From assembly GCA_902384795.1 (NCBI GenBank), contig CABMDC010000001.1, positions 7,375 to 71,374 of the forward strand: a DNA stretch of 64,000 nucleotides, in the 5' to 3' direction. The DNA is from Candidatus Gugararchaeum adminiculabundum (GTDB lineage: Archaea > Micrarchaeota > Micrarchaeia > Burarchaeales > Gugararchaeaceae). The position numbers were made by a program, and so were the translations under genes. This document shows, one piece after another, positions 1-64,000 of the stretch. Positions within the stretch are counted from its first letter, which is position 1. Every line of letters begins with the position of its first letter. The notes beneath the pieces were generated by a model. The model was given only the letters and a program-made list of their open reading frames with translations, had not been told where the DNA came from and made no database searches.

Positions 1-698
1 GAGTAAAATGGAATGTCCTGCTCATAGGCAATGAGCGCGACTCCGGCTGTGCCGATTTTGTTTATCAAATCCCCTTTTGCAGTCACCGCATCCGCGCCCA
101 CCAACACCGCATCCACCTCATGGATCACGCTTTTCACAGCGCTGTCCACAATCATGGTCACATCCAATCCGGCATCGCGCAGTTCTTTTGCCGTAATCCT
201 TCCCTGGAATTTCGGCCTTGTTTCAGTGCATATGGCCCTTATTTTTGAATCATTTTCATAGGCTCGTTTTATGGCGGCAGTTACCGTCGAAGAATGGCAG
301 TGCGTGAGAACGACTGCGCCTTTGGGAATTTCCCTTGCCCCATATTCAGCAATTGCTTCCAAATCGCTTGCCACGTCCTTTTCATACTGCGCTGCCGCTT
401 CAGCAACAATTTTTTTCAGGGCGCTGATTTCACGCACTTTTTCCTTGGTCATTTTTGCAAAAACAAATCTGATTGCATTCCTCAGCGAATTCCGCAGCAT
501 CGGCTCGGTCGGCCTAGTCGAAGCAAGCGCATCCGCCGTTTCAACCAATTCCCCGTAAAAGCTGGCAGGAGTTTTTGCATCGCTCTCCTTCGCTTGAAGT
601 GCGAGCGCCTTCACCGCCCATTTGGCAATGTTGCGCGCGCCCTGTATCTTCAGCGCCTTGATATCCCTGCAAATCTGCTCCACATCTTCATTTACCAT
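1..698 (-). CDS. ribose-1,5-bisphosphate isomerase / eIF-2B alpha-beta-delta family protein (3' end lies beyond the window start)
   Basis: Reverse-complement translation from the ATG at 696-698 gives MVNEDVEQICRDIKALKIQGARNIAKW...VLTHCHSSTV...TETRP.FQGR..., typical of the e2b2/MtnA family. In organisms carrying type III RuBisCO (present at 23029-24339) this family acts as R15P isomerase. The ORF runs off the window edge, so it is absent from the supplied ORF track. Confidence 0.65.
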   Translation of the reverse strand, partial: MVNEDVEQICRDIKALKIQGARNIAKWAVKALALQAKESDAKTPASFYGELVETADALASTRPTEPMLRNSLRNAIRFVFAKMTKEKVREISALKKIVAEAAAQYEKDVASDLEAIAEYGAREIPKGAVVLTHCHSSTVTAAIKRAYENDSKIRAICTETRPKFQGRITAKELRDAGLDVTMIVDSAVKSVIHEVDAVLVGADAVTAKGDLINKIGTAGVALIAYEQDIPFY

Positions 699-769
699 AA
701 TACCGAAAAGAGATTAACGGGGGCAATATAAAAAGATTGGTTTCGTAAAACTTTAGCGGAGGCAACACC

Positions 770-1288
770 ATGGCAAAAGCTTTATTCGTAATTTCCCCTG
801 GAATGTTCCGGGATGAGGAGCTATTTCACACAAAAGAGGAGCTGGAAGATGCAGGAATCGAAACCCACATCGCCAGCCTTAGGAAAGGCGAATTCATGGG
901 CAGGCTCGGAGGCAGGGCAGTGGCAGACATTTCAGTTTCCGAAGCCATTGCAGCCAATTATGATGTGGTGATTTTCGTTGGCGGGCCAGGCGTAACCCAG
1001 CACGGCCTTCCAGAAAACCCTGCGGTTCTCAAGCTCGCAAAGGATGCCAATTCCAAGTGCAAAGTGCTTGCAGCAATCTGCGCAGGCCCCAAAATCCTGG
1101 CAGCAGCAGGGGTTGTAAAAGGAAAAAAGGTCACTGTTTTTCCAGACGAGGGGTATATTGCGCTCATAAAAAAGATGGGCGGGAACTACACCGCCTCGCA
1201 CCTGGAAGTTGACAATAAGCTGGTAACCGCCGACGGGCCAGAGGCGGCCCATGATTTCGGGAGAAAAATAGCCGAGCTTCTCTCGTAA
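770..1288 (+). CDS. DJ-1/PfpI family protein (intracellular protease/amidase-like)
   Basis: 172 aa; the conserved nucleophile-elbow motif AAICAGP and the overall DJ-1/PfpI length and pattern. Confidence 0.8.
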   Translation: MAKALFVISPGMFRDEELFHTKEELEDAGIETHIASLRKGEFMGRLGGRAVADISVSEAIAANYDVVIFVGGPGVTQHGLPENPAVLKLAKDANSKCKVLAAICAGPKILAAAGVVKGKKVTVFPDEGYIALIKKMGGNYTASHLEVDNKLVTADGPEAAHDFGRKIAELLS

Positions 1289-1384
1289 ATATGGCTTCAG
1301 GCTGTGAGCTAACGTATATAAATGTGTTTGGCGAAATATATGTTTAATAACGCCCTTAACGAGAGTTAGTTTTGGTTTCAGAGA

Positions 1385-2527
1385 GTGAATTTTATGACAG
1401 ACCTGCAAGTTGAAATGATTGCCAAGCAGATTACCGAACAGCCCATGGCCAGCCAAGGGACTCATGCTGCGGTTTCCTCGGAAGACGAGGAGCTCCTGAA
1501 ATTCCTGGAGCAGACCAAGCCCAAAATTTTCGTGGTCGGCGCAGGCGGCTCGGGAACAAACACCATTACACGTTTATTCGAATCAGGGATAGCCGATGTG
1601 AAAATAGTCGCCATGAACACCGATGTCCAGCACCTGGTGAAAGTGAAGGCGGACAAAAAAATCCTGCTCGGAAAAACAGTCACCAAAGGGTTGGGCGCAG
1701 GCAGCAACCCCTCGGTGGGCGAAGCATCGGCAAAGGAAAGCATTCAGGAAATCAAAAAAGTCCTTGATGGCAGCAGCATGGTCTTCGTGACCTGCGGCAT
1801 GGGCGGAGGAACAGGCACCGGCTCGGCTCCATTGATTTCTGACCAAGCAAGGATTTCAGGCGCGCTTACCATCGGAGTTGTCACGCTTCCATTCAAGAGC
1901 GAGGGAAAGCAGAGGATGATGAACGCGCTCGATGGATTGCAAAAGCTCCAGAAATCCTGTGACACGGTGATTGTAATTCCAAACGACAAACTATTGTCCA
2001 TCGTTCCAGACCTTCCGCTTAACACGGCATTCAAAGTCAGTGACCAGGTTCTTTCCAGCGCAGTAAAAGGGATTGCAGAACTGATTACCAAAGCCGGATT
2101 AGTAAACTTGGACTTCGCGGATTTGCGCACAATTCTGACAGATGCAGGCTGCGCGGTCGTGGGAATGGGCGAATCCTCAAGCGATGCCAAGCCAGAGCAA
2201 AGGGCATTAATTGCAATTGAAACAGCCCTCAATTCTCCACTATTGGATGTCAATATTGCGGGCGCAAGCAGGGCGCTCATTAACGTATCCGGCGGAGAGG
2301 ACATGACGCTCAAGGAAGCGGAACTCATGGTAAGTGAAGTGAGCAAGCGCATTTCCCCCGAATCGCACATAATTTGGGGTGCGAGAATCGAGCCCAATCT
2401 TCCAAGGAACGTTCTCCGTGTGCTCGTGGTAATCGCAGGCGCGAAACTGCCGCAGTATGACAAGAAGATGCTCGAAGGCATGGAAGAGGTCAGGCTCGAG
2501 GATTTGGACCTTGACCTGATAGCGTAA
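1385..2527 (+). CDS. ftsZ: cell division GTPase FtsZ
   Basis: Tubulin/FtsZ signature [10 protein letters not shown]; 380 aa. An alternative ATG start lies at 1394. Confidence 0.92.
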
Positions 2528-2531
2528 ATCA

Positions 2532-2717
2532 TTGGTGAAAATTATGTTCAACATACAAAAATTCATAACAAGAAGCCAGCGGATAATGCAGATTTCCATG
2601 CGGCCGAAATCAAAGGAATACTGGCAGACCGCGAAAGTTTGCGCGCTCGGCATGGTGCTCATCGGCGTGATCGGCCTTTTGATAACATTGTTCTTCGGCG
2701 TGGTTGACGCGCTCTAG
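2532..2717 (+). CDS. secE: protein translocase subunit SecE/Sec61-gamma
   Basis: 61 aa with a single C-terminal transmembrane helix, directly upstream of spt5 in the canonical archaeal order secE-nusG/spt5. Confidence 0.65.
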
Positions 2718-2759
2718 CGGAATAAAAAAATAATTCATGATAATGATTTGGTGATTTGA

Positions 2760-3209
2760 ATGATATTTGTCTACAGAGTTACGGCCGGCCAGGAAAGGGT
2801 AGTTGCCGATGTTTTGAACAACAAGCTGAGCAAGGAAAAAATCGACCTCTACGCAATCGCGGTTATCGATGAGTTGCGCGGCTATTTAATAGTGGAAGCG
2901 CGAGACGAAGTCGTTGTGCGCCAGGCCGCGATGAGGATTCCGCACATCAAGGGCGTGCTTTCCAAGCCCATGAGCCCTGATGAAATCAACTCGCTCATTG
3001 AGACCAAGAGCGTTGCATCCACGGTGCAGCGCGGCGATATCGTTGAGCTGATCAGCGGCCCGTTCAAGGGGGAAAAGGCTCGCGTTATCAAGATTGATGA
3101 GGCAAAGGAAGAGCTCACGGTCGAGCTGACCGAAGTCGCTGTTCCGATTCCTGTCACCATCCAGGCCAACACAATCAGGATAATACAAAAAGCGGAACAG
3201 AACGCGTAA
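2760..3209 (+). CDS. spt5: transcription elongation factor Spt5 (NusG homolog)
   Basis: NGN domain followed by a KOW motif (GDIVELISGPFKGEKARV); follows secE. Confidence 0.85.
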   Translation: MIFVYRVTAGQERVVADVLNNKLSKEKIDLYAIAVIDELRGYLIVEARDEVVVRQAAMRIPHIKGVLSKPMSPDEINSLIETKSVASTVQRGDIVELISGPFKGEKARVIKIDEAKEELTVELTEVAVPIPVTIQANTIRIIQKAEQNA

Positions 3210-3292
3210 TCTTGGCGCAGGCGCGCCCTATTTTTAGTTTTTCTTTATATCGCCCAGTAGTAGTTTTCTTTTCTCTCCATTCGGGGCTGATT

Positions 3293-4939
3293 TCACTTCT
3301 TCTTCTTTTTCACGAATTTGAAATAGGCAAGCACGCCCAATCCGATTACGGCAATTCCGATAATCACAGGAACAGGGAGCGGAATCCCCCCTGCCTGCCT
3401 TATTCTGATACTCTGCGCAATGGTTTCATAGCCTGATTTGCTCACTTCAACGCTGATGGATTCGGCGCTTCCCTTGTAGCTGAAAGTCAGGTTATCCCCT
3501 GTTTTTTCCTCGCCATTTACCTTTGCCTTGAAGTTTTTCAAAAGTCCCTCATCGCTCCAGGCCTGCAGTGAAAACGATTCCCCGGGCGCAAGCGAAGTCG
3601 GAATATTGGCGTACATTTTCTTCATTTTCGCGGCATCGGTTTTGTTCACCATCAATGACTGGTAGGGCGCGTTTTCCTCCCTTCCATTGGCATCGGTCAC
3701 CATGCAGTCAATTCTCACAATGCCATTGGCTTCGTTGGACAAATCAAGCTCCCCGTCCCACTGGTCTTTTCCGTTTGCATCAATCCATTGCCCTCCTCCT
3801 ACCCTGATCGAGACCTTCTCCACTCCCGGGCCTGCGAATGCAATCCCCCTGAATCCTGTAACCCAGGCTCCGACCGGTTCCATGGGTGCTGGCTTCATGA
3901 ATGAGCAGGAAATCGTGCTTGCGGCAGAAACGCTCCCGTCCGCGCTTCCGATCAGCACATAGTTATCATAAGTCTCGGGCGTTGTTCTTATCCAATCCCC
4001 GGCAGGCGTGCTCCACAGCAGCGCCCCGTCCTCGGCATTAAACGCGTACAGTTTCGTGTCATCGCTTCCAATGTACAAAATGCTCTTCCCGCCCTCGGAC
4101 AGCGCGATTTTCGGGGACGAAATCATGGCCCCCCCGGTTTTTGTTTTCCATTTCAGCATTCCGTCCGCAGCATCAATCGCATAGACATAGTGCCCGTTGC
4201 TCCCGAAATAGGCGATTCCGTCTTTGACCAGCGGAGTGCTCTGCACCCAGTCGCCTGCGTCGAATTTCCAGGCGATTTTTCCCGTATCCTTTTCAATCGC
4301 ATAAACATACCCGTCAAGCGAGCCGACCAAGATGTACTTTCCGTAATTCACCGGGCTGCTTCCCACAACCGGCCCGATGGTGATATTGGAAAGCATTCTC
4401 CCGTCGCTTGCAGAAAGAGTGTAAAAATTCCCCTCGGAATCCGCGAAATAGACCTTTCCCTCGTCAAAAAGGGGCGATGACTGGATTGGATTTCCTGCCG
4501 AATAGTTCCAGGCCTCTTTCCCCGAGCCCATGAATATGGCATAGAGTTTCCCGTCCAGCGAGCCTGCGAACACGGCTTCGCTTCCCAGCGCGACCTGGCA
4601 CCTCACCGGCCCGCCTGCCTGGAAAATCCACCTCTTGCCCCCGTTCTTGACATCCAGGGCATAGACTTTTCCGTCGTCACTGCCAATTACCAGCGTGTTC
4701 TTAAGTACCAGCGGAGCCGCCCTGACCGAGCCATTGGCTGCAAAGGTCCATCCCACCAGTCCGGTCTGCGCCTCAAGCGCGTAAACATTGCCATCATCGC
4801 TGCCAAAGAACACCACTCCGTCGCTCACAACCGGGCTCGAATAGACCGGGCCTCCGGTGGAGTACTGCCATTTGAAAGCTGCGAATACTGCAGTAGAAAG
4901 AATCAGTGCAAAAAATACGATAAGAAATAATCTGCGCAT
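3293..4939 (-). CDS. PQQ-like beta-propeller repeat protein, secreted with a C-terminal TM anchor and Lys tail
   Basis: N-terminal signal peptide; many repeats of the type G.VY..D..G.VYALDA..G...W; C-terminus IPLPVPVIIGIAVIGLGVLAYFKFVKKKKK. Confidence 0.7.
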   Translation of the reverse strand: MRRLFLIVFFALILSTAVFAAFKWQYSTGGPVYSSPVVSDGVVFFGSDDGNVYALEAQTGLVGWTFAANGSVRAAPLVLKNTLVIGSDDGKVYALDVKNGGKRWIFQAGGPVRCQVALGSEAVFAGSLDGKLYAIFMGSGKEAWNYSAGNPIQSSPLFDEGKVYFADSEGNFYTLSASDGRMLSNITIGPVVGSSPVNYGKYILVGSLDGYVYAIEKDTGKIAWKFDAGDWVQSTPLVKDGIAYFGSNGHYVYAIDAADGMLKWKTKTGGAMISSPKIALSEGGKSILYIGSDDTKLYAFNAEDGALLWSTPAGDWIRTTPETYDNYVLIGSADGSVSAASTISCSFMKPAPMEPVGAWVTGFRGIAFAGPGVEKVSIRVGGGQWIDANGKDQWDGELDLSNEANGIVRIDCMVTDANGREENAPYQSLMVNKTDAAKMKKMYANIPTSLAPGESFSLQAWSDEGLLKNFKAKVNGEEKTGDNLTFSYKGSAESISVEVSKSGYETIAQSIRIRQAGGIPLPVPVIIGIAVIGLGVLAYFKFVKKKKK

Positions 4940-4994
4940 AGCTAGGATTGTTGATATAATTAGTATTTAAGACTTAAGCTCAACTCGCAACCCT

Positions 4995-5145
4995 CCGAAC
5001 TTCGCGAAAATTTTCACGAGCAGCAGCGCGCCGGGCGCTGCCGCCAACGATGCGGCGACTTTCTCGAGAAAGTCGGTCGCCTTCGAAGGCGACTGCACGA
5101 GGCACCGCAGGCGCAGCGCCCATTTGGCGGCGCTGCTGCTAATAT
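4995..5145. other. GC-rich multi-hairpin element between the rpl11 stop and the PQQ-protein gene start
   Basis: Nested perfect palindromes: ttcgcgaa; cgactttctcgagaaagtcg; gtcgccttcgaaggcgac; and an outer stem agcagcagcgc...gcgctgctgct enclosing roughly 95 nt. Local GC is far above the surrounding sequence. Confidence 0.35.
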
Positions 5146-5171
5146 CGAATTAATTTAAAATTAGAAAAGAA

Positions 5172-5663
5172 TTACTTGCCTTTGAAAACCGAATCATGTT
5201 TCCCTTCGTTTATTTCCTTTATCACTGCGCGGGGATCCTGGCCATTGCAGGTGACGCCCATGGAAACACATGTTCCAAGCACTTCATTGGCCACTTTCTT
5301 CAAATCCTTGGCAAGCGAAACAGATGATTTCATTCTTGCAACCTTTGCCAATTGCTCGAACGAAAGGTTGCCGACCTTCTCGTCCTTCACTTTCGCGCCG
5401 CTCTCAATTCCCAGCTCTTTCTTAATTAGCGAGCTCGCTGGAGGAGAGCCGACCTGGATTTCAAAAGCCTTGGAATCCTTGTCAACTATTACCTTGACAG
5501 GCACTTTCGTTCCCTTGAAGTCCTTGGTCTTGCTGTTGATCTCGGCAATTATCCCGTTGATGTTAACACCGAGCGGACCCAGCGCCGGGCCAAGTGGCGG
5601 GCCTGCAGTTGCAGAGCCGCCGTCAACCAGGCTTGAAATTACAATTTTAACCATAGAAAACAC
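5172..5663 (-). CDS. rpl11: 50S ribosomal protein L11
   Basis: L11 signature GPPLGPALGPLGVN; 163 aa. Confidence 0.9.
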   Translation of the reverse strand: MFSMVKIVISSLVDGGSATAGPPLGPALGPLGVNINGIIAEINSKTKDFKGTKVPVKVIVDKDSKAFEIQVGSPPASSLIKKELGIESGAKVKDEKVGNLSFEQLAKVARMKSSVSLAKDLKKVANEVLGTCVSMGVTCNGQDPRAVIKEINEGKHDSVFKGK

Positions 5664-5691
5664 CTAATTAGTTCCATTCAACAAATTCAAT

Positions 5692-6006
5692 TTAGTGCAG
5701 GCTTATCTCGATGTGCACCGTATCCGGCACTTTCACGCGCATGATTTGCCGAAGCGTCCTTTCATCCCCGGCAACCTCGATCACTCTTTTGTGCACGCGC
5801 ATTTCCCATGCCTCATAGGTGTCCGAGCCGTCGCCGCAAGGGGTCCTTCTGGTGGGAACCCTAAGCTTTCGGGTCGGCAGGGGAATCGGCCCCCGCTTTT
5901 CAACGCCAGTCGTATTCACTATTTCGATGATCTGCTGGCAGACCCCTTCAAGTTCTTTTGGATTCAAACCAACAAGTTTGATCCTTGCTTTTCCCATAAA
6001 AATCAA
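5692..6006 (-). CDS. rps10: 30S ribosomal protein S10
   Basis: 104 aa with S10/uS10 motifs (PLPTRKLRVPTRRTPCGDGS...WEMRVHKR); sits immediately downstream of tuf as in archaea. Confidence 0.9.
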   Translation of the reverse strand: MIFMGKARIKLVGLNPKELEGVCQQIIEIVNTTGVEKRGPIPLPTRKLRVPTRRTPCGDGSDTYEAWEMRVHKRVIEVAGDERTLRQIMRVKVPDTVHIEISLH

Positions 6007-6056
6007 TCCCCACCATTTAAAAAAATAATCAAAAAAATATGAAAGGAAAACCCCCC

Positions 6057-7343
6057 TTAGGAGGGGTTTTCTCTTGGAGTCACGGTCAGGACGACTCCTG
6101 CCGCAACCGTTTGTCCCATGTCCCTGATCGCAAACCTTCCCAATTGCGGGAAGTCAGCGAATCTCTCGACAACCACGGGCCTGACTGGCGTGATCTTCAC
6201 GATTGCCACGTCACCGGTCTTGATGAAGTCCGGGTTCTTGGCAGCAGTCAATCCTGTCTTGGGATCCTTCTTCTCGAGGATCTCGGTGATTGTGCATGCG
6301 ATCTGCGATGTGTGCACATGGAACACAGGTGTGTATCCTTTTGCAATAGCAGTCGGGTGCTGGAGCACGACAATTTGTGCAGTGAACTCCTTTGCCACTG
6401 TGGGTGGTTTGCTCTTTGGCCCAACCACCTCGCCGCGCTTTACGTCCTTCTTTTCAACGCCTTTTACGTTGAATCCGACGTTGTCGCCTGGAACCGCCTT
6501 TTGCAGTTCCTGGTGGTGCATTTCAATTTTCTTTACTTCACCACTAGCGCCGCTTGGCATAAATGTTACCAGGTCTCCCGGCTTCATTACACCAGTTTCA
6601 ACTCTTCCCACTGGCACTGTTCCGTGGCCGGTAATTGTGAATACGTCCTGAATCGGCAGCCTGAGATCCTTCTCAATCGGCTTTGCCGGTGCAACGAATT
6701 CATCAATCGCCTCGACCAGTGTCGGGCCGGTATACCAGGGCATGTTTTCGCTCTTCTTGGCGATGTTGTCCCCCTTGTACCCGGACATTGGGATGAATTT
6801 AATCTGGTCAACCTTGTAGCCGATTCCTTTCAGCAAAGTGGTCAAAGCTGCTTTGGTGTCCTCGTATTTCACGCGGTCATAATTGACTGCGTCCATTTTG
6901 TTTACTCCAATCACGAACTGCTGGATTCCCAGCACTTTTGCCAGAAAAGCATGCTCCTTGGTTTGGGACTGGATTCCGTCCTTGGCAGAGCATACGAGCA
7001 CTGCGCCGTCCGCCTGCGAGGCTCCGGTAATCATGTTTTTTACGAAGTCCTTGTGCCCGGGTGCGTCAATGATTGTGAAATAGTGTTTCTGGGTCGAGAA
7101 TTCCCTGTGGGCAATGTCAATCGTTACTCCTCTTTCCCTTTCCTCTTTCAGCGCATCCATGGCGAATGCGAATTCAAAAGTAGCCTTTCCGACCTTGGCG
7201 GCTTCCTCTTTCAGTTTCTTAAGATCCTGTTCAGAAAGCGCTCCGGTATCATAGAGCACTCTTCCTACTGTGGTTGACTTTCCATGGTCAACGTGACCAA
7301 TGAAAATTATATTCAAATGTTCTTTTTCTGCCATACAATCCAC
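6057..7343 (-). CDS. tuf: translation elongation factor 1-alpha
   Basis: [10 protein letters not shown]1 motif, DAPGHKDF and NKMD motifs; 428 aa. Confidence 0.95.
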
Positions 7344-7503
7344 CTCTATTAAATATTCTACACTGTCAAATTCGGAATTTTCCGATCTCTTCCAACTTCC
7401 TGTTCGTTAACCGCCCCTAGGCAGTTGATCTCCGCACAAGGAGAATAGGGAATATATTTGTCTGCTTCAGTTTTTAAAGCTTTTCTTGCCAACTCGCCTA
7501 TAT

Positions 7504-7570
7504 TTACTCGAATCTCAACGCGTCTACTGCCTGCATCGCGGGGTCAAATCTGCCATCACAATCTTGGCCC
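7504..7570 (-). pseudogene. decayed duplicate of the 3' end of the FtsX-type permease gene
   Basis: Reverse-complement translation ...GQDCDGRFDPAMQAVDALRFE* matches the C-terminus (RMQAVDALRFE*) of the permease at 7657-8901. Over the roughly 40-bp core, 21 of 24 nt are identical. Confidence 0.4.
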
Positions 7571-7656
7571 CGCACCCCTCACGATACCAGGAAAAAACAA
7601 TAAACCGTCGAAAAACTGGCTCGCGATTACTCGCTCGCCGTTTTTCTCCCGGTTTC

Positions 7657-8901
7657 CTATTCAAAACGCAACGCGTCAACCGCCTGCATCCTCCCTGCCC
7701 TTTTCGCCGGGAAATAGCCGGAAACGATCCCGATCAATACGGAGAATGTCAATGCGCCAAAGAAAAGCTCAGGCGAGACATAGGCCGGCACCCCCAGCTC
7801 CTTGGCCAGCAAAGCCACTCCTGTTCCGAGCAAAGCCCCGACCACTCCCCCGATCAATCCTATCAGCGCTGCTTCGATTATGAACGCTTCCAAAATTGCG
7901 TTATTCCGCGCGCCGATTGATTTCAGGATTCCGATTTCCTGCGTTCTTTCAACAACGCTCATGAACATGGTGTTCGCAACCCCTATCCCGCCAACCAGCA
8001 GCGAAATCGCGGCCACTCCCCCGAGAAATGCCGTCAACAAACCAGTGATTACGCTGATTTGCTGGGAAATGGTTTCCGCGGTCATCACCGTGAAATCCCG
8101 GTCATCCTCGTTCACTTTGTGCCTGCGGAAAAGCTCTTCGGTGATCCTTTCCGCCACAAGCTTTGGGTCGGCGCCAGGGGAAATTTTCACATTGATCTCC
8201 GAAACCTCCTTGCTTCCCTTGAATCTTTCCAGCACATCGCGCGCATCCTTGTCGTTCAGCATTATCATGGAATCCATGGACGAGATTGCAATCCCCTGGC
8301 TTTTCTCCAGAATTCCAACCACCTTGAAAGTCCTGTTCCCGATTTTCAAATCCCTGCCCACATCAACCTTGTCCTTGAATCCTTCGTTCGCAACTTTCCA
8401 GCCCAGCAAAGCCCCGCCCGTTTCCCCCTTGTTCGGCATCCTCCCCTCCTCGGCCTTGAGGCTGGTGAAAACCTGGTTCAGGGCTTCCGGATCCCCGCCT
8501 GCCACATAGGAGCTTATGTTCTGGTTCCTGTATTCCACTACGGCCCTGTCATAAATTATTACAAATGAAAATGCCACTCCGTTTATTTTTGAAATCGCGT
8601 CCGCATCATCCGTGGAAAGCTTGGCCGAGCGCGCGGAAAGCATGGGCCCGCCAATCCCCGTCTGCTTGTCCATATTCCCGGGCATTATGCTGATGGTGTC
8701 GCTTCCGAAAACATCAAGCTCGTTTTTTATCTCCCTATCCAGCCCCTGGGCAATGGCGATGAGCGCCACAATCGCGGCAATTCCGACAACTATCCCTATT
8801 ATAGTAAGGTAGCTGCGCAGCTGCTTGCGCGCCATGTTCCCCACGGCATATTGGAAAAGGTCAATGTGAATCCGCATCCAGTTTGGTGCCATATTTTTCA
8901 C
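7657..8901 (-). CDS. ABC transporter permease, MacB/FtsX family
   Basis: N-terminal TM, large extracytoplasmic domain, C-terminal FtsX-like 3-TM domain; paralog of the adjacent gene. Confidence 0.8.
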   Translation of the reverse strand: MKNMAPNWMRIHIDLFQYAVGNMARKQLRSYLTIIGIVVGIAAIVALIAIAQGLDREIKNELDVFGSDTISIMPGNMDKQTGIGGPMLSARSAKLSTDDADAISKINGVAFSFVIIYDRAVVEYRNQNISSYVAGGDPEALNQVFTSLKAEEGRMPNKGETGGALLGWKVANEGFKDKVDVGRDLKIGNRTFKVVGILEKSQGIAISSMDSMIMLNDKDARDVLERFKGSKEVSEINVKISPGADPKLVAERITEELFRRHKVNEDDRDFTVMTAETISQQISVITGLLTAFLGGVAAISLLVGGIGVANTMFMSVVERTQEIGILKSIGARNNAILEAFIIEAALIGLIGGVVGALLGTGVALLAKELGVPAYVSPELFFGALTFSVLIGIVSGYFPAKRAGRMQAVDALRFE

Positions 8902-8983
8902 TATCCTCGCTCATCATTCTTTCACTGCTCATCGTTCATTCGCATTCGTCATCCATTCTCTTCGCTTCAATCCCGCTCATCTT

Positions 8984-10216
8984 CTACTCATACCTAAGCG
9001 CGTCAATCGCGTTCAGCTCGGCCGCCCTTTTCGCAGGGTAATAGCCGGAAACAATTCCCACAATCAAGGAAAATGCCAGTGCGCCAAGCGCGAGTTCTCC
9101 GCTGATAAATGTGGGCACTCCCAGCCCGGAAAGCAAATAACTCAGCAGCAACGCAAGCCCGGCGCCAACAGCGCCACCCGCAACCGCAATCAGGCTCGCT
9201 TCAAAAAGAAATTCCTCAAGAATCGCATTCTTCGGGGCGCCAATCGCCTTGAGCACGCCAATCTCGCGCGTCCTTTCCATCACGCTCATAAACATGGTGT
9301 TCGCAATTCCGATTCCGCCAACGATGAGCGCAATGGATGCGATTCCCCCCAGGAAAACGCTCATTATTCCGCTGATAACTCCTATTTGTTTTGAAACAAT
9401 GTCCGCAGTAATCATGGTGAAATCCTTTTCACTCTCGCTCACCTTGTGCTGGCGCAGCATCTCATTATCAATCCTTTCCGCAGCCGCCGCGAGTTCCACA
9501 TCCGGGCTTAGTTTTATGTTAATTTGTGAAACCTCATTGTTTCCGGCAAATCCGGGAAGCACCTGCCTGCCGCTGTCCGCGGGAATTACTACCGCATTGT
9601 CAATCATTGACAGAAGCCCGCCCCCCTGTTTTTCAACGATTCCGATAACCTTGAATTTTTCCCCCTTTATCCCGATATTGTCCCCGACATTTATTTCGTT
9701 CTTGAAAAGGCTGTGCGCAACGCTGTAGCCGATCATCGCATATTTTCCATCTCCCTGGCCGAGGATTCTTCCTTCCTGCACCTTGATCGAGGTGTAAATT
9801 TTCTCATAGGTAATCGGGTCGCTCGCCGACACGTACATGCTGACTTCTTCTCCCTTGAACGTCACGGTTGCCCGCGCCTGCAGCGTGACTCCGACATATT
9901 CTACTCCTGAAACTTTTGCCAGCGCATCGGCATCCTTGGTGGTCAGCGTTGCAGCCTGCAGGCCAAGCATCCCGCCCCCCATTCCTCCCCCGCCGGAACT
10001 AGAGCCGCTCGAGCTTCCAGGGCTTATGCTGATGGTGTCGCTTCCAAGAAAAGAGAGCTGCTCGCGTATGGACATGTCCAGCCCCTGGGCTATGGAAATC
10101 AAAAGCACGATGGAAGCTATTCCTATCACTATGCCGAGGATAGTAAGATAACTTCTGAGCTTGCGGTGAGCCACGTTGTTCACCGCAAGCTTTAGCAAAT
10201 CAAGGTGCATAGGCAC
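8984..10216 (-). CDS. ABC transporter permease, MacB/FtsX family (paralog with a Gly/Ser-rich insert)
   Basis: Same architecture as 7657-8901; contains a GSSSGSSSGGGGMGGGM low-complexity insert. Confidence 0.8.
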   Translation of the reverse strand: MPMHLDLLKLAVNNVAHRKLRSYLTILGIVIGIASIVLLISIAQGLDMSIREQLSFLGSDTISISPGSSSGSSSGGGGMGGGMLGLQAATLTTKDADALAKVSGVEYVGVTLQARATVTFKGEEVSMYVSASDPITYEKIYTSIKVQEGRILGQGDGKYAMIGYSVAHSLFKNEINVGDNIGIKGEKFKVIGIVEKQGGGLLSMIDNAVVIPADSGRQVLPGFAGNNEVSQINIKLSPDVELAAAAERIDNEMLRQHKVSESEKDFTMITADIVSKQIGVISGIMSVFLGGIASIALIVGGIGIANTMFMSVMERTREIGVLKAIGAPKNAILEEFLFEASLIAVAGGAVGAGLALLLSYLLSGLGVPTFISGELALGALAFSLIVGIVSGYYPAKRAAELNAIDALRYE

Positions 10217-10219
10217 TAC

Positions 10220-11734
10220 TCACTTCTTTTTCTTGACATACTTTCCATAGCCCCAGTAGGCAACTCCTGCAATTATCAAAAGAGTCACAATATTTCCAAG
10301 GCTGAAAAGCCCGCCATTCCCATTGCTTGCGGCGGTCCCGACTCCTGCAGGGACCACGTGCAAAGTGACTGTCTTATTTTCACTCACAGTTTGCTTGCAG
10401 GCATCCCTATAGCTTACTGTGACACCTAGCTGGTACTCTCCAGGGGTGTCAGTCTTGACATTCACCTTGTATCTCGCGTTATCCTTGTCATTCACAAGAA
10501 TCTGTCCAAGGAACTGGTCGCTGGCTTCAAGCAGGGAGAATTCCTCACTGCTCCCCATGTTCACTGAAACCGCGTCAATGGTGGCAAGCCCCTTGTTCGC
10601 CACCTGGACGCTGAATGTGTAAACCCCCTTTGCATTCACATAGGCGGGCTCAGTGGCCATTACCACCGAAACATCATTCTTGCATCCCACAGCTATCCCC
10701 GCTTCCTTTTCCACCACAGTTTGCTGTTCCCCCTGTGCATTCCTGTAGTCCAAATCAATGTGCACTGCCTTGTAGCCAGGTGCAGCATCATTATTCACGC
10801 CGATTATGAACACAGCTGTCTGGCTTTCACCAGGGGTAATTTCAGTTATGACCCTTTCATCAGAGCCGATGGCAGTGAAGAACGAGTCAGAAACCTTTAT
10901 CCTAACATTGTATGCGTCCTCTCCTCCCACATTCCTAACCTGCACATTCAACCCTACTTTCTCCCCTGGGAGAATCGCATCAGTGGTGCTCGGAGTGACT
11001 TCAATTATGAAGTCAGCCTTGTTCTTTATCACCTCAACCGGCCCGAACGAAAGCGTTGAGACTCCGGCTGTTCCAATATTATCGGTGTAGGTCGCGCTGA
11101 TCGGTATGCTATAAGTTCCAGCAACTGTGCTCGAGACAACGCTGAAGCTCACATTCACTCTCCTTGTTCCTCCTTTTGGGAGGTCTCCAATGTTAATCGG
11201 AGAAGGGCCCTTCAGGATAAAGTTGGAAGAGCTCGGCTGCAAATTCACACTCTTTGCCTCGCCTCCGGTATTCGTTATCACTGCTTCAACTGTGAAGTCC
11301 TGGCTCGGAGCAACGCTCGGATGGCCCGCATCTATCTGCAGGTTCGGCGAGTCCCTCACCGTAATCGGCACATTCAATGATTTGAATTTGCTTCCGGTGC
11401 TTTCACTCCAATAGGCGTTGATCGGCATGTTGTAAATCCCGGTTTTCGCGCCCGCTTCAACCCTGAATTGCAGGGTGACATAGGTGCTTGCACCAGAGCT
11501 GAAATCCCCCAAATCCTTTGATTCGGAGGAAATAATCGGGTTCACGGCATCGCTAGTGATTTTCACATTTGAGATGCTCTCCGCCCCGGGGTTGCTCACT
11601 AGGAGCGTTACGGTCCCGCTGGAATCCGGCTTTATGGTTGACGGTGCAACCGAATAATTGGAAAACTGCAAGTCAGCAAAAGCGACTCCCGCCAGCAGCG
11701 CCAGCAAAATTATTGCTCCCATAAAATTTTTCAT
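10220..11734 (-). CDS. secreted Ig/CARDB-like repeat protein with C-terminal TM anchor and Lys tail, cargo or partner of the MacB-type exporter
   Basis: Signal peptide MKNFMGAIILLALLAGVAFA; CARDB-like segments (APSTIKPDSSGTVTLLVSNPGAESISNV); C-terminus LLIIAGVAYWGYGKYVKKKK. Overlaps the ATPase gene by 4 nt. Confidence 0.55.
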   Translation of the reverse strand: MKNFMGAIILLALLAGVAFADLQFSNYSVAPSTIKPDSSGTVTLLVSNPGAESISNVKITSDAVNPIISSESKDLGDFSSGASTYVTLQFRVEAGAKTGIYNMPINAYWSESTGSKFKSLNVPITVRDSPNLQIDAGHPSVAPSQDFTVEAVITNTGGEAKSVNLQPSSSNFILKGPSPINIGDLPKGGTRRVNVSFSVVSSTVAGTYSIPISATYTDNIGTAGVSTLSFGPVEVIKNKADFIIEVTPSTTDAILPGEKVGLNVQVRNVGGEDAYNVRIKVSDSFFTAIGSDERVITEITPGESQTAVFIIGVNNDAAPGYKAVHIDLDYRNAQGEQQTVVEKEAGIAVGCKNDVSVVMATEPAYVNAKGVYTFSVQVANKGLATIDAVSVNMGSSEEFSLLEASDQFLGQILVNDKDNARYKVNVKTDTPGEYQLGVTVSYRDACKQTVSENKTVTLHVVPAGVGTAASNGNGGLFSLGNIVTLLIIAGVAYWGYGKYVKKKK

Positions 11735-12483
11735 TTCACCAACCCCCTACCTCTTACTGTTTCTCTCTTATTTTCATCCACCTTTTCAATTTTTTCAATC
11801 AGGCCGTCGCGTATGTGGACTATGCGCTCGGCCCTTTCCGCCACATATCTTTCGTGTGTGACCGTGACCAATGTCCTGCCCTCCCTCTGGTGCAGGTCAT
11901 CGAATACCTTGAGGACCTCCTCCCCGCTCTTGGAATCCAAATTTCCCGTGGGCTCGTCCGCAAGGATGATTTTCGGGTCATTGGCCAGCGACCGCGCAAT
12001 GGCGACCCTCTGCCTCTGCCCCCCTGAAAGCTGGTTCGGATAGTTCGCCAATTTTTCCCCGATTCCGAATTCCTTCAGGATTTCCTTGGCCCTTTTTTCC
12101 CTTTCCTCCTTTTCAATCCTATAGAACATCATGGGCAGCGCAACGTTTTCCAGCGCATTCAGGCTGGGCACCAGGTAGAAAGACTGGAACACAAACCCGA
12201 TCGTTTTCCCCCGTATGTACGCGAGCTCGTTTTCGCTTTTCTTGCTCACATCCTCGCCATTAATGTAAATGTGCCCCTTGGTCGGCACGTCCAGCAGCCC
12301 GACCATGTGCATCAGGGTGCTTTTGCCGGAACCGCTCGGCCCCATGATGCTGATCCTCTCGCCCTCTATGATATCCAGGTCGACCCCGCGGACAGCATCA
12401 AACGAAACCCCGTCCGCCTTGTAGGTTTTTGTGACCCCCTTGAGCGAAATTATTTTTCCTGCCATCTCCCCACCAGTTTTCAT
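11731..12483 (-). CDS. ABC transporter ATP-binding protein, MacB/LolD type
   Basis: Walker A GPSGSGKST, ABC signature LSGGQRQRVAIARSL, Walker B ILADEPTGNLD; 250 aa. Confidence 0.9.
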   Translation of the reverse strand: MKTGGEMAGKIISLKGVTKTYKADGVSFDAVRGVDLDIIEGERISIMGPSGSGKSTLMHMVGLLDVPTKGHIYINGEDVSKKSENELAYIRGKTIGFVFQSFYLVPSLNALENVALPMMFYRIEKEEREKRAKEILKEFGIGEKLANYPNQLSGGQRQRVAIARSLANDPKIILADEPTGNLDSKSGEEVLKVFDDLHQREGRTLVTVTHERYVAERAERIVHIRDGLIEKIEKVDENKRETVRGRGLVK

Positions 12484-12494
12484 TTTACACTCCC

Positions 12495-12860
12495 CTACAG
12501 GCCCATCATATCCCTGAGAAATTCCTTTTTCAGCCCCTTGAAGAAATGCCTTTTCCCCATTTCCAGCTGTTTTTTCCCCGCCGGGGTTATCGAATAAACC
12601 CGCACCTTTCTTCCAGTCTTTTCACCTGCTTTGCCTTTTATCAGTTTGTTTTTCTCCAGCTCGGAAATTATGGGGTGCATCCTCGCATAGGAGGCTTTCA
12701 GCATCCCGTCGTCCTGCATCACTTTCACCAGCTCATAGACATGGACCGGTTTTTTCATGATGTACCAGAGCGCAAAGGCCGCGAGGAAATGCTTAATCAT
12801 GTCGCTCTCGACCACATGGCCTGCCAGATCCCCTGCGCCATGCCCTATCCTAATGTTCAT
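12495..12860 (-). CDS. PadR-family winged-helix transcriptional regulator
   Basis: 121 aa with a PadR-like wHTH pattern (HVYELVKVMQDDG...SYARMHPIISELEKNKLI); first gene of the ABC operon. Confidence 0.65.
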   Translation of the reverse strand: MNIRIGHGAGDLAGHVVESDMIKHFLAAFALWYIMKKPVHVYELVKVMQDDGMLKASYARMHPIISELEKNKLIKGKAGEKTGRKVRVYSITPAGKKQLEMGKRHFFKGLKKEFLRDMMGL

Positions 12861-12955
12861 GGGGTACTATATAAGAAATTAGATATATAAGCATTCCGAT
12901 ATATCAGAAAATAGACATATAAACGTTTTTAACCCTCCGCGGGCATAACCTCCCA

Positions 12956-13285
12956 GTGGCAAAGCTGAAAATAAAGGTAATAGACGAGAAGGGCGCAGGC
13001 TCGCGCAAGTGGGTCAGCGACCCCCGGGGTTTTTTCCTAATCTATCTTGCTGACAGGAAAATATTCGTAGAGCATTACAGGACACGGTTCGAGGGGCCTG
13101 CCAGCGTGACCGGAACCCCGGATTTCATCTTCCAGGGAATCAGCGCGAAAAATCTCGGCTATACTATAATAGACGCAGGCCTGGCCTCGCGCCTGGACCA
13201 TGCTGCCTATCTGGGCAGGGAGCTCCAGAAGGCGGAGTACTGCCTGAAAAACGGCAAAAAATACGTGCAGGATTCCGAATCCTAG
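12956..13285 (+). CDS. hypothetical protein
   Basis: 109-aa ORF with no recognised motif; divergent from the PadR gene across a TATA-rich spacer. Confidence 0.4.
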   Translation: MAKLKIKVIDEKGAGSRKWVSDPRGFFLIYLADRKIFVEHYRTRFEGPASVTGTPDFIFQGISAKNLGYTIIDAGLASRLDHAAYLGRELQKAEYCLKNGKKYVQDSES

Positions 13286-13350
13286 CCCTGCCTGGCTCTT
13301 AGTTAATTATTTAAACAACCCCTGCAAATTCTATCTTCAGGTGTATACCT

Positions 13351-13542
13351 ATGGCAAGCGACGCATCAAAAGCAGCAGTCGGCATTGCGCGAGTCGTAGT
13401 CTCACTTGCAGTGGGCGGAGTGATAGGCTGGATGCTCTGGGAATATACCACCTGGATGCCTGACTGGCAGGTTTACATCTGCGCAGCGCTTTCGGCATTA
13501 ATGACAGGCATACTAATTTCGAAACAGTCCAAGGGAACTTAA
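13351..13542 (+). CDS. small membrane protein (two predicted TM helices)
   Basis: 63-aa ORF with two hydrophobic helices. Confidence 0.35.
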   Translation: MASDASKAAVGIARVVVSLAVGGVIGWMLWEYTTWMPDWQVYICAALSALMTGILISKQSKGT

Positions 13543-13573
13543 AGTAAAACCAGTCTCTCTCATTCTTGCTCTT

Positions 13574-14095
13574 CTACTCCTGTACTGTCATCCTTTCATA
13601 AAATTCCTTAGCCTTAGTCCTGACTTTCTCATTCGATTCAACCAGCACCATCCCCTCATTGGGTTGGCCGTAGATTATCAGATCGCCATCGCTGGAGAAA
13701 ATAATCGCAATCAGCGCTGCCAAATCCTCCTCGCCCTCGATTTCAATTTTCCCCTTCCTATTTCTAATCGCCTTTTTCACAGCGCTTTCAGTCTCATCGG
13801 TAATGGTTCCTGCCGGATTCCGCACGCGCACAATCTCCCCGCTGCCAGCGCCCGCATATTCGAGTATCACTTTTGTAATTTCGGGCGAAGCAGGCATTCT
13901 CCTGATCACATTGTCAAAGACCACGATGTCCGGGGTCTCTCCTGCGCGTATGAGCAATGCAGAGCAATGGTCGCCCACTGAAATCAGCAGCCCCTTTCTC
14001 TTTTCAGCCCTAGCCATGGCCTCCTCTTCGGTCGCCAATTTGCCGAACGGCTTGGCAAGCTCGTGCCTTAGTCCCAGCGTGAGTGTTCGCTTCAT
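13574..14095 (-). CDS. DUF359-like protein, putative GTP-dependent dephospho-CoA kinase
   Basis: About 175 aa with VGD..S..L...G..PDIVVFD and NPAGTIT motifs resembling the archaeal DUF359 family. The start is taken at an internal Met to avoid overlap with argG; the track ORF extends to 14134. Confidence 0.45.
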   Translation of the reverse strand: MKRTLTLGLRHELAKPFGKLATEEEAMARAEKRKGLLISVGDHCSALLIRAGETPDIVVFDNVIRRMPASPEITKVILEYAGAGSGEIVRVRNPAGTITDETESAVKKAIRNRKGKIEIEGEEDLAALIAIIFSSDGDLIIYGQPNEGMVLVESNEKVRTKAKEFYERMTVQE

Positions 14096-14108
14096 CAGTC
14101 CGCTCCCC

Positions 14109-15299
14109 TTATCTCTTTTTCCTCGCGCCGGCAATGCGTTGCCCCATACCGTAAATTTTCACAAATCCCTCGGCATCCTTGCCGCTCCAGCTCGCCTTTT
14201 GGGCATAGCTCGCAATGTCCTTTCTAATCAGCGTGTTGGATGAATTCACTTCAACAACGGTTGCGCATTTGGTTTCCAATTTCACTTTCACTTTTCCTGA
14301 AACCGCCTGGTTCGCGGAATCGGCAAAAGCCTGGATGTCCTTCACAGCAGGTTCATAGAGCAACCCGGAGAAATTATAATCCGCCCATTTCAGGTCAAGC
14401 TCCCGCTTTATTTCCAGCTGCTTTTTTGTAAGAGTCAATTTCTCTAGCGCCTTGTGCGCCCTAATCAGCAGAAGCAGTCCCGGCGCCTCGAAGCTCTGAA
14501 TTCCCTTGATGCCAATCACCTCATCCTCAATATAGGTGACTCGCCCGCAGCCGTGGCTGCCTGCGATTTTGTTCGCCTCTTCCAATAATTTGATTCCCTC
14601 AATTTTCTTTCCATTCAGTGAAACTGGCACTCCGCTGTCAAATTCAATTTCAACATATTCCGGTTCTTTTTTCGTAATCTTGCTCAGCACCCAGGCCTCT
14701 TCGCCCGGCTCCTTCCCCTCGTCAATTTCGCTTCCCGAGACCGTGCGTCCGAAAACATTCTCATTAATAGTGTACTTTTTGCTGGCCTTGGAAACCGCAA
14801 ACCCCTTCTTTTCCAAATAGGCAATCTCCTCTTCCCGTTTAATTCCAAGCTCGCGGATTGGCGCGATTATTTTCAGCTGCGGATTCAGGCAAGCAAGAGT
14901 CACGTCAATTCTCACCTGGTCATTGCCCGCGCCAGTGCATCCGTGCGCCACTGCGGCCGCGCCCTCTCTTTTCGCAGCATCAGCCAGCGCCTTGGCAATC
15001 ACAAAGCGGTCAGCGCACATGCACGGGTAAATTCCCTCGTACAATCCGTTGCACTTTATGGTGTAGGAAATAATGTCACTGTAAATCTCGTTTTTCATGT
15101 CAGCGAAAATATGCTTCACCGCCCCGAGCTCCCTGGAGCGCGCTTCGATTTTCTTCAGCTCATCCTGGGCGATTCCGCCGCTATCCACTGTGAGCGTAAT
15201 AACATCATAGCCCTTTTCCTGCAAATGGGGCACGCAGAAACTGGTGTCCACTCCGCCCGAGAACGCAAGAACGACTTTTTCCTTAGCCATCATAATCAA
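14109..15299 (-). CDS. argG: argininosuccinate synthase
   Basis: N-terminal PP-loop AFSGGVDTS; 396 aa. Confidence 0.9.
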   Translation of the reverse strand: MIMMAKEKVVLAFSGGVDTSFCVPHLQEKGYDVITLTVDSGGIAQDELKKIEARSRELGAVKHIFADMKNEIYSDIISYTIKCNGLYEGIYPCMCADRFVIAKALADAAKREGAAAVAHGCTGAGNDQVRIDVTLACLNPQLKIIAPIRELGIKREEEIAYLEKKGFAVSKASKKYTINENVFGRTVSGSEIDEGKEPGEEAWVLSKITKKEPEYVEIEFDSGVPVSLNGKKIEGIKLLEEANKIAGSHGCGRVTYIEDEVIGIKGIQSFEAPGLLLLIRAHKALEKLTLTKKQLEIKRELDLKWADYNFSGLLYEPAVKDIQAFADSANQAVSGKVKVKLETKCATVVEVNSSNTLIRKDIASYAQKASWSGKDAEGFVKIYGMGQRIAGARKKR

Positions 15300-15425
15300 C
15301 TCCTATTCCCATTACTCCCTATCACTCATCATTCCTCATGCTGCCGCACTATATTATAGTGCATTATTTGCGATAATAGTTTTTTAACCAATGCAGGCAT
15401 TTACTATTAGCGGTCCGGTGCGCCC

Positions 15426-17987
15426 ATGGCTGAAAAACCTGAAAATCAGGAATCCAAATTCGACCCAGCCCTGGCTTCCATGCCCTCCGAGGAGCTCCTG
15501 AAAAAATTCTCCACTTCGCTCTCCGGGATTACTGACGAGGAAGCGCGCAAGCGCCAGAAGAAATACGGGTTCAACGAGCCTGCGAAAGCGAAAGAACACC
15601 ACATCCTGGTGCGCTTCATCCTGTCGTTCAACAACCCGCTGGTCATAATCCTCATGGTCGTGGGAACCATCTCGTTCCTCATGGACCAGAAAATCAGCGC
15701 CCTGCTCACCTATGGCATGGCCATCCTCAGCGTCATCATTTCGTTTTTCCAGGAACTCAAGGCAGGGGTCGAGGCAAAGAAACTTAGCGAGCTGGTGTCC
15801 ACCACCTCCGCTGTAATCCGCCACGGCAAAGAGCACGAGGTGAACATCCGCTACCTGGTTCCGGGTGACATCGTGGCGCTTTCAGCTGGCGACCTGATTC
15901 CCGCTGACATACGCATTCTTTCATCCAAGGACCTTTTCGTAAACCAGGCCTCGCTCACAGGCGAATCATTCCCGGCTGAAAAATCCAGCGAGCCGCCAGA
16001 CCCGGCAAAAGGCGGTTCCCTGCTGGAGTTCAGGAACATCGCGTTCATGGGCACTAACGTGGCAAGCGGCACTGCCCAGGCGCTGGTGCTCAAGACAGGC
16101 TCCTCGACCCAATTCGGCGAGCTCGCAGCCCGCGTTTCCGGCCAGGTGCCTGAAACCGCCTTTGACAAGGGAATCAAGAATTTCGTAATACTCATGCTGA
16201 AGCTAATACTCATTCTCGTTATCGCGATTTTCACCATCAACGCGATTTTGAAAGGCAACATGATCGAGGCGCTCCTTTTCTCACTCGCTGTCGCGGTCGG
16301 GCTCGCGCCTGAAATGCTTCCCATGATGATTGCGGTAAATCTTTCCAGCGGGGCAATCCGCATGTCCAAAAAGAAGGTGATTGTAAAGCGCCTTAGCTCA
16401 ATCCAGAATTTCGGGGCCATGGACATCCTCTGCACAGACAAAACCGGCACGCTCACCCTGGACGAGGTAATCCTTGAGCGGCATTTTGACCTGGGCGGAA
16501 AGGACAACGATGACGTGCTTTTGCAGGCATACCTGAACAGCTATTTCCAGACCGGATTGAAAAATTTGTTGGACAAGGCGATTCTCAAGCACCGGCACCT
16601 GCCGATTAAAAATTTCAGGAAAATAGACGAGATCCCCTTTGATTTCACCCGGAAAATGATGTCCGTGGTGGTCGAGGAAAAGGGCAGGCACGTGCTCATC
16701 AGCAAGGGCGCGCTGGAGGAAATAATCCAGCGCTGCCACAGCTACGAGCTGGATGGGAAAGTGGTTCACGCGCCCGGGAACATCCCTGCCAAATTCAAGG
16801 AGGAGGCGGACAGCTACCGCAACCAGGGATTCCGCGTCCTTGCCGTTGCCTACAAGAATTTCCCGCTCAAGAAAACGCACTATACCAAAGAGGACGAGGC
16901 CGAGCTGACCCTGAAGGGCTACATGATTTTCCTCGACCCGCCCAAGCCCACTGCGAAAAAGGCAATTGAATCGGTGAAGAACCTGGGCATCAGCTTCAAG
17001 GTGCTCACCGGGGACGGCGAAGCGATCACCAGGAAAGTCTGCGGAGACGTGGGCATTGATGTGAGCGGCAGCATTATCACCGGCGACGTGCTGGACAAAT
17101 TAAGCGAAGAAGAGCTTGGCAAGGCCGCGGAAGAGAATTCGGTTTTCGCGCGCCTCGCCCCGCTGCAAAAGGAAAGAATCATAATCGCGCTCAAGAAAAG
17201 AGGCCACATTGTCGGTTACCTTGGGGACGGAATCAATGACGCGCCCTCGCTCAAAACTTCCGACGTAGGTGTTTCGGTCGCCAATGCGGCTGACATTGCC
17301 AAGGAAACGGCGGACATCATTCTTCTGCGCAAAAGCCTGGGAGTTCTTGCAGAAGGGGTTGTCGAAGGGAGGCGGACCTATGCGAACATCCTGAAATACC
17401 TGAAGATGGGCGCGAGCTCGAATTTCGGAAACATGTTCAGCGTGACGGGCGCAAGCCTGTTCCTTCCCTTTTTGCCCATGGCGCCGATTCAAATCCTTCT
17501 CAACAATTTCATGTATGATTTTTCCCAGGCAACAATCCCGACCGACGGGGTCGACGAGGAATACCTGCGAAAGCCGACCCCCTGGAACATCGGTTACATA
17601 AAAAAAATGATGCTTTTTTTCGGCCCCATCAGCTCGCTCTTTGATTTCATCTGCTTTGGCGCGCTCCTGTTCCTGGGCGCCTCCGTTACCCTGTTCCACA
17701 CGGTCTGGTTCCTTGAATCGCTGGCAACTCAAACCCTGGTAATCCATGTGATCCGCACATCCAAAATCCCGTTCATCCAGAGCCGCGCAAGCAATCTGCT
17801 GCTTTTCAGTTCAATCGGCATTGTGCTCCTGGGCGTTGCCCTGACCCTTTCGCCCTTTGCGCCCATGTTTGGATTCGAGAACCCGCCAATCGGATTCTTG
17901 GCCATAACCGCTGCGATAGTTGTCGCTTACCTGGTTCTGGTGCAGCTGCTGAAAATGTGGTTCATCAAGAGATATGGCTACGAATAG
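15426..17987 (+). CDS. mgtA: P-type ATPase, Mg2+-importing MgtA-like
   Basis: DKTGTLT phosphorylation site, GDGINDAPSLK hinge; 853 aa with MgtA-like N-terminus. Confidence 0.8.
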   Translation: MAEKPENQESKFDPALASMPSEELLKKFSTSLSGITDEEARKRQKKYGFNEPAKAKEHHILVRFILSFNNPLVIILMVVGTISFLMDQKISALLTYGMAILSVIISFFQELKAGVEAKKLSELVSTTSAVIRHGKEHEVNIRYLVPGDIVALSAGDLIPADIRILSSKDLFVNQASLTGESFPAEKSSEPPDPAKGGSLLEFRNIAFMGTNVASGTAQALVLKTGSSTQFGELAARVSGQVPETAFDKGIKNFVILMLKLILILVIAIFTINAILKGNMIEALLFSLAVAVGLAPEMLPMMIAVNLSSGAIRMSKKKVIVKRLSSIQNFGAMDILCTDKTGTLTLDEVILERHFDLGGKDNDDVLLQAYLNSYFQTGLKNLLDKAILKHRHLPIKNFRKIDEIPFDFTRKMMSVVVEEKGRHVLISKGALEEIIQRCHSYELDGKVVHAPGNIPAKFKEEADSYRNQGFRVLAVAYKNFPLKKTHYTKEDEAELTLKGYMIFLDPPKPTAKKAIESVKNLGISFKVLTGDGEAITRKVCGDVGIDVSGSIITGDVLDKLSEEELGKAAEENSVFARLAPLQKERIIIALKKRGHIVGYLGDGINDAPSLKTSDVGVSVANAADIAKETADIILLRKSLGVLAEGVVEGRRTYANILKYLKMGASSNFGNMFSVTGASLFLPFLPMAPIQILLNNFMYDFSQATIPTDGVDEEYLRKPTPWNIGYIKKMMLFFGPISSLFDFICFGALLFLGASVTLFHTVWFLESLATQTLVIHVIRTSKIPFIQSRASNLLLFSSIGIVLLGVALTLSPFAPMFGFENPPIGFLAITAAIVVAYLVLVQLLKMWFIKRYGYE

Positions 17988-18064
17988 AACCGCTCCCCGT
18001 TTCTCATCACTTCCGCACCACCTAAACGGTTAAAAATCCCCTTTTCACATCACACTAGAATAGG

Positions 18065-21000
18065 GTGGTCTTCATGGTGCGGTTGTCCAGTGTTCTTGCA
18101 ATTTCAATTCTATTCCTCCTTCTCGCGCTGCCTTTCGCCTATGCTGACACTGAAATAACAGCCTGCGGCCAGGCGCTTGACTCGGACTCGCGGTATTTCC
18201 TAGCCGGCGATCTCTCGGATTCAGCCGACACCTGTCTCACAGTTGGCGCAGACTACATAACGATAGATTGCCAGGGCAACACTATTCGCCGCGCCTCGGG
18301 CACCGGTTTAGTTGGCATATCTACCTCCTATTCCTACACTACTATCACGAACTGCATCGTGAAGAACTATTCCGAATCAATTTTATTCAGTGGAGCAAGC
18401 AATGGATTAATAGAAAATACTACCGTAATCTCCACTTCCTCCGCGTCCACTCCGGGCATCGGAATCTACCTCACTTACAGCTCCGGCAATATCCTTACTA
18501 ACATCAACGCATCCTCAGACTTTGGCGCCGCCCTAGACCTCAACGCAGCCTCCGGCAATACCCTTACCAACATAACTGCAACCACGCTCGGTTCCGATGA
18601 CATTTCCTTTCTTGCCTATTCCATTTCCGATTGCCCCAACACTCTCACCAATGTCACTGGCACCGGCGGCAAGCCAATCCTATATCACGCCAGTTCCCCG
18701 GTAAACATCAGCAACACCGACGCATCGGTGATAGTTCTCTGCGATGCGAGCGGTTCAAACATAACAAATTCCAACGCCACCAAGGGCGGATTGCAGGTTT
18801 TCTATACTGAAAATTCAACTTTCTCAGGCATCACTACAACCTCCACTAATAACTGCGGCCTCTACCTCTCCCGCAGCTCCCGCAACATCATCACCAACCT
18901 CAATGCAACCTCCGTCAACAACGGCGGCGCCTACCTCCTTAACAGCAGAAATAACAACATAACAAACAGCAACTTTTTCTCTGATTTAAATAATGCGCTA
19001 CTCCTGCATTCGGACGACCCATTAGTTCACCCTACTAGTTACAATCTCCTAGTTGGCGTCAACGCAACCTCGAACGAAGGAATTGCATTCTATATTTACT
19101 GCGACCTTTGGCAATCTTGCGCCGACCACAACACCTTTGTCAATTCCATTGCAACCTCGGTCAACGGCACCGCCATCTACCTCACGGAGAGCTCGAACAC
19201 CAATCTCACCAATGTCAACGCATCCTCTTCCAATTCAGATGACCTTTACTTTACCACATTTACTTGTGAAGATTGCGACCCCCATGTTCTCCCAAAATGC
19301 ACCAACACTTTCACCAATGTCAAGGGCACGGACGGCAAGCCAATTTTATACAATGCCAATTCCCCGGCAACAATCAGCAACACCGATGCATCTGCAATAA
19401 TTCTCTGCAACGCGAGCGGCTCAAACATAACGAATTCAAACGCCACCCGCGGGGGAATCCAGGTTCTCTTTAGCAACAGCTCAACATTCTCCAACATCAT
19501 CGCCACCTCATTCTCAGAAAACGCCCTCTACCTCTATTACAGCCCCAACACCGCCCTTGCAAACATCAATGCAAGCTCTGTCAACGGCACCGGCCTCTGG
19601 ATCGACGCCAGTTCAGACAACAGCATCTCCAATGTAAACGCATCCAGCGCAGGCACCACTGCCATGCAATTCGTTTGGAGCGACCACAACAATCTTACGG
19701 GCATCATTGTGGCTTCCCTGTCCGGCACCGGCCTCAGCCTCTCTTTCTGTTCAGGCAACAACATTTATCATGCAACCCTCTCCGGCTATCCTGCCATTGA
19801 ACTCATTTACGATTCCAATGGCAGATTCAACGACATCAACGTAACCTCCTCCTACCTCTCCTCCACTCCCCTTCCTGCCATCGCATCCTATTCCACTTCC
19901 AATTTCACCCTCATTAACATCAATGTAAATTCCACTTACAACAGCGCATTTAACCTCGATCAGGGCTCAAGCAACATCACACTCATCAACATCACCGCAG
20001 CCTCGGCTGCCGATGCAATTGACTTTATTTTCGGCTCGTCCAAGATTTGCAACTATACGCTTGCCAATTTCACCGGAAGCGGAGGAAAGCGAATTCTGCT
20101 CTACGCCAACTCCCCGGCAACAATCAGCGACACCGATGCCTCCGCAATAATTCTCTGCAATGCAACCGGTTCAAGCGTAACCAATTCAAACGCCACCAAT
20201 GGCGGATTGCAAGTCTACTTCACTGAAAATTCAACTTTCTCAGGCATCACCGCGACTTCCCTCCAGGGCCCCTCTATCTATCTCTATGGCAGTTCCCGCA
20301 ACCGCATAACCAACGCAATTTCCACCAGCATTAGCAATTATGCAATACTCCTCGCCTCCAGTTCCAGCATCAACATAACAAATAGTGCGCTATCCGCGGG
20401 CTTTTCCGGCTGCAACAATACTGCAAACGAATGCTATGCCGCGTTTAACGCATCCGGCGGCTCGGGCAACATCTTCCTGCACAATAATATCACTGCCGAC
20501 TTCTGGGTTGACACTGATGAAAGCGACCTAATTCTCAACGACAGCACAAGCGGCAACTATTACCGGCTTTTCAACGGCACTAGCGCCTCCTCATTCTGCG
20601 ACATTACCAGCGGAACAAATACCTGGGCTGATGGCGGAGGCGCCCGGCCATTACAAAACGGATTATCCTGCCTGGCCTCGGATTATGGCTCCAGGTGGCC
20701 GGGATCAGAAGGCGCTGACTGGCATCCCTATGTGGGCCAAGTGGCAGACCCAAACAGCGTCAGCATCTGCAGATACCTCTCCAGCCCAAACACAGTTTAC
20801 ACTCTCAGCCAGTCAATCAACTCCCATGGCCACCACCCCTGCCTTACTGTAATGGCCGAGAACGTGACCCTCGACTGCAATGGATACAAAATCAACGGGC
20901 ATGGCGACGGCAAGGGAATATACTCCAACTACTCGGGCACGCGCGTGCTGAACTGCGACCTTAGGAATTTCTCCAGCGGAGGCGGCTACAGCATTGAATT

Positions 21001-22993
21001 CGAAAACAGCCGCAACAACCGCATCGAGAACACCTACGCGGACGACGGGGAAGACGGCATTGTCTTCAATTCAGTCAATGACAGCTACATAATCAATACC
21101 ACTTCAATCGGCATTGACGGTTCGGGCATCTATCTGAGCTCAAGCAGCGACAATATTCTTGAAAATTCCACTGCACTAAGCCAGAACTCGGGGGACGCGG
21201 TTGTAATTTACAATTCGCCGCGCATCAACATGACGCATTGCACCCTGACAGCTTCCGGATCCTACATCGCGCTCAATATGTATGATGATGGCGGAGACCT
21301 GCGCTCGGACAACGGCACCTTTGTCAGGAACACATTCATTGCAACCGACAGCGGTTCGGTGGCAGTGGCATTGGAAGGTGGGAGTGTAGGCGGCAACATC
21401 TTCCTAAACAACATCTTCCGCTCGGACACCTGGGTAATCTCAGGCTCACCCGATGCGAACTACTTCAATGATTCGGAAGTGGGCAACCGCTATTACTTTG
21501 CGAACGGCACCGGCGCATCCATCCTCTACGACATTTCGAGCAGCACAAGCGGAAGCTACTGGGCAGACCAGGGAACCGACCTTCCTTTTGGCGAGGCCGT
21601 TCTTGGGAGCGGCGTTTGGCATAGCGATGATGTCGACCGGCATCCCTATGTCTCCCATCCGAACGTCTTTGCCAATGGTTCGGACATAATCGTTTCCGGC
21701 TCTGCCACCAACCTAAGTGTTGTTATCGGCGGCACCAGCGATGTCAACAACAGCGAGCAAATCGGCGTCCAGACCGTGGCCATAGCCGCTTCAGGTTTGC
21801 CCATCGTTGAATTCAGCTATGATTTCACGGACTCGACTTTGAATCTCTCAGGCCTGGCAATCGAAACCGGTGTTGACGCGGACGGCAAAGCCTATGCCTC
21901 CATCTCCGGCATCAACACCAGCAATGTCATTGGCGGCAAGACCATCCACATGTATGATGCAAACCCGGAAGTCGACAGCGTGTGCGTGAAGGACGAGGCA
22001 AGCGCGGTTCACCTCAGCATTTCCCCGACCTGCACAGAATCAGATGAATATGTAGTGCCTTGCGATGGCGCAACCTACTCCGGCTACACCTGCACATTCG
22101 ATGGAACGACCGCAATCATTACCGGCCTGCAGCGCTCTGCCATAATACAGTTTTATTATATCAATTCAGTTTCAGAACCTGCCGCCCGTTCAACCGGAGG
22201 AGGATCCCTGAAATCCGTTTCACTAGGCAAATCATTCGACTGCAACACCGGAAAGCTGGAAGTGACGGCCACCTCTTCCAGGGCAGGCGTCCCGGGCCTG
22301 GCAATCCACCTTTTCCGCAGGGCTGATTTCAGCGTTTCTGAAAGCACAACCGATTCAACCGGAAAAGCGGTTTTCACAATCACCAAAGACGGCGCCTATG
22401 ACATTTACACCTATAAAACCGGAGCCTATTCGCCCACGGCCCTTAGTGTAATTGAGCTTGATTTGTGCCAGCAGCAGGCAAATCCACCTGTGACTACTCC
22501 GCCAGCAACCCCGCCCTCTTCATCCCCTCCAGAAACCCCGCCAACTCAGAATAATCCGGCTCTTCAACCCAACACTCCTCCTGCCGCGCCAGCAAATGAA
22601 GATTTGACAAAAGAGCAGGCAAAAGAAAAGGACGATGCCCAGGCGGCAATAGCGGCGGCGAATTCAGCAATTTCAACGGCAGCAGGAAAAGACACTTCTG
22701 CCGCAGCCGATAAATTAGACGCGGCGATTGCAGCATTCAATGCAGGCGACTTTGCCCAGGCAAAACAGCTCGCGCAGGAAGCGAATTCACTGGCATTGAA
22801 TTCAAAATCAGCAGTGCAGAAGCCAAAAGAAAACGCCAGCACAACGCAGCAGCCAATCAACAGCACATCCACTTCCGAATCAAACAGCAGCGAACAAAAC
22901 GGATTTAACTGGTCTCCGGTTTTGGGAGGAACCTTGGTTGCGCTATTTATATTGGCAGCCGCGTATTACGTCCTAAACCGGAGGAAAAATTAA
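18065..22993 (+). CDS. giant surface protein (1642 aa): right-handed beta-helix repeats, dense N-glycosylation sequons, Pro/Thr stalk, helical Ala/Gln-rich segment, C-terminal TM anchor
   Basis: Signal peptide; recurring NITNSNAT, NLTNVNAS and NITLINIT motifs typical of parallel beta-helix (pectate-lyase/NosD-like) repeats; C-terminus PPVTTPPATPPSSSPPETPP...DFAQAKQLAQEANSLALNSK...LVALFILAAAYYVLNRRKN. Confidence 0.8.
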   Translation: MVFMVRLSSVLAISILFLLLALPFAYADTEITACGQALDSDSRYFLAGDLSDSADTCLTVGADYITIDCQGNTIRRASGTGLVGISTSYSYTTITNCIVKNYSESILFSGASNGLIENTTVISTSSASTPGIGIYLTYSSGNILTNINASSDFGAALDLNAASGNTLTNITATTLGSDDISFLAYSISDCPNTLTNVTGTGGKPILYHASSPVNISNTDASVIVLCDASGSNITNSNATKGGLQVFYTENSTFSGITTTSTNNCGLYLSRSSRNIITNLNATSVNNGGAYLLNSRNNNITNSNFFSDLNNALLLHSDDPLVHPTSYNLLVGVNATSNEGIAFYIYCDLWQSCADHNTFVNSIATSVNGTAIYLTESSNTNLTNVNASSSNSDDLYFTTFTCEDCDPHVLPKCTNTFTNVKGTDGKPILYNANSPATISNTDASAIILCNASGSNITNSNATRGGIQVLFSNSSTFSNIIATSFSENALYLYYSPNTALANINASSVNGTGLWIDASSDNSISNVNASSAGTTAMQFVWSDHNNLTGIIVASLSGTGLSLSFCSGNNIYHATLSGYPAIELIYDSNGRFNDINVTSSYLSSTPLPAIASYSTSNFTLININVNSTYNSAFNLDQGSSNITLINITAASAADAIDFIFGSSKICNYTLANFTGSGGKRILLYANSPATISDTDASAIILCNATGSSVTNSNATNGGLQVYFTENSTFSGITATSLQGPSIYLYGSSRNRITNAISTSISNYAILLASSSSINITNSALSAGFSGCNNTANECYAAFNASGGSGNIFLHNNITADFWVDTDESDLILNDSTSGNYYRLFNGTSASSFCDITSGTNTWADGGGARPLQNGLSCLASDYGSRWPGSEGADWHPYVGQVADPNSVSICRYLSSPNTVYTLSQSINSHGHHPCLTVMAENVTLDCNGYKINGHGDGKGIYSNYSGTRVLNCDLRNFSSGGGYSIEFENSRNNRIENTYADDGEDGIVFNSVNDSYIINTTSIGIDGSGIYLSSSSDNILENSTALSQNSGDAVVIYNSPRINMTHCTLTASGSYIALNMYDDGGDLRSDNGTFVRNTFIATDSGSVAVALEGGSVGGNIFLNNIFRSDTWVISGSPDANYFNDSEVGNRYYFANGTGASILYDISSSTSGSYWADQGTDLPFGEAVLGSGVWHSDDVDRHPYVSHPNVFANGSDIIVSGSATNLSVVIGGTSDVNNSEQIGVQTVAIAASGLPIVEFSYDFTDSTLNLSGLAIETGVDADGKAYASISGINTSNVIGGKTIHMYDANPEVDSVCVKDEASAVHLSISPTCTESDEYVVPCDGATYSGYTCTFDGTTAIITGLQRSAIIQFYYINSVSEPAARSTGGGSLKSVSLGKSFDCNTGKLEVTATSSRAGVPGLAIHLFRRADFSVSESTTDSTGKAVFTITKDGAYDIYTYKTGAYSPTALSVIELDLCQQQANPPVTTPPATPPSSSPPETPPTQNNPALQPNTPPAAPANEDLTKEQAKEKDDAQAAIAAANSAISTAAGKDTSAAADKLDAAIAAFNAGDFAQAKQLAQEANSLALNSKSAVQKPKENASTTQQPINSTSTSESNSSEQNGFNWSPVLGGTLVALFILAAAYYVLNRRKN
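18632..20260 (+). repeat. intragenic tandem triplication (copies begin near 18632, 19297 and 20047) inside the giant beta-helix gene
   Basis: Three copies encode C(P/T)NT(L/F)TNV(T/K)GT(G/D)GKPILY.A.SP..IS(N/D)TDAS.I.LC.A.GS..TNSNAT.GG.QV; segments such as ccggcaacaatcagc.acaccgatgc.tc.gcaataattctctgcaa are near-identical at the nucleotide level. Confidence 0.7.
22496..22993 (+). other. C-terminal Pro-rich stalk + Ala/Gln-rich helical segment + TM anchor module (copy 1)
   Basis: Paralogous to the C-terminal module of the 28985-34579 protein (DFAQAKQLAQEANSLALNSK versus DYLQAKELAQEAAQLALNSKF). Confidence 0.6.
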
Positions 22994-23028
22994 GCAAATT
23001 CAATCCGCATTAGCAGATGCCAGTTTTT

Positions 23029-24339
23029 CTAAACCGGCCGCATTACGTTCCATTTCTTCAATGCCTCTGCAAGCTCAATATTCTTCGGATTCTCGGCCCA
23101 GTCAAACAAAGTCTCACCTTGCATGGCCGCTTCAATCGCCTGCATGGTCGCTTTCGCGCCAGCGCGCGTTCCGCGCGGGTGCCCATGAATTCCGCCGCTC
23201 ACAAGCAGCACCATCTCATTCCCGTAAATGTTCATCACATCAGGCACCAGGCCAGGATGCAATCCCCCTGAAGAAACCGGGAAGCAATTTTTCAGGCCAG
23301 CCCAGTCCTGCTCAAGCAGAATCTGCCCGTTTGCCTTTACTTTCTGCTCCCTAAGCACATCTGCAATAGCTTTCACTTCCTCGACCTTTCCTTCCAGTTT
23401 TCCAACGGCAGTTCCCGAGTGAATCTGGCTCACCCCAATCATCCTTTCCATCTTTGCCAAAAACTGCATGGTAATCCCGTGCTTCGGGTTCCTGCCAAAC
23501 GCGGCATGCATCGCCCTGTGCGCATGGATCGCCAGCCCCAAATCTGAGCAGTAATCCCTCATAGTCTGCACTCCTGCAAATCCCGTCACCACCACGTCAA
23601 TCATGCAATAGTTCCATCCATTGTCAGCAAGCATCTTCGCCCTTTTCTTCATCAATTCAGTCTCCGCGGTAATGTTGATGAATGCTGATTTTGTCTCTCC
23701 TGTTTCCTTCTCCGCCTTGTCCCTCAATTTGCTCATCAGCTTCACTCTTTCATCAAAATTGTTGAATGGAGTCGAAGTCAAATTCTCATCATCCTTTACA
23801 AAATCAAATCCTCCCATCCATGTCTCATAGCCGATTTCCGCGTGCTCCTTTGCGCTGAACCCGATCTTGGGTTTTGGAACAGCCCCGGTCAGCGGCCTTT
23901 TCTTAATGCCCATCATTTTCCTGATTCCGTCATTCCCGAACTTCGGCCCCTTGAAGGATTTGACGTACTTGGGCGGAAGCGTGGCATCAACCAATCTCAA
24001 ATTTTTCACGGCCTTCATGCCGAAAATATTCCCCGCAATCCCGCTCATCAGCTGGCACGCGTTTCCCGGCTCCCACAGTTCATAGGGGTACGCGACCTTC
24101 AGGAAGTTCCCGTCAATTTCAAACGAGGTTGCCTGCAGTTTTTTCATCCTTGGCGGCATGGTGAAAAGTGTGGTCCAGGTTCCGGTGGAGCTCTCGGAAG
24201 CGATCCTTCCCGCGGCCTCCTTGGGGCTCATCCCGTCAGCAGGCTCGAAATAAAACAGGCAGACAATCTCGTCCTTTGCCGGCTTGTAGTTCAAATTCAC
24301 AAACTCGTCATACCAGTCGATTTTCTTTTCTTCAGCCAT
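23029..24339 (-). CDS. rbcL: ribulose-1,5-bisphosphate carboxylase/oxygenase large subunit, archaeal type III
   Basis: GGFDFVKDDENL and KPKIGFSAKEH motifs; 436 aa. Confidence 0.9.
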   Translation of the reverse strand: MAEEKKIDWYDEFVNLNYKPAKDEIVCLFYFEPADGMSPKEAAGRIASESSTGTWTTLFTMPPRMKKLQATSFEIDGNFLKVAYPYELWEPGNACQLMSGIAGNIFGMKAVKNLRLVDATLPPKYVKSFKGPKFGNDGIRKMMGIKKRPLTGAVPKPKIGFSAKEHAEIGYETWMGGFDFVKDDENLTSTPFNNFDERVKLMSKLRDKAEKETGETKSAFINITAETELMKKRAKMLADNGWNYCMIDVVVTGFAGVQTMRDYCSDLGLAIHAHRAMHAAFGRNPKHGITMQFLAKMERMIGVSQIHSGTAVGKLEGKVEEVKAIADVLREQKVKANGQILLEQDWAGLKNCFPVSSGGLHPGLVPDVMNIYGNEMVLLVSGGIHGHPRGTRAGAKATMQAIEAAMQGETLFDWAENPKNIELAEALKKWNVMRPV

Positions 24340-24421
24340 AGGAACACCCCATCCTTAATGCGCTTCCCGCAGTCGGGTTACTCTATTCGCATTAAAAAAC
24401 TTTCCCGCCTAAATTCCATCA

Positions 24422-25831
24422 ATGAACATCCCGAAAAGCAATTTCTCAGACTGGTACAACGAGGTCATCTACTCCGCCGGAATAGTGGACATCCGCTACC
24501 CGGTAAAGGGAATGCCCATCTACACCTCCTGGGGCTTCGGAGCAATCCGCAAATCATTCGCAATCCTCGAAGAACTCCTGGAACAAACCGGCCACGGGCA
24601 AATGCTCTTCCCGCTCCTGGTTCCGGAGGATTTGTTCGGGGCAGAGGGCGAGCACATCAAGGGATTTGGCGGCGAGGTTTTGTGGGTCACCCAGGGCGGA
24701 AACGAGACGCTCGAAAGAAAGCTCGCAGTCCGGCCCACGAGCGAGACAATCATGTACCCGATGTTCGCCCAGTGGATCCGCGCTCACACAGATTTCCCGC
24801 TCAAGGTTCACCAGACCGTCACTATATATAGGCACGAAACCAAGGCCACAAAACCATTAGTCAGGGGGCGTGAAGTCTACTGGAACGAGGCTCACTCAGC
24901 TTTCCGCAATGAGAAGGAAGCAGAGGAAAGCATCCGCGAAGGATTGCAAATCTATTCCGAATTCTACGCCACTCTCGCGCTCCCATTCACCGCTTTAGTC
25001 CGCCCGGATTATGACAAATTCCCAGGCGCAAAATACAGCATAGCATTCGACATCCTAATGCCAGACGGAAAAGTCCTGCAGGCGGCAACAATTCACAATC
25101 TAGCAGACAATTTCGCCAAAGTCTACTCCATTCAATACGACGATGAAAAAGGCGAAAAGCACTATGCTCACCAGACAACTTTCGGCTTGTCCATGCGCTG
25201 CCTCGCGGCAGCAATTGGCGTGCACGGCGATGACAAGGGGTTAATTTTGCCTCCTGCAATTTCACCGATTCAGGCAATCATAATTCCAATTCCAGGCAAA
25301 GAAGAAAAGGAAAGCGCCGCAGTTGATGCAAAAGCAAAGGAAGTGAAAGCAAAATTGGAAGGCGCAGGAATTCGCGTTCATCTTGACTGCTCGGAAAAAA
25401 GACCGGGCGAGAAATACTATCACTGGGAAATGAAAGGAGTCCCGCTCAGGATTGAAATCGGGCCCAGGGACATCGCGAACAAGAAAGTAATGCTCGCCTT
25501 GCGCACCGGCGGAAAAAAGCCAATCGATGAAAGCAAACTAGTCGAGGCTACACGGGACGCATTCGCGGAAATCCTGAAAACACTGGAAGAAAAAGCAAAG
25601 AAAGAGCTGGAAGGAAAAATTTCCAAAGCAAAAAGCATGGACGATTTGAAAAAAGGAACCGGCATTTTCACAGCAGGCTGGTGCGAGAATCAGAAGTGCG
25701 CAGATGAAGTGAAAACCGAAACAGGCGGGGTTGAAGTGCGCGGATTTTTATTTGACAAAAAGAAGGAAAAGGCAAAATGCGTGAAGTGCGGAAAAGACGG
25801 AACTCTTGCCTACTGGGCAAAAGCCTACTGA
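24422..25831 (+). CDS. proS: prolyl-tRNA synthetase, archaeal/eukaryotic type
   Basis: Class II aaRS motifs, archaeal ProRS length (469 aa), and a C-terminal zinc-binding tail ending ...CVKCGKDGTLAYWAKAY. Confidence 0.9.
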   Translation: MNIPKSNFSDWYNEVIYSAGIVDIRYPVKGMPIYTSWGFGAIRKSFAILEELLEQTGHGQMLFPLLVPEDLFGAEGEHIKGFGGEVLWVTQGGNETLERKLAVRPTSETIMYPMFAQWIRAHTDFPLKVHQTVTIYRHETKATKPLVRGREVYWNEAHSAFRNEKEAEESIREGLQIYSEFYATLALPFTALVRPDYDKFPGAKYSIAFDILMPDGKVLQAATIHNLADNFAKVYSIQYDDEKGEKHYAHQTTFGLSMRCLAAAIGVHGDDKGLILPPAISPIQAIIIPIPGKEEKESAAVDAKAKEVKAKLEGAGIRVHLDCSEKRPGEKYYHWEMKGVPLRIEIGPRDIANKKVMLALRTGGKKPIDESKLVEATRDAFAEILKTLEEKAKKELEGKISKAKSMDDLKKGTGIFTAGWCENQKCADEVKTETGGVEVRGFLFDKKKEKAKCVKCGKDGTLAYWAKAY

Positions 25832-25852
25832 GAATGGCAGCACGGCTCGTCC

Positions 25853-25868
25853 AATATTATAATATACT
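25853..25868 (+). promoter_or_regulatory. TATA box of the tRNA-Gln promoter
   Basis: aatattataatatact lies 24-39 nt upstream of the mature tRNA 5' end, the usual archaeal BRE/TATA spacing. Confidence 0.5.
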
Positions 25869-25891
25869 CATTTCAACAAAATAATTAGCGC

Positions 25892-25964
25892 AGCCCCGTC
25901 GTCTAGTGGCCAAGGATAGGAGGCTTTGAACCTTCTGACAGCGGTTCGACTCCGCTCGGGGCTA
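25892..25964 (+). tRNA. tRNA-Gln (anticodon UUG)
   Basis: 73 nt folded by hand: acceptor AGCCCCG/CGGGGCU with discriminator A; D-loop AGUGG; anticodon stem GGAGG/CCUUC with loop CU-UUG-AA; T-arm AGCGG-UUCGACU-CCGCU. No encoded CCA. Confidence 0.8.
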
Positions 25965-25971
25965 TTCTACT

Positions 25972-26268
25972 CTACTTCACCGAGAAACTCTTAAATTCCC
26001 CGGTCGCCTTCCCATAAGTAGTTTCAAATTCCCTAACCTCGACCGGATAATCCAATGCGCGTATTTTGTCAATGAACTCGTCAATTTTTTCTTCGGTCCC
26101 TTCGGCAACGACTTCCACGGTTCCATCTTCCAGATTCTCGGCATAGCCCAGCACTCCGGCCGCATCCGCTGCCTCCTTCATTTTCGCCCTGCAGAAAACG
26201 CCCTGCACGATTCCCTTGGCAATGCCAATCATCCTGATTTTTTTCTCTTCCATGGATACCTTTTGCAA
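25972..26268 (-). CDS. acyP: acylphosphatase
   Basis: Signature GIVQGVFCR (V.G.VQGV.FR); about 90 aa from the internal Met. Confidence 0.75.
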   Translation of the reverse strand: MQKVSMEEKKIRMIGIAKGIVQGVFCRAKMKEAADAAGVLGYAENLEDGTVEVVAEGTEEKIDEFIDKIRALDYPVEVREFETTYGKATGEFKSFSVK

Positions 26269-26346
26269 GCCAGGTTTTTTATACCCGAACCGGCTCCCGC
26301 GGACGCAAATCTATATATTTACATGATTTTATAGAATTAGCAACTT

Positions 26347-27108
26347 GTGATTTTCATGACCAATCCAATCTCAATAATGCGGGCAGAGCTTCTGCTGAAA
26401 GATCCGCGCGCAGTGATGCAGCGGGATCCTTTGCGAAAGGTTCCTGCAGGAGGGCACGAAGGCTGCCTGGTCCCTATCACTCTCGAGTCCAAAAAAGTAA
26501 AGCTAGAGGTTCTCCCGGAAACGCTAAGGTCCGAAATTCTCATGATGAAAGTTTTCAGGGACTATATGAAAGAAACAGGCAAAATGCTCGATGGCGAGCG
26601 CCTAAGCCCTGAGGATTTTACTGTTCGAGTTTGCGAAAGGCTGCGCAGCGCAGGCGTGCCTGTTGTTGATTTAATCTACGCAAAAGACGGAGTACTTTTC
26701 ATGGACGATTTCCGCATCGGAGCAGACCGTTGCATAGACGGAGCGAATTTCGATTTTTCCTTCCAGCCAAAAGAGTTGCAGCCCCCTGCCAATGCCTATT
26801 TTGCAAAACATTCACTCGAAATATTCGAAGCCCTGGGAAAAATTCACGGCAGCGGTTTTGTGGTGAGCAACTGGCATACTCTCCTGTCCGTCTTTTTTAT
26901 TGTAATAATTGGCAATGAAAGCAAGTTGCTTGTGTGCGACTACTCCAACCTCGACCAGCGCCAGGACCCGGCCGAGTTTAACTCGAAGTGCCAAGGCGCC
27001 TTCACGATTCTTCTTACCTGTGCCTGTTCCCAGTGGGACCATACGCGCGAAGAATTCGTTTCTGCCTATGAAAAAGGCAAAAATTCCATCCAAACTCCCG
27101 CGCGCTAA
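26347..27108 (+). CDS. hypothetical protein (possible atypical kinase-like fold)
   Basis: 253 aa with weak resemblance to phosphotransferase motifs (HGSGFVVSNWH, LVCDYSNLD); not diagnostic. Confidence 0.4.
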   Translation: MIFMTNPISIMRAELLLKDPRAVMQRDPLRKVPAGGHEGCLVPITLESKKVKLEVLPETLRSEILMMKVFRDYMKETGKMLDGERLSPEDFTVRVCERLRSAGVPVVDLIYAKDGVLFMDDFRIGADRCIDGANFDFSFQPKELQPPANAYFAKHSLEIFEALGKIHGSGFVVSNWHTLLSVFFIVIIGNESKLLVCDYSNLDQRQDPAEFNSKCQGAFTILLTCACSQWDHTREEFVSAYEKGKNSIQTPAR

Positions 27109-27261
27109 TCTCTTTTTCTGTTCTTCTCCCTAGCTACCACTATTTAATCTTTGGACACCATAATAATTAGCGGCAGTGATGACACCGTCCCAGGGATGTA
27201 GGCGCAAGCCAATGCATCGACGGAGTAGCTTCTGAGCCACTAAATTTTCCTTTCACCAGCC

Positions 27262-28884
27262 ATGGGCAATATTTATATACGACGGATGATTTGGTCTAGC
27301 ATGGCAAAATGCCGATTTCCTCAGGTATATCCGCGACTTCTGTTATCCTTCTTGTTTTTTGCGCTATTCACTGGCATGGTTGCCGCTGATTCGGCCACCA
27401 GCCACTGGGGTGGAAGCTGGACAGCCGAGTGCACAAGAAACGAGACAACGCGAACCTTTACCGGCACCTGGAGCGCAATCGCGATTGAAAATGACGGAGT
27501 GATTTCAGGGAGCATTTCTTCGGATGGCGAAGCCGGCTGCACGGGCGTTTTGTCCGGAAATGTGAGCGGGCCGCGCATGGCCTGGAACATAGAAGGCGCC
27601 AACTGCCGGGGAAGAGGAAGGGGCGATTTAACTGCCAATAATATAAGCGGAGACTTTGGCATAGCCCCGCCCCAGCAAGACAGCGGCGGAGACCAGAGCG
27701 GCGTAGGCACTGCTCCTCCCAGTGGCAGTGGCTCAGGCACCCCTGCCTGCCTGGGCACATTTGAGGGAACATGCAGCGACTGTCCCCCTCCCCCGGTTTG
27801 CCAGCAAGGCCAAATTATCTGCCGTGGAAATTGCGTTGACAATAATACGGATTCGCTCAATTGTGGAAGATGCGGGCATCAGTGCCCATCCGGGCAAACT
27901 TGCCAGAACGGAAATTGCACCGGAATCCCCCCGCTAAATTGCTCGGGAGGATTAATCCTGTGCAACGGAGCGTGCATAGACACAACTTCCAGCCAATTCA
28001 ACTGCGGCAGCTGCGGCAACATCTGCGCGCCAGGGCGAGTGTGCCAAAATGGAGATTGTGCAGCAATCCCCCCGTTGAACTGCTCAGACGGGTTTACTCG
28101 CTGCAACATAACCTGCAGAAATACGAATTCCGATTCATCAAATTGCGGGGGCTGCGGCGTCCAGTGCCCCTCCGGGCAGTATTGCCAAAGCGCAACATGC
28201 AAAAACTCCGATTCTGACCATGGCACATTAATCTGTTCCAATGGCCTTACCCTTTGCAACGGAATGTGCGCTAACGCCAATGTCGATCTATCCAACTGCG
28301 GAGGATGCCGTATTCAGTGCTCTTCAGGCCAGTCCTGCCAAAGTGGAAAATGCACCAGCTCATTGGACTCATCCGGTGCATTCAACTGCATCGGCGGGCT
28401 TTCCAACTGCAATGAAATGTGCGCAAACACATCCGTAGATCTCGCAAACTGCGGCAGCTGCAACAATCCATGCGCAGCAGGCCAGTCTTGTCAAAGCGGG
28501 AAATGCGCGGCCCAGGAAAGCGAACCAAACCCGCTGACCTGTTCAGGCGGCTTCATTCTTTGCAACGGAGCCTGCGCGAACACCGATGCCGATCTATCCA
28601 ACTGCGGCAGCTGCAACAACCAGTGCACCGCGGGCCAGTCCTGCCAAACTGGAAAATGCACAAGCCCGGCAAATGGATCAAGCCAGGCGAATTGCCCAGG
28701 CGGCTCCTGCAACGGAACGCCAGCGAATGCAAATGCAGGTTCATCAAACTCTTCCTCCAATGCAAATGCCAATGAAAATAAAAAAATCAGAGATTATTCC
28801 ATTCCAGCGGCCATCGGGGTCATTTGCATAATCATCGGGGTCATGCTCTATTTCAGTTTCAAATCCCGGCCCCGGCAAAAATAA
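27262..28884 (+). CDS. secreted cysteine-rich tandem-repeat surface protein with C-terminal TM anchor
   Basis: Signal/TM at the N-terminus; about 6.5 tandem repeats of a six-Cys, 42-51-aa unit (C..G...CNG.C.[DN]...D..NCG.CG..C..GQ.CQ.G.C); C-terminus AAIGVICIIIGVMLYFSFKSRPRQK. Confidence 0.75.
   Translation: MGNIYIRRMIWSSMAKCRFPQVYPRLLLSFLFFALFTGMVAADSATSHWGGSWTAECTRNETTRTFTGTWSAIAIENDGVISGSISSDGEAGCTGVLSGNVSGPRMAWNIEGANCRGRGRGDLTANNISGDFGIAPPQQDSGGDQSGVGTAPPSGSGSGTPACLGTFEGTCSDCPPPPVCQQGQIICRGNCVDNNTDSLNCGRCGHQCPSGQTCQNGNCTGIPPLNCSGGLILCNGACIDTTSSQFNCGSCGNICAPGRVCQNGDCAAIPPLNCSDGFTRCNITCRNTNSDSSNCGGCGVQCPSGQYCQSATCKNSDSDHGTLICSNGLTLCNGMCANANVDLSNCGGCRIQCSSGQSCQSGKCTSSLDSSGAFNCIGGLSNCNEMCANTSVDLANCGSCNNPCAAGQSCQSGKCAAQESEPNPLTCSGGFILCNGACANTDADLSNCGSCNNQCTAGQSCQTGKCTSPANGSSQANCPGGSCNGTPANANAGSSNSSSNANANENKKIRDYSIPAAIGVICIIIGVMLYFSFKSRPRQK
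27800..28720 (+). repeat. tandem repeats of roughly 126-150 nt encoding the six-Cys unit
   Basis: Recurring aactgcgg.agctgc..caa and tgccaaa..ggaaaatgc strings; the protein-level periodicity is clear. Confidence 0.7.
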
Positions 28885-28984
28885 TCCGCAAATATAATTC
28901 TCAAATGGAAAACTCAGCCAGCGCAAGCTTTTTATATCCTCCCTGCATGAAGTTGCAAATATCTCAAATTCGTGTGGTGGTCGA

Positions 28985-31900
28985 ATGAATACGGGACGAA
29001 GTCAATGGGGTTTAGTTAACTTCAGGCACGGCTCAGTTAACCCGGGCTTGCTCGTCCTTGTTTGTGTTTTTATGCTCCTTAGCGTGAGCGCTGTCTCTGC
29101 AGTCACCTGGGAAAATTTCAAAGTTTTCAACAAAGGAAGTCCCCAGGGAATGCCCTATGCTTCAAACGGGCCCGGCTGTTCCATGGGCACCATGGGCGTT
29201 AATCCCCAGCCAGGGACTAACTGCCCCGGCAATAACCAAGTCTATGATTTGGGGGCCGTCTGGGTTGACATGGATGATACTTACGTCGCATGGATGATAA
29301 TGGCTCCGAACCTCACGAATGCCCAGTGGTGCAATCCTGCCGCGAGCCTGGGCAATCCTTTCACCTCGCCTCCCGGAGTTGGAATTGGAATTGAAATAGA
29401 TGTTGACAACAACATCTCAACCGGGTGCAACGCCAACAATACGGGCGCTCAAAACTGCTTCCCGGGTTCCGAGTACCAGGTATGGTTCTATGGGGACAAT
29501 ACCACTGCGTTCATGAAATACAACGCCAGCCTCGCGAGCTGCAGCTCCGGGGGCAGCTGTTTCTCGGTAAATAATTCTATTACCGTTTCAAAAAATATGT
29601 CCTGCGGCCCGTTCCCGTCAATTGTCATGCTTGCAGTAAACAGGTCAGCGCTCGTTGGCCTGAAGGGAACGAATTTCGAAGCGAATTCATTCGCAACCGG
29701 AGCCGGCCCAGTGGAGCACATGGGCGGCTATGGGCAGGAAAAGATGATGATGGGCGGCTCGCAGGATCCGATGATGATGGGCCAGACTCCTTGCATGGGT
29801 TTCACAACAAACGCGGCATGCACCAATGTCAGCATGAGCTACAAATGCACTTGGAATTCCAACTTCAATAAGTGCGAGCCGAATTTCGCGCTGGGCGGAG
29901 GAATGAACTGCAGTGATTTCTGCGGCATGTGCAATTCCACTGTCACCTGTCAGAATGGGGGAAGGGGCAAGTGCCAGATAGTAAACGCGCCTCCTTCGCC
30001 GCGGCCGCCAGACATGAGAGTATGGAGCGACAGCGGAGACAAGGTGTGTGTCGAGAACATGCAAACATTCCAAATGGGAACAGGGGGCTCAAGCGGGAGC
30101 TGTGATACGGATTGCAAGTTCTGCGCTTCTAGCTCAACCTGCTCGAACTCGCGTGTGCCCAACTCCATGGGGGGCGGAGCCGGATGCCAATGGGTTACTG
30201 ACCCGGTATTCGGAGGTTCGTGGTGCGACCTTGCAACTTTCAGCACAAACTCCCTCCGCTGCAGTGCCGCAAGCCCAGATCGGTGCCTGAACCAGACAGC
30301 ATGCCAGGGAGCCGCATTGACCTGGAGTGATGCAATAACCGGCAACAGCACAAACTGCACAAACATCGGGGGCTCTGTCAGCGGAAGCCACTGCTCCATT
30401 ATCCAGTGTTATACTCCTGGCCAGGAAATCTGCTATGATGGAATTGACAACAATAACAACAGCCTGATTGACTGCGCAGAGTCATCCTGCCAGCAAGATA
30501 AGTTCTGCGGAGGAGACATCAACATGCTAACCGATGCCACTGTGGTGGCGCGCGGAGGAGCAGACCTGACTAGGGGACAGGCAATGCAATTCCAGATGTT
30601 CAAGGACATGGACCCAAGCCCGCCAGTAATGCTCTACGGAATTGCTTCGACCCCGTCGGTAGCAGGGCACCTTGACATAACCGGATTTGACATAAAGGAC
30701 ATGGGCAATTCGCTTGCATTCGGCATAAAGGTGAGAAACTACACGAGCATCGAGTGCAGCGGCGGCTATGTGGGAACAGGTTCCTATTACTATTTACTCG
30801 ACACGGATAAGAACAGCTCAACAGGATGCATTGCGGACATTGCCGGCACGAACTACACCGGTTTTGAGTACAAATTAATCTATAATATATCCATGAACTC
30901 AAGCGGCGGCATTGTTGAAGTAAGGACAGCCGAGCGGTGCATGGGTGGGCAGTTTTTTGTGCAGCCAATCAAGCTCGCAGGCGCGCCAACCCCTCCTCCT
31001 GAAATGAACATGGGGAGCCAAAAAATGTCCTGCGTGTTCGGGGTTGCGCTGGTTGCAGTGGACAAAGTCGACATAGGAAATTCCTTATCCATCAGGATAA
31101 TGGCAGCGACTTCGGACAACACCACCACCCTGACAACTGCGAACAAGACAATACTCGGTCCGAACAACGGCGGAATGTATTACACTCCGGGAACAATCGA
31201 TTTCAAGCCGCAGGACTGTCAGTCAAACCCAACCGCCTGCGGAACAGCATTCAGCATGATCGGCGGCGGAAAATTCATGCCATTCGAAGACTGCATGAAG
31301 CCAGGCGACGAGGACATGAACAGCCTTTCTGACTGCGCCGACCCGGCATGCCAGTTTGCGCCATTCTGCGCAGGCAGATCCGGATCATTCAACTCAACCA
31401 CTGACACCTCCGCGCCAACCGTGCCAACTGCAAGGGCGGACACGTTCAAAGATTTCGTGTTCCTGCACTGGGTGACCAATGAGCCATCCAACGGAACAAT
31501 AAGCCTCTACGAATCATGCAGCGATGCAACGCCATTGAACTATTTCGTTGACATGCCTCCATCTGAATTCGACCGCTACAAGCCATGGCATGACTTTGGC
31601 ATAAGGAACCAGTCAACAGATTTCAACGGAGCTACCGTAGTCCTCGATTCCAACACCACCTATTATTACAAGCTGACTTCCTGCGACAGGGCAGGCAACT
31701 GCGCGGTTTCGGCATGCCTAAACTTCACTACAAAAGCAGGCTCGGCTTCCAGCGCAGTCCAATTCCAGTTTGATTTCACCCCGCCCGCAGACCCGCTAGT
31801 GAACGGCACCACCATGAAGATATGGAACGGCACCGCCTACCAGAACATAACCGCAGGGCAGCTCACAAACCAGAGTTCCTATCTCCAGAACGCAACGCTG

Positions 31901-34579
31901 AAATTCGACCATCCCGGCACGGGTTCCAACAACTGGTCGATTGCAATCGGCGGAATCGATCTTGCGCAGGCTACATCCATGGATCTTTCCGAGGCTTTCA
32001 ACGCAACCAATGAGAGCGGCCACATCTATGTCGGCATGGACAACAACAAGTGGCTCGAGCTGGCGCAGACGCTCGGCCCGGAAAACATAACCATAACAAT
32101 TCCGGAAGGCAGCAATGGGCTCATAAAATGCCAGACCGACAACATGAGCAATTGCGCCGATGTCACCGGAAACGCGACAAAGGTTGCCGGAGGAGATGGC
32201 TACAACTACACCACCTGGGAAATACCCATAGGATTAGGCTTCTCGGTTTACGGGGCGAACTCATCAGATGTTGATGCGCCTTATTGGGAATCGCTTACAG
32301 TCTCCCCGGGCAATGTAATCAACTACTCCACTGGCCAGACGATCAACCTAAGCATAAAATGGACAGACGAGTCATCTGACCTGGATGCCGTACTAATAGA
32401 GTTCAACGGAACGAACTACACCATGAATGGGGGAGGAAGCGGAACGTACTACAGCTACACGAACGCAACGCTTGCCGCAGGCAACTACACCTACGAGTTC
32501 TTTGTGAACGACACCCAGGGCAATATGAACAACACGGACGAGTTTGCCCTGATTATAACAAAGAACACAAGCAGCTGCTCAGTTTCAACCGCAAGTTCCA
32601 CGCTCACCTACCCCAACCCTGTTCTCGTCACTGCATCTTGCAGTGATCCGACTGCCAAGCTTTACCGGAATGCGACAGTTCAGTCCAACATGACCTACCT
32701 ATTGCTCGGGGCTGGCGACTACGTTCTTGTGGTAAACACCACTGACAGGACCAACTTCACCATCGCAACGGCTTCGGCCTATGTTAATGTGAGCAAAGGA
32801 ATTCCAACTCTCTACCAAAACAGTTCTGCTGGCTGGAGCATAGCATACACTACGGCAACTACCCTGAGTGCAGGCGGATGCCCTGGCACTGGCGCCGCCG
32901 CCATCACCTGCAACCTGACCCTAAACGACACTAACATGGGAGTGAGCAGCTTGCTCATAAACATTACAAATGCAACAGGAGTATACGCCATCGGGGTCAC
33001 TTCCTCTGGCAATGAGAACTGGTCCGCAACCACCAGCACGCCAACCGATTTGACTATAACCAAGGCAACAATGCCGCTGTATCTCTATATAGACGGTTAC
33101 CAGCTGAACAAGGCAATAAACATCAGCACCAATTCCACCATCACCGGCTCAAAGCCCTATGACGAAGGGATTCTCGACCTTTACATAAACGGAACAGTGG
33201 CAGCTACGCCCGGAGCATCCCTCTCCAACAACTCCAATTACACTTCCGCTGGCACCTACAACCTAACCCTGGTCTACAACGCAACGGAGAATTTCACTGC
33301 CTCCTCAGCAACGCGCTATCTCACAGTATACGACTTCACTCCAGCCGCCGGGCAGGTTATAGTGACCAGTGAAACGCCAGAAGTCACTGTGGATTCCAGC
33401 ACCACGGAAGTGATAGTTACCGACACCTCTTCACTGGAGGACGTGACCATACCCTCAACCATTACCTCGACAACGGAAGTTTCGCTGGTCTACTCGTTTG
33501 TTTCCGAAACAAACGGGGCGGATACGGATGTGACCGTGGGAACAGATTTCAATGTAAGCCGCAGTACCTCAACTGTCAACTATACCCTAGAAATACCCGC
33601 AAACACCACCATCTCCGGAACCGGCTGGGACGGGGTGTTGCTCCTGCCCACGGTTAAGGCGGTCACCACCGTGACCATAAGTGCGCCAAGCGGCTACACG
33701 CAAACGACTTCGCAAGTCATTGAAATAGGCTCCACCTCCGTGCCCCTGACCTTTGACAAGGGGGTGAGAATAGTAATGTCCGGCCAGGCCAATAAGAGCG
33801 TTGGCTACACCAGCGCAGGCAGCAGCACCTTTACCGAGATAACCGCAAACTGCTCTGTAGACACGCAGGAAAATGCGGATGAGAATTTGAGCATAGGCGG
33901 AGTATCCGCGTGCAAGATCAATTCAGGCTCTGATTTGGTTGTATGGACCAAGCACTTTACAAAATTCGCCACCTACACTCTGTCGGCCTCAACTCCGCAC
34001 ACCACGCCCACTCCGCCAACTACCTATTCCAACACCGGCGGTTCGAGCCTGGGATACACTTACCCGCCTGTTGTTACGCCTCCGCTAGTTGTTACTACGC
34101 CTCCGCCCGAGGCGCCTCCGGAGCAGCCTCCAGCCCAGCCTCCGGCAGTGCAGCCCCCGGCGAACGTTCCGCCAGCAGCGCCCTCGACTTCCACTGTTGC
34201 GCAACAGGAAATAACAAATGCTGAAACGCAAATAGCAGCCGCCCTGAAAAAGGGTAATGATATCTCCGTTGCAAACACGAAATTAGCATCGGCAAAAGCG
34301 GCGTTTGCAAACAAGGACTATCTGCAAGCAAAGGAGCTCGCGCAGGAAGCGGCGCAGCTTGCCTTGAATTCCAAGTTCGCGGCCCCGCCGAAAACCACGC
34401 CCCCGGCTGCAAACATCAGCGGGAACGCATCAGCAACACCGGTCGCGCCTGAAAGCAGCGGCCTGAGTTTCACTGACATGCTCGTAATCGGCGCAGTCGT
34501 CCTGGTAGCAATACTGGCAGCTGTCTGGGCGCTCTTCCTGCGGAAACAGCCGGAGGCCCAGGTGCCGCCTCAAAACTAG
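28985..34579 (+). CDS. giant surface protein (1864 aa): Cys-rich N-terminal region, FN3/Ig-like domains, very dense N-glycosylation sequons, Pro-rich stalk, helical segment, C-terminal TM anchor
   Basis: Signal peptide; an FN3-like segment (VFLHWVTNEPSNGTISLY...TTYYYKLTSCDRAGN); C-terminus PPVVTPPLVVTTPPPEAPPEQPPAQPP...DYLQAKELAQEAAQLALNSKF...AVVLVAILAAVWALFLRKQ. Confidence 0.8.
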   Translation: MNTGRSQWGLVNFRHGSVNPGLLVLVCVFMLLSVSAVSAVTWENFKVFNKGSPQGMPYASNGPGCSMGTMGVNPQPGTNCPGNNQVYDLGAVWVDMDDTYVAWMIMAPNLTNAQWCNPAASLGNPFTSPPGVGIGIEIDVDNNISTGCNANNTGAQNCFPGSEYQVWFYGDNTTAFMKYNASLASCSSGGSCFSVNNSITVSKNMSCGPFPSIVMLAVNRSALVGLKGTNFEANSFATGAGPVEHMGGYGQEKMMMGGSQDPMMMGQTPCMGFTTNAACTNVSMSYKCTWNSNFNKCEPNFALGGGMNCSDFCGMCNSTVTCQNGGRGKCQIVNAPPSPRPPDMRVWSDSGDKVCVENMQTFQMGTGGSSGSCDTDCKFCASSSTCSNSRVPNSMGGGAGCQWVTDPVFGGSWCDLATFSTNSLRCSAASPDRCLNQTACQGAALTWSDAITGNSTNCTNIGGSVSGSHCSIIQCYTPGQEICYDGIDNNNNSLIDCAESSCQQDKFCGGDINMLTDATVVARGGADLTRGQAMQFQMFKDMDPSPPVMLYGIASTPSVAGHLDITGFDIKDMGNSLAFGIKVRNYTSIECSGGYVGTGSYYYLLDTDKNSSTGCIADIAGTNYTGFEYKLIYNISMNSSGGIVEVRTAERCMGGQFFVQPIKLAGAPTPPPEMNMGSQKMSCVFGVALVAVDKVDIGNSLSIRIMAATSDNTTTLTTANKTILGPNNGGMYYTPGTIDFKPQDCQSNPTACGTAFSMIGGGKFMPFEDCMKPGDEDMNSLSDCADPACQFAPFCAGRSGSFNSTTDTSAPTVPTARADTFKDFVFLHWVTNEPSNGTISLYESCSDATPLNYFVDMPPSEFDRYKPWHDFGIRNQSTDFNGATVVLDSNTTYYYKLTSCDRAGNCAVSACLNFTTKAGSASSAVQFQFDFTPPADPLVNGTTMKIWNGTAYQNITAGQLTNQSSYLQNATLKFDHPGTGSNNWSIAIGGIDLAQATSMDLSEAFNATNESGHIYVGMDNNKWLELAQTLGPENITITIPEGSNGLIKCQTDNMSNCADVTGNATKVAGGDGYNYTTWEIPIGLGFSVYGANSSDVDAPYWESLTVSPGNVINYSTGQTINLSIKWTDESSDLDAVLIEFNGTNYTMNGGGSGTYYSYTNATLAAGNYTYEFFVNDTQGNMNNTDEFALIITKNTSSCSVSTASSTLTYPNPVLVTASCSDPTAKLYRNATVQSNMTYLLLGAGDYVLVVNTTDRTNFTIATASAYVNVSKGIPTLYQNSSAGWSIAYTTATTLSAGGCPGTGAAAITCNLTLNDTNMGVSSLLINITNATGVYAIGVTSSGNENWSATTSTPTDLTITKATMPLYLYIDGYQLNKAINISTNSTITGSKPYDEGILDLYINGTVAATPGASLSNNSNYTSAGTYNLTLVYNATENFTASSATRYLTVYDFTPAAGQVIVTSETPEVTVDSSTTEVIVTDTSSLEDVTIPSTITSTTEVSLVYSFVSETNGADTDVTVGTDFNVSRSTSTVNYTLEIPANTTISGTGWDGVLLLPTVKAVTTVTISAPSGYTQTTSQVIEIGSTSVPLTFDKGVRIVMSGQANKSVGYTSAGSSTFTEITANCSVDTQENADENLSIGGVSACKINSGSDLVVWTKHFTKFATYTLSASTPHTTPTPPTTYSNTGGSSLGYTYPPVVTPPLVVTTPPPEAPPEQPPAQPPAVQPPANVPPAAPSTSTVAQQEITNAETQIAAALKKGNDISVANTKLASAKAAFANKDYLQAKELAQEAAQLALNSKFAAPPKTTPPAANISGNASATPVAPESSGLSFTDMLVIGAVVLVAILAAVWALFLRKQPEAQVPPQN
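34060..34579 (+). other. C-terminal Pro-rich stalk + Ala/Gln-rich helical segment + TM anchor module (copy 2)
   Basis: Paralogous to 22496-22993. Confidence 0.6.
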
Positions 34580-34700
34580 GGGCGCAGTTTTTTTCTTTTT
34601 CTTTTTTCTTCCCTGTTTCTATTTTCCTCTCTTCCCATTTTCCATTCTATTTTCTTTTTTCCATTTTTTCTTTTATCCCTATTTTTCTTTTTTCGCCCAG
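34580..34700 (+). terminator. polypyrimidine (T/C) tract of about 120 nt, a probable oligo-T archaeal terminator region, followed by a TATA box (tttaaat, 34714-34720) for the ABC-2 operon
   Basis: The stretch tttttttctttttcttttttcttccctgtttctattttcctctcttcccattttcc... is almost purine-free on the + strand. Confidence 0.5.
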
Positions 34701-34739
34701 TGTGAAATGCATTTAAATCCCACCAAGTCATAGCATAGC

Positions 34740-35702
34740 ATGGAATTTGCGCTTGAGGCAGAGGGCCTTACCAAAGTCTACCAGGGCAAGGTCGTGCTCT
34801 ACAATTTTTCGCTAAATATAAGGAAGGGCGAGATACTGGGCCTTCTGGGGCCAAACGGCGCAGGAAAAAGCACTTTCATCAGGATTATTTCAGGCCTTGA
34901 GGAACCCGATTCCGGCATCCTGAAAATTCTCGGGGAGCGCGCAGGAAAAATCGGCAGGAGGAAAATCGGAGTCGCGCCCCAGGAAAACGCGCTCTACCCG
35001 CTTCTCACCTGCACTGAAAACCTCCTATACTTCGGCTCGCTCTACGGAATTGGCGGAAAACTGGCGCGCGAGCGCGCAGCCCAGCTTCTTGACAATCTCG
35101 GTCTGGAGAAAAAGAAAAACGTCCCATGCCAATTTCTCAGCGGAGGCATGAAGCGCAGGCTCAATCTCGCGTGCGCGCTCATGCACGAGCCGGAAATCAT
35201 AATTCTCGACGAGCCGACAACAGGGCTTGACCCTGCAACGCGCGTGCAGATGTGGAAAACAGTGCAGGAGATTGTGCGGAAAACCGGGGCTACGCTGCTT
35301 CTCACCACCCATTACATCGAGGAAGCCGAAGCTCTTTGCAGCAGGATCGCGTTCATCAATTCCGGGCAGGTTGTCGCGGAAGGCACTCCCAACGAGCTCA
35401 AGCGCCGCGTGGGAAAGGAGCTTGCAAAACTCACAACAATTCCCGGAGCTCCTGACAAGCTCATCGCAATAATAAAAAAAATAAACGGAATTGACGCCGT
35501 CACGGCCACGGAGCACGGAGTAGTAATCGAAGGCAATGAAATCTCCTCCAAGCTGCCGGAAATTTCCAAGGCGCTTGAAAAAAGCGGGGAAACAATCGTG
35601 GAACTGTCGCTTTCGCGGCCTTCGCTTGAGGACGTGTTCCTGACCATGACCGGCTCGAAACTCAGAGAGGTAGTTGCTGTTGAACCTGCTAAGCGAAATT
35701 AA
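34740..35702 (+). CDS. ABC transporter ATP-binding protein (ABC-2/DrrA-like)
   Basis: Walker A GPNGAGKST, signature LSGGMKRRLNLA, Walker B IIILDEPTTGLD. Confidence 0.85.
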   Translation: MEFALEAEGLTKVYQGKVVLYNFSLNIRKGEILGLLGPNGAGKSTFIRIISGLEEPDSGILKILGERAGKIGRRKIGVAPQENALYPLLTCTENLLYFGSLYGIGGKLARERAAQLLDNLGLEKKKNVPCQFLSGGMKRRLNLACALMHEPEIIILDEPTTGLDPATRVQMWKTVQEIVRKTGATLLLTTHYIEEAEALCSRIAFINSGQVVAEGTPNELKRRVGKELAKLTTIPGAPDKLIAIIKKINGIDAVTATEHGVVIEGNEISSKLPEISKALEKSGETIVELSLSRPSLEDVFLTMTGSKLREVVAVEPAKRN

Positions 35703-37524
35703 AAAAGACGGAAAGCAGTTCCTGCGCGAGCGCCGCACGCTTCTTCTTATGGTAATAGCCCCGCTGCTGGTGCTCCTCATCATGTCCGCGATTTTCAGCG
35801 GAAACTCCACCCAGGTCAACACGGTTGCCATTGGCGTATGCGACCTTGACCAGAGCAATGCCTCACAATTTTTCATAAGCGGCATGGAGAACAGCAGCCA
35901 GGTGCGTGCCTATTCCGCAGGAAAAGGCTGCGAGGCGCTTCTCAAAAAAGAGGTGACCGAAGGCAGGCTTGCGGCAGGCATCGTGCTGCCCGAGGGATTC
36001 GAGGCCGGCATCACGCTGGGCGCCACGCAGAACATTTCCATGTACCTGGACAACTCGCGCTTCCAGGTTTCCCCTTCAATAGAGGCGTTCGTGAAAGCGG
36101 CGGTCCAGGACACCGACCAGCGGATCGGCGCGCAGTTCATAGGCTCGGTCTGGGAGCGCCTTGGCACTGCGGACGCCAAGCTCGCGCAGATGCTCGTGGA
36201 CATCAACAATACGCGCACCAGGGCGCAGGACATGAAAAAGAGCCTTCAGAAAACAGCGGATTCGCTGAATTCGCTCAACCTAAGCGGCGTGAGAAACGAG
36301 ATTTATGCCGCGAACAGCACGGTGCTGGGCGCCGTCTCCTCGCTGGACATCGCGCAAAGCAATCTCACAAAAATAGAATCGGATTTCGCAGGCTACGATG
36401 CAACGCTCAACCAGACCGAATCGGACTTGCTTGGTATAAATTCCAGCCTGGCGAACATCAGCGGCTACATCTCCGGTGCGAAAGCCGGGGCGAACTGCAG
36501 CGACCTTGCGTTTTTCGCCTATTGCCTGTCCATCGATTCGCTCAACGGCAGCGTCGCATCCTCGCAGCAGTCCATCGAGCTGCGCATAGAAAAGGTGCGG
36601 GCAGCGCGCCAGTCCCTTGCGGCCGCCAATGGGACAATACAGGATTTCAAGGCTAACATAGCAACTGCGCGCGGCGGCGCATCGGACGCAGAAGTAAGAA
36701 TCAACAACATGCTCGGCTTTGTGAGCCAGCTCGAGCTGAACCGCCAGGAGGCGCTGAACACCATCGCGGATGTTGACGCCTCCCTTGGCCAGATAACGCA
36801 GAAGACCTACGAGTTCGAGAACATAATTGCCGACAGCAGGAATCAGATACGCGAAATAACCTCGCGCTCGCCCGAATCCATCATCTCGCCCATGCTGGTC
36901 ACATCCAATCATCTGTTCGGCAACCGGCCGTTCTTTGATTTCATGCTTCCGAGCCTTCTCCCGCTAATCCTGATGTTCATCGCGCTGTTCCTCGCATCGA
37001 CTTCGCTGGTGCGCGAAAAGAACAGCGGCACGCTCACGCGCGTTTACGTTTCCCAGGTGAATTCATTCGAGTACGCGGCAGTGAAAGTGATCAGCTATTC
37101 CGTTGTCCTTCTCCCCGGCGCATTGCTGCTCGCCCTGGTCGCGTCCGTCCTCTACGGCGCGTTTCCGCCCCTGGACGCAGGCGCGTGGTTCCTGGTAATG
37201 CAGGCCCTCATCCTGCTCACGCTCACATTCGTTGCGCTCGGGGTCCTGATAGCCGTCCATTCGGAATCCGAGTCCACCGCATTCCTGGCTTCGCTGGTGG
37301 TCGGGCTGCCCATGTTATTTTTGGGAGGGCTCCTATTCCCGTTCGAATTCATGCCCCCGCTTGTCGCCCTATGCGGCATGGCTTCCCCTCTCACCCAGGC
37401 GGTGCTCAGCATGCAGGCCGCGCTGGTGTACCATTCTCCTCAGATTGCAAGCTCCATCGTGCTTCTGCTCTATGCCTCAGTGCTGACCCTGCTGGTCGGA
37501 CTGTCTGTGAAAAAAAGCAGCTAG
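35674..37524 (+). CDS. ABC-2 family permease with a large extracellular coiled domain (YhgE/Pip-like)
   Basis: N-terminal TM, an extracytoplasmic region of about 380 aa, C-terminal 5-6 TM ABC-2 domain; overlaps the ATPase gene by 29 nt. Confidence 0.7.
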   Translation: MLLNLLSEIKKDGKQFLRERRTLLLMVIAPLLVLLIMSAIFSGNSTQVNTVAIGVCDLDQSNASQFFISGMENSSQVRAYSAGKGCEALLKKEVTEGRLAAGIVLPEGFEAGITLGATQNISMYLDNSRFQVSPSIEAFVKAAVQDTDQRIGAQFIGSVWERLGTADAKLAQMLVDINNTRTRAQDMKKSLQKTADSLNSLNLSGVRNEIYAANSTVLGAVSSLDIAQSNLTKIESDFAGYDATLNQTESDLLGINSSLANISGYISGAKAGANCSDLAFFAYCLSIDSLNGSVASSQQSIELRIEKVRAARQSLAAANGTIQDFKANIATARGGASDAEVRINNMLGFVSQLELNRQEALNTIADVDASLGQITQKTYEFENIIADSRNQIREITSRSPESIISPMLVTSNHLFGNRPFFDFMLPSLLPLILMFIALFLASTSLVREKNSGTLTRVYVSQVNSFEYAAVKVISYSVVLLPGALLLALVASVLYGAFPPLDAGAWFLVMQALILLTLTFVALGVLIAVHSESESTAFLASLVVGLPMLFLGGLLFPFEFMPPLVALCGMASPLTQAVLSMQAALVYHSPQIASSIVLLLYASVLTLLVGLSVKKSS

Positions 37525-37576
37525 CGCCATTGCCACCAACCATTTAAAAACGAGGAGCGAATAATACTCGAAAGCA

Positions 37577-38143
37577 GTGATTGATTTGATGATCGCAAGC
37601 CCGGTATACCATTCACCAAGATTATACGAGCTGACCATACGCCTAATGCATTCCAAGGACAGGTACGCAAAACTCGCAGGCCTGGCAGGCACCCGCAAAG
37701 TGCTGGAGCTCGGATGCGGAACCGGGCAGATGTCCAAGTACTTCAATGGAAACTATTTGGGAATAGACCTCAACAAGCGCTTTGTGAATTACGGCAGGCG
37801 CAGGGGCAGGAACCTGCAGGTTGCGGACATCCACGATTTCAACAAATTCGACTGCGAGGTCATACTAGTGTGCGACCTTCTCCATCACCTGCCGCACCAC
37901 AAGGAATTCCTCAGGGCGCTGATAACCTCCGGAAAAGAGATAATCGTTTCCGAGCCCTTCAAGCAGTTCCCCAGTATCCTGGACCCGCTATTCGCTGCCC
38001 TGGACGGCGATGGAATAAATGACCTGGGAAAAGTGAAATGGTTCGGCAAGGACATGCTGATGCAGGAATTCAGGGAAAAAAATGCGGACGAAATAATAGA
38101 GATGAAAAACAACATCATCGCTGTGTTTAACAAAAAGAAATAG
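37577..38143 (+). CDS. class I SAM-dependent methyltransferase
   Basis: Motif I VLELGCGTGQ. Confidence 0.75.
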   Translation: MIDLMIASPVYHSPRLYELTIRLMHSKDRYAKLAGLAGTRKVLELGCGTGQMSKYFNGNYLGIDLNKRFVNYGRRRGRNLQVADIHDFNKFDCEVILVCDLLHHLPHHKEFLRALITSGKEIIVSEPFKQFPSILDPLFAALDGDGINDLGKVKWFGKDMLMQEFREKNADEIIEMKNNIIAVFNKKK

Positions 38144-38207
38144 CTTCTTAGCTACATACTTCAACACTATCGCTACCATTTATAAACTTCCAATCCGTAA
38201 TCCCAGC

Positions 38208-39083
38208 ATGCTCGTTCCAATCCCTCCCTTAGAATCGCGCAAATCCCTTTCACCCGGCTTGCGTGTTTCGCTCTTGCGCAATTTTGCGAAGGAAACATGC
38301 GCCCAATGCGGAGGCTTCTGCTGCGGCAGTGCGATGCAGGAAAACAACCGGCGGCAAGTTCTCGGGCTGCTCACAGACAAAGATTTTCGTGCCCGGTTTA
38401 TGGAAGATATAAGCGATGTCGCTAGCAATTCTGGCCGCTTCGAAAAGCCAGACGCAAAGGCCGTGGTCGAGACCCTAATCCAAGCCAAATTGGTAGACGT
38501 GATAAACGTCAATCCTGAAATGGAAGCAAAGGGGATTGCGGAAGAATTCCTTGGACTGCTTAGGGATAAATTCGGCCTCATGCGGCTGTTCAACTGCTTT
38601 TTCCACGCCCAGACCGGCTGCCTGGCACAGGAGTACAGGCCGCCCAGCTGCTATCATCTTCAGTGCTCTGCACAAGGCTTAGAAAATTTCATCCTATCCC
38701 TTACTCCTTTCGAATTCCTCCTGCTGAACCTTATTCCAGCAAGCCCCGAGAAAATTCTCCTCCAGGCAGAATTCATGGGCAGGTTCAAACCGTTCCGCGA
38801 GCAGAGAATATTTCTGTGCGACAAACCCTCCCTGATAGCAGAGGAAGTTCAGCTGCGCGTGTCAGGGAAACCGGGTTTTGCTATTCATGTCGCAGATGCG
38901 CAGGAAGCAGCTAACCCCATCCTCAGGCATAACATGATAATAGATGCCGAACCGCTCTGCATTGTTGCCCCCTGGAGCGAGACTATGGTGCATTTCGCCG
39001 GCCAGTTGGACTCAGATGTTATCGATTCAGGTGCCAAATTCGCCACGAAGCTAGCAAGCGGCCAGGTATTTGTGATAAACTAA
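38208..39083 (+). CDS. hypothetical protein with an N-terminal Cys cluster
   Basis: 291-aa ORF (CAQCGGFCCG); no recognised family; the start is uncertain. Confidence 0.4.
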   Translation: MLVPIPPLESRKSLSPGLRVSLLRNFAKETCAQCGGFCCGSAMQENNRRQVLGLLTDKDFRARFMEDISDVASNSGRFEKPDAKAVVETLIQAKLVDVINVNPEMEAKGIAEEFLGLLRDKFGLMRLFNCFFHAQTGCLAQEYRPPSCYHLQCSAQGLENFILSLTPFEFLLLNLIPASPEKILLQAEFMGRFKPFREQRIFLCDKPSLIAEEVQLRVSGKPGFAIHVADAQEAANPILRHNMIIDAEPLCIVAPWSETMVHFAGQLDSDVIDSGAKFATKLASGQVFVIN

Positions 39084-39187
39084 AAACCTCTTTTTCTCCC
39101 TGCAAATTACGATTATTGTTCGGCATTCCCAGAACAAAAACACAAAAGACATAAGCCCGGCATTGCCCATCTATTGCTGGTGATTAT

Positions 39188-40078
39188 ATGAAAAATATTT
39201 TTGCAGTATTTATTTTTGCCTTCGTTCTGCTGGCCGGAATGGTGGCGTCAGTTTCCTGGTCTTCTATGCTAACCGCTAGTTCTACGGTCAATGCCGCAGC
39301 AACAGGGGCAGGCGACCCTCAAATAACCTATTCAGTCGGAGGCTGCCAAAAAGACAAAGCACTTGGAAACTTCGGTGCAGCTCCTGAAATAAGCGTTGAG
39401 CTGGCCTCGATAAAAGTCTTTCACAATCTAGGCTCATCCTGCTGCGCCGACATCCGGCTTGAATGGAACGTGACCATTGAAGAGGGGAAAAAAGTAGTGA
39501 ACATCCATGAAGTGAACACGGGTGATGTCTGCAAGTGCATGTGCAATTACGAGGTGAACAGCTCAGTGGGCCCGTTTTACCCGAGTGACTACCTCGTGAG
39601 AGTGTATGGCGTAAAATACGGGGATTCCGCGCCAGCGCTTCTTGCTGAGAAAGAGGTCAGGCTGGATACATGGATTGACCGGCCGGACTTGCCGAACCAC
39701 AGTGTTTCAATTGATGAAATCAAAATTATAAAAAATGAAACCCAGGGGGAAGCGCCCCAGGTATTTGTTATCGGAGGAAAAAATGAAACCCAAGTCCTCC
39801 ACCTAGGCGACTTCCAAACAATGGTTGAAAACCAGTTTCAATCACTGGCGCTATGGCAAAGTGCTGTGGCATTCACGTTCTTTCCCCTCCCAGCTACTGA
39901 TGACCCGGTGATCTCAGTTCAGGCAAATGGAGCGGCAGACGGCATTTCCGAGGCGGAAGCGGAAGAGGTTCTGCAGCTAGAGAAAATAGGCACTGAAAAC
40001 AGCCCCCTAACATCGCAACCCCTGGTCACATTTACGCCAACAGCGCCAAAAGGCCCGGGTCCAGCACTTCACCACTAA
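39188..40078 (+). CDS. secreted hypothetical protein
   Basis: Signal peptide MKNIFAVFIFAFVLLAGMVASVS; Cys pairs. Confidence 0.45.
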   Translation: MKNIFAVFIFAFVLLAGMVASVSWSSMLTASSTVNAAATGAGDPQITYSVGGCQKDKALGNFGAAPEISVELASIKVFHNLGSSCCADIRLEWNVTIEEGKKVVNIHEVNTGDVCKCMCNYEVNSSVGPFYPSDYLVRVYGVKYGDSAPALLAEKEVRLDTWIDRPDLPNHSVSIDEIKIIKNETQGEAPQVFVIGGKNETQVLHLGDFQTMVENQFQSLALWQSAVAFTFFPLPATDDPVISVQANGAADGISEAEAEEVLQLEKIGTENSPLTSQPLVTFTPTAPKGPGPALHH

Positions 40079-40106
40079 TTAGCATAGATTAGCGGTGGCG
40101 CAGGCC

Positions 40107-40718
40107 TCATCCTTGCCTTTTTGTTTTTTCCAATCTTTTTGCCACTCCGGCCAATTGCAGAATAATGGTGGCAGCGCCAATCGCGAGCGCAAACACCTCC
40201 GCGATATTCACAAAAGTGATTCCGCCAACGGGAACAAACAGCCCCTTTGCCTGAAGCAAATAATGAATCAGCGAGAGGACAAACGCGATGTAAACCAACC
40301 GCTGAATATTTTTCCAATTCTTCCCGCCCAGCATGCGCACCGAGTAATCATTGGAAAAAATCGCAAGCAGGGCAATAATCGCCAGCGCAGGAAGCGCAAT
40401 CAGCAGCGGGGTTTCCGCGAACAGCATGCCCGCCTGCATCCTGTACTGCACCCCAAATGCAACAATGAAATGCATCAGAACGAACACGCATGCGGCAATC
40501 CCTACTGCTCTTCTGGTTTCAATCAACTGGCAGAATTCTTTTGGCCAGAGAATTGCGAGCGGCCCGAGCGCCATGGAAACACAGAGCAAGAAGAAGCCGG
40601 AGAGCGCAAAGAACCTGTCAAACACCACATATGCTGGCAAGGGGAAAAGCGCATGGTAAAGCGCGAGAAGCGCAATCGTAGAAATCAGCAGCAGGAAAAA
40701 TTTGTTAGCCTTGTTCAT
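40107..40718 (-). CDS. ferric-reductase-like transmembrane heme-b protein (YedZ/MsrQ-like)
   Basis: Six predicted TM helices with conserved His in R..G......H (TRRAVGIAACVFVLMH) and W...Q.L.Y......H (NWKNIQRLVYIAFVLSLIHY), as in the FRD/MsrQ family. Confidence 0.55.
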   Translation of the reverse strand: MNKANKFFLLLISTIALLALYHALFPLPAYVVFDRFFALSGFFLLCVSMALGPLAILWPKEFCQLIETRRAVGIAACVFVLMHFIVAFGVQYRMQAGMLFAETPLLIALPALAIIALLAIFSNDYSVRMLGGKNWKNIQRLVYIAFVLSLIHYLLQAKGLFVPVGGITFVNIAEVFALAIGAATIILQLAGVAKRLEKTKRQG

Positions 40719-41131
40719 TGCCCCACCCCTATAGTTATCGTCTGGTTCAGCTGCCCGATCGTGTAATAGTCAAGCTGCGAAACAGCATTTCCCGAGTGCT
40801 GGTTTCCCCTGCCTCCCTTGGTGTCAAAAGCAACGGTTGCATCGGTTCCGCAATAGGCGGTATAGCCGCTCCCGCCCGGGTGCGAGGTATACGAGCTGAG
40901 GTCAAGCACCTTGTTGTGAATCACCATCCAGCAGTCGTTGGCAGTGCTGTGCCTTGCCACTTCCTCAAGCGTAAGCGTAATTGTCGAATTTTTGACCGGA
41001 GCATTTCCATTATCCGAGGCAATCACCGGTGCCTGTTGGCCCTGTGTTTTCACCAGCGAATCCTGCGGATTAATCGTGCATCCTAGTAGAAGAATCGGAA
41101 TTGCCAGCAATGCAATTATGCGCCAGTTCAT
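40715..41131 (-). CDS. cytochrome b5-like heme-binding domain lipoprotein
   Basis: From the internal Met: signal peptide plus lipobox-like LLGC; b5 core EEVARHSTANDCWMVIHNKVLDLSSYTSHPGG...GTDATVAF...NQHSG (HPGG and GHS-like His ligands). 4-nt overlap with the downstream FRD gene. Confidence 0.7.
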   Translation of the reverse strand: MNWRIIALLAIPILLLGCTINPQDSLVKTQGQQAPVIASDNGNAPVKNSTITLTLEEVARHSTANDCWMVIHNKVLDLSSYTSHPGGSGYTAYCGTDATVAFDTKGGRGNQHSGNAVSQLDYYTIGQLNQTITIGVGQ

Positions 41132-41168
41132 GCACATACTATGCCAAAAACAATTATAAAAGCCAGCA

Positions 41169-41630
41169 GTGACTAACATCCTAGGTGGTCTTATGATGAA
41201 GGAATTCAAGGAATTCGCCGTGCGCGGCAACATGGTCGATATGGCGGTCGGTATCATTATCGGGGCTGCCTTTGGGAAAATCATAACCTCGCTGGTGAGC
41301 GACATAATAATGCCACCAATCGGAATTCTCCTGGGAAAAATGGATTTCTCCAACATGTTCATTTCGCTTTCCGGAACATCCTACTCCACCCTGGCAGCCG
41401 CCAAGGCGGCGGGCGCAGCAACCCTCAATTACGGAATGTTCATAAACAACATAATTGACTTCGCCATAGTCGCGTTCGCGGTCTTCCTCATGATCAGGCA
41501 AATCAACAAGCTGAAAAGGGAAAAGCCCCCGCAGGCGCCAAACACCAAGGAATGCCCCTACTGCATTTCATCAATCCCGCTAAAGGCGGTGAAATGCCCG
41601 AACTGCACTTCGCAGCTTACAGCAAGGTGA
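41169..41630 (+). CDS. mscL: large-conductance mechanosensitive channel MscL with a C-terminal zinc-ribbon extension
   Basis: The MscL N-terminal signature and TM1/TM2 pattern, followed by a C-terminal CPYC...CPNC. Possible start at 41193. Confidence 0.8.
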
Positions 41631-41634
41631 TCCT

Positions 41635-42072
41635 ATGGAAACTATGAAAAATATGGAAAGCCCGCAGAAAGCGAAAAACCTGCAAAAAATAGCATTGGTT
41701 TTCACTTTCGTGCTGGTGCTGCTGTTTTCCTTTGGCTGCGCAGGCGCGAGCAATAGCGGCAATGGCAACACCTCCGCTCAACCCGCGGCCAATTCCTCTG
41801 TGCCAGCAGATTCATCTGCTGCCCTGGAAGTGACCATTGAAATCAAGAATTTCGCCTTCTCGCCTGCGAGCATTGAAGTGAAAGCAGGCACCAAGGTCAC
41901 CTGGATTAATCAGGATTCGGCGGCGCACACCGTGGCCGGGGATTCGGGCGAATTCCAGCTCGGCCCACTGGCTCAAGGTGAAAAGGCCAGCCAGGTTTTC
42001 TCAAAAACCGGCACCTTTGCCTACCACTGCGGAATCCACCCGTCGATGAAGGGAACAATAACCGTAAGTTGA
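41635..42072 (+). CDS. cupredoxin (plastocyanin/halocyanin-like blue copper protein), lipoprotein
   Basis: Lipobox-like FSFGC; type 1 copper ligands H (AAHTV)...C..H....M in YHCGIHPSMKGTITV. Confidence 0.8.
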   Translation: METMKNMESPQKAKNLQKIALVFTFVLVLLFSFGCAGASNSGNGNTSAQPAANSSVPADSSAALEVTIEIKNFAFSPASIEVKAGTKVTWINQDSAAHTVAGDSGEFQLGPLAQGEKASQVFSKTGTFAYHCGIHPSMKGTITVS

Positions 42073-42102
42073 TTATTAATCGTGAATTGAGAAGTTGATC
42101 CT

Positions 42103-42318
42103 ATGGCAGCGATACCAATAATTCTCGGCTTTCCATTGACCATGTGGCTGGGTGCGCTCACCCTGATTTCGCTCCTCATCACTGCAACTTTAGGCTACGG
42201 ATTCTACAAGCAGAAGATCCACCGCATTCCTTTCACTTACCATATGTACGCCGCAGCCCTCACCCTCCTCCTCGCGCTGATTCACATCGCCAGCGTAATC
42301 TACCTCTATTACCTATGA
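42103..42318 (+). CDS. small membrane protein
   Basis: 71-aa ORF with two TM helices. Confidence 0.3.
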   Translation: MAAIPIILGFPLTMWLGALTLISLLITATLGYGFYKQKIHRIPFTYHMYAAALTLLLALIHIASVIYLYYL

Positions 42319-42330
42319 ATCAGTTCTCAA

Positions 42331-42861
42331 CTAAAACGACATCACGTACGCGCCAATGACAAAGGACAGCACATTAGCGCACAGGGAAATAATCATGGCA
42401 TTTTTCAAATCAGTCCTGAAAACTTTCGCCAGCACCGCCCCTTCAATCAGAACCACCGCCATCTCCGCCACAAGCACTGCCAGCAGATAATCCGGATAAG
42501 TTCCCAGCAGGGCAAGCCACAAAATAAAGACTGTCGTTCCATTCAGCAGCCAGCCGGTCAGCAGGATTCTCACAAGCGAAACTTTCCTGCGCATGAAAAG
42601 CCAGTAGACCGGCGTTTCAACCGCCATTGCAATCATCATGGCAACCGGGAGCATCATGCCCCATTTCATCATGTCCCTTGCCTGCTGCTCTTCCCTGGGA
42701 TCCGCCCCTGGGCGCGGGGCCGCGGGATTCGCATAGGTGAAAGAGACGAAAATTGAGAAAACAAGAATTAGCAAAATAGCTGAAAGCAAAATCGGCTTCG
42801 CGCGCGAATCTTTCATGCTCGCGTATTTCCGTTCATTAATAGATAAACATTTCGCCTGCAA
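42331..42861 (-). CDS. hypothetical membrane protein
   Basis: 176-aa ORF with several TM helices. Confidence 0.4.
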   Translation of the reverse strand: MQAKCLSINERKYASMKDSRAKPILLSAILLILVFSIFVSFTYANPAAPRPGADPREEQQARDMMKWGMMLPVAMMIAMAVETPVYWLFMRRKVSLVRILLTGWLLNGTTVFILWLALLGTYPDYLLAVLVAEMAVVLIEGAVLAKVFRTDLKNAMIISLCANVLSFVIGAYVMSF

Positions 42862-42870
42862 ATTCTTTCC

Positions 42871-43020
42871 ATGAATCCAAAATCAAAAGCCAAAGGCGAT
42901 GAAGAAGCAAAATATAATTGCCCCCATTGCGGCGAACTAATGGCTCCGCTCAAGCGCGACACCCAGGCAGGCACTCTCCTAATTTGCCCGGAATGCATGA
43001 AACTCGTGGGAAGAGAGTGA
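42871..43020 (+). CDS. small zinc-ribbon protein (49 aa)
   Basis: MNPKSKAKGDEEAKYNCPHCGELMAPLKRDTQAGTLLICPECMKLVGRE; CPHC...CPEC. Below the size cutoff of the supplied ORF track. Confidence 0.4.
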   Translation: MNPKSKAKGDEEAKYNCPHCGELMAPLKRDTQAGTLLICPECMKLVGRE

Positions 43021-43063
43021 ATATTTAATAATCCAAAATACGACGATTTAGCAGGTGGTTTGA

Positions 43064-43423
43064 ATGGCATACGCAAAACGAATCGCAATCTGCGTCCTGC
43101 TCGGATTCCTGGCAGGCCTTTTCTGCTGGTATGGAGCGGTCTACATAGGGATGAAGGTGACCGCTGAGCAGGCGGTTGGCATAGTCACCAATCGCGTTAC
43201 GCTCGGACTGGTAATCGGCATTTCATCGCTGGAACTGGCTTTCCTGCCCAAGAAAATAGGCTACCTGACGCACGGCCTGCTAATCGCGTTCCTAATCAGC
43301 TGGCCATTTGCGTTATACGGCGGAAACTGGGGCTTCAACGGCTTCCTGTATTTCGGCCTGGCCTATGGGCTAATCATTGAATTCCTGAGCACCAAGGTGC
43401 TTGGCGCGCCCATGAAAAACTAG
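43064..43423 (+). CDS. hypothetical membrane protein
   Basis: 119-aa ORF with four TM helices. Confidence 0.4.
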   Translation: MAYAKRIAICVLLGFLAGLFCWYGAVYIGMKVTAEQAVGIVTNRVTLGLVIGISSLELAFLPKKIGYLTHGLLIAFLISWPFALYGGNWGFNGFLYFGLAYGLIIEFLSTKVLGAPMKN

Positions 43424-43455
43424 CCTCTTTTTCTATTTATTTTTTATTTTCTTTC

Positions 43456-43824
43456 CTATCTCTTTATTTTTACTTCCCAAATATATTTTCCAGCACGCGA
43501 CGGAGTCAATTCAGTAAAAATCAGCACCTTGTTCTCCCTGAAAAAATGGTTCGCCTTTTCCACAGCGCCCTCTTTCGGCTCCTCATTGTTCTGCCACATT
43601 TCGGATTTTATGTTCAGGATGCATTCCGCAATAAGCCCCGCATCCAATCTCGGAATCCCGAATTCCTGGAGCTTCATGTAAATTTCCTCTGGCTTGAACT
43701 GGGAAAGGTTTATGGGCTCCTTCTTGATTACGGGCTTCGGGCTAGCGTACCTTGCCAGGTCGTTTTCATCCATAGGCATAAATTGATGCAGAAATAGTTT
43801 ATAAACAATCGGATTATTTCGCAA
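43456..43824 (-). CDS. hypothetical protein
   Basis: ORF of about 105-122 aa with no recognised motif. Confidence 0.35.
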   Translation of the reverse strand: MRNNPIVYKLFLHQFMPMDENDLARYASPKPVIKKEPINLSQFKPEEIYMKLQEFGIPRLDAGLIAECILNIKSEMWQNNEEPKEGAVEKANHFFRENKVLIFTELTPSRAGKYIWEVKIKR

Positions 43825-43827
43825 TAA

Positions 43828-44580
43828 TTATCCATATCCTTCAACCTTGATTTTATCCTGCCCCACTCCCAGCACTTTTATCGCATTCGCCATGTCCACT
43901 GCCATCTGCGTCCTTCCGGAAACAAAGTAGCTCCATTCATCCGGCTTCGCAATGTTCTCGCGCAGCATCTGCCCATCCACCCGGCGCGAATAAATTCCCT
44001 TCCAGCCCTTCAATTTCTCCGGGTCCTCGCGCGTCACCGTGTAAATCACCTTGAAATTCCTGTTCTTTTTCGCAATCCCGTCCAGCTCATTTTTCAGCGC
44101 AATCTCGTCCAAAGTTCTAGATGAATAGAATAGAATAATCGGCACATTCAGCTTTCTTCCAATAATATAGCGCACAATGGAAATCATGGTGGCAATGCCC
44201 ACCCCGCCAGCAAACAATACGACTTTCCTGTGGATTCCCTCGTCAAAAGCCAGGTGCCCCATGGGCCCCATCACTTCCACCTTATCTCCCTTTTTCATGG
44301 CATTCATGAAATTGGTAAAGCTCCCTTTCAGCTTGTAAATAAGGGTGAAACCCTTTGCATTATAGGGCGAACTGGCAAGCGAATAGAACCGCACCTCTTT
44401 CGCCCCTCCCTCCAGCGTTCGCGAAAGCTGCGCAAACTGCCCCGGCTTAAACTGGAACATTGGCTTTCCATCCGCCGGCTCAAAATTTATGGAGCGCACA
44501 TCCAAGTTCTCCTGCTTCTGCTCGACCATCTGGAAAACTCTAATTTCTTTCTGTGCTGGTTTCTGTTCCATGAATACCAC
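43828..44580 (-). CDS. FAD/NAD(P)-binding oxidoreductase, ferredoxin-NADP+ reductase (FNR) family
   Basis: RFYSLASSP FAD motif; GGVGIATMISI NAD(P) motif; no C-terminal Fe-S cysteines. Confidence 0.75.
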   Translation of the reverse strand: MVFMEQKPAQKEIRVFQMVEQKQENLDVRSINFEPADGKPMFQFKPGQFAQLSRTLEGGAKEVRFYSLASSPYNAKGFTLIYKLKGSFTNFMNAMKKGDKVEVMGPMGHLAFDEGIHRKVVLFAGGVGIATMISIVRYIIGRKLNVPIILFYSSRTLDEIALKNELDGIAKKNRNFKVIYTVTREDPEKLKGWKGIYSRRVDGQMLRENIAKPDEWSYFVSGRTQMAVDMANAIKVLGVGQDKIKVEGYG

Positions 44581-44640
44581 TGTTTGCTCGTTTGTGCCAG
44601 GCAGTTTTCCCCCTCTAAGCTATAAAATACGTTCGCCTGT

Positions 44641-45513
44641 CTAGGCTGCCCTTTCGTCCTGCCAAAGCAGGTCTCCGAATTTCGCCCTAAGCTCCCCGGC
44701 CCTTTGTTTTAGCATGGCCATGCAGGCCGCTCTTTTTCCAGGCGACTCCGAAGCCTCCTCGAGAATGAGCGCCTCTTCCTTTGTTTTTATGATGTCCCCG
44801 GTGTCAAGCCCTCTTAATATGATAAGTGTTTTTCCAGGTTCTTTTCCCCTGTATCCCCCAAGCCTTATGCCCATCTGGAACCTTTCCCATCCCCGCCGCG
44901 GATCAACGTTCCATTCGATGTGGCGCTCACGGATCCTAAGTTCCTCCAAAGGATTCAGGCAGAACTCGGGCTGGACGTGGTAATGGCCCTCCTCGTCAAG
45001 TTCAAACGCTATGTTCGACTGCACTCCCAGTTCAACAAGCCCTGCCCGCGTTATGTTCGCCAGCGGAGCGCAGAACAGCATTTTGAGCTTCTCCCTTTTC
45101 ATGACGAAATCCGCAGGCTCGGGCCCAAAGAATCGCCAGTAGTCGTTCTCATAGGGGTTAGCCGTATCCCTGGGAACATTCGCGAGTATCAGGTGAATAA
45201 TCCTCTTTATGCCGAAATTCGAATGCGCATCCAGTTCAGAATCCGGCAGCCAAATTTTCAGCCCGCCAAAGCTGCTCTTTTCCCCAGGAACAAGGAGAGG
45301 GTCTGGCTCTTCAGAGCAAACCCTGAAGTCCTCTTTCCCGTTTCTCCCCTCCAAGGTGATCACTCTTCCCTGGTGCCTGCAAAAAGTAGCTGTTTTGTGC
45401 ATCTCCCCCTGCCAAACCGGGCATAGGTCAAGCTCGGTAAATTTCCGCCTGAGCGCCCTTCCGCTGCTATGGCATGCTTTGGTGAGCGTTATGGTTTTCA
45501 CTGAAACGGCCAT
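44641..45513 (-). CDS. hypothetical protein with an N-terminal Cys/His cluster, probable partner of the FNR-like reductase
   Basis: 290 aa; N-terminal C..H...C...H...C.H pattern; 60 nt upstream of the FNR-like gene on the same strand. Confidence 0.45.
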   Translation of the reverse strand: MAVSVKTITLTKACHSSGRALRRKFTELDLCPVWQGEMHKTATFCRHQGRVITLEGRNGKEDFRVCSEEPDPLLVPGEKSSFGGLKIWLPDSELDAHSNFGIKRIIHLILANVPRDTANPYENDYWRFFGPEPADFVMKREKLKMLFCAPLANITRAGLVELGVQSNIAFELDEEGHYHVQPEFCLNPLEELRIRERHIEWNVDPRRGWERFQMGIRLGGYRGKEPGKTLIILRGLDTGDIIKTKEEALILEEASESPGKRAACMAMLKQRAGELRAKFGDLLWQDERAA

Positions 45514-45606
45514 GGCTAGTTTATGCCAGTAATTGCTTATAAGTGTTAATGTGCGTAAACCGCCCTCCTCTCACTTTCAGCAAGCTTTATATTCTGGAAA
45601 GTTCAT

Positions 45607-45624
45607 AATTAACTATAGTTAATT
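45607..45624. promoter_or_regulatory. perfect 18-bp palindrome AATTAACTATAGTTAATT, candidate operator
   Basis: Self-complementary over all 18 nt; 17 nt upstream of the start of the HTH/Cys-cluster regulator that heads the suf operon. Confidence 0.5.
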
Positions 45625-45640
45625 CGAAGTTAATCCAAAG

Positions 45641-46051
45641 GTGTTCCAAACGAAAAACCCCATAGAAATACTCCACTGGTACATTCTGCCCGCAGTCACA
45701 GCAGAGCTTTCAACCGAGCTTGTGGGCAAGGGCATGCGCCAGAATGAAATAGCCAGGCTATTCGGCCTCACCCCGGCGGCAATCACCCAGTACAAGCAAA
45801 AGAAAAGGGGCGCAGGTTTCACCCTAACCGAGCGCGACAAAAAAGCAATCAGTGCACTGGCTTCCAGAATTGTGCGCGAGCATCTGACAGAAGAGCAGGT
45901 GATCAGCGCGCTCAATTCATTGGTCGAGGGAATCCGCTCCAGCGGCGAGATGTGCCACGTCTGCCACGAGTTCGCGCAGGCGCCTGCCAAGTGCAGCATC
46001 TGCGTCACGGTTCCGTGCGCGGTTGGAAAAGTCCGCGGGAAAATTTTATAA
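45641..46051 (+). CDS. HTH transcriptional regulator with a C-terminal Cys cluster (possible Fe-S or metal sensor)
   Basis: HTH-like MRQNEIARLFGLTPAAITQYKQ; C-terminal CHVCHEF.......CSIC....C; located directly upstream of sufC. Confidence 0.5.
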   Translation: MFQTKNPIEILHWYILPAVTAELSTELVGKGMRQNEIARLFGLTPAAITQYKQKKRGAGFTLTERDKKAISALASRIVREHLTEEQVISALNSLVEGIRSSGEMCHVCHEFAQAPAKCSICVTVPCAVGKVRGKIL

Positions 46052-46066
46052 TCGCGAGGTAATCCT

Positions 46067-46816
46067 ATGGGAAAACTTGAAGTGAAAAATTTGTATGTTT
46101 CCGTCGAAGGAAAGGAAATACTGAAAGGAGTGAACCTTTCGCTCCAGCAGGGCGAAGTGCATGCGCTCATGGGCCCGAACGGCTCTGGCAAAAGCACGCT
46201 TAGCTATGCGCTCATGGGCCATCCAAAATACAAAATCACCCAGGGCGACATTTTGCTGAATGGCGAAAGCATAGCAAAGCTCTCTCCGGAAAAGCGCGCC
46301 CAGAAGGGTTTATTCCTCGCATTCCAATACCCGACCGAAGTTCAGGGAATCAGCCTAAACAGGTTCCTGCTGAATGCGAACAAGTCCCTTGGAAAAATCA
46401 GCGACAGCGAAAAGGGAAATCCGACCATAAAGGAATTTCTTGCAAACACCAAATCCAGCGCCAAGGATCTTTCCATGGACGAATCATTCCTCCAGCGCTA
46501 CCTGAACGTTGGCTTTTCAGGGGGCGAGAAAAAGCTCTCGGAAATCCTGCAGATGTCAGTGCTCAAGCCCAAATTCGCATTGCTTGATGAGATCGATTCA
46601 GGCCTTGATGTGGACTCGCTCAAGCTGGTTGGCGCGGCAATCAACAGGATGCGCGGAAAGGATTTCGGAGCCCTGGTGATAACCCATTACGCGCGCATCC
46701 TCCAGCATGTGAAGCCCGACAAGGTGCACATTTTCATAGATGGAAAAATCGCCCAGTCAGGCGGCCCTGAGCTGGCGCAGAAGATTGAGCAAAAGGGCTA
46801 TGAGTTTGTGAAATGA
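46067..46816 (+). CDS. sufC: Fe-S cluster assembly ATPase SufC
   Basis: Walker A GPNGSGKST and the SufC-specific pattern; 249 aa. Confidence 0.9.
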   Translation: MGKLEVKNLYVSVEGKEILKGVNLSLQQGEVHALMGPNGSGKSTLSYALMGHPKYKITQGDILLNGESIAKLSPEKRAQKGLFLAFQYPTEVQGISLNRFLLNANKSLGKISDSEKGNPTIKEFLANTKSSAKDLSMDESFLQRYLNVGFSGGEKKLSEILQMSVLKPKFALLDEIDSGLDVDSLKLVGAAINRMRGKDFGALVITHYARILQHVKPDKVHIFIDGKIAQSGGPELAQKIEQKGYEFVK

Positions 46817-46832
46817 GCAGATGTGAAAAGAT

Positions 46833-48236
46833 ATGGCGGGAATTTCCAGCATAAATGCAGATTACAAAAAGAGGTACGGCTTCAGGGATACTGTAAAGCC
46901 TGTTTTCAGGACTGGCAAGGGACTAAGCAGGGAACTCATCAAGGAAATTTCAGCGATGAAAAACGAGCCCAAATGGATGCGCGAATTCCGCCTCAACTCC
47001 TATGAAATTTTCCTAAAGAAGAATCCGCCCAGCTGGGGCCCTGACCTTTCCCAAGCGAATTTCGAGCACATCACTTACTACTTAAAATCCAGCGACAGGC
47101 CTGAACGGAAATGGGAAGATGTCCCAGAAGGCATTAAGCGCACCTTTGACCGGCTAGGGGTGCCTGAAGCAGAAAAGAAATTCCTTGGAGGAGTTGGCGC
47201 ACAATACGAGAGCGAAACCGTCTACCACCACCTCAAAGAGAGTTTGGAAAAGCAGGGAATAATTTTCTGCAGCACTGACCAGGCGCTCCAGGAGCACGAG
47301 GAAATTTTCCGCGAATGGTTTGGCAAAATCGTTCCTCCCAGTGACAACAAATTCGCAGCCTTGAACAGCGCGGTCTGGAGCGGAGGCTCGTTCATTTACG
47401 TTCCAAAGGGAGTTGAAGTGAAACTTCCACTGCAAGCATATTTCCGCATAAATGAAAGAGCTATGGGGCAATTCGAGCGTACGCTAATCATAGTTGACGA
47501 GGGCGCAAAGGTCCATTACATCGAGGGATGCACAGCGCCCACTTACTCCAGCGATTCGCTCCATGCGGCAGTGGTTGAAATAATTGCAAAAAAGAATTCC
47601 CAGGTGCAATATACAACAATCCAAAACTGGTCCAACAATGTCTACAATCTAGTGACCAAGCGCTCGCACGCTTACGAAAACGCGCGCGTCTACTGGCTGG
47701 ATGGCAACATCGGAAGCAAAGCCACCATGAAATACCCCTCGGTTTATCTGATGGGTGCAGGCGCAAAAGCAGACCTTCTCAGCATAGCATTTGCGAACAA
47801 GGGACAGCACCAGGATGCAGGAGGAAAAGTTTTTCATCTCGCGCCAAATACGAGTTCACGCATAGTTTCCAAATCCATAAGCAAGGGAGGCGGAAGAACC
47901 AGCTATCGCGGGCTAGCGCTGGTGAAGAAAGGCGCAAAGAATTCCACGGTCAGCGTGAAATGTGATGCACTGATGCTTGACAAATTCTCCAGAAGCGACA
48001 CCTATCCCTCAATGAAAATTGATGAGAATGATGCAACAGTTTCCCATGAAGCCAGCGTTGGCAAACTATCCGATGATCAGGTTTTCTATTTGCGCTCCAG
48101 GGGACTGAGCGAAAGCGATGCGCGCTCCATGATAGTGCTCGGGTTCATAGAGGATTTTGTCAAGGAGCTTCCGCTAGAATACGCGGTTGAGCTGAACCGG
48201 CTCGTAAAACTAGAAATGGAAGGGGCAGTGGGCTAA
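46833..48236 (+). CDS. sufB: Fe-S cluster assembly protein SufB
   Basis: 467 aa with SufB C-terminal beta-helix motifs. Confidence 0.9.
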
Positions 48237-48251
48237 ACTAAGAGTGAAAAA

Positions 48252-49055
48252 ATGGCAAAGGAAATAAAAATTGCAGAAAATGAAAAGCGCGAAATAGATT
48301 TCTCCGGCAAAAGCGGGGATTTCGCAATCCAGCTGGCGCAGGGAGCGCAAGCAACAATTCTGGATTTGGCGCAAGGCAACTCGCGCAACTTAAGGCAAAA
48401 AATCATTCTGGGCAAAAACAGCAGGCTTACGATGGTTTCAATTCAAAACCAGGGGGCAGATTCGGACTCAAAAACAGAGAGAAAAATAGCGTGCACAGAG
48501 AATTCAGAGGTGCATTTTTTCTCAGCGAATTTAGGCGGCAAAATTTCAGCAGAAGTCCGTGAAATTCATCTTCAGGGAAAGGGCGCCAAATTATTTGACA
48601 ATGAAATTTTCTTTGGCACCATGAACCAACATTTCCAGAACAACACTGCCGTTTTCCACGAAGGCGCAAACACTTTTTCGCGCATCACAGTCAAGGGATT
48701 GCTGGGTGGAGTTTCTTCCGCCGACTACCTGGGTTTGGTAAAGATTGAAAAGAGCGCGCTGAATTCCGACACCTTCCTGGCGCAGCACACGCTCCTATTG
48801 GACACCGGGGCAAAGGCAGAGATGAACCCGAATTTGGAAATCGAGAACAGCGAGATTAAGGCAGGACACTCGGCCTCAGCTTCCAAAATCAGCGAGGATG
48901 ATTTGTTCTATTTGCAATCGCGAGGAATTCCAAAAACCAAGGCAGCGACTCTTCTGGCTTCAGGCTTCCTGGCCCAGGTGATTGAGAAGTTCCCAAAATT
49001 CTCCTCGGAGATCGAATCATTCATGCAAAGAAAATGGGGTGCGAAAAATGTTTGA
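48252..49055 (+). CDS. sufD: Fe-S cluster assembly protein SufD (short form)
   Basis: 267 aa with the SufBD beta-helix domain; positioned between sufB and sufS. Confidence 0.7.
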   Translation: MAKEIKIAENEKREIDFSGKSGDFAIQLAQGAQATILDLAQGNSRNLRQKIILGKNSRLTMVSIQNQGADSDSKTERKIACTENSEVHFFSANLGGKISAEVREIHLQGKGAKLFDNEIFFGTMNQHFQNNTAVFHEGANTFSRITVKGLLGGVSSADYLGLVKIEKSALNSDTFLAQHTLLLDTGAKAEMNPNLEIENSEIKAGHSASASKISEDDLFYLQSRGIPKTKAATLLASGFLAQVIEKFPKFSSEIESFMQRKWGAKNV

Positions 49056-50277
49056 TGCAAAAAAAATCAGAAAAGATTTCCCGGCACTGCAGAAAAAGGT
49101 GCATGGCAAGCCCCTGGCATTCCTGGACAGCGCAGCAAGTTCCCAGCGCCCGACCCAGGTGCTTGATGCAATGCGCGCCTATTTCGAGGAATACAACGCC
49201 AACGTTCACCGCGGGATTTACGAATACAGCGAAATGGCAACTCAGAAATACGAAGGGGCCAGGCGCAAGATTGCCAAGTTCATCAATTCACCCAGCGAAA
49301 AGGAAATAATTTTCACCAAGAACTGCACCGAGGCAATCAACCTGGTTTCCAATTCCTGGGGTCGCTCCAACATTCACAAGGGCGACACAATCCTCCTTTC
49401 GCAAATGGAGCACCACAGCAATTTAGTCCCCTGGCAAATGCTTGCAAAGGAAAAATCCGCGCGCCTGGAATTCATTCCCCTGGGCGATGATTTCAAGCTA
49501 GACTTACATGAGTACGAAAAGCTGCTGCACCGCCATTCCCCAAAAATAGTCTCATTCACCGGAGTAAGCAATGTGCTCGGAACAATCACCCCTGCAAAGC
49601 AGATTGTGAAAATGGCTCACGACTCCGGAGCAGTTGCAATGGTTGATGGCGCACAATCAGTCCCCCACTTGCCCACTGATGTGCAGCAGCTGGGCGCGGA
49701 TTTCCTAGCATTTTCAGGGCATAAAATGCTGGGCCCAACGGGCATCGGAGTTCTCCATGGAAAGGCGGAAATTCTCAATTCCATGCCCCCGTTCCTAGGC
49801 GGAGGCGACATGATCAAAAACGTCGAGTTCCGCGAAGCAACCTATGCGGACATCCCTTACAAATTCGAGGCAGGTACGCCTCCCATAGCCGAAGTGATCG
49901 GCCTGGGCGCAGCAGTTGACTATCTGCATAAATTGGGAATGCAGCATGTGCGCGAGCATGAGAAAAAGCTGGTGAGATACGCGCTTGAGAAATTCGACGG
50001 GCTAAGCGGCATCACGCTTTATGGCACGCGCGACCTCAGTTCCCGCGGTGGAGTTTTTTCCTTCAATCTAAAAGGAATTCACCCCCATGACCTTGCGAGC
50101 ATACTGGACCAGGAGGGAGTCGCAATTCGCGCAGGGCATTTGTGCGCCCAGCCCCTGGTGCAAAAACTGGGTGCAGTTGCCACAGCGCGCGCGAGTTTTT
50201 ACGTTTACACCTTGGAAGAAGAGATCGACCAGCTGGCGCTGGGATTTCAGAAGGCCCAAAAAGCCTTTGGAGTATAA
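49048..50277 (+). CDS. sufS: cysteine desulfurase SufS (class II aminotransferase)
   Basis: PLP Lys motif SGHKMLGPTGIG, catalytic Cys loop RAGHLCAQP; start taken at MFDAKKIRKDF. Confidence 0.9.
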   Translation: MFDAKKIRKDFPALQKKVHGKPLAFLDSAASSQRPTQVLDAMRAYFEEYNANVHRGIYEYSEMATQKYEGARRKIAKFINSPSEKEIIFTKNCTEAINLVSNSWGRSNIHKGDTILLSQMEHHSNLVPWQMLAKEKSARLEFIPLGDDFKLDLHEYEKLLHRHSPKIVSFTGVSNVLGTITPAKQIVKMAHDSGAVAMVDGAQSVPHLPTDVQQLGADFLAFSGHKMLGPTGIGVLHGKAEILNSMPPFLGGGDMIKNVEFREATYADIPYKFEAGTPPIAEVIGLGAAVDYLHKLGMQHVREHEKKLVRYALEKFDGLSGITLYGTRDLSSRGGVFSFNLKGIHPHDLASILDQEGVAIRAGHLCAQPLVQKLGAVATARASFYVYTLEEEIDQLALGFQKAQKAFGV

Positions 50278-50694
50278 TTGATGTCCATGAGTTTTGATTT
50301 GTACCGCGAAATAATCCTCGACCATTACAAAAATCCTAGGAATAAGGGCACGCTTAAGGCGCCTGATGCCAAGTGGCGCGAGAACAATCCGCTCTGCGGA
50401 GATGTGCTGGAAATGCAGTTGAAAATTTCCAAGGACAAAAAGCTGGAAGACATAAAATTTTCCGGAGATGGGTGCGCAATCTCGCTCTCCAGCGCCAGCA
50501 TCCTGACTGAAATGGTGAAAGGCAAACCGCTGGACGAAATTCTGAAAATCGACAAAAAGAAACTGCTCGGAGAGCTGGGCATAGACCCTGGCCCGAGCAG
50601 GATAAAGTGCGCCCTGCTTTCGCTCAAGGTTTTAAAGATGGCCGTCTATTCCTACCTGGGAAAGGAAATAGACAGGGAAACAAAAGACCTATGA
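50278..50694 (+). CDS. sufU: SufU/IscU-like sulfur-acceptor scaffold (NifU N-terminal domain)
   Basis: NPLCGD, SGDGCAIS and IKCALL motifs. Confidence 0.8.
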   Translation: MMSMSFDLYREIILDHYKNPRNKGTLKAPDAKWRENNPLCGDVLEMQLKISKDKKLEDIKFSGDGCAISLSSASILTEMVKGKPLDEILKIDKKKLLGELGIDPGPSRIKCALLSLKVLKMAVYSYLGKEIDRETKDL

Positions 50695-50700
50695 TCAAAG

Positions 50701-51471
50701 TTGATTAACATGGTTGACCAAAAAATCATAGACGCGCACATCAAAAAGGAGCTTTCCAAGGACCGGAAAACCGAGAACGTGGGCTCGCTTTTGCGCCAGA
50801 TAATTCTCGGAGGGCAAGATGGTCTAGTTAATGTTCTGGGCGTGATTTTCGGAGTTGCAGTCGCAACCCAGAACACCAAGGTCGCGATAATCGCGGGCCT
50901 GGCAGCGGCATTCGCAGAATCCATTTCCATGGCAGCGGTCGCCTACACCAGCAGGAAAGCGGAGAAGGACCACTACTTCGCGGAATTCGAGCACGAGCAG
51001 TGGGAAATCAAAAACATGCCTGAAGTTGAGCGCGAGGAAATCAAGGTAATTTACATGCAAAAGGGCTTCCGGGGCAGGCAGCTTGAGGATTTGGTTGACA
51101 AGGTCTGCTCCAATGAGGAAATGTGGCTCGAGGTAATGATGGACGAGGAGCTCGGGCTCGCCGGCCTGGACAAGATAAATCCGGTAAATGAGGGAATAAT
51201 TGTCGGAGTTTCAGCGCTAATCGGCTCCCTAATCCCCCTAATCCCATTCTTCTTCCTTCCAATGCAGCAGGCAATCTTCGGCTCAATCTTGGTTTCAGCA
51301 ATCACCCTCTTTGTGGCAGGCTACGTGAAAGCAAAGCTGACAATCGGAAATCCGATTTATGCCGGGTTCGAGCTGGTTGCAATAGGCATGATTGCGGCAT
51401 TCATAGGCTATGTAATTGGCTATCTGCTAGGGCAATATTTCCTAGGAAACCCGCACGCGCTAGCAGGCTAG
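50701..51471 (+). CDS. VIT1/CCC1 family iron/manganese transporter
   Basis: GGQDGLVNVLGV with 5 TM helices and a cytoplasmic metal-binding helical insert. Confidence 0.75.
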   Translation: MINMVDQKIIDAHIKKELSKDRKTENVGSLLRQIILGGQDGLVNVLGVIFGVAVATQNTKVAIIAGLAAAFAESISMAAVAYTSRKAEKDHYFAEFEHEQWEIKNMPEVEREEIKVIYMQKGFRGRQLEDLVDKVCSNEEMWLEVMMDEELGLAGLDKINPVNEGIIVGVSALIGSLIPLIPFFFLPMQQAIFGSILVSAITLFVAGYVKAKLTIGNPIYAGFELVAIGMIAAFIGYVIGYLLGQYFLGNPHALAG

Positions 51472-51494
51472 GTTTTGGTTAGAATTAGTAGATT

Positions 51495-52940
51495 CTACGC
51501 GCCCTTGCTTCCCCTGATTTTCTTCAGCAGTTTCCCCTCCCGCAAACTCGGCTTGGTCAATTTCTCAGGTGAAAGCAATCGGTTCAGCTCACTCTCGCTC
51601 AAAAGCTTCTCTTCCAAAATTACCTGCTTCAAGCTCTTCCCTTCTTTCAGCGCCTTCTTGATCAGCGCGCTCATTTTCCCATAGCCGAAATAGGGGTTGA
51701 GCGCAGTGCCAATGGTCAAACTATTAGCGAGGTGCTCATCGATTCTTTTTCTATCCGCTTTGATTCCACGGATGCATTTTTCGCTGAACATTTTGCACGT
51801 GTTCGCAAGCAGTTCGCAGTTTGCATTCAGATTATAGGCAATCAGCGGAGTTAGCATGTTCAAATCCAGTTGCCCTCCCATGCTCGCCATGGTCACAGCA
51901 TTGTCATTGGAAATCACCTGAATTCCAACCATCTCAACAGCTTCTGGAATTGATGGATTTATTTTCCCAGGCATTATGGAAGAGCCAGGCTCAACTTCAG
52001 GCAAGATTATTTCTCCAATCGCAGTCTTTGGCCCGCTTGCCAATAATTTCAAATCATTTGCAATTCTCACCAAAGTAATTGCAAGGCACTTCAGCTTGCC
52101 GCTCACAACTACGAACGGATTCATGTTCTGCTCCAACTCAGCCAGGCTCTTCGCAGGCACGAACTTATATCCGCTAATTTTACTCAGTTCACTGGCAACT
52201 GTTTTCACATATTTCGGATGGGTGTTAATCCCTGTTCCAAGAGCGGTTCCGCCAAGCGGAATTTCCAGCATTCCTTCCAGCCCGCACTCAAGCTCTTCGC
52301 AGTCCCTTTCAACTGCCTCTGCCCAGGCCTCGAACTCCTGGCCCAGGGTGATTGGCACGGCATCCTGCAAATGGGTCCTTCCGCTCTTGACAATTTTCGC
52401 AAATTGTTTTGCTTTCACCCTCAGGCCCGCTTCCAATCCTTGCGCCTCTTTCAGCGTTTTCTCAGCCAAGAATAGCGTGCTCAATCTGGTAACAGTCGGA
52501 ATAACATCATTGGTCGATTGGCTCATGTTCGCATGATTATTCGGGTCAATTGTTGCATAGTCCCCGCGCTTCCTGCCCATCAACTCCAGCGCCCTGTTGG
52601 AAATCACTTCATTGGCGCACATGTTGAACGGAGTGCCTGCTCCTGCGGTAAACACATCCAAAACGAATTCCCTGTCATGCTTTCCAGCAGCAACTTCCAG
52701 CCCGGCTTTTTCAATCGTTTTCCCAATTTTCCTATCCAGCAAACCAAGTTTCATATTAGCTCGCGCAGCAGCAACTTTCGCCATTCCCAGCGCCCTGATG
52801 AACTCACGGTTCTCGCTCAGCTTAATTCCTGAAATTTGAAAGTTCTTGCCCGCCCTCACAGTGAAAACCCCATAATAGGCTTCGCTCGGCACATTCACGC
52901 TCCCAAGGAAATCGCTTTCTTTTCTGAACCCCATGGACAA
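51495..52940 (-). CDS. class II fumarate hydratase / aspartate ammonia-lyase family protein
   Basis: Signature GSSIMPGKINP; 481 aa. Confidence 0.85.
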   Translation of the reverse strand: MSMGFRKESDFLGSVNVPSEAYYGVFTVRAGKNFQISGIKLSENREFIRALGMAKVAAARANMKLGLLDRKIGKTIEKAGLEVAAGKHDREFVLDVFTAGAGTPFNMCANEVISNRALELMGRKRGDYATIDPNNHANMSQSTNDVIPTVTRLSTLFLAEKTLKEAQGLEAGLRVKAKQFAKIVKSGRTHLQDAVPITLGQEFEAWAEAVERDCEELECGLEGMLEIPLGGTALGTGINTHPKYVKTVASELSKISGYKFVPAKSLAELEQNMNPFVVVSGKLKCLAITLVRIANDLKLLASGPKTAIGEIILPEVEPGSSIMPGKINPSIPEAVEMVGIQVISNDNAVTMASMGGQLDLNMLTPLIAYNLNANCELLANTCKMFSEKCIRGIKADRKRIDEHLANSLTIGTALNPYFGYGKMSALIKKALKEGKSLKQVILEEKLLSESELNRLLSPEKLTKPSLREGKLLKKIRGSKGA

Positions 52941-52986
52941 GGGTAAGGCAACTTAGAATTATTAAGTTTGCCTTGATCCTCTCTGC

Positions 52987-54723
52987 TCAGGGCCCGCTCG
53001 TGTTCAGTCCCCAGCCAAGAGGCGAATCCGACTGCCCCATGAGCACAGCCATCCTCTTGATTGTTTGCCTCGCATAGGGCTCTGGCTCCAGCTTCGGGTT
53101 CTGGGTCTGCAGCTCCATCAGCAGTTCCCCGACTTTTTCTTCCCCCATAAGCTTCACTGCGAGATGATACACGTGCTCCAGCCCTCCCACGGGGGAAATC
53201 AGCTCGCTGTCAGGGAAGTTCGGCTCAAATCCGTTCGTTAGCTTTTCCTGGACCCAACCAGTATTGGAATGAATTTCAGCAAAAACCTTCTTGATCCCGG
53301 CCCTTCTAGCAATCCTTCTTGTTTCCCTCATCATCTCCCCGAATGCTTCTTCCTTCCTGGAAAGCAGCCGCTGTGAAGCGAAGTCCGTGTTCTTCAGGTT
53401 GTCTCTCATCTCCGGAATCGTCTCTATCGCATCCACGCTCAGGAACGGCCTATCCGCAGTGCTCATGGGGCGCAGATGCGCTTTCATAACAAATTCTCCG
53501 TCAATGTATACGTTCAATATGGAGTACATCGGATCAAGCAGCCAGGTGTAAACCGTCCAATGGCTGTTCAACGGCTCCTTCCCTTCCTCCCGCTTGGCCG
53601 GGTTCTTTGCAGTGGAATCGCCGGTCTTGTCCCCCAGCGTCAGGTATGTCTCGTCACGCGGGGCAAGCGCGCATTCTGCCCCCTTTCCTCTTATGTACTG
53701 CAGCCCTTCCATCTCCCTGTTGTTAGGCCTTATGTTTTTCCCCAGGAGCGCGGCTATCTCGTCTGCGTACATGGCAAACACGCTTGGATTCCTGAGTGCC
53801 TCAGCAGCTGGCGTTCCGGTTATTTTTTCCAGCCCTTCCTGGATCCGGACCGAACCGATTTTTTTCTCAATAACCTCCCCAATCTCCAGAACTTTCCTGT
53901 AAATCAGGCTTTCCCTTTTCCTCTGCGCGTCGTCCCCTTCAAGAAGGTGGCCCAGCTTCTTCTGCTGCCTGCTCAGCTCCTTCTTAAGCGCATTAATGTC
54001 CTTTTCGCCCTTTCCATTCATCCCAAGCATGCTGGTAATTTTTCCTATATTCCCCCTTACCTTCCCTACGGCTTCCTCATCTATTTTCACTGGTTCGTCC
54101 TTTATCGCATAAAGCTTTCCAAGCCTGTCCTTCAGAGTTTTTTCCAGCGCATCACAGAGCTCAATGCGTTTTTCCCAAGTCAATTCCGCGCTTAGTTCCC
54201 TCTGCTTCACTCCGGCTTCCTTCAGTATGCTGCCAAGCTTGGAATCAGTGTTCTCGCCAAGCAGCTTCCCTTCCCTTATGCATGCTATCGCCTCATAAAC
54301 CACGTTTTTTGAAAAGGAAACCGTGCCCTCGGTCATCAGCCTTGCAAATACGCTTTCCACTTTTTCCGGGTCATTGAGGTTCATCAGTGCTTTCCAACCG
54401 ACCCCGTCCCACTGGGTTACGTCATTTCCGCTCCCTGAAGCCACGAAATTTTCATAAACAGCCGCCTTTAGGTTCTCCCCTGCCTTTAGCCTTTTCTTGA
54501 TTTCAGCGGCAAGGGCTGTGTTGAACGGTATGTTCTTCTTCAGCGCCTTTGCGTCTATCCCCGGAACCTGGTCAAATCTCCTTTCTTCCAGATTGAATTT
54601 GAAAATCCGGCATTCTTCAAACGGATTTTTGCTTATGACCGCAAGGGGAATCTCCACAACCGAATTCTTTCCACCCGCCGCACCCCGAGCATTTCCATTG
54701 TTAATCTGCTTCATCTCGACCAC
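52987..54723 (-). CDS. large conserved hypothetical protein (578 aa, soluble)
   Basis: Long uninterrupted ORF with a coding-like composition and no recognised motif. Confidence 0.5.
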   Translation of the reverse strand: MVEMKQINNGNARGAAGGKNSVVEIPLAVISKNPFEECRIFKFNLEERRFDQVPGIDAKALKKNIPFNTALAAEIKKRLKAGENLKAAVYENFVASGSGNDVTQWDGVGWKALMNLNDPEKVESVFARLMTEGTVSFSKNVVYEAIACIREGKLLGENTDSKLGSILKEAGVKQRELSAELTWEKRIELCDALEKTLKDRLGKLYAIKDEPVKIDEEAVGKVRGNIGKITSMLGMNGKGEKDINALKKELSRQQKKLGHLLEGDDAQRKRESLIYRKVLEIGEVIEKKIGSVRIQEGLEKITGTPAAEALRNPSVFAMYADEIAALLGKNIRPNNREMEGLQYIRGKGAECALAPRDETYLTLGDKTGDSTAKNPAKREEGKEPLNSHWTVYTWLLDPMYSILNVYIDGEFVMKAHLRPMSTADRPFLSVDAIETIPEMRDNLKNTDFASQRLLSRKEEAFGEMMRETRRIARRAGIKKVFAEIHSNTGWVQEKLTNGFEPNFPDSELISPVGGLEHVYHLAVKLMGEEKVGELLMELQTQNPKLEPEPYARQTIKRMAVLMGQSDSPLGWGLNTSGP

Positions 54724-54827
54724 CCACTGTGGTAATTAATACATTTTTACTTTTAAATCCTTCCGTCCAACCTTCCCTGCCCCCAGCGCCCAAAACCTTA
54801 AATTAGCCAGGTGAGTGCTCTACTCCC

Positions 54828-56210
54828 ATGGCTGAAATTGCTGACGTAATAGTGATAGGCGCAGGCCCTGGCGGCTATGCCGCTGCAATCCGCGCAGCCG
54901 AGCTTGGCAGAAAAGTCACTCTCATTGACCGGCGCGGCAAATTGGGCGGAGTCTCGCTCCACCATGGCTGCATTCCCTCCAAAGCTTTGGTGCATGCAAG
55001 CGAAGTCGCCTGGCAGGCAAACCATCTTTCCGAGCTTGGCATCAATTCTCCCAAGCCGAAAATAAATTTCAAAAAAATGCAATCGTGGAAAAACTCCATT
55101 GTTTCCAAGCTGAGCAACGAGATAAAAAAAGCATGCGACAAAAATGGCGTCAACATCCTGGAAGGGACAGCGCGCTTCACCAGTCCCAGCTCGGTTGAAA
55201 TCCAGGGGAAAGCGCGGGGCAAATCAAAAAAACTGCAGTTCAATTACGCCCTAATCGACTGCGGAACAAAAGAGATTTCACATCCGAAAATTCCCATTGA
55301 TGGCACGCTGGTAATCGGCCCGACCCAGGCTGTCGAGCTAACTGCAATTCCCAAGGATTTGGTAATCGTTGGCGCAGGCTACATAGGGGTTGAGCTTGGC
55401 ACTGTTTACGCAAAATTGGGAAGCAGAGTTTCCTTGCTCGCCCGCGCAGGCGTCCTTTCCAACATGGACAAGGAATTGGTTTCCATTGTCCAAAAGCGCC
55501 TAATCCAACTGGGCGTTCGCATCTACGATGGGATTGAAGACGAGCAAATTCAGAAAAAAGCAAGGCGCGCGCTCGTCAAAATAAAGCAAAAAGGAAAAAC
55601 AGTTTCCCTTCCAGCAGACAAAATTCTCATGGCCATTGGCCGAGCTCCGTTTACCAAAGGACTGGGGCTAGAAAACACAAAAGTCAAGCTTGATGAAAAA
55701 GGCTTCATTCAGGTGGATGCGCACCGCCGCACTGCAGACTCCAAAATCTATGCGATTGGCGACATAACCGGCCCGCCACTTCTCGCCTACAAAGCCAGCA
55801 AGGAGGGAATAGTCGCAGCAGAAGCAATCGTTGGCCTGGGAAGCACCTACTCCCCACGCGCAATTCCCTATGCTGTTTTCTGCGACCCGGAACTGGCAAC
55901 AGTGGGCCTGTCAGAATCAGAGGCAAGGGCCAAAGGATTCCAGGTGATTACCGGCAAATGCCAGTTCTCATCCCTTGCCAAAGCACTAACAATTAACCAG
56001 CCAATCGGGTTCGTAAAAGTTATTGCAGAAAGATACACGCGCAAAATTCTCGGAGTGCAAATAGTGGGGCCGGATGCCAGCGATTTAATTTCCGAAGCAG
56101 CGCTCGCGCTTGAAATGAACGCAACGCTGGAAAATATCGCAAATACGATCCACACGCATCCCACTCTTCCTGAGGCGTTGATGGAAGCGTGCAGGGCCGC
56201 GCCAGGTTAA
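54828..56210 (+). CDS. dihydrolipoamide dehydrogenase-like FAD flavoprotein with a non-canonical SxxxxC active site
   Basis: FAD motif GAGPGGYAAA, NAD motif GAGYIGVE, C-terminal HTHPTLPEA, but the redox motif reads GGVSLHHGCIPSK instead of GG.CLN.GCIPSK. Confidence 0.8.
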   Translation: MAEIADVIVIGAGPGGYAAAIRAAELGRKVTLIDRRGKLGGVSLHHGCIPSKALVHASEVAWQANHLSELGINSPKPKINFKKMQSWKNSIVSKLSNEIKKACDKNGVNILEGTARFTSPSSVEIQGKARGKSKKLQFNYALIDCGTKEISHPKIPIDGTLVIGPTQAVELTAIPKDLVIVGAGYIGVELGTVYAKLGSRVSLLARAGVLSNMDKELVSIVQKRLIQLGVRIYDGIEDEQIQKKARRALVKIKQKGKTVSLPADKILMAIGRAPFTKGLGLENTKVKLDEKGFIQVDAHRRTADSKIYAIGDITGPPLLAYKASKEGIVAAEAIVGLGSTYSPRAIPYAVFCDPELATVGLSESEARAKGFQVITGKCQFSSLAKALTINQPIGFVKVIAERYTRKILGVQIVGPDASDLISEAALALEMNATLENIANTIHTHPTLPEALMEACRAAPG

Positions 56211-56301
56211 TCGCCAGCCCTCCCGGCAGTCCATTTTAAATAATTCACAGGGCTAACTATCCCCATACATCCAGCCAGTATTCGTCCATCCATCAGTTCG
56301 G

Positions 56302-57177
56302 TTGATTTTTATGCGAAGCAATTCAGACGGAAGGGTATTTGCCAAGCTTTCAATAATCGGGCCGGACAAGGCCGGGGTAGTGGCAGCAGTGACCAATTTC
56401 CTGTTCTCCCATGCCGGCAATGTCGAGGAAATCTCCCAGCATGTGGTGAACGGATTATTTGGGATGCACCTGGAAGCGAGCTGGAAAAAAGAAGCATTAG
56501 ACCCGGCAAAAGTCAAAGCAGGATTAGTGAAAGTCGGGCAAGAGCTCGCCATGGATGTGCGAATCACCTTTGAAAGCGAGCACAGCAGGAAGCGCATGGC
56601 ACTTTTAGTCACCAAAGAACCGCTCTGCCCGGAAACAATTCTCGCAGAATGGAAAGCAGGCAGATTAAAGGCAGAAATCCCAGTGATTATCGGCAGCGAA
56701 AAGGCGCTCGAGCCCCTGGCAAAGAAATACGGAATCCCGTTCCATCTGGTTGATGATGAAAAGCAGGAAGCGCGGGAAGAGAAAACCCTCAAGCTTCTGG
56801 AAAAATACGAAATAGATTTCCTGGTGCTCGCGCGCTACATGAAAATCCTTTCGCCCAATTTTGTCTGGCGCTATCCCAACCGCATAATCAACATTCACCC
56901 GTCGCTTTTGCCGGCTTTCCCTGGCGCCCGCGCCTATCTGCAGGCTTATGAGCGCGGAGTAAGAATAGTTGGCTGTTCGGCTCATTTCGTTACCATGGAT
57001 CTGGATCAAGGCCCGATAATCTGCCAGGACTGTTTTAAGGCGGAATTCGGCGAGCCATTGGAAGAAATAAAGCGCAAGGGCCAGGAGCTGGAAGCCAAAA
57101 CCCTGCTGGAAGCGGTCAAGCTTTTCCTGGATAATAAGCTGGATGTTTACTGGAACAAAGTCCATTTGAAGAAGTAA
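56302..57177 (+). CDS. purU: formyltetrahydrofolate deformylase
   Basis: N-terminal ACT domain plus a formyltransferase domain (INIHPSLLPAFPGARAY, SAHFVTMDLDQGPII). Confidence 0.85.
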   Translation: MIFMRSNSDGRVFAKLSIIGPDKAGVVAAVTNFLFSHAGNVEEISQHVVNGLFGMHLEASWKKEALDPAKVKAGLVKVGQELAMDVRITFESEHSRKRMALLVTKEPLCPETILAEWKAGRLKAEIPVIIGSEKALEPLAKKYGIPFHLVDDEKQEAREEKTLKLLEKYEIDFLVLARYMKILSPNFVWRYPNRIINIHPSLLPAFPGARAYLQAYERGVRIVGCSAHFVTMDLDQGPIICQDCFKAEFGEPLEEIKRKGQELEAKTLLEAVKLFLDNKLDVYWNKVHLKK

Positions 57178-57184
57178 ATAGGAA

Positions 57185-57361
57185 ATGAAAGGTGACGGCA
57201 TGAACATAGATTATTTTCGTGGAGTCGGAATCGGACTGTTAATCTCCTGGGTAACTGGTGCTTTAGCTTACTGGAAAACAGGGCAACTGCCCCTGTCACT
57301 CCTGGTGCTTGAATGCGCATTGAGCGTAATATTCCTAGCAATATCATTTTTTATGCAATAG
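57185..57361 (+). CDS. small membrane protein (58 aa)
   Basis: MKGDGMNIDYFRGVGIGLLISWVTGALAYW...; below the size cutoff of the supplied ORF track. Confidence 0.3.
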   Translation: MKGDGMNIDYFRGVGIGLLISWVTGALAYWKTGQLPLSLLVLECALSVIFLAISFFMQ

Positions 57362-57403
57362 CGCCGCTGATAATAACTTATCTGCTGTTTAATCGGTTTT
57401 CCC

Positions 57404-58123
57404 ATGGATTGCAAAAAAGAGATTCTACTTTTAAGGGCTGATTTGCAAAAGCACGTTAATGCGAAGTACAAGCAGGGTGCAACAAACTATTTCAAGGAGC
57501 AAATTCGGCCGCATGGCGTTCGCCTGCCAACTGTTCATAAAATTGCAGCAGAGCATTTCAAGCGCCTAAGGAAACAAGGTTGGAGTAAAGCAGACTTCTT
57601 CGCACTCGCGGAAGAGCTCCAAAAGACCGGCTGGTTCGAGGAAACAACCGCGGCCTATTCCATGCTTGAGCATCTCGAGCGCGAATTCATTGAGGATGAT
57701 TTTGCCACATTTGCTTTCTGGCTTGAAAAATACGTTTCCAACTGGGCGCACTGCGACCATCTTACCAATCATCATGTTGGCTATTTGCTCGAAAAATATC
57801 CACAATTAGTAAAGCGCCTTTACCCTCACGCAAAATCCAAGAACAGGTGGATGAAAAGAAGCGCCTGCACTTCGCTCATCCTTCCAGCGCGCCACGGCCT
57901 TTTCCTTTCCGACTGCCTGAAAATTGCGCAAATTCTCCATCAGGACAGGGATGATTTGGTTCTCAAGGGAGCAGGCTGGATGCTGCGCGAGGCAGGCAAA
58001 AGGCACGAGGATGCTGTTTATAATTTCCTGCTTCAAATCAGGAAGAAAGCAGGCCGTGTGCTATTAAGGTACGCGATTGAAAAAATGCCCAAGCAAAGAA
58101 AAGAGGCGGTTCTCTATGGTTAG
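57404..58123 (+). CDS. DNA alkylation repair protein (AlkD-like HEAT-repeat family)
   Basis: 239-aa all-helical protein with the AlkC/AlkD pattern. Confidence 0.7.
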   Translation: MDCKKEILLLRADLQKHVNAKYKQGATNYFKEQIRPHGVRLPTVHKIAAEHFKRLRKQGWSKADFFALAEELQKTGWFEETTAAYSMLEHLEREFIEDDFATFAFWLEKYVSNWAHCDHLTNHHVGYLLEKYPQLVKRLYPHAKSKNRWMKRSACTSLILPARHGLFLSDCLKIAQILHQDRDDLVLKGAGWMLREAGKRHEDAVYNFLLQIRKKAGRVLLRYAIEKMPKQRKEAVLYG

Positions 58124-58901
58124 CATTTTAGAAGCAATCTTCCTGGCAGTAATCCAGGGAATAACCGAATGGCTGCCAATTTCCAGCTCAGGCCATCTCG
58201 CCCTGGCGCAATATTATTTTCACATCCAGGCATCAGTTCTGTTCGACATCATCCTGCATCTCGGAACCCTGCTCGCAGTGGTTGTTTACTTTAGGCAAAA
58301 AATTCTTGACATAATCCAGTCTGCGCTCAGGCTCGATTTCAAAAGCGAGAACGGCTCCATCATCCCGTTCGCAATTCTCGCCCTGATTCCAACGGCAATA
58401 ATCGGCTTTGCTTTCAAGGACTTCTTCGAGTCCATGTTCCAGAAGCCCGCGCTCATCGGTGCAGGCCTCGTCCTCACCGGATTAGTTCTCTATTCCACCA
58501 AATACCTCGGCAAAAAAGCAAATTCTCCAGTTGGGTTAAAGCAGGCGCTCGCAATGGGAATAGCGCAGGGAATAGCGGTTGCGCCAGGAATTTCCAGAAG
58601 CGGCTCAACCATCAGCGCAGGAATAGCCGCCCAGGGGCAGAGGGAAAAGGTCGCAGCATTCTCCTTCCTGATTGCAGTTCCGGCAGTGATTGGCGCGGCC
58701 ATTTTCGAGCTAAAAGGAAAGGCAATAGAAGCAATTGGCATTGAAGCAATAGCAATCGGCCTGCTAGTTTCCTTTGCAGTTGGCTACGCGTCCATTCACG
58801 TTCTGTTCAAGCTGCTCAAGGGCGACAAATTCCACTGGTTTGCCTACTACTGCTGGCTTGCGGGATTAACCGCAATCGCAGCCAGTTTCCTGGTAAAATA
58901 A
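58116..58901 (+). CDS. uppP: undecaprenyl-diphosphatase
   Basis: N-terminal ITEWLPISSSGHL motif, the PGISRSG motif and 8 TM helices; start taken at MVSILEAIF. Confidence 0.85.
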   Translation: MVSILEAIFLAVIQGITEWLPISSSGHLALAQYYFHIQASVLFDIILHLGTLLAVVVYFRQKILDIIQSALRLDFKSENGSIIPFAILALIPTAIIGFAFKDFFESMFQKPALIGAGLVLTGLVLYSTKYLGKKANSPVGLKQALAMGIAQGIAVAPGISRSGSTISAGIAAQGQREKVAAFSFLIAVPAVIGAAIFELKGKAIEAIGIEAIAIGLLVSFAVGYASIHVLFKLLKGDKFHWFAYYCWLAGLTAIAASFLVK

Positions 58902-58905
58902 AAAA

Positions 58906-60885
58906 CTAACCCCTCTTTCGTTTTGCTTTTTTAGCCAACCTCACCTTTGGCCATTTTGTTTCTTTTGGTTTTTCCTCTTCGCCAATTGAAACTATTCGCG
59001 TCTCATCAATCGTCTCTTGCTTCTTCTCCCCCATCTCGGCCAATTTTTCCATCCCATCTTTTCTTTCAAAAAACCCCGAATCAGGCGCAGCAGAAGTCAG
59101 GTCAATCCCCGCAGGCACAACCGTAACTGCAGGCGCGCCAGGAATTTTAGCAGGCGTTTCTTCCACAGGCACGGACACTTCCACTGCTTGCCTAGCTGCC
59201 TTTGGGTCCATCCACTTGTCCACATCCACCGTCCTCACCCGCATGGGCAGCATGTACTTTTTCCCGTCGTACAATCTCACTACGCATTCCCTCTGGTTCA
59301 GCCTTACGAACATCTCCCTTTTCGCTTCCTCCAATTCCGTGGCAGTCCTGCTCTTTTTGAAATATTCCTCCATCTTGATTTCCATTATGGAGCTCACCAG
59401 CACCGCGTCCCCCCTGTTGGTTTTGAAGGAAACCACGTTCCTTGTGTTCGAAACAATCGCATCCACAATTTCCTTTCTCAATTGCCCAAGGTACTGCATT
59501 GACAAATACAAATACAGGTTGAACTTCCTGGTTTCAGCCAGGATGTCCTTTGCCACCAATGTCTCCACTCTCGGAAACTCATCAATCACCAAAATGGTCG
59601 GGGTTTTGAATTTCTCGGTAATCGCAAGGATGTACATCTGGGAAATTATCGCCCCTGCCAGGAAGTTGATCATCTTTTTCCCGAAGAAATTCGGGTCAAA
59701 GGACACTATGGTCACGTTGTTCTTTTCGCTGATTTCCAGCAGGGATTCTTTTTTCAAATCCTTTCCCAAATACAATTCATACTCCCCGATGAAGTTCAGG
59801 ATTGGCAAAACCGCATCATTGAAATGATGGATGTAAATGTCCTGGTATTCCTGGTCAAAGAACCTTCTCGCTTCATCCACCTTGCTCTTGCTGGTTGCTT
59901 CCATCCTGTATGCGGAATCAGTAAGCAGCATGTTTATGTCCTTCAAGGTCAGCCTATCAATCGAAGAAAGCAAGTATGTGGAATAAAACAAAATTCTCTC
60001 GGAATACTTGTTGTTCTCCCCAATGGTCGAGGAAATCAGCTGGGTAATCAGCTGGGTCATGAGCGGGCTTTTCTCGGCCCCGATATCCAGCGGCTCAACA
60101 TAACTTCCCTTGAAATCAATGGATTTGTACTCTGGCATTTTTTTGGAGAATTCCCCGTGCGGGTCAAGCACCACAATGCGCACCTTTTCCCCGTACCTTT
60201 TTTCCAGCGCCTTGACCATCATCCAAAGCGCTTTGGTTTTCCCAGACCCGCTCTCGCCTACTATGAGCGAGTGCTGGAGCGGGTCATAGCTGTCCATTCC
60301 GATTTTCGTATCCCCGTCCTGGAACAGCGGGGCGCTGGAGCTGACGGCGATGCTCTTTGGGATGGGTTCAAGCACCTCCAGATAGACCGAAGGATGCTTC
60401 TCCAAACTGATCTCAAAAAATTTCTCGGGGTTTGAGATTAGCGCGTAGCGCAGCCGGCCCGCTGAGTCAACAGCGCGGACAGTGCCTACGAATTTCCCGA
60501 GCACGCGCCTTACAAAAAACGAAAGCTCCCTGATGTCCTCCTTGATCATGAAATTGAGCAAATTGTCCCCGCTCGCAGCGTAAATTTTCGGTGGCGGGAA
60601 CGCCCTTGATTTCACCCTTTCCACGTACTTCACTTCTCCCAATTTGAACGGGAACAGCAAATTGGAAAGCCCGCGCATGGTCCTGCTTTCCTTCACATAA
60701 AACCGCAAGGTGCTCCCATCCTTCTGGATCAGTATGCTGGACGGGATTTTGGAGTAAAAGTACGAAGGGTCTATCACTCCCAGAATCGGAACGCTCCTGC
60801 TGGTCAAATTTTTGAGCAGCATCCGCACATCATCCGGGCCGACTTTTTCAGAATAGAAAAGCAGCTCGCGCATTGGTTCAGCCAT
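58906..60885 (-). CDS. HerA/FtsK/VirB4-superfamily (DUF87-like) P-loop ATPase with a Lys/Glu-rich C-terminal tail
   Basis: Walker A LIVGESGSGKT, RIVVLDPHGEF (DPHGEY-type motif of HerA/DUF87), Walker B TPTILVIDEFPR; N-terminal domain of about 220 aa; 8-nt overlap with the upstream gene. Confidence 0.75.
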   Translation of the reverse strand: MAEPMRELLFYSEKVGPDDVRMLLKNLTSRSVPILGVIDPSYFYSKIPSSILIQKDGSTLRFYVKESRTMRGLSNLLFPFKLGEVKYVERVKSRAFPPPKIYAASGDNLLNFMIKEDIRELSFFVRRVLGKFVGTVRAVDSAGRLRYALISNPEKFFEISLEKHPSVYLEVLEPIPKSIAVSSSAPLFQDGDTKIGMDSYDPLQHSLIVGESGSGKTKALWMMVKALEKRYGEKVRIVVLDPHGEFSKKMPEYKSIDFKGSYVEPLDIGAEKSPLMTQLITQLISSTIGENNKYSERILFYSTYLLSSIDRLTLKDINMLLTDSAYRMEATSKSKVDEARRFFDQEYQDIYIHHFNDAVLPILNFIGEYELYLGKDLKKESLLEISEKNNVTIVSFDPNFFGKKMINFLAGAIISQMYILAITEKFKTPTILVIDEFPRVETLVAKDILAETRKFNLYLYLSMQYLGQLRKEIVDAIVSNTRNVVSFKTNRGDAVLVSSIMEIKMEEYFKKSRTATELEEAKREMFVRLNQRECVVRLYDGKKYMLPMRVRTVDVDKWMDPKAARQAVEVSVPVEETPAKIPGAPAVTVVPAGIDLTSAAPDSGFFERKDGMEKLAEMGEKKQETIDETRIVSIGEEEKPKETKWPKVRLAKKAKRKRG

Positions 60886-61720
60886 TTCTTTTCACCATCC
60901 CAATTTTTGCTTTTCCCCCGCCTCCGCTCTTCTTCGCCCCGGCGCTCCCCCCCGTTCCGAGTTCGTAAACATCCCTACATGTCCCCTCCTCTTCCAGGTC
61001 GCGCGCCAGCTTCTCCTGCAGCATCTTCCTGAATTTTGCATAGCTCTCTGGCCCGACTTCCACATTTCCAATAGCGTATTTCAGCCCCTTGGCATTGAAG
61101 CAGAACATGCAGTTCTCGCAGTTCTCCACATTGTGGCAGTAATAGCAGTCCGATGAGGAGCCAGAATCGCTGGTTTCAAAGCACCGCGTCAGCCTGAACG
61201 AGTTGTACACATTGATGCAGAACGCGCATTCAACCGCCCTGCTCGCCCCGAATATGTACTCCGTGTCCTTGAGCCAGAAGCAATAGCCCGCGTATTTTGA
61301 AAACCAGCAATGGGTCCCTCGGTAGCAGTATTGGGTCGGTCCGTAGCACACGCACTCCTCGCTTCCTATGTTCTCGTACAAAACCGTTTCCGTGGTGGTT
61401 GTGCAAATTTTCGAAAGCGCCTTTTCCGCATTCTTCAGTGTCAGCGATCCGGATTCCTCTGGCGAAAGTTTCCTGTCAATCTTCAGCGATTCTTCGTAGG
61501 TGACCAGGTTCGGCAGCATTCCCTGGTAGAACTGCAGGCCAATTGCGTAAACTTTTTTGTCGCTCATCTGCGACTTATTCCTGGTAAAGCCGGTCACATG
61601 CCTCATCAGCCAGCGCTCATACTTCTCCGTTTCGCCTTTGAGCGGCCTGCCCAGCAGCACTGCGCAAGTGCTTTTGAATGCCTTCTCAATCTCATTCATT
61701 CCAAACACCCCGGTGCACAA
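60878..61720 (-). CDS. cysteine-ladder repeat protein, paralog B
   Basis: 280 aa; C-terminal half built from 12-15-residue units (CYYCHNVENCEN, CMFCFNAKGLKY, CAFCINVYNSFRLTR); N-terminal TC.VLLG...YE..L.R.V shared with paralog A; translationally coupled to the flanking genes. Confidence 0.6.
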   Translation of the reverse strand: MCTGVFGMNEIEKAFKSTCAVLLGRPLKGETEKYERWLMRHVTGFTRNKSQMSDKKVYAIGLQFYQGMLPNLVTYEESLKIDRKLSPEESGSLTLKNAEKALSKICTTTTETVLYENIGSEECVCYGPTQYCYRGTHCWFSKYAGYCFWLKDTEYIFGASRAVECAFCINVYNSFRLTRCFETSDSGSSSDCYYCHNVENCENCMFCFNAKGLKYAIGNVEVGPESYAKFRKMLQEKLARDLEEEGTCRDVYELGTGGSAGAKKSGGGGKAKIGMVKRNG

Positions 61721-62519
61721 TCTCCGTTATGGAAGGAACGGTTTTTTTCGCGCGCATTGTCCCGGCAATCTCCTTCACCAGTTTGTCTTTCAGCGAAGCG
61801 AACTTGTCCTGGGGCAGCTCCAGGTTCCCGATGCACCTGAGTTTGGAGCGCAGGTTGAAAGAGAACAGGCAGTTGCTGCAGTTCTCCAAATTCACCGTGT
61901 AATAGCAGTCAGAGCAGAAATTCAGCGAGACCGTTTCGAAAAGCCTCGAGCACTTGAAACCACGGAAGCTTTTGAGCACGAACTTCGAGCTTCCGGAGTG
62001 GTATGTCCCAACAATGTTCTCCCCGAACCTAACCGAGCTGCAATGGGCGACATTCTTGCTCCCGATCACATCCTCAGAAAAATGGACATTGCTGGACGAG
62101 ATTATGTCCGTTGAGTTTGTAACTTCTGAAGAGTTTCCCAGCACTATGTTGCCCGCGTAGTAGAAATTCTCCTCCAGCGCACGCACCAGCGAATCAATAT
62201 CCTTTATCGAATTGATATCCAGCTTTTTTCCCTTCAGCATTTTCGCATAATCCGCTGCCTCATCCGCCAGAATGAATTTCGCATCCCCCGGGCAGTTGTC
62301 GCAGTAGGCCAGATCTTTTCCTGACAGGGCGGATTTGCCCGCAGCGCTCTGGCGCACATACCGTTTCAGAAGCTTTTCATAATCCCCCAGCGGGCCGAGT
62401 TCCTCCCCCAGCACCACCCTGCAGGTGTCCGTCCATATTTTCTCTGCTCCCATCCAAAAACCCCCTTTCCCACACATAACTTGCGCATCCTTCCTATTTA
62501 TCCTAAGGTAGTCCAGCAC
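61692..62519 (-). CDS. cysteine-ladder repeat protein, paralog A
   Basis: 275 aa; units CSDCYYTVNLEN, CSNCLFSFNLRS, AHCSSVRFGENIVG; 29-nt overlap with paralog B; GTG start within the inverted repeat at 62511-62524. Confidence 0.6.
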   Translation of the reverse strand: MLDYLRINRKDAQVMCGKGGFWMGAEKIWTDTCRVVLGEELGPLGDYEKLLKRYVRQSAAGKSALSGKDLAYCDNCPGDAKFILADEAADYAKMLKGKKLDINSIKDIDSLVRALEENFYYAGNIVLGNSSEVTNSTDIISSSNVHFSEDVIGSKNVAHCSSVRFGENIVGTYHSGSSKFVLKSFRGFKCSRLFETVSLNFCSDCYYTVNLENCSNCLFSFNLRSKLRCIGNLELPQDKFASLKDKLVKEIAGTMRAKKTVPSITEIVHRGVWNE

Positions 62520-62540
62520 TGGACTAAAAAGATAGGATTA
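62492..62540. promoter_or_regulatory. nested inverted repeats in the divergent intergenic region (outer atccta...taggat; inner gtccag-ca-ctggac at 62511-62524)
   Basis: Palindromic arms read directly from the sequence; the inner palindrome overlaps the paralog A start codon, and the region sits about 30 nt upstream of the TrmB-like gene. Confidence 0.45.
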
Positions 62541-62566
62541 AATACATCCGACGGCAAATTACCTCC

Positions 62567-64000
62567 GTGGCAGAGGAGTTTGACGAAATTGGAGGGCTTA
62601 CAAAGGGCGAGCGCAAAGTCTATTTAGCGCTGGCAGGGCTCGGTCCATCCACCGCTAATCCAGTGATTAAGCAGACCGGAATGCAGAAAAGTGCGGTCTA
62701 TTTCTGCCTTGAGCGGCTTGTTTCCAAAGGGCTCGCCAGCTATATCACGCGCAATAATCGCAGAGTTTTCGAAGCAGCGCCCTCCGCCAAATTGGGGGAA
62801 TTCATCGAACAGCGCAAGCGCAGGCTGGATGCGGAAAAAGCGGAAATGGACAGGGCAGTGAAATCCCTGATAGCAAACAGGGGCGAGGGCGGAAGAAAAG
62901 GCGCCAGGTTTTTCGAAGGCTGGAGCGGGCTTGAAATCGCGCTTGAGGACAGCTACTGCGACCTTGATCAAAAAGACGAGCTGCGCGTTTTCAGCGTGAC
63001 TGTCGCATCGAACCAGCTTGAAAGATTCCGGCGCCTGATAAAAAAATTCCATGACCGGAGGGCGGAGAAAAAAGTCCGGGCCCGCATGGTGATGAATGAA
63101 AGAATGCGCGAGACCCTGGGTAGGGACAGGGAAAACACCCCCTACACCGAGGTGCACTACGTGCCTCCGGAATACAGCACTCCTGCCACCATAAACGTGT
63201 ACAAGGACAAGGTGCTGATCATACTCCTAAGCGGTGAGAGCCCGACCACCTTCCTTGTTGAAGGGAAGGAAATCGCCGATTCTTTCCGGCAGTATTTCGA
63301 GCTGCTCTGGAGTGAGGAAACCCGCGTCTACCGCGGATTAAAGGGAATGGAAGCCCTGCTGGAGGACGTGCTCCAATACAAGGACGTTGTTTTCATAGGC
63401 GGGAGGGGCGACATCTCCCTGCGCATGCCCGATTACTTCTGGAAATCATTCGCGCCCCGCGCAGAAAAGAAAGGCCACAAATGGAAAATCCTCGGAATTC
63501 CCGAGATTGTCGAAACGCCGGTAATGAACGCGAAGTTCATCGAAGTGAGAACAATGTCCCACGCGGCGCTGGGCCCGATTGTCATATGGATTTTCGGCAA
63601 CAAGGTCGCCAATGTAATCTGGAAAAAAGACCCCATCGCGTTCGTGCTTGAGAACAAGGAAGTTGCCCAAAGATACAGGGATTATTTCACCACGCTCTGG
63701 GAAGATGAGACCCGCATCTACCGCGGCATTGGGGGCCTGCGCGCTCTCTGGGACAAATCGCTCCAGTACGACCAGGTGCGCAACATCGGGGGCAGGGGGC
63801 AGGCCGCAGTAAACGACCCTGACTATTTTTTCAAATCATTCGCCCCGCGCGCAGAAAAGAAAGGCTTCCGCTGGCGCATTCTCGGCCTTCCCGAGATCAT
63901 GAAAACTCCTATTGTAAAGGCGAAATTCGTGGAGATACGGCTCTTGCCCGAGTTGGCTATCGGCCCAACCGTGATACAAATTTCCGGTGACCGGGTTATC
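62567..64000 (+). CDS. TrmB-family transcriptional regulator with a tandemly duplicated C-terminal domain (3' end beyond the window)
   Basis: Manual translation from the GTG at 62567: N-terminal wHTH LTKGERKVYLALAGLGPSTANPVIKQTGMQKSAVYFCLERLVSKGLASYITRNNRRVFEA, then two homologous domains of about 120 aa (YRGLKGMEALL...FAPRAEKKGHKWKILGIPEI... and YRGIGGLRALW...FAPRAEKKGFRWRILGLPEI...). Open to the window end, so absent from the ORF track. Confidence 0.65.
   Translation, partial: MAEEFDEIGGLTKGERKVYLALAGLGPSTANPVIKQTGMQKSAVYFCLERLVSKGLASYITRNNRRVFEAAPSAKLGEFIEQRKRRLDAEKAEMDRAVKSLIANRGEGGRKGARFFEGWSGLEIALEDSYCDLDQKDELRVFSVTVASNQLERFRRLIKKFHDRRAEKKVRARMVMNERMRETLGRDRENTPYTEVHYVPPEYSTPATINVYKDKVLIILLSGESPTTFLVEGKEIADSFRQYFELLWSEETRVYRGLKGMEALLEDVLQYKDVVFIGGRGDISLRMPDYFWKSFAPRAEKKGHKWKILGIPEIVETPVMNAKFIEVRTMSHAALGPIVIWIFGNKVANVIWKKDPIAFVLENKEVAQRYRDYFTTLWEDETRIYRGIGGLRALWDKSLQYDQVRNIGGRGQAAVNDPDYFFKSFAPRAEKKGFRWRILGLPEIMKTPIVKAKFVEIRLLPELAIGPTVIQISGDRVI

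Follow-up and report, generated by a model that had tools for sequence, protein, structure and literature searches.

HerA-type ATPases are the nearest described point of comparison for the gene system reported here. In archaeal HerA-NurA and in the bacterial Sir2-HerA and DUF4297-HerA defence systems a DUF87 P-loop protein, with Walker A and D-x-H-G-E motifs, has as gene neighbour a partner that is no ATPase itself and could be seated on the ring, and the HerA of DNA end resection normally partners NurA, usually with Mre11 and Rad50. Two further systems serve as analogy only. In type VII secretion the FtsK-like ATPase EccC is multi-domain and membrane-anchored, and its substrates (EsxA/B, PE/PPE) are helical hairpins encoded near it as multiplied, back-to-back pairs of distant paralogs. 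HsdS of type I restriction-modification is a pseudo-dimer of homologous halves, fused or split, in each of which a more variable part is joined by a long, conserved helix, and several copies can accompany one motor enzyme. The locus we analysed lies in a 64,000-nt stretch (the window) of Candidatus Gugararchaeum adminiculabundum and shares with the HerA systems the motifs and the layout of ATPase plus partner. It differs from them in that the ATPase is similar over only ~55 residues and misses the equivalog cut-offs widely, in that the partner is a beta-solenoid pseudo-dimer unrelated to NurA, Sir2 or DUF4297, and in that up to ~10 diverged partners can accompany one ATPase, an arrangement we know of in no HerA system. 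From HsdS it differs in lacking any sequence or fold relation, any adjacent methyltransferase or restriction subunit, and in the neutral pI of the partner proteins.

Three minus-strand ORFs are present as an earlier note on this DNA described them, at 58906-60885 (659 aa), 60878-61720 and 61692-62519. That note had called them a tight three-gene operon with overlaps of 29 and 8 nt. The 8-nt overlap between genes B and C stands; the 29-nt overlap between A and B results from choosing the earliest possible TTG as the start. The conserved N-termini of homologs, together with SD-like G-rich motifs 6-7 nt upstream, favour ATG starts at 62453 for A and 61699 for B, and with these both junctions are 8-nt overlaps, which is also the most frequent junction of split A-B pairs in other loci. 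The operon description is true of the window, yet this layout is only one of three found among relatives, and outside the window the B-C overlap is seen in just two loci, its close relatives L085 and L088. The product of gene A is 100% identical to an uncharacterised Ca. Gugararchaeum adminiculabundum protein. Coordinates are collected in Table 1.

Table 1. Features of the locus, in window coordinates.
Feature	Position	Strand	Basis and remarks
Gene C	58906..60885	-	659 aa FtsK-HerA-superfamily ATPase; start overlaps B stop by 8 nt (ATGGCTGA)
Walker B region ILVIDEFPR (residues 431-439)	59569..59595	-	Alignment
HerA-type motif VVLDPHGEF (residues 238-246)	60148-60174	-	Alignment
Walker A GESGSGKT (residues 210-217)	60235..60258	-	Alignment
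Gene B	60878..61699	-	ORF, ATG start; second half-unit, 273 aa; start overlaps A stop by 8 nt (ATGAATGA)
B last coils SSDCYYCHNVENCENCMFCFNAKGLKYAIGN (residues 182-212)	61064..61156	-	Alignment, entropy
Gene A	61692..62453	-	ORF, ATG start, SD-like motif; first half-unit, 253 aa
A last-coil family signature CSDCYYTVNLENCSNCLFSFNLRSKLRCIGN (residues 180-210)	61824..61916	-	Alignment, repeat analysis
A-specific conserved motif INSIKDIDS (residues 80-88)	62190..62216	-	Alignment with homologs
Divergent control region, 113 bp	62454..62566	.	Nested inverted repeats
Divergent TrmB-type HTH regulator	62567..64000	+	Pfam TrmB 1.1e-10; at least 478 aa, extends beyond the window

The product of gene C begins with a conserved N-domain of 200 aa, followed by the ATPase core (residues ~200-558) and a Lys/Glu-rich tail (559-659), disordered and acidic with a polybasic tip. 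The DUF87/HerA-like P-loop motifs and the tail recognised previously are all in place, and over 34 orthologs G210, S212, G213, G215, K216, D241, P242, H243, E245, D435 and E436 are invariant; orthologs share 48-77% identity across residues 1-558. The Pfam DUF87 model (PF01935) reaches 35.4 bits where 23.2 is required, which places the protein in the FtsK-HerA superfamily, and TrwB_AAD_bind scores 33.3 bits against 20.5, spanning residues 201-250 only. More specific NCBIfam models score far lower than their cut-offs, the TraD equivalog at 30 bits vs 521 and the Ced DNA-import ATPase CedD (NF053655), which was rejected, at 40.6 vs 600 over residues 192-259 only. A TM-like segment is absent from all 120 orthologs examined and from the window's ATPase, whose 19-residue hydropathy maximum (1.68) is located inside the ATPase core, and a type IV coupling protein with an N-terminal TM anchor (VirD4/TrwB/TraD) was set aside on that ground. 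No relaxase or T4SS family recurs among the clustered neighbours of the loci. Going by its sequence, C is a soluble P-loop ATPase of the DUF87/HerA-FtsK superfamily.

Could it simply be the HerA of DNA end resection? DUF87 is the helicase HerA central domain and exceeds its Pfam gathering threshold, and the Walker A/DPHGE region aligns with solved HerA chains. That PDB profile match, however, covers residues 205-259 only (~55), the helicase HerA equivalog (NF040819) reaches 13.2 bits vs 970, and what is conserved beside the orthologs is the A-B unit. In agreement with the earlier remark that the window holds no NurA-like nuclease, NurA, Mre11 and Rad50 gave no Pfam match among the 10 window ORFs scanned, the remaining window ORFs being judged from their first 50 residues only. 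We regard this identity as almost certainly wrong. Beyond the orthologs, the closest detectable relatives of the core are soluble DUF87 ATPases resembling T4SS coupling proteins, encoded on conjugative plasmids and integrative elements of archaea, with 23-26% identity over ~300-380 residues to ATPases of Sulfolobus conjugative plasmids, of a Sulfitobacter plasmid (a stand-alone plasmid protein, E 7e-21) and of locus L140. Pfam TrwB_AAD_bind, too, is above its threshold for the window ATPase. The genes of those relatives belong to mobile-element surroundings that include a recombinase, MazF or transposases, and L140 is without an A-B unit, whereas the window gene is chromosomal, is conserved across Micrarchaeota, and encodes extra N- and C-terminal regions and no TM anchor.

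A and B proved to be paralogs, as had been proposed (27% identity, BLASTP E 3e-21). The AF2 model of A (pLDDT 77.9) has a head at residues ~1-100, a 12-residue-per-turn beta-solenoid at ~100-212 and a long C-terminal helix at 215-236; the N-terminal domain, previously described as alpha-type, is alpha/beta in the AlphaFold models and not purely alpha. The proposed repeat of about 12 residues is real in A, where lag-12 identity is 22.3% vs 7.7 +/- 2.5% in shuffles, but undetectable by identity in B (p ~0.17), in which all 10 Cys within residues 125-200 share one residue class modulo 3. Units with Cys at positions 1 and 4 (CxxC) do occur, though confined to the final 2-3 coils, and the Asn positions, given as 6 and 9, were approximately right, being 9 and 12 in A and 6, 9 and 12 in B. 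Among known short-coil beta-solenoids, the closest for comparison are the Tenebrio and spruce budworm antifreeze proteins, the ryegrass IRI protein and curli CsgA. Conservation is concentrated in a few segments. In A, N81, K84, D85, D87 and S88 of the INSIKDIDS motif are invariant across 28 homologs, with no counterpart in the consensus of B halves, and this conservation marks a possible functional site; the last coils have the best pLDDT of the A model (90-95). The last coils of B are the family's most conserved segment, with the lowest mean entropy of any region (1.47 bits), and hold the single invariant His of the B half. The long helix is followed in each half by a short, conserved terminal motif, PSIxxIIGG (A) or IYNIG (B). 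Neither A nor B has a signal peptide or a hydrophobic segment.

The solenoid had been taken for a metal-binding or disulfide-ladder structure, which would make metal handling (Zn, Fe-S or Cu) the function. CxxC pairs at 12-residue spacing in the last coils and the invariant His of B fit such a role, as do a suf cluster 8 kb away and suf genes adjoining A-B pairs in loci L005 and L018. Against it, the Cys columns are 26-88% Cys with none invariant, Ser, Ala, Val and Ile replacing it; they all fall on a single period-3 register, as expected of small core-pointing residues; and suf adjacency is limited to a few of ~140 loci. The Pfam zf-CXXC domain was also rejected, at 14.1 bits against a threshold of 26.5 and with no invariant set of Cys ligands. 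From the period-3 register we infer that these positions face inward, so that the "Cys ladder" would mostly be core packing, and a metal function appears very improbable. Considered in view of the nearby suf genes, the SufB/SufD beta-helix pair was dismissed, the proteins not qualifying as Pfam SUFBD_core.

Together A and B make up one pseudo-dimer unit, each contributing a half. Of 174 adjacent A-B pairs, 98 (56%) are in-frame fusions that encode a single protein of ~530 aa, the best 150 of 1328 cluster representatives are mostly two-stretch proteins of ~525-540 aa, and the model of an A-B fusion has a pTM of 0.86. The order of A and B alternates in nearly all of 81 A-anchored loci, where multi-unit arrays are usual and tandem arrays reach ~10 units. 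The two members of a pair have their counterparts, A for A and B for B, in a single pair in other genomes, with 58-88% identity between orthologous pairs and 35-50% between paralogs inside one array. Entropy peaks, at 2.3-2.6 bits, in the B head and central coils (vs 1.47 in the B last coils), a modest difference between regions. The unit can be defined by head, 12-residue solenoid and long helix together with the signature ..DCYY..N.EN....F.FN.......IGN, A then B, fused or overlapping; the window A and B bear this signature and can be aligned over their full length to fusion proteins and to 28 homologs of A. Judged on these sequence features, the A-B solenoid unit is a new Micrarchaeota family to which the window pair belongs.

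The association of these units with the ATPase recurs. The ATPase adjoins the array in 28 of 81 A-anchored loci and, in the reverse test, A-B is present in 39 of 58 ATPase-anchored metagenome loci; of the ATPase orthologs whose flanks extend 3 kb or more in each direction, all 16 have a unit within 2 kb. Adjacency is kept through three arrangements and between ATPase orthologs ~50% identical. Most loci examined have one ATPase ortholog and one contig has two; on a 1.37-Mb contig the second ATPase paralog likewise has its own A-B unit. The arrangements comprise 25 convergent cases, 12 with C then AB, 9 with AB then C and 4 with units on both sides. The suggestion that the pairing matches no described system is supported, A and B having no relative in any of the family libraries searched.

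We propose, at a probability of roughly one in three, that a single soluble motor of the HerA/FtsK class is served by A-B units as interchangeable partner modules. Each half-unit combines an alpha/beta head, a long C-terminal helix and, between them, a very narrow beta-solenoid with 12 residues per turn, whose every-third, presumably inward, positions hold Cys, Ser, Ala or Val; the unit is produced either as a single ~530-aa protein or, in the window, as two translationally coupled proteins. The units would form a diversified repertoire of specificity or adaptor subunits that dock on the single ATPase, presumably a hexameric ring, via their conserved parts, namely the A head, last coils and helices, while each unit's own target would be set by the B head and central coils, which vary more. 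DNA would be a more likely substrate of the motor than protein, because the ATPase is related to T4CP, HerA and FtsK.

Several observations count against the partner-module reading. The convergent arrangement, the commonest, implies separate transcripts, and B-C coupling occurs only in the window and its close relatives. Many A-B pairs are solitary, with no ATPase within 10 kb, and the window A is closest to A proteins of such pairs; nor are ATPase-proximal pairs a dedicated subfamily, 24 of 56 having another proximal pair as best match. The contrast in variability is modest, and the distribution within one phylum means that adjacency is possibly, in part, inherited synteny. The solitary pairs, each with its own regulator, the convergent arrangement and the position of the window A would also suit independent functions, in which individually regulated cytoplasmic solenoids (structural, storage or ligand-binding) neighbour the ATPase by inherited synteny. 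This we consider unlikely, given the adjacency in all 16 well-flanked orthologs over three arrangements and ~50% identity, the separate unit of the second paralog on the 1.37-Mb contig and the translational coupling of B and C in three loci.

Regulation of the operon, called probable in the earlier note, is plausible, with an HTH_10, AsnC or TrmB-type gene directly upstream of 32 of ~79 array starts. The TrmB-like regulator opposite the operon and the nested inverted repeats reported there are both present. The repeats, at 62497-62541, read TTTATCCTA ... TAGTCCAG ca CTGGACTA ... TAGGATTAA, and may form an operator; the AT-rich outer arms could also be TATA boxes of both divergent genes. The regulator has a duplicated C-terminal segment, and regulators of its family are encoded divergently upstream of A-B pairs elsewhere (cluster 'Trm', 8 loci). 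If the units are exchangeable partners of the motor, dedicated regulators would choose which are made, and in the window that choice would fall to the TrmB-type protein, through the palindromes of the intergenic region.

It should also be considered that the units may be cargo, heterodimeric substrates or effectors recognised by the ATPase and passed on to export or cell-to-cell transfer. There is a formal likeness to EccC with EsxA/B or PE/PPE, or to a T4SS coupling protein with its effectors. Bicistronic paralog pairs in tandem multiples beside an FtsK/HerA-class ATPase, its annotation and score as TrwB_AAD_bind, the conserved motifs that follow the long helix, and the ATPases of Sulfolobus conjugative plasmids as nearest plasmid relatives are all in keeping with this. 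The window ATPase and its 120 orthologs, however, are without a TM-like segment and, unlike EccC, have a single P-loop domain; no membrane-protein family recurs among the clustered neighbours, and A and B lack export signals or hydrophobic segments. Type VII secretion proper was rejected, the ATPase being one P-loop domain with no TM segment, A and B beta-solenoids, and no membrane components seen among the neighbours. On balance we find the cargo explanation improbable.

Defence against viruses or mobile elements, of the HerA-plus-effector kind, in which A-B units would sense or act and the ATPase would provide the assembly platform, seems to us just as doubtful. The run of defence models suggested earlier, made on A, B and the ATPase, gave partial matches for the ATPase alone: its best PADLOC match is mad8 (1.4e-9, residues 204-493), followed by several HerA models (down to 3.1e-7) that span ~50 residues only. 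A diversified repertoire of binding modules would suit immune logic, and the invariant acidic/basic residues of A (E65, K84, D85, D87) could be catalytic. The NCBIfam match to HerA_antiphage (NF042943), by contrast, is weak (17.8 bits vs 800) and that assignment was rejected, and no PADLOC model, including the mad models of MADS, matches A or B. Defence genes are usually patchy in distribution, whereas this ATPase shows high conservation (48-77% identity) and a stable chromosomal position next to housekeeping genes, for example a PALP gene that recurs next to it; the pairs are orthologous between genomes, not hypervariable, and A and C were not found in 2.9 million viral contigs.

No relative of A or B was found in Pfam, NCBIfam, PADLOC, PHROG or the PDB, and no literature on this gene system was found. 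The named sources of relatives are all Micrarchaeota or related DPANN MAGs, none of them viral. The gene system is undescribed and confined to Micrarchaeota-type DPANN archaea, and the window holds a minimal copy. Were the units cargo after all, the system could serve the host interaction of these archaea.

A and B, the paralogous solenoid genes of the minus strand (paralogy as the earlier note had proposed, at 27% identity, E 3e-21), encode the halves of a single unit. A profile search over 1.84 billion representatives returned 1328 clusters (E <= 1e-30 for 269), and the best matches were mostly proteins of ~525-540 aa, each matched twice by the A profile. The top-scoring family member, P0304 (822 aa), exceeds the length of a two-half fusion and may hold three half-units. 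Compared across genomes, the two members of a pair have as their top matches the corresponding A and B of a single other pair, at 58-88% identity, whereas paralogs within an array share 35-50%; judged by these identities, A-B pairs are old, co-evolving units rather than hypervariable genes. Among the 81 loci anchored on A, all from Micrarchaeota-type MAGs, the two alternate in nearly every case and head-to-tail arrays of 2 to ~10 units are frequent. Several genomes carry one array plus scattered solitary pairs, and at least 11 units lie on one 629-kb contig, genome-wide copy counts being lower bounds drawn from the best 80 loci.

At the window locus the three minus-strand ORFs previously described are present in the ORF list, and of the two overlaps reported between them the one of 8 nt stands, whereas that of 29 nt is a product of mechanical GTG/TTG start choice. 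The likely true starts are the ATG codons at 62453 for A and 61699 for B, as indicated by conserved homolog N-termini, by SD-like G-rich motifs 6-7 nt 5' of both codons and by the A protein deposited for the source organism (Candidatus Gugararchaeum adminiculabundum, a DPANN archaeon of the class Micrarchaeia), which has 253 aa and is 100% identical to window A. With these starts the A/B and B/C junctions both become 8-nt overlaps, ATGAATGA and ATGGCTGA. The deposited protein for C, the ATPase, begins 4 residues after the window ORF start. Its gene and the convergent BacA/UppP gene end 4 nt apart (58901-58906), which leaves no space for separate terminators.

Features of the window, and relatives of the ATPase in two comparison loci
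Feature	Coordinates	Strand	Length	Remarks
A, solenoid half-unit	61692-62453	-	253 aa
B, solenoid half-unit	60878-61699	-	273 aa
C, HerA/FtsK-class ATPase	58906-60885	-	659 aa
BacA/UppP gene	58077-58901			Pfam BacA, 3.8e-72; convergent with C
TrmB-type regulator	62567-64000	+	>=478 aa visible	Unusually long; extends past the window end
suf-like Fe-S assembly cluster	46067-50694	+		SufC/B/D/S/U by N-terminal sequences only; 8 kb from the A-B-C locus
ORF	52987-54723	-	578 aa	No Pfam match at E <= 1e-5
Very large ORF	18065-22993	+	1642 aa	Hydrophobic signal-like N-terminus; candidate giant surface protein
Very large ORF	28985-34579	+	1864 aa	Hydrophobic signal-like N-terminus; candidate giant surface protein
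ORF	23029-24339	-	436 aa	N-terminus resembles archaeal (form III) RuBisCO large subunit by eye; putative
L140, relatives of C	9932-11149, 11622-14342			Short, soluble, T4CP-like
L082, relative of C	7052-8239			Short, soluble, T4CP-like; Sulfitobacter plasmid

The association of units with the ATPase extends well beyond this locus. Seen from A, the ATPase lies at the array edge in 28 of 81 loci; seen from C, A-B is present in 39 of 58 metagenome loci, the C-anchored loci that lack it being all short-flanked or distant homologs, and for all 16 orthologs whose flanks reach 3 kb or more on each side, a unit lies within 2 kb of the ATPase. The arrangement is mostly convergent (C> <BA, 25), followed by C then AB (12), the window's own order of AB then C (9), units flanking C on both sides (4) and divergent (2). 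The 8-nt B-C overlap is confined to the window and its closest relatives, L085 and L088, other co-directional loci having gaps of 11-216 nt, and the frequent convergent orientation shows co-translation of units and ATPase to be dispensable. Metagenome contig Ga0209514_10000001 (1.37 Mb) carries two ATPase paralogs (L085 and L126, 63% and 51% identical to that of the window), each with an A-B unit beside it. Adjacency kept through such rearrangements argues for a functional link, and we consider it unlikely that units and ATPase have independent functions and stand together as inherited synteny. A dedicated ATPase-proximal A-B subfamily was sought and not found. Window A is closest to solitary pairs with no ATPase within 10 kb, some of which have TrmB- or AsnC-type neighbours.

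From this gene context we infer, at a probability of roughly 0.35, that A-B units may be exchangeable partner modules of one soluble HerA/FtsK-class motor. The units would dock on the motor via their conserved parts and would differ from each other in the more variable B head, the N-terminal alpha/beta domain, and in the central coils, while dedicated regulators would select the units to be made. Judging from the relatives of the motor, its substrate would more likely be DNA.

The motor itself is a new lineage-specific branch within a known superfamily. Its ATPase motifs and Lys/Glu-rich tail were confirmed; in Pfam it clears the thresholds of both DUF87 and TrwB_AAD_bind, the matched part being mainly the P-loop region, and it scores far under the curated cut-offs of HerA, anti-phage HerA, CedD and TraD. 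A profile of 34 orthologs matched solved HerA chains over residues 205-259 only (E 7.9e-5), and FtsK more weakly. Orthologs share 48-77% identity across residues 1-558, including a 200-residue N-domain with many invariant positions, and past residue ~560 comes a disordered tail whose length varies, total protein lengths running from ~560 to 990 aa. Glu, Lys, Ala and Pro are abundant in this tail, and its tip is polybasic. A role in defence is quite unlikely given the high conservation and the stable chromosomal context. No partner nuclease NurA was detected by Pfam in the 10 neighbouring ORFs scanned, as the first reading had it, and an ordinary HerA-NurA system is hardly credible.

The nearest non-ortholog relatives of C (23-26% identity) are Sulfolobus conjugative plasmid ATPases and the type IV coupling protein (T4CP)-like proteins of L140 and L082, the latter being distant relatives of the ATPase core at 24-26%. 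In L140 they lie beside genes for a serine recombinase and the toxin MazF, and the locus has no A-B unit; that of L082 neighbours a recombinase and transposases. A membrane-anchored translocase was rejected, a TM segment being absent in the window ATPase and 120 orthologs, long-tailed ones included. That the A-B units are instead the cargo of a transfer route is doubtful, since no membrane component of such a route was seen.

The 12-residue repeat proposed for the solenoid domain is recovered in A, with a lag-12 identity of 22.3% versus 7.7 +/- 2.5% in shuffles, while in B the period is visible in the Cys register only. The idea of a metal-binding or disulfide ladder is weakened by alignment of 221 fusion proteins, in which the Cys-rich solenoid columns of each half fall in one period-3 register at a ladder spacing of 12 residues, with Cys in 26-88% of sequences per column and free replacement by Ser, Ala, Val or Ile. 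Such a pattern is unlike a conserved metal site and, as far as the alignment tells, is what would be expected of small core-facing residues packed in a four-sided 12-residue coil; metal handling as the function is accordingly improbable. Candidate functional sites are an invariant His (CHN) in the last coils of B, the best-conserved segment of the family, and the A-specific invariant motif INSIKDIDS together with E65. DNA mimicry in the style of pentapeptide repeats was discarded on a near-neutral pI (window A 8.0, B 8.2; family medians 7.0 and 6.6), and a SufBD-like or Fe-S role because neither profile nor fold supports it. Genes of suf type also stand beside A-B pairs in two comparison loci, L005 and L018, a proximity that is probably synteny, not function.

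An HTH gene lies immediately 5' of 32 of ~79 array starts and is of three types: HTH_10/BAT-like and co-directional with the array, double AsnC-type and divergent, or TrmB-type and divergent. The last is the variant seen in the window, where the divergent gene and the nested inverted repeats claimed by the earlier note are both present; the AT-rich outer arms of these repeats, in a 113-bp control region, could also be both TATA boxes. Pfam matches to this regulator are confined to the HTH, and its C-terminal part carries a ~140-aa segment twice (...ETRVYRGLKGMEALLEDV...FAPRAEKKGHKWKILG... and ...ETRIYRGIGGLRALWDKS...FAPRAEKKGFRWRILG...).

Named sources of the family belong to Micrarchaeota/Micrarchaeia, Anstonellaceae and Bilamarchaeaceae among them, or are unclassified records ("archaeon" or "uncultured archaeon"), with a few MAGs labelled "(I)ainarchaeum sp.", and every member is annotated as hypothetical. 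The initial impression that the pairing of these solenoid proteins with the ATPase matches no described system was borne out: Pfam gave nothing for A, B or any of 54 family members, NCBIfam, PADLOC and PHROG gave no match to either protein, and the PDB holds no sequence relatives, profile search included. PHROG matches were limited to the P-loop, a single weak phage hit was obtained elsewhere, and a BFVD structure search returned nothing. A viral or proviral origin was rejected, relatives of A and C being absent from IMG/VR contigs. The Gugararchaeum genome paper is silent on the family (PMC8561730), and no description of it was found in literature on Gugararchaeum and Micrarchaeota covering DUF87, HerA, solenoids, beta-helices, arrays and paralogous pairs. 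For neither the family nor the layout of one motor with many two-part solenoid units was a described counterpart found by sequence, profile, fold or literature, and we therefore rate the A-B/ATPase system as new in kind.

A bolder form of the partner-module reading, itself unlikely, is a modular machine of Micrarchaeota-type DPANN in which one soluble HerA/FtsK-class motor would work with ~5 to >10 transcriptionally selectable, pseudo-dimeric beta-solenoid specificity subunits, each with its own DNA or protein target. If true, the machine could act, e.g., when these archaea exchange material with host cells or exploit them, and would be a new class, a motor with exchangeable adaptors, unparalleled in bacteria or other archaea.
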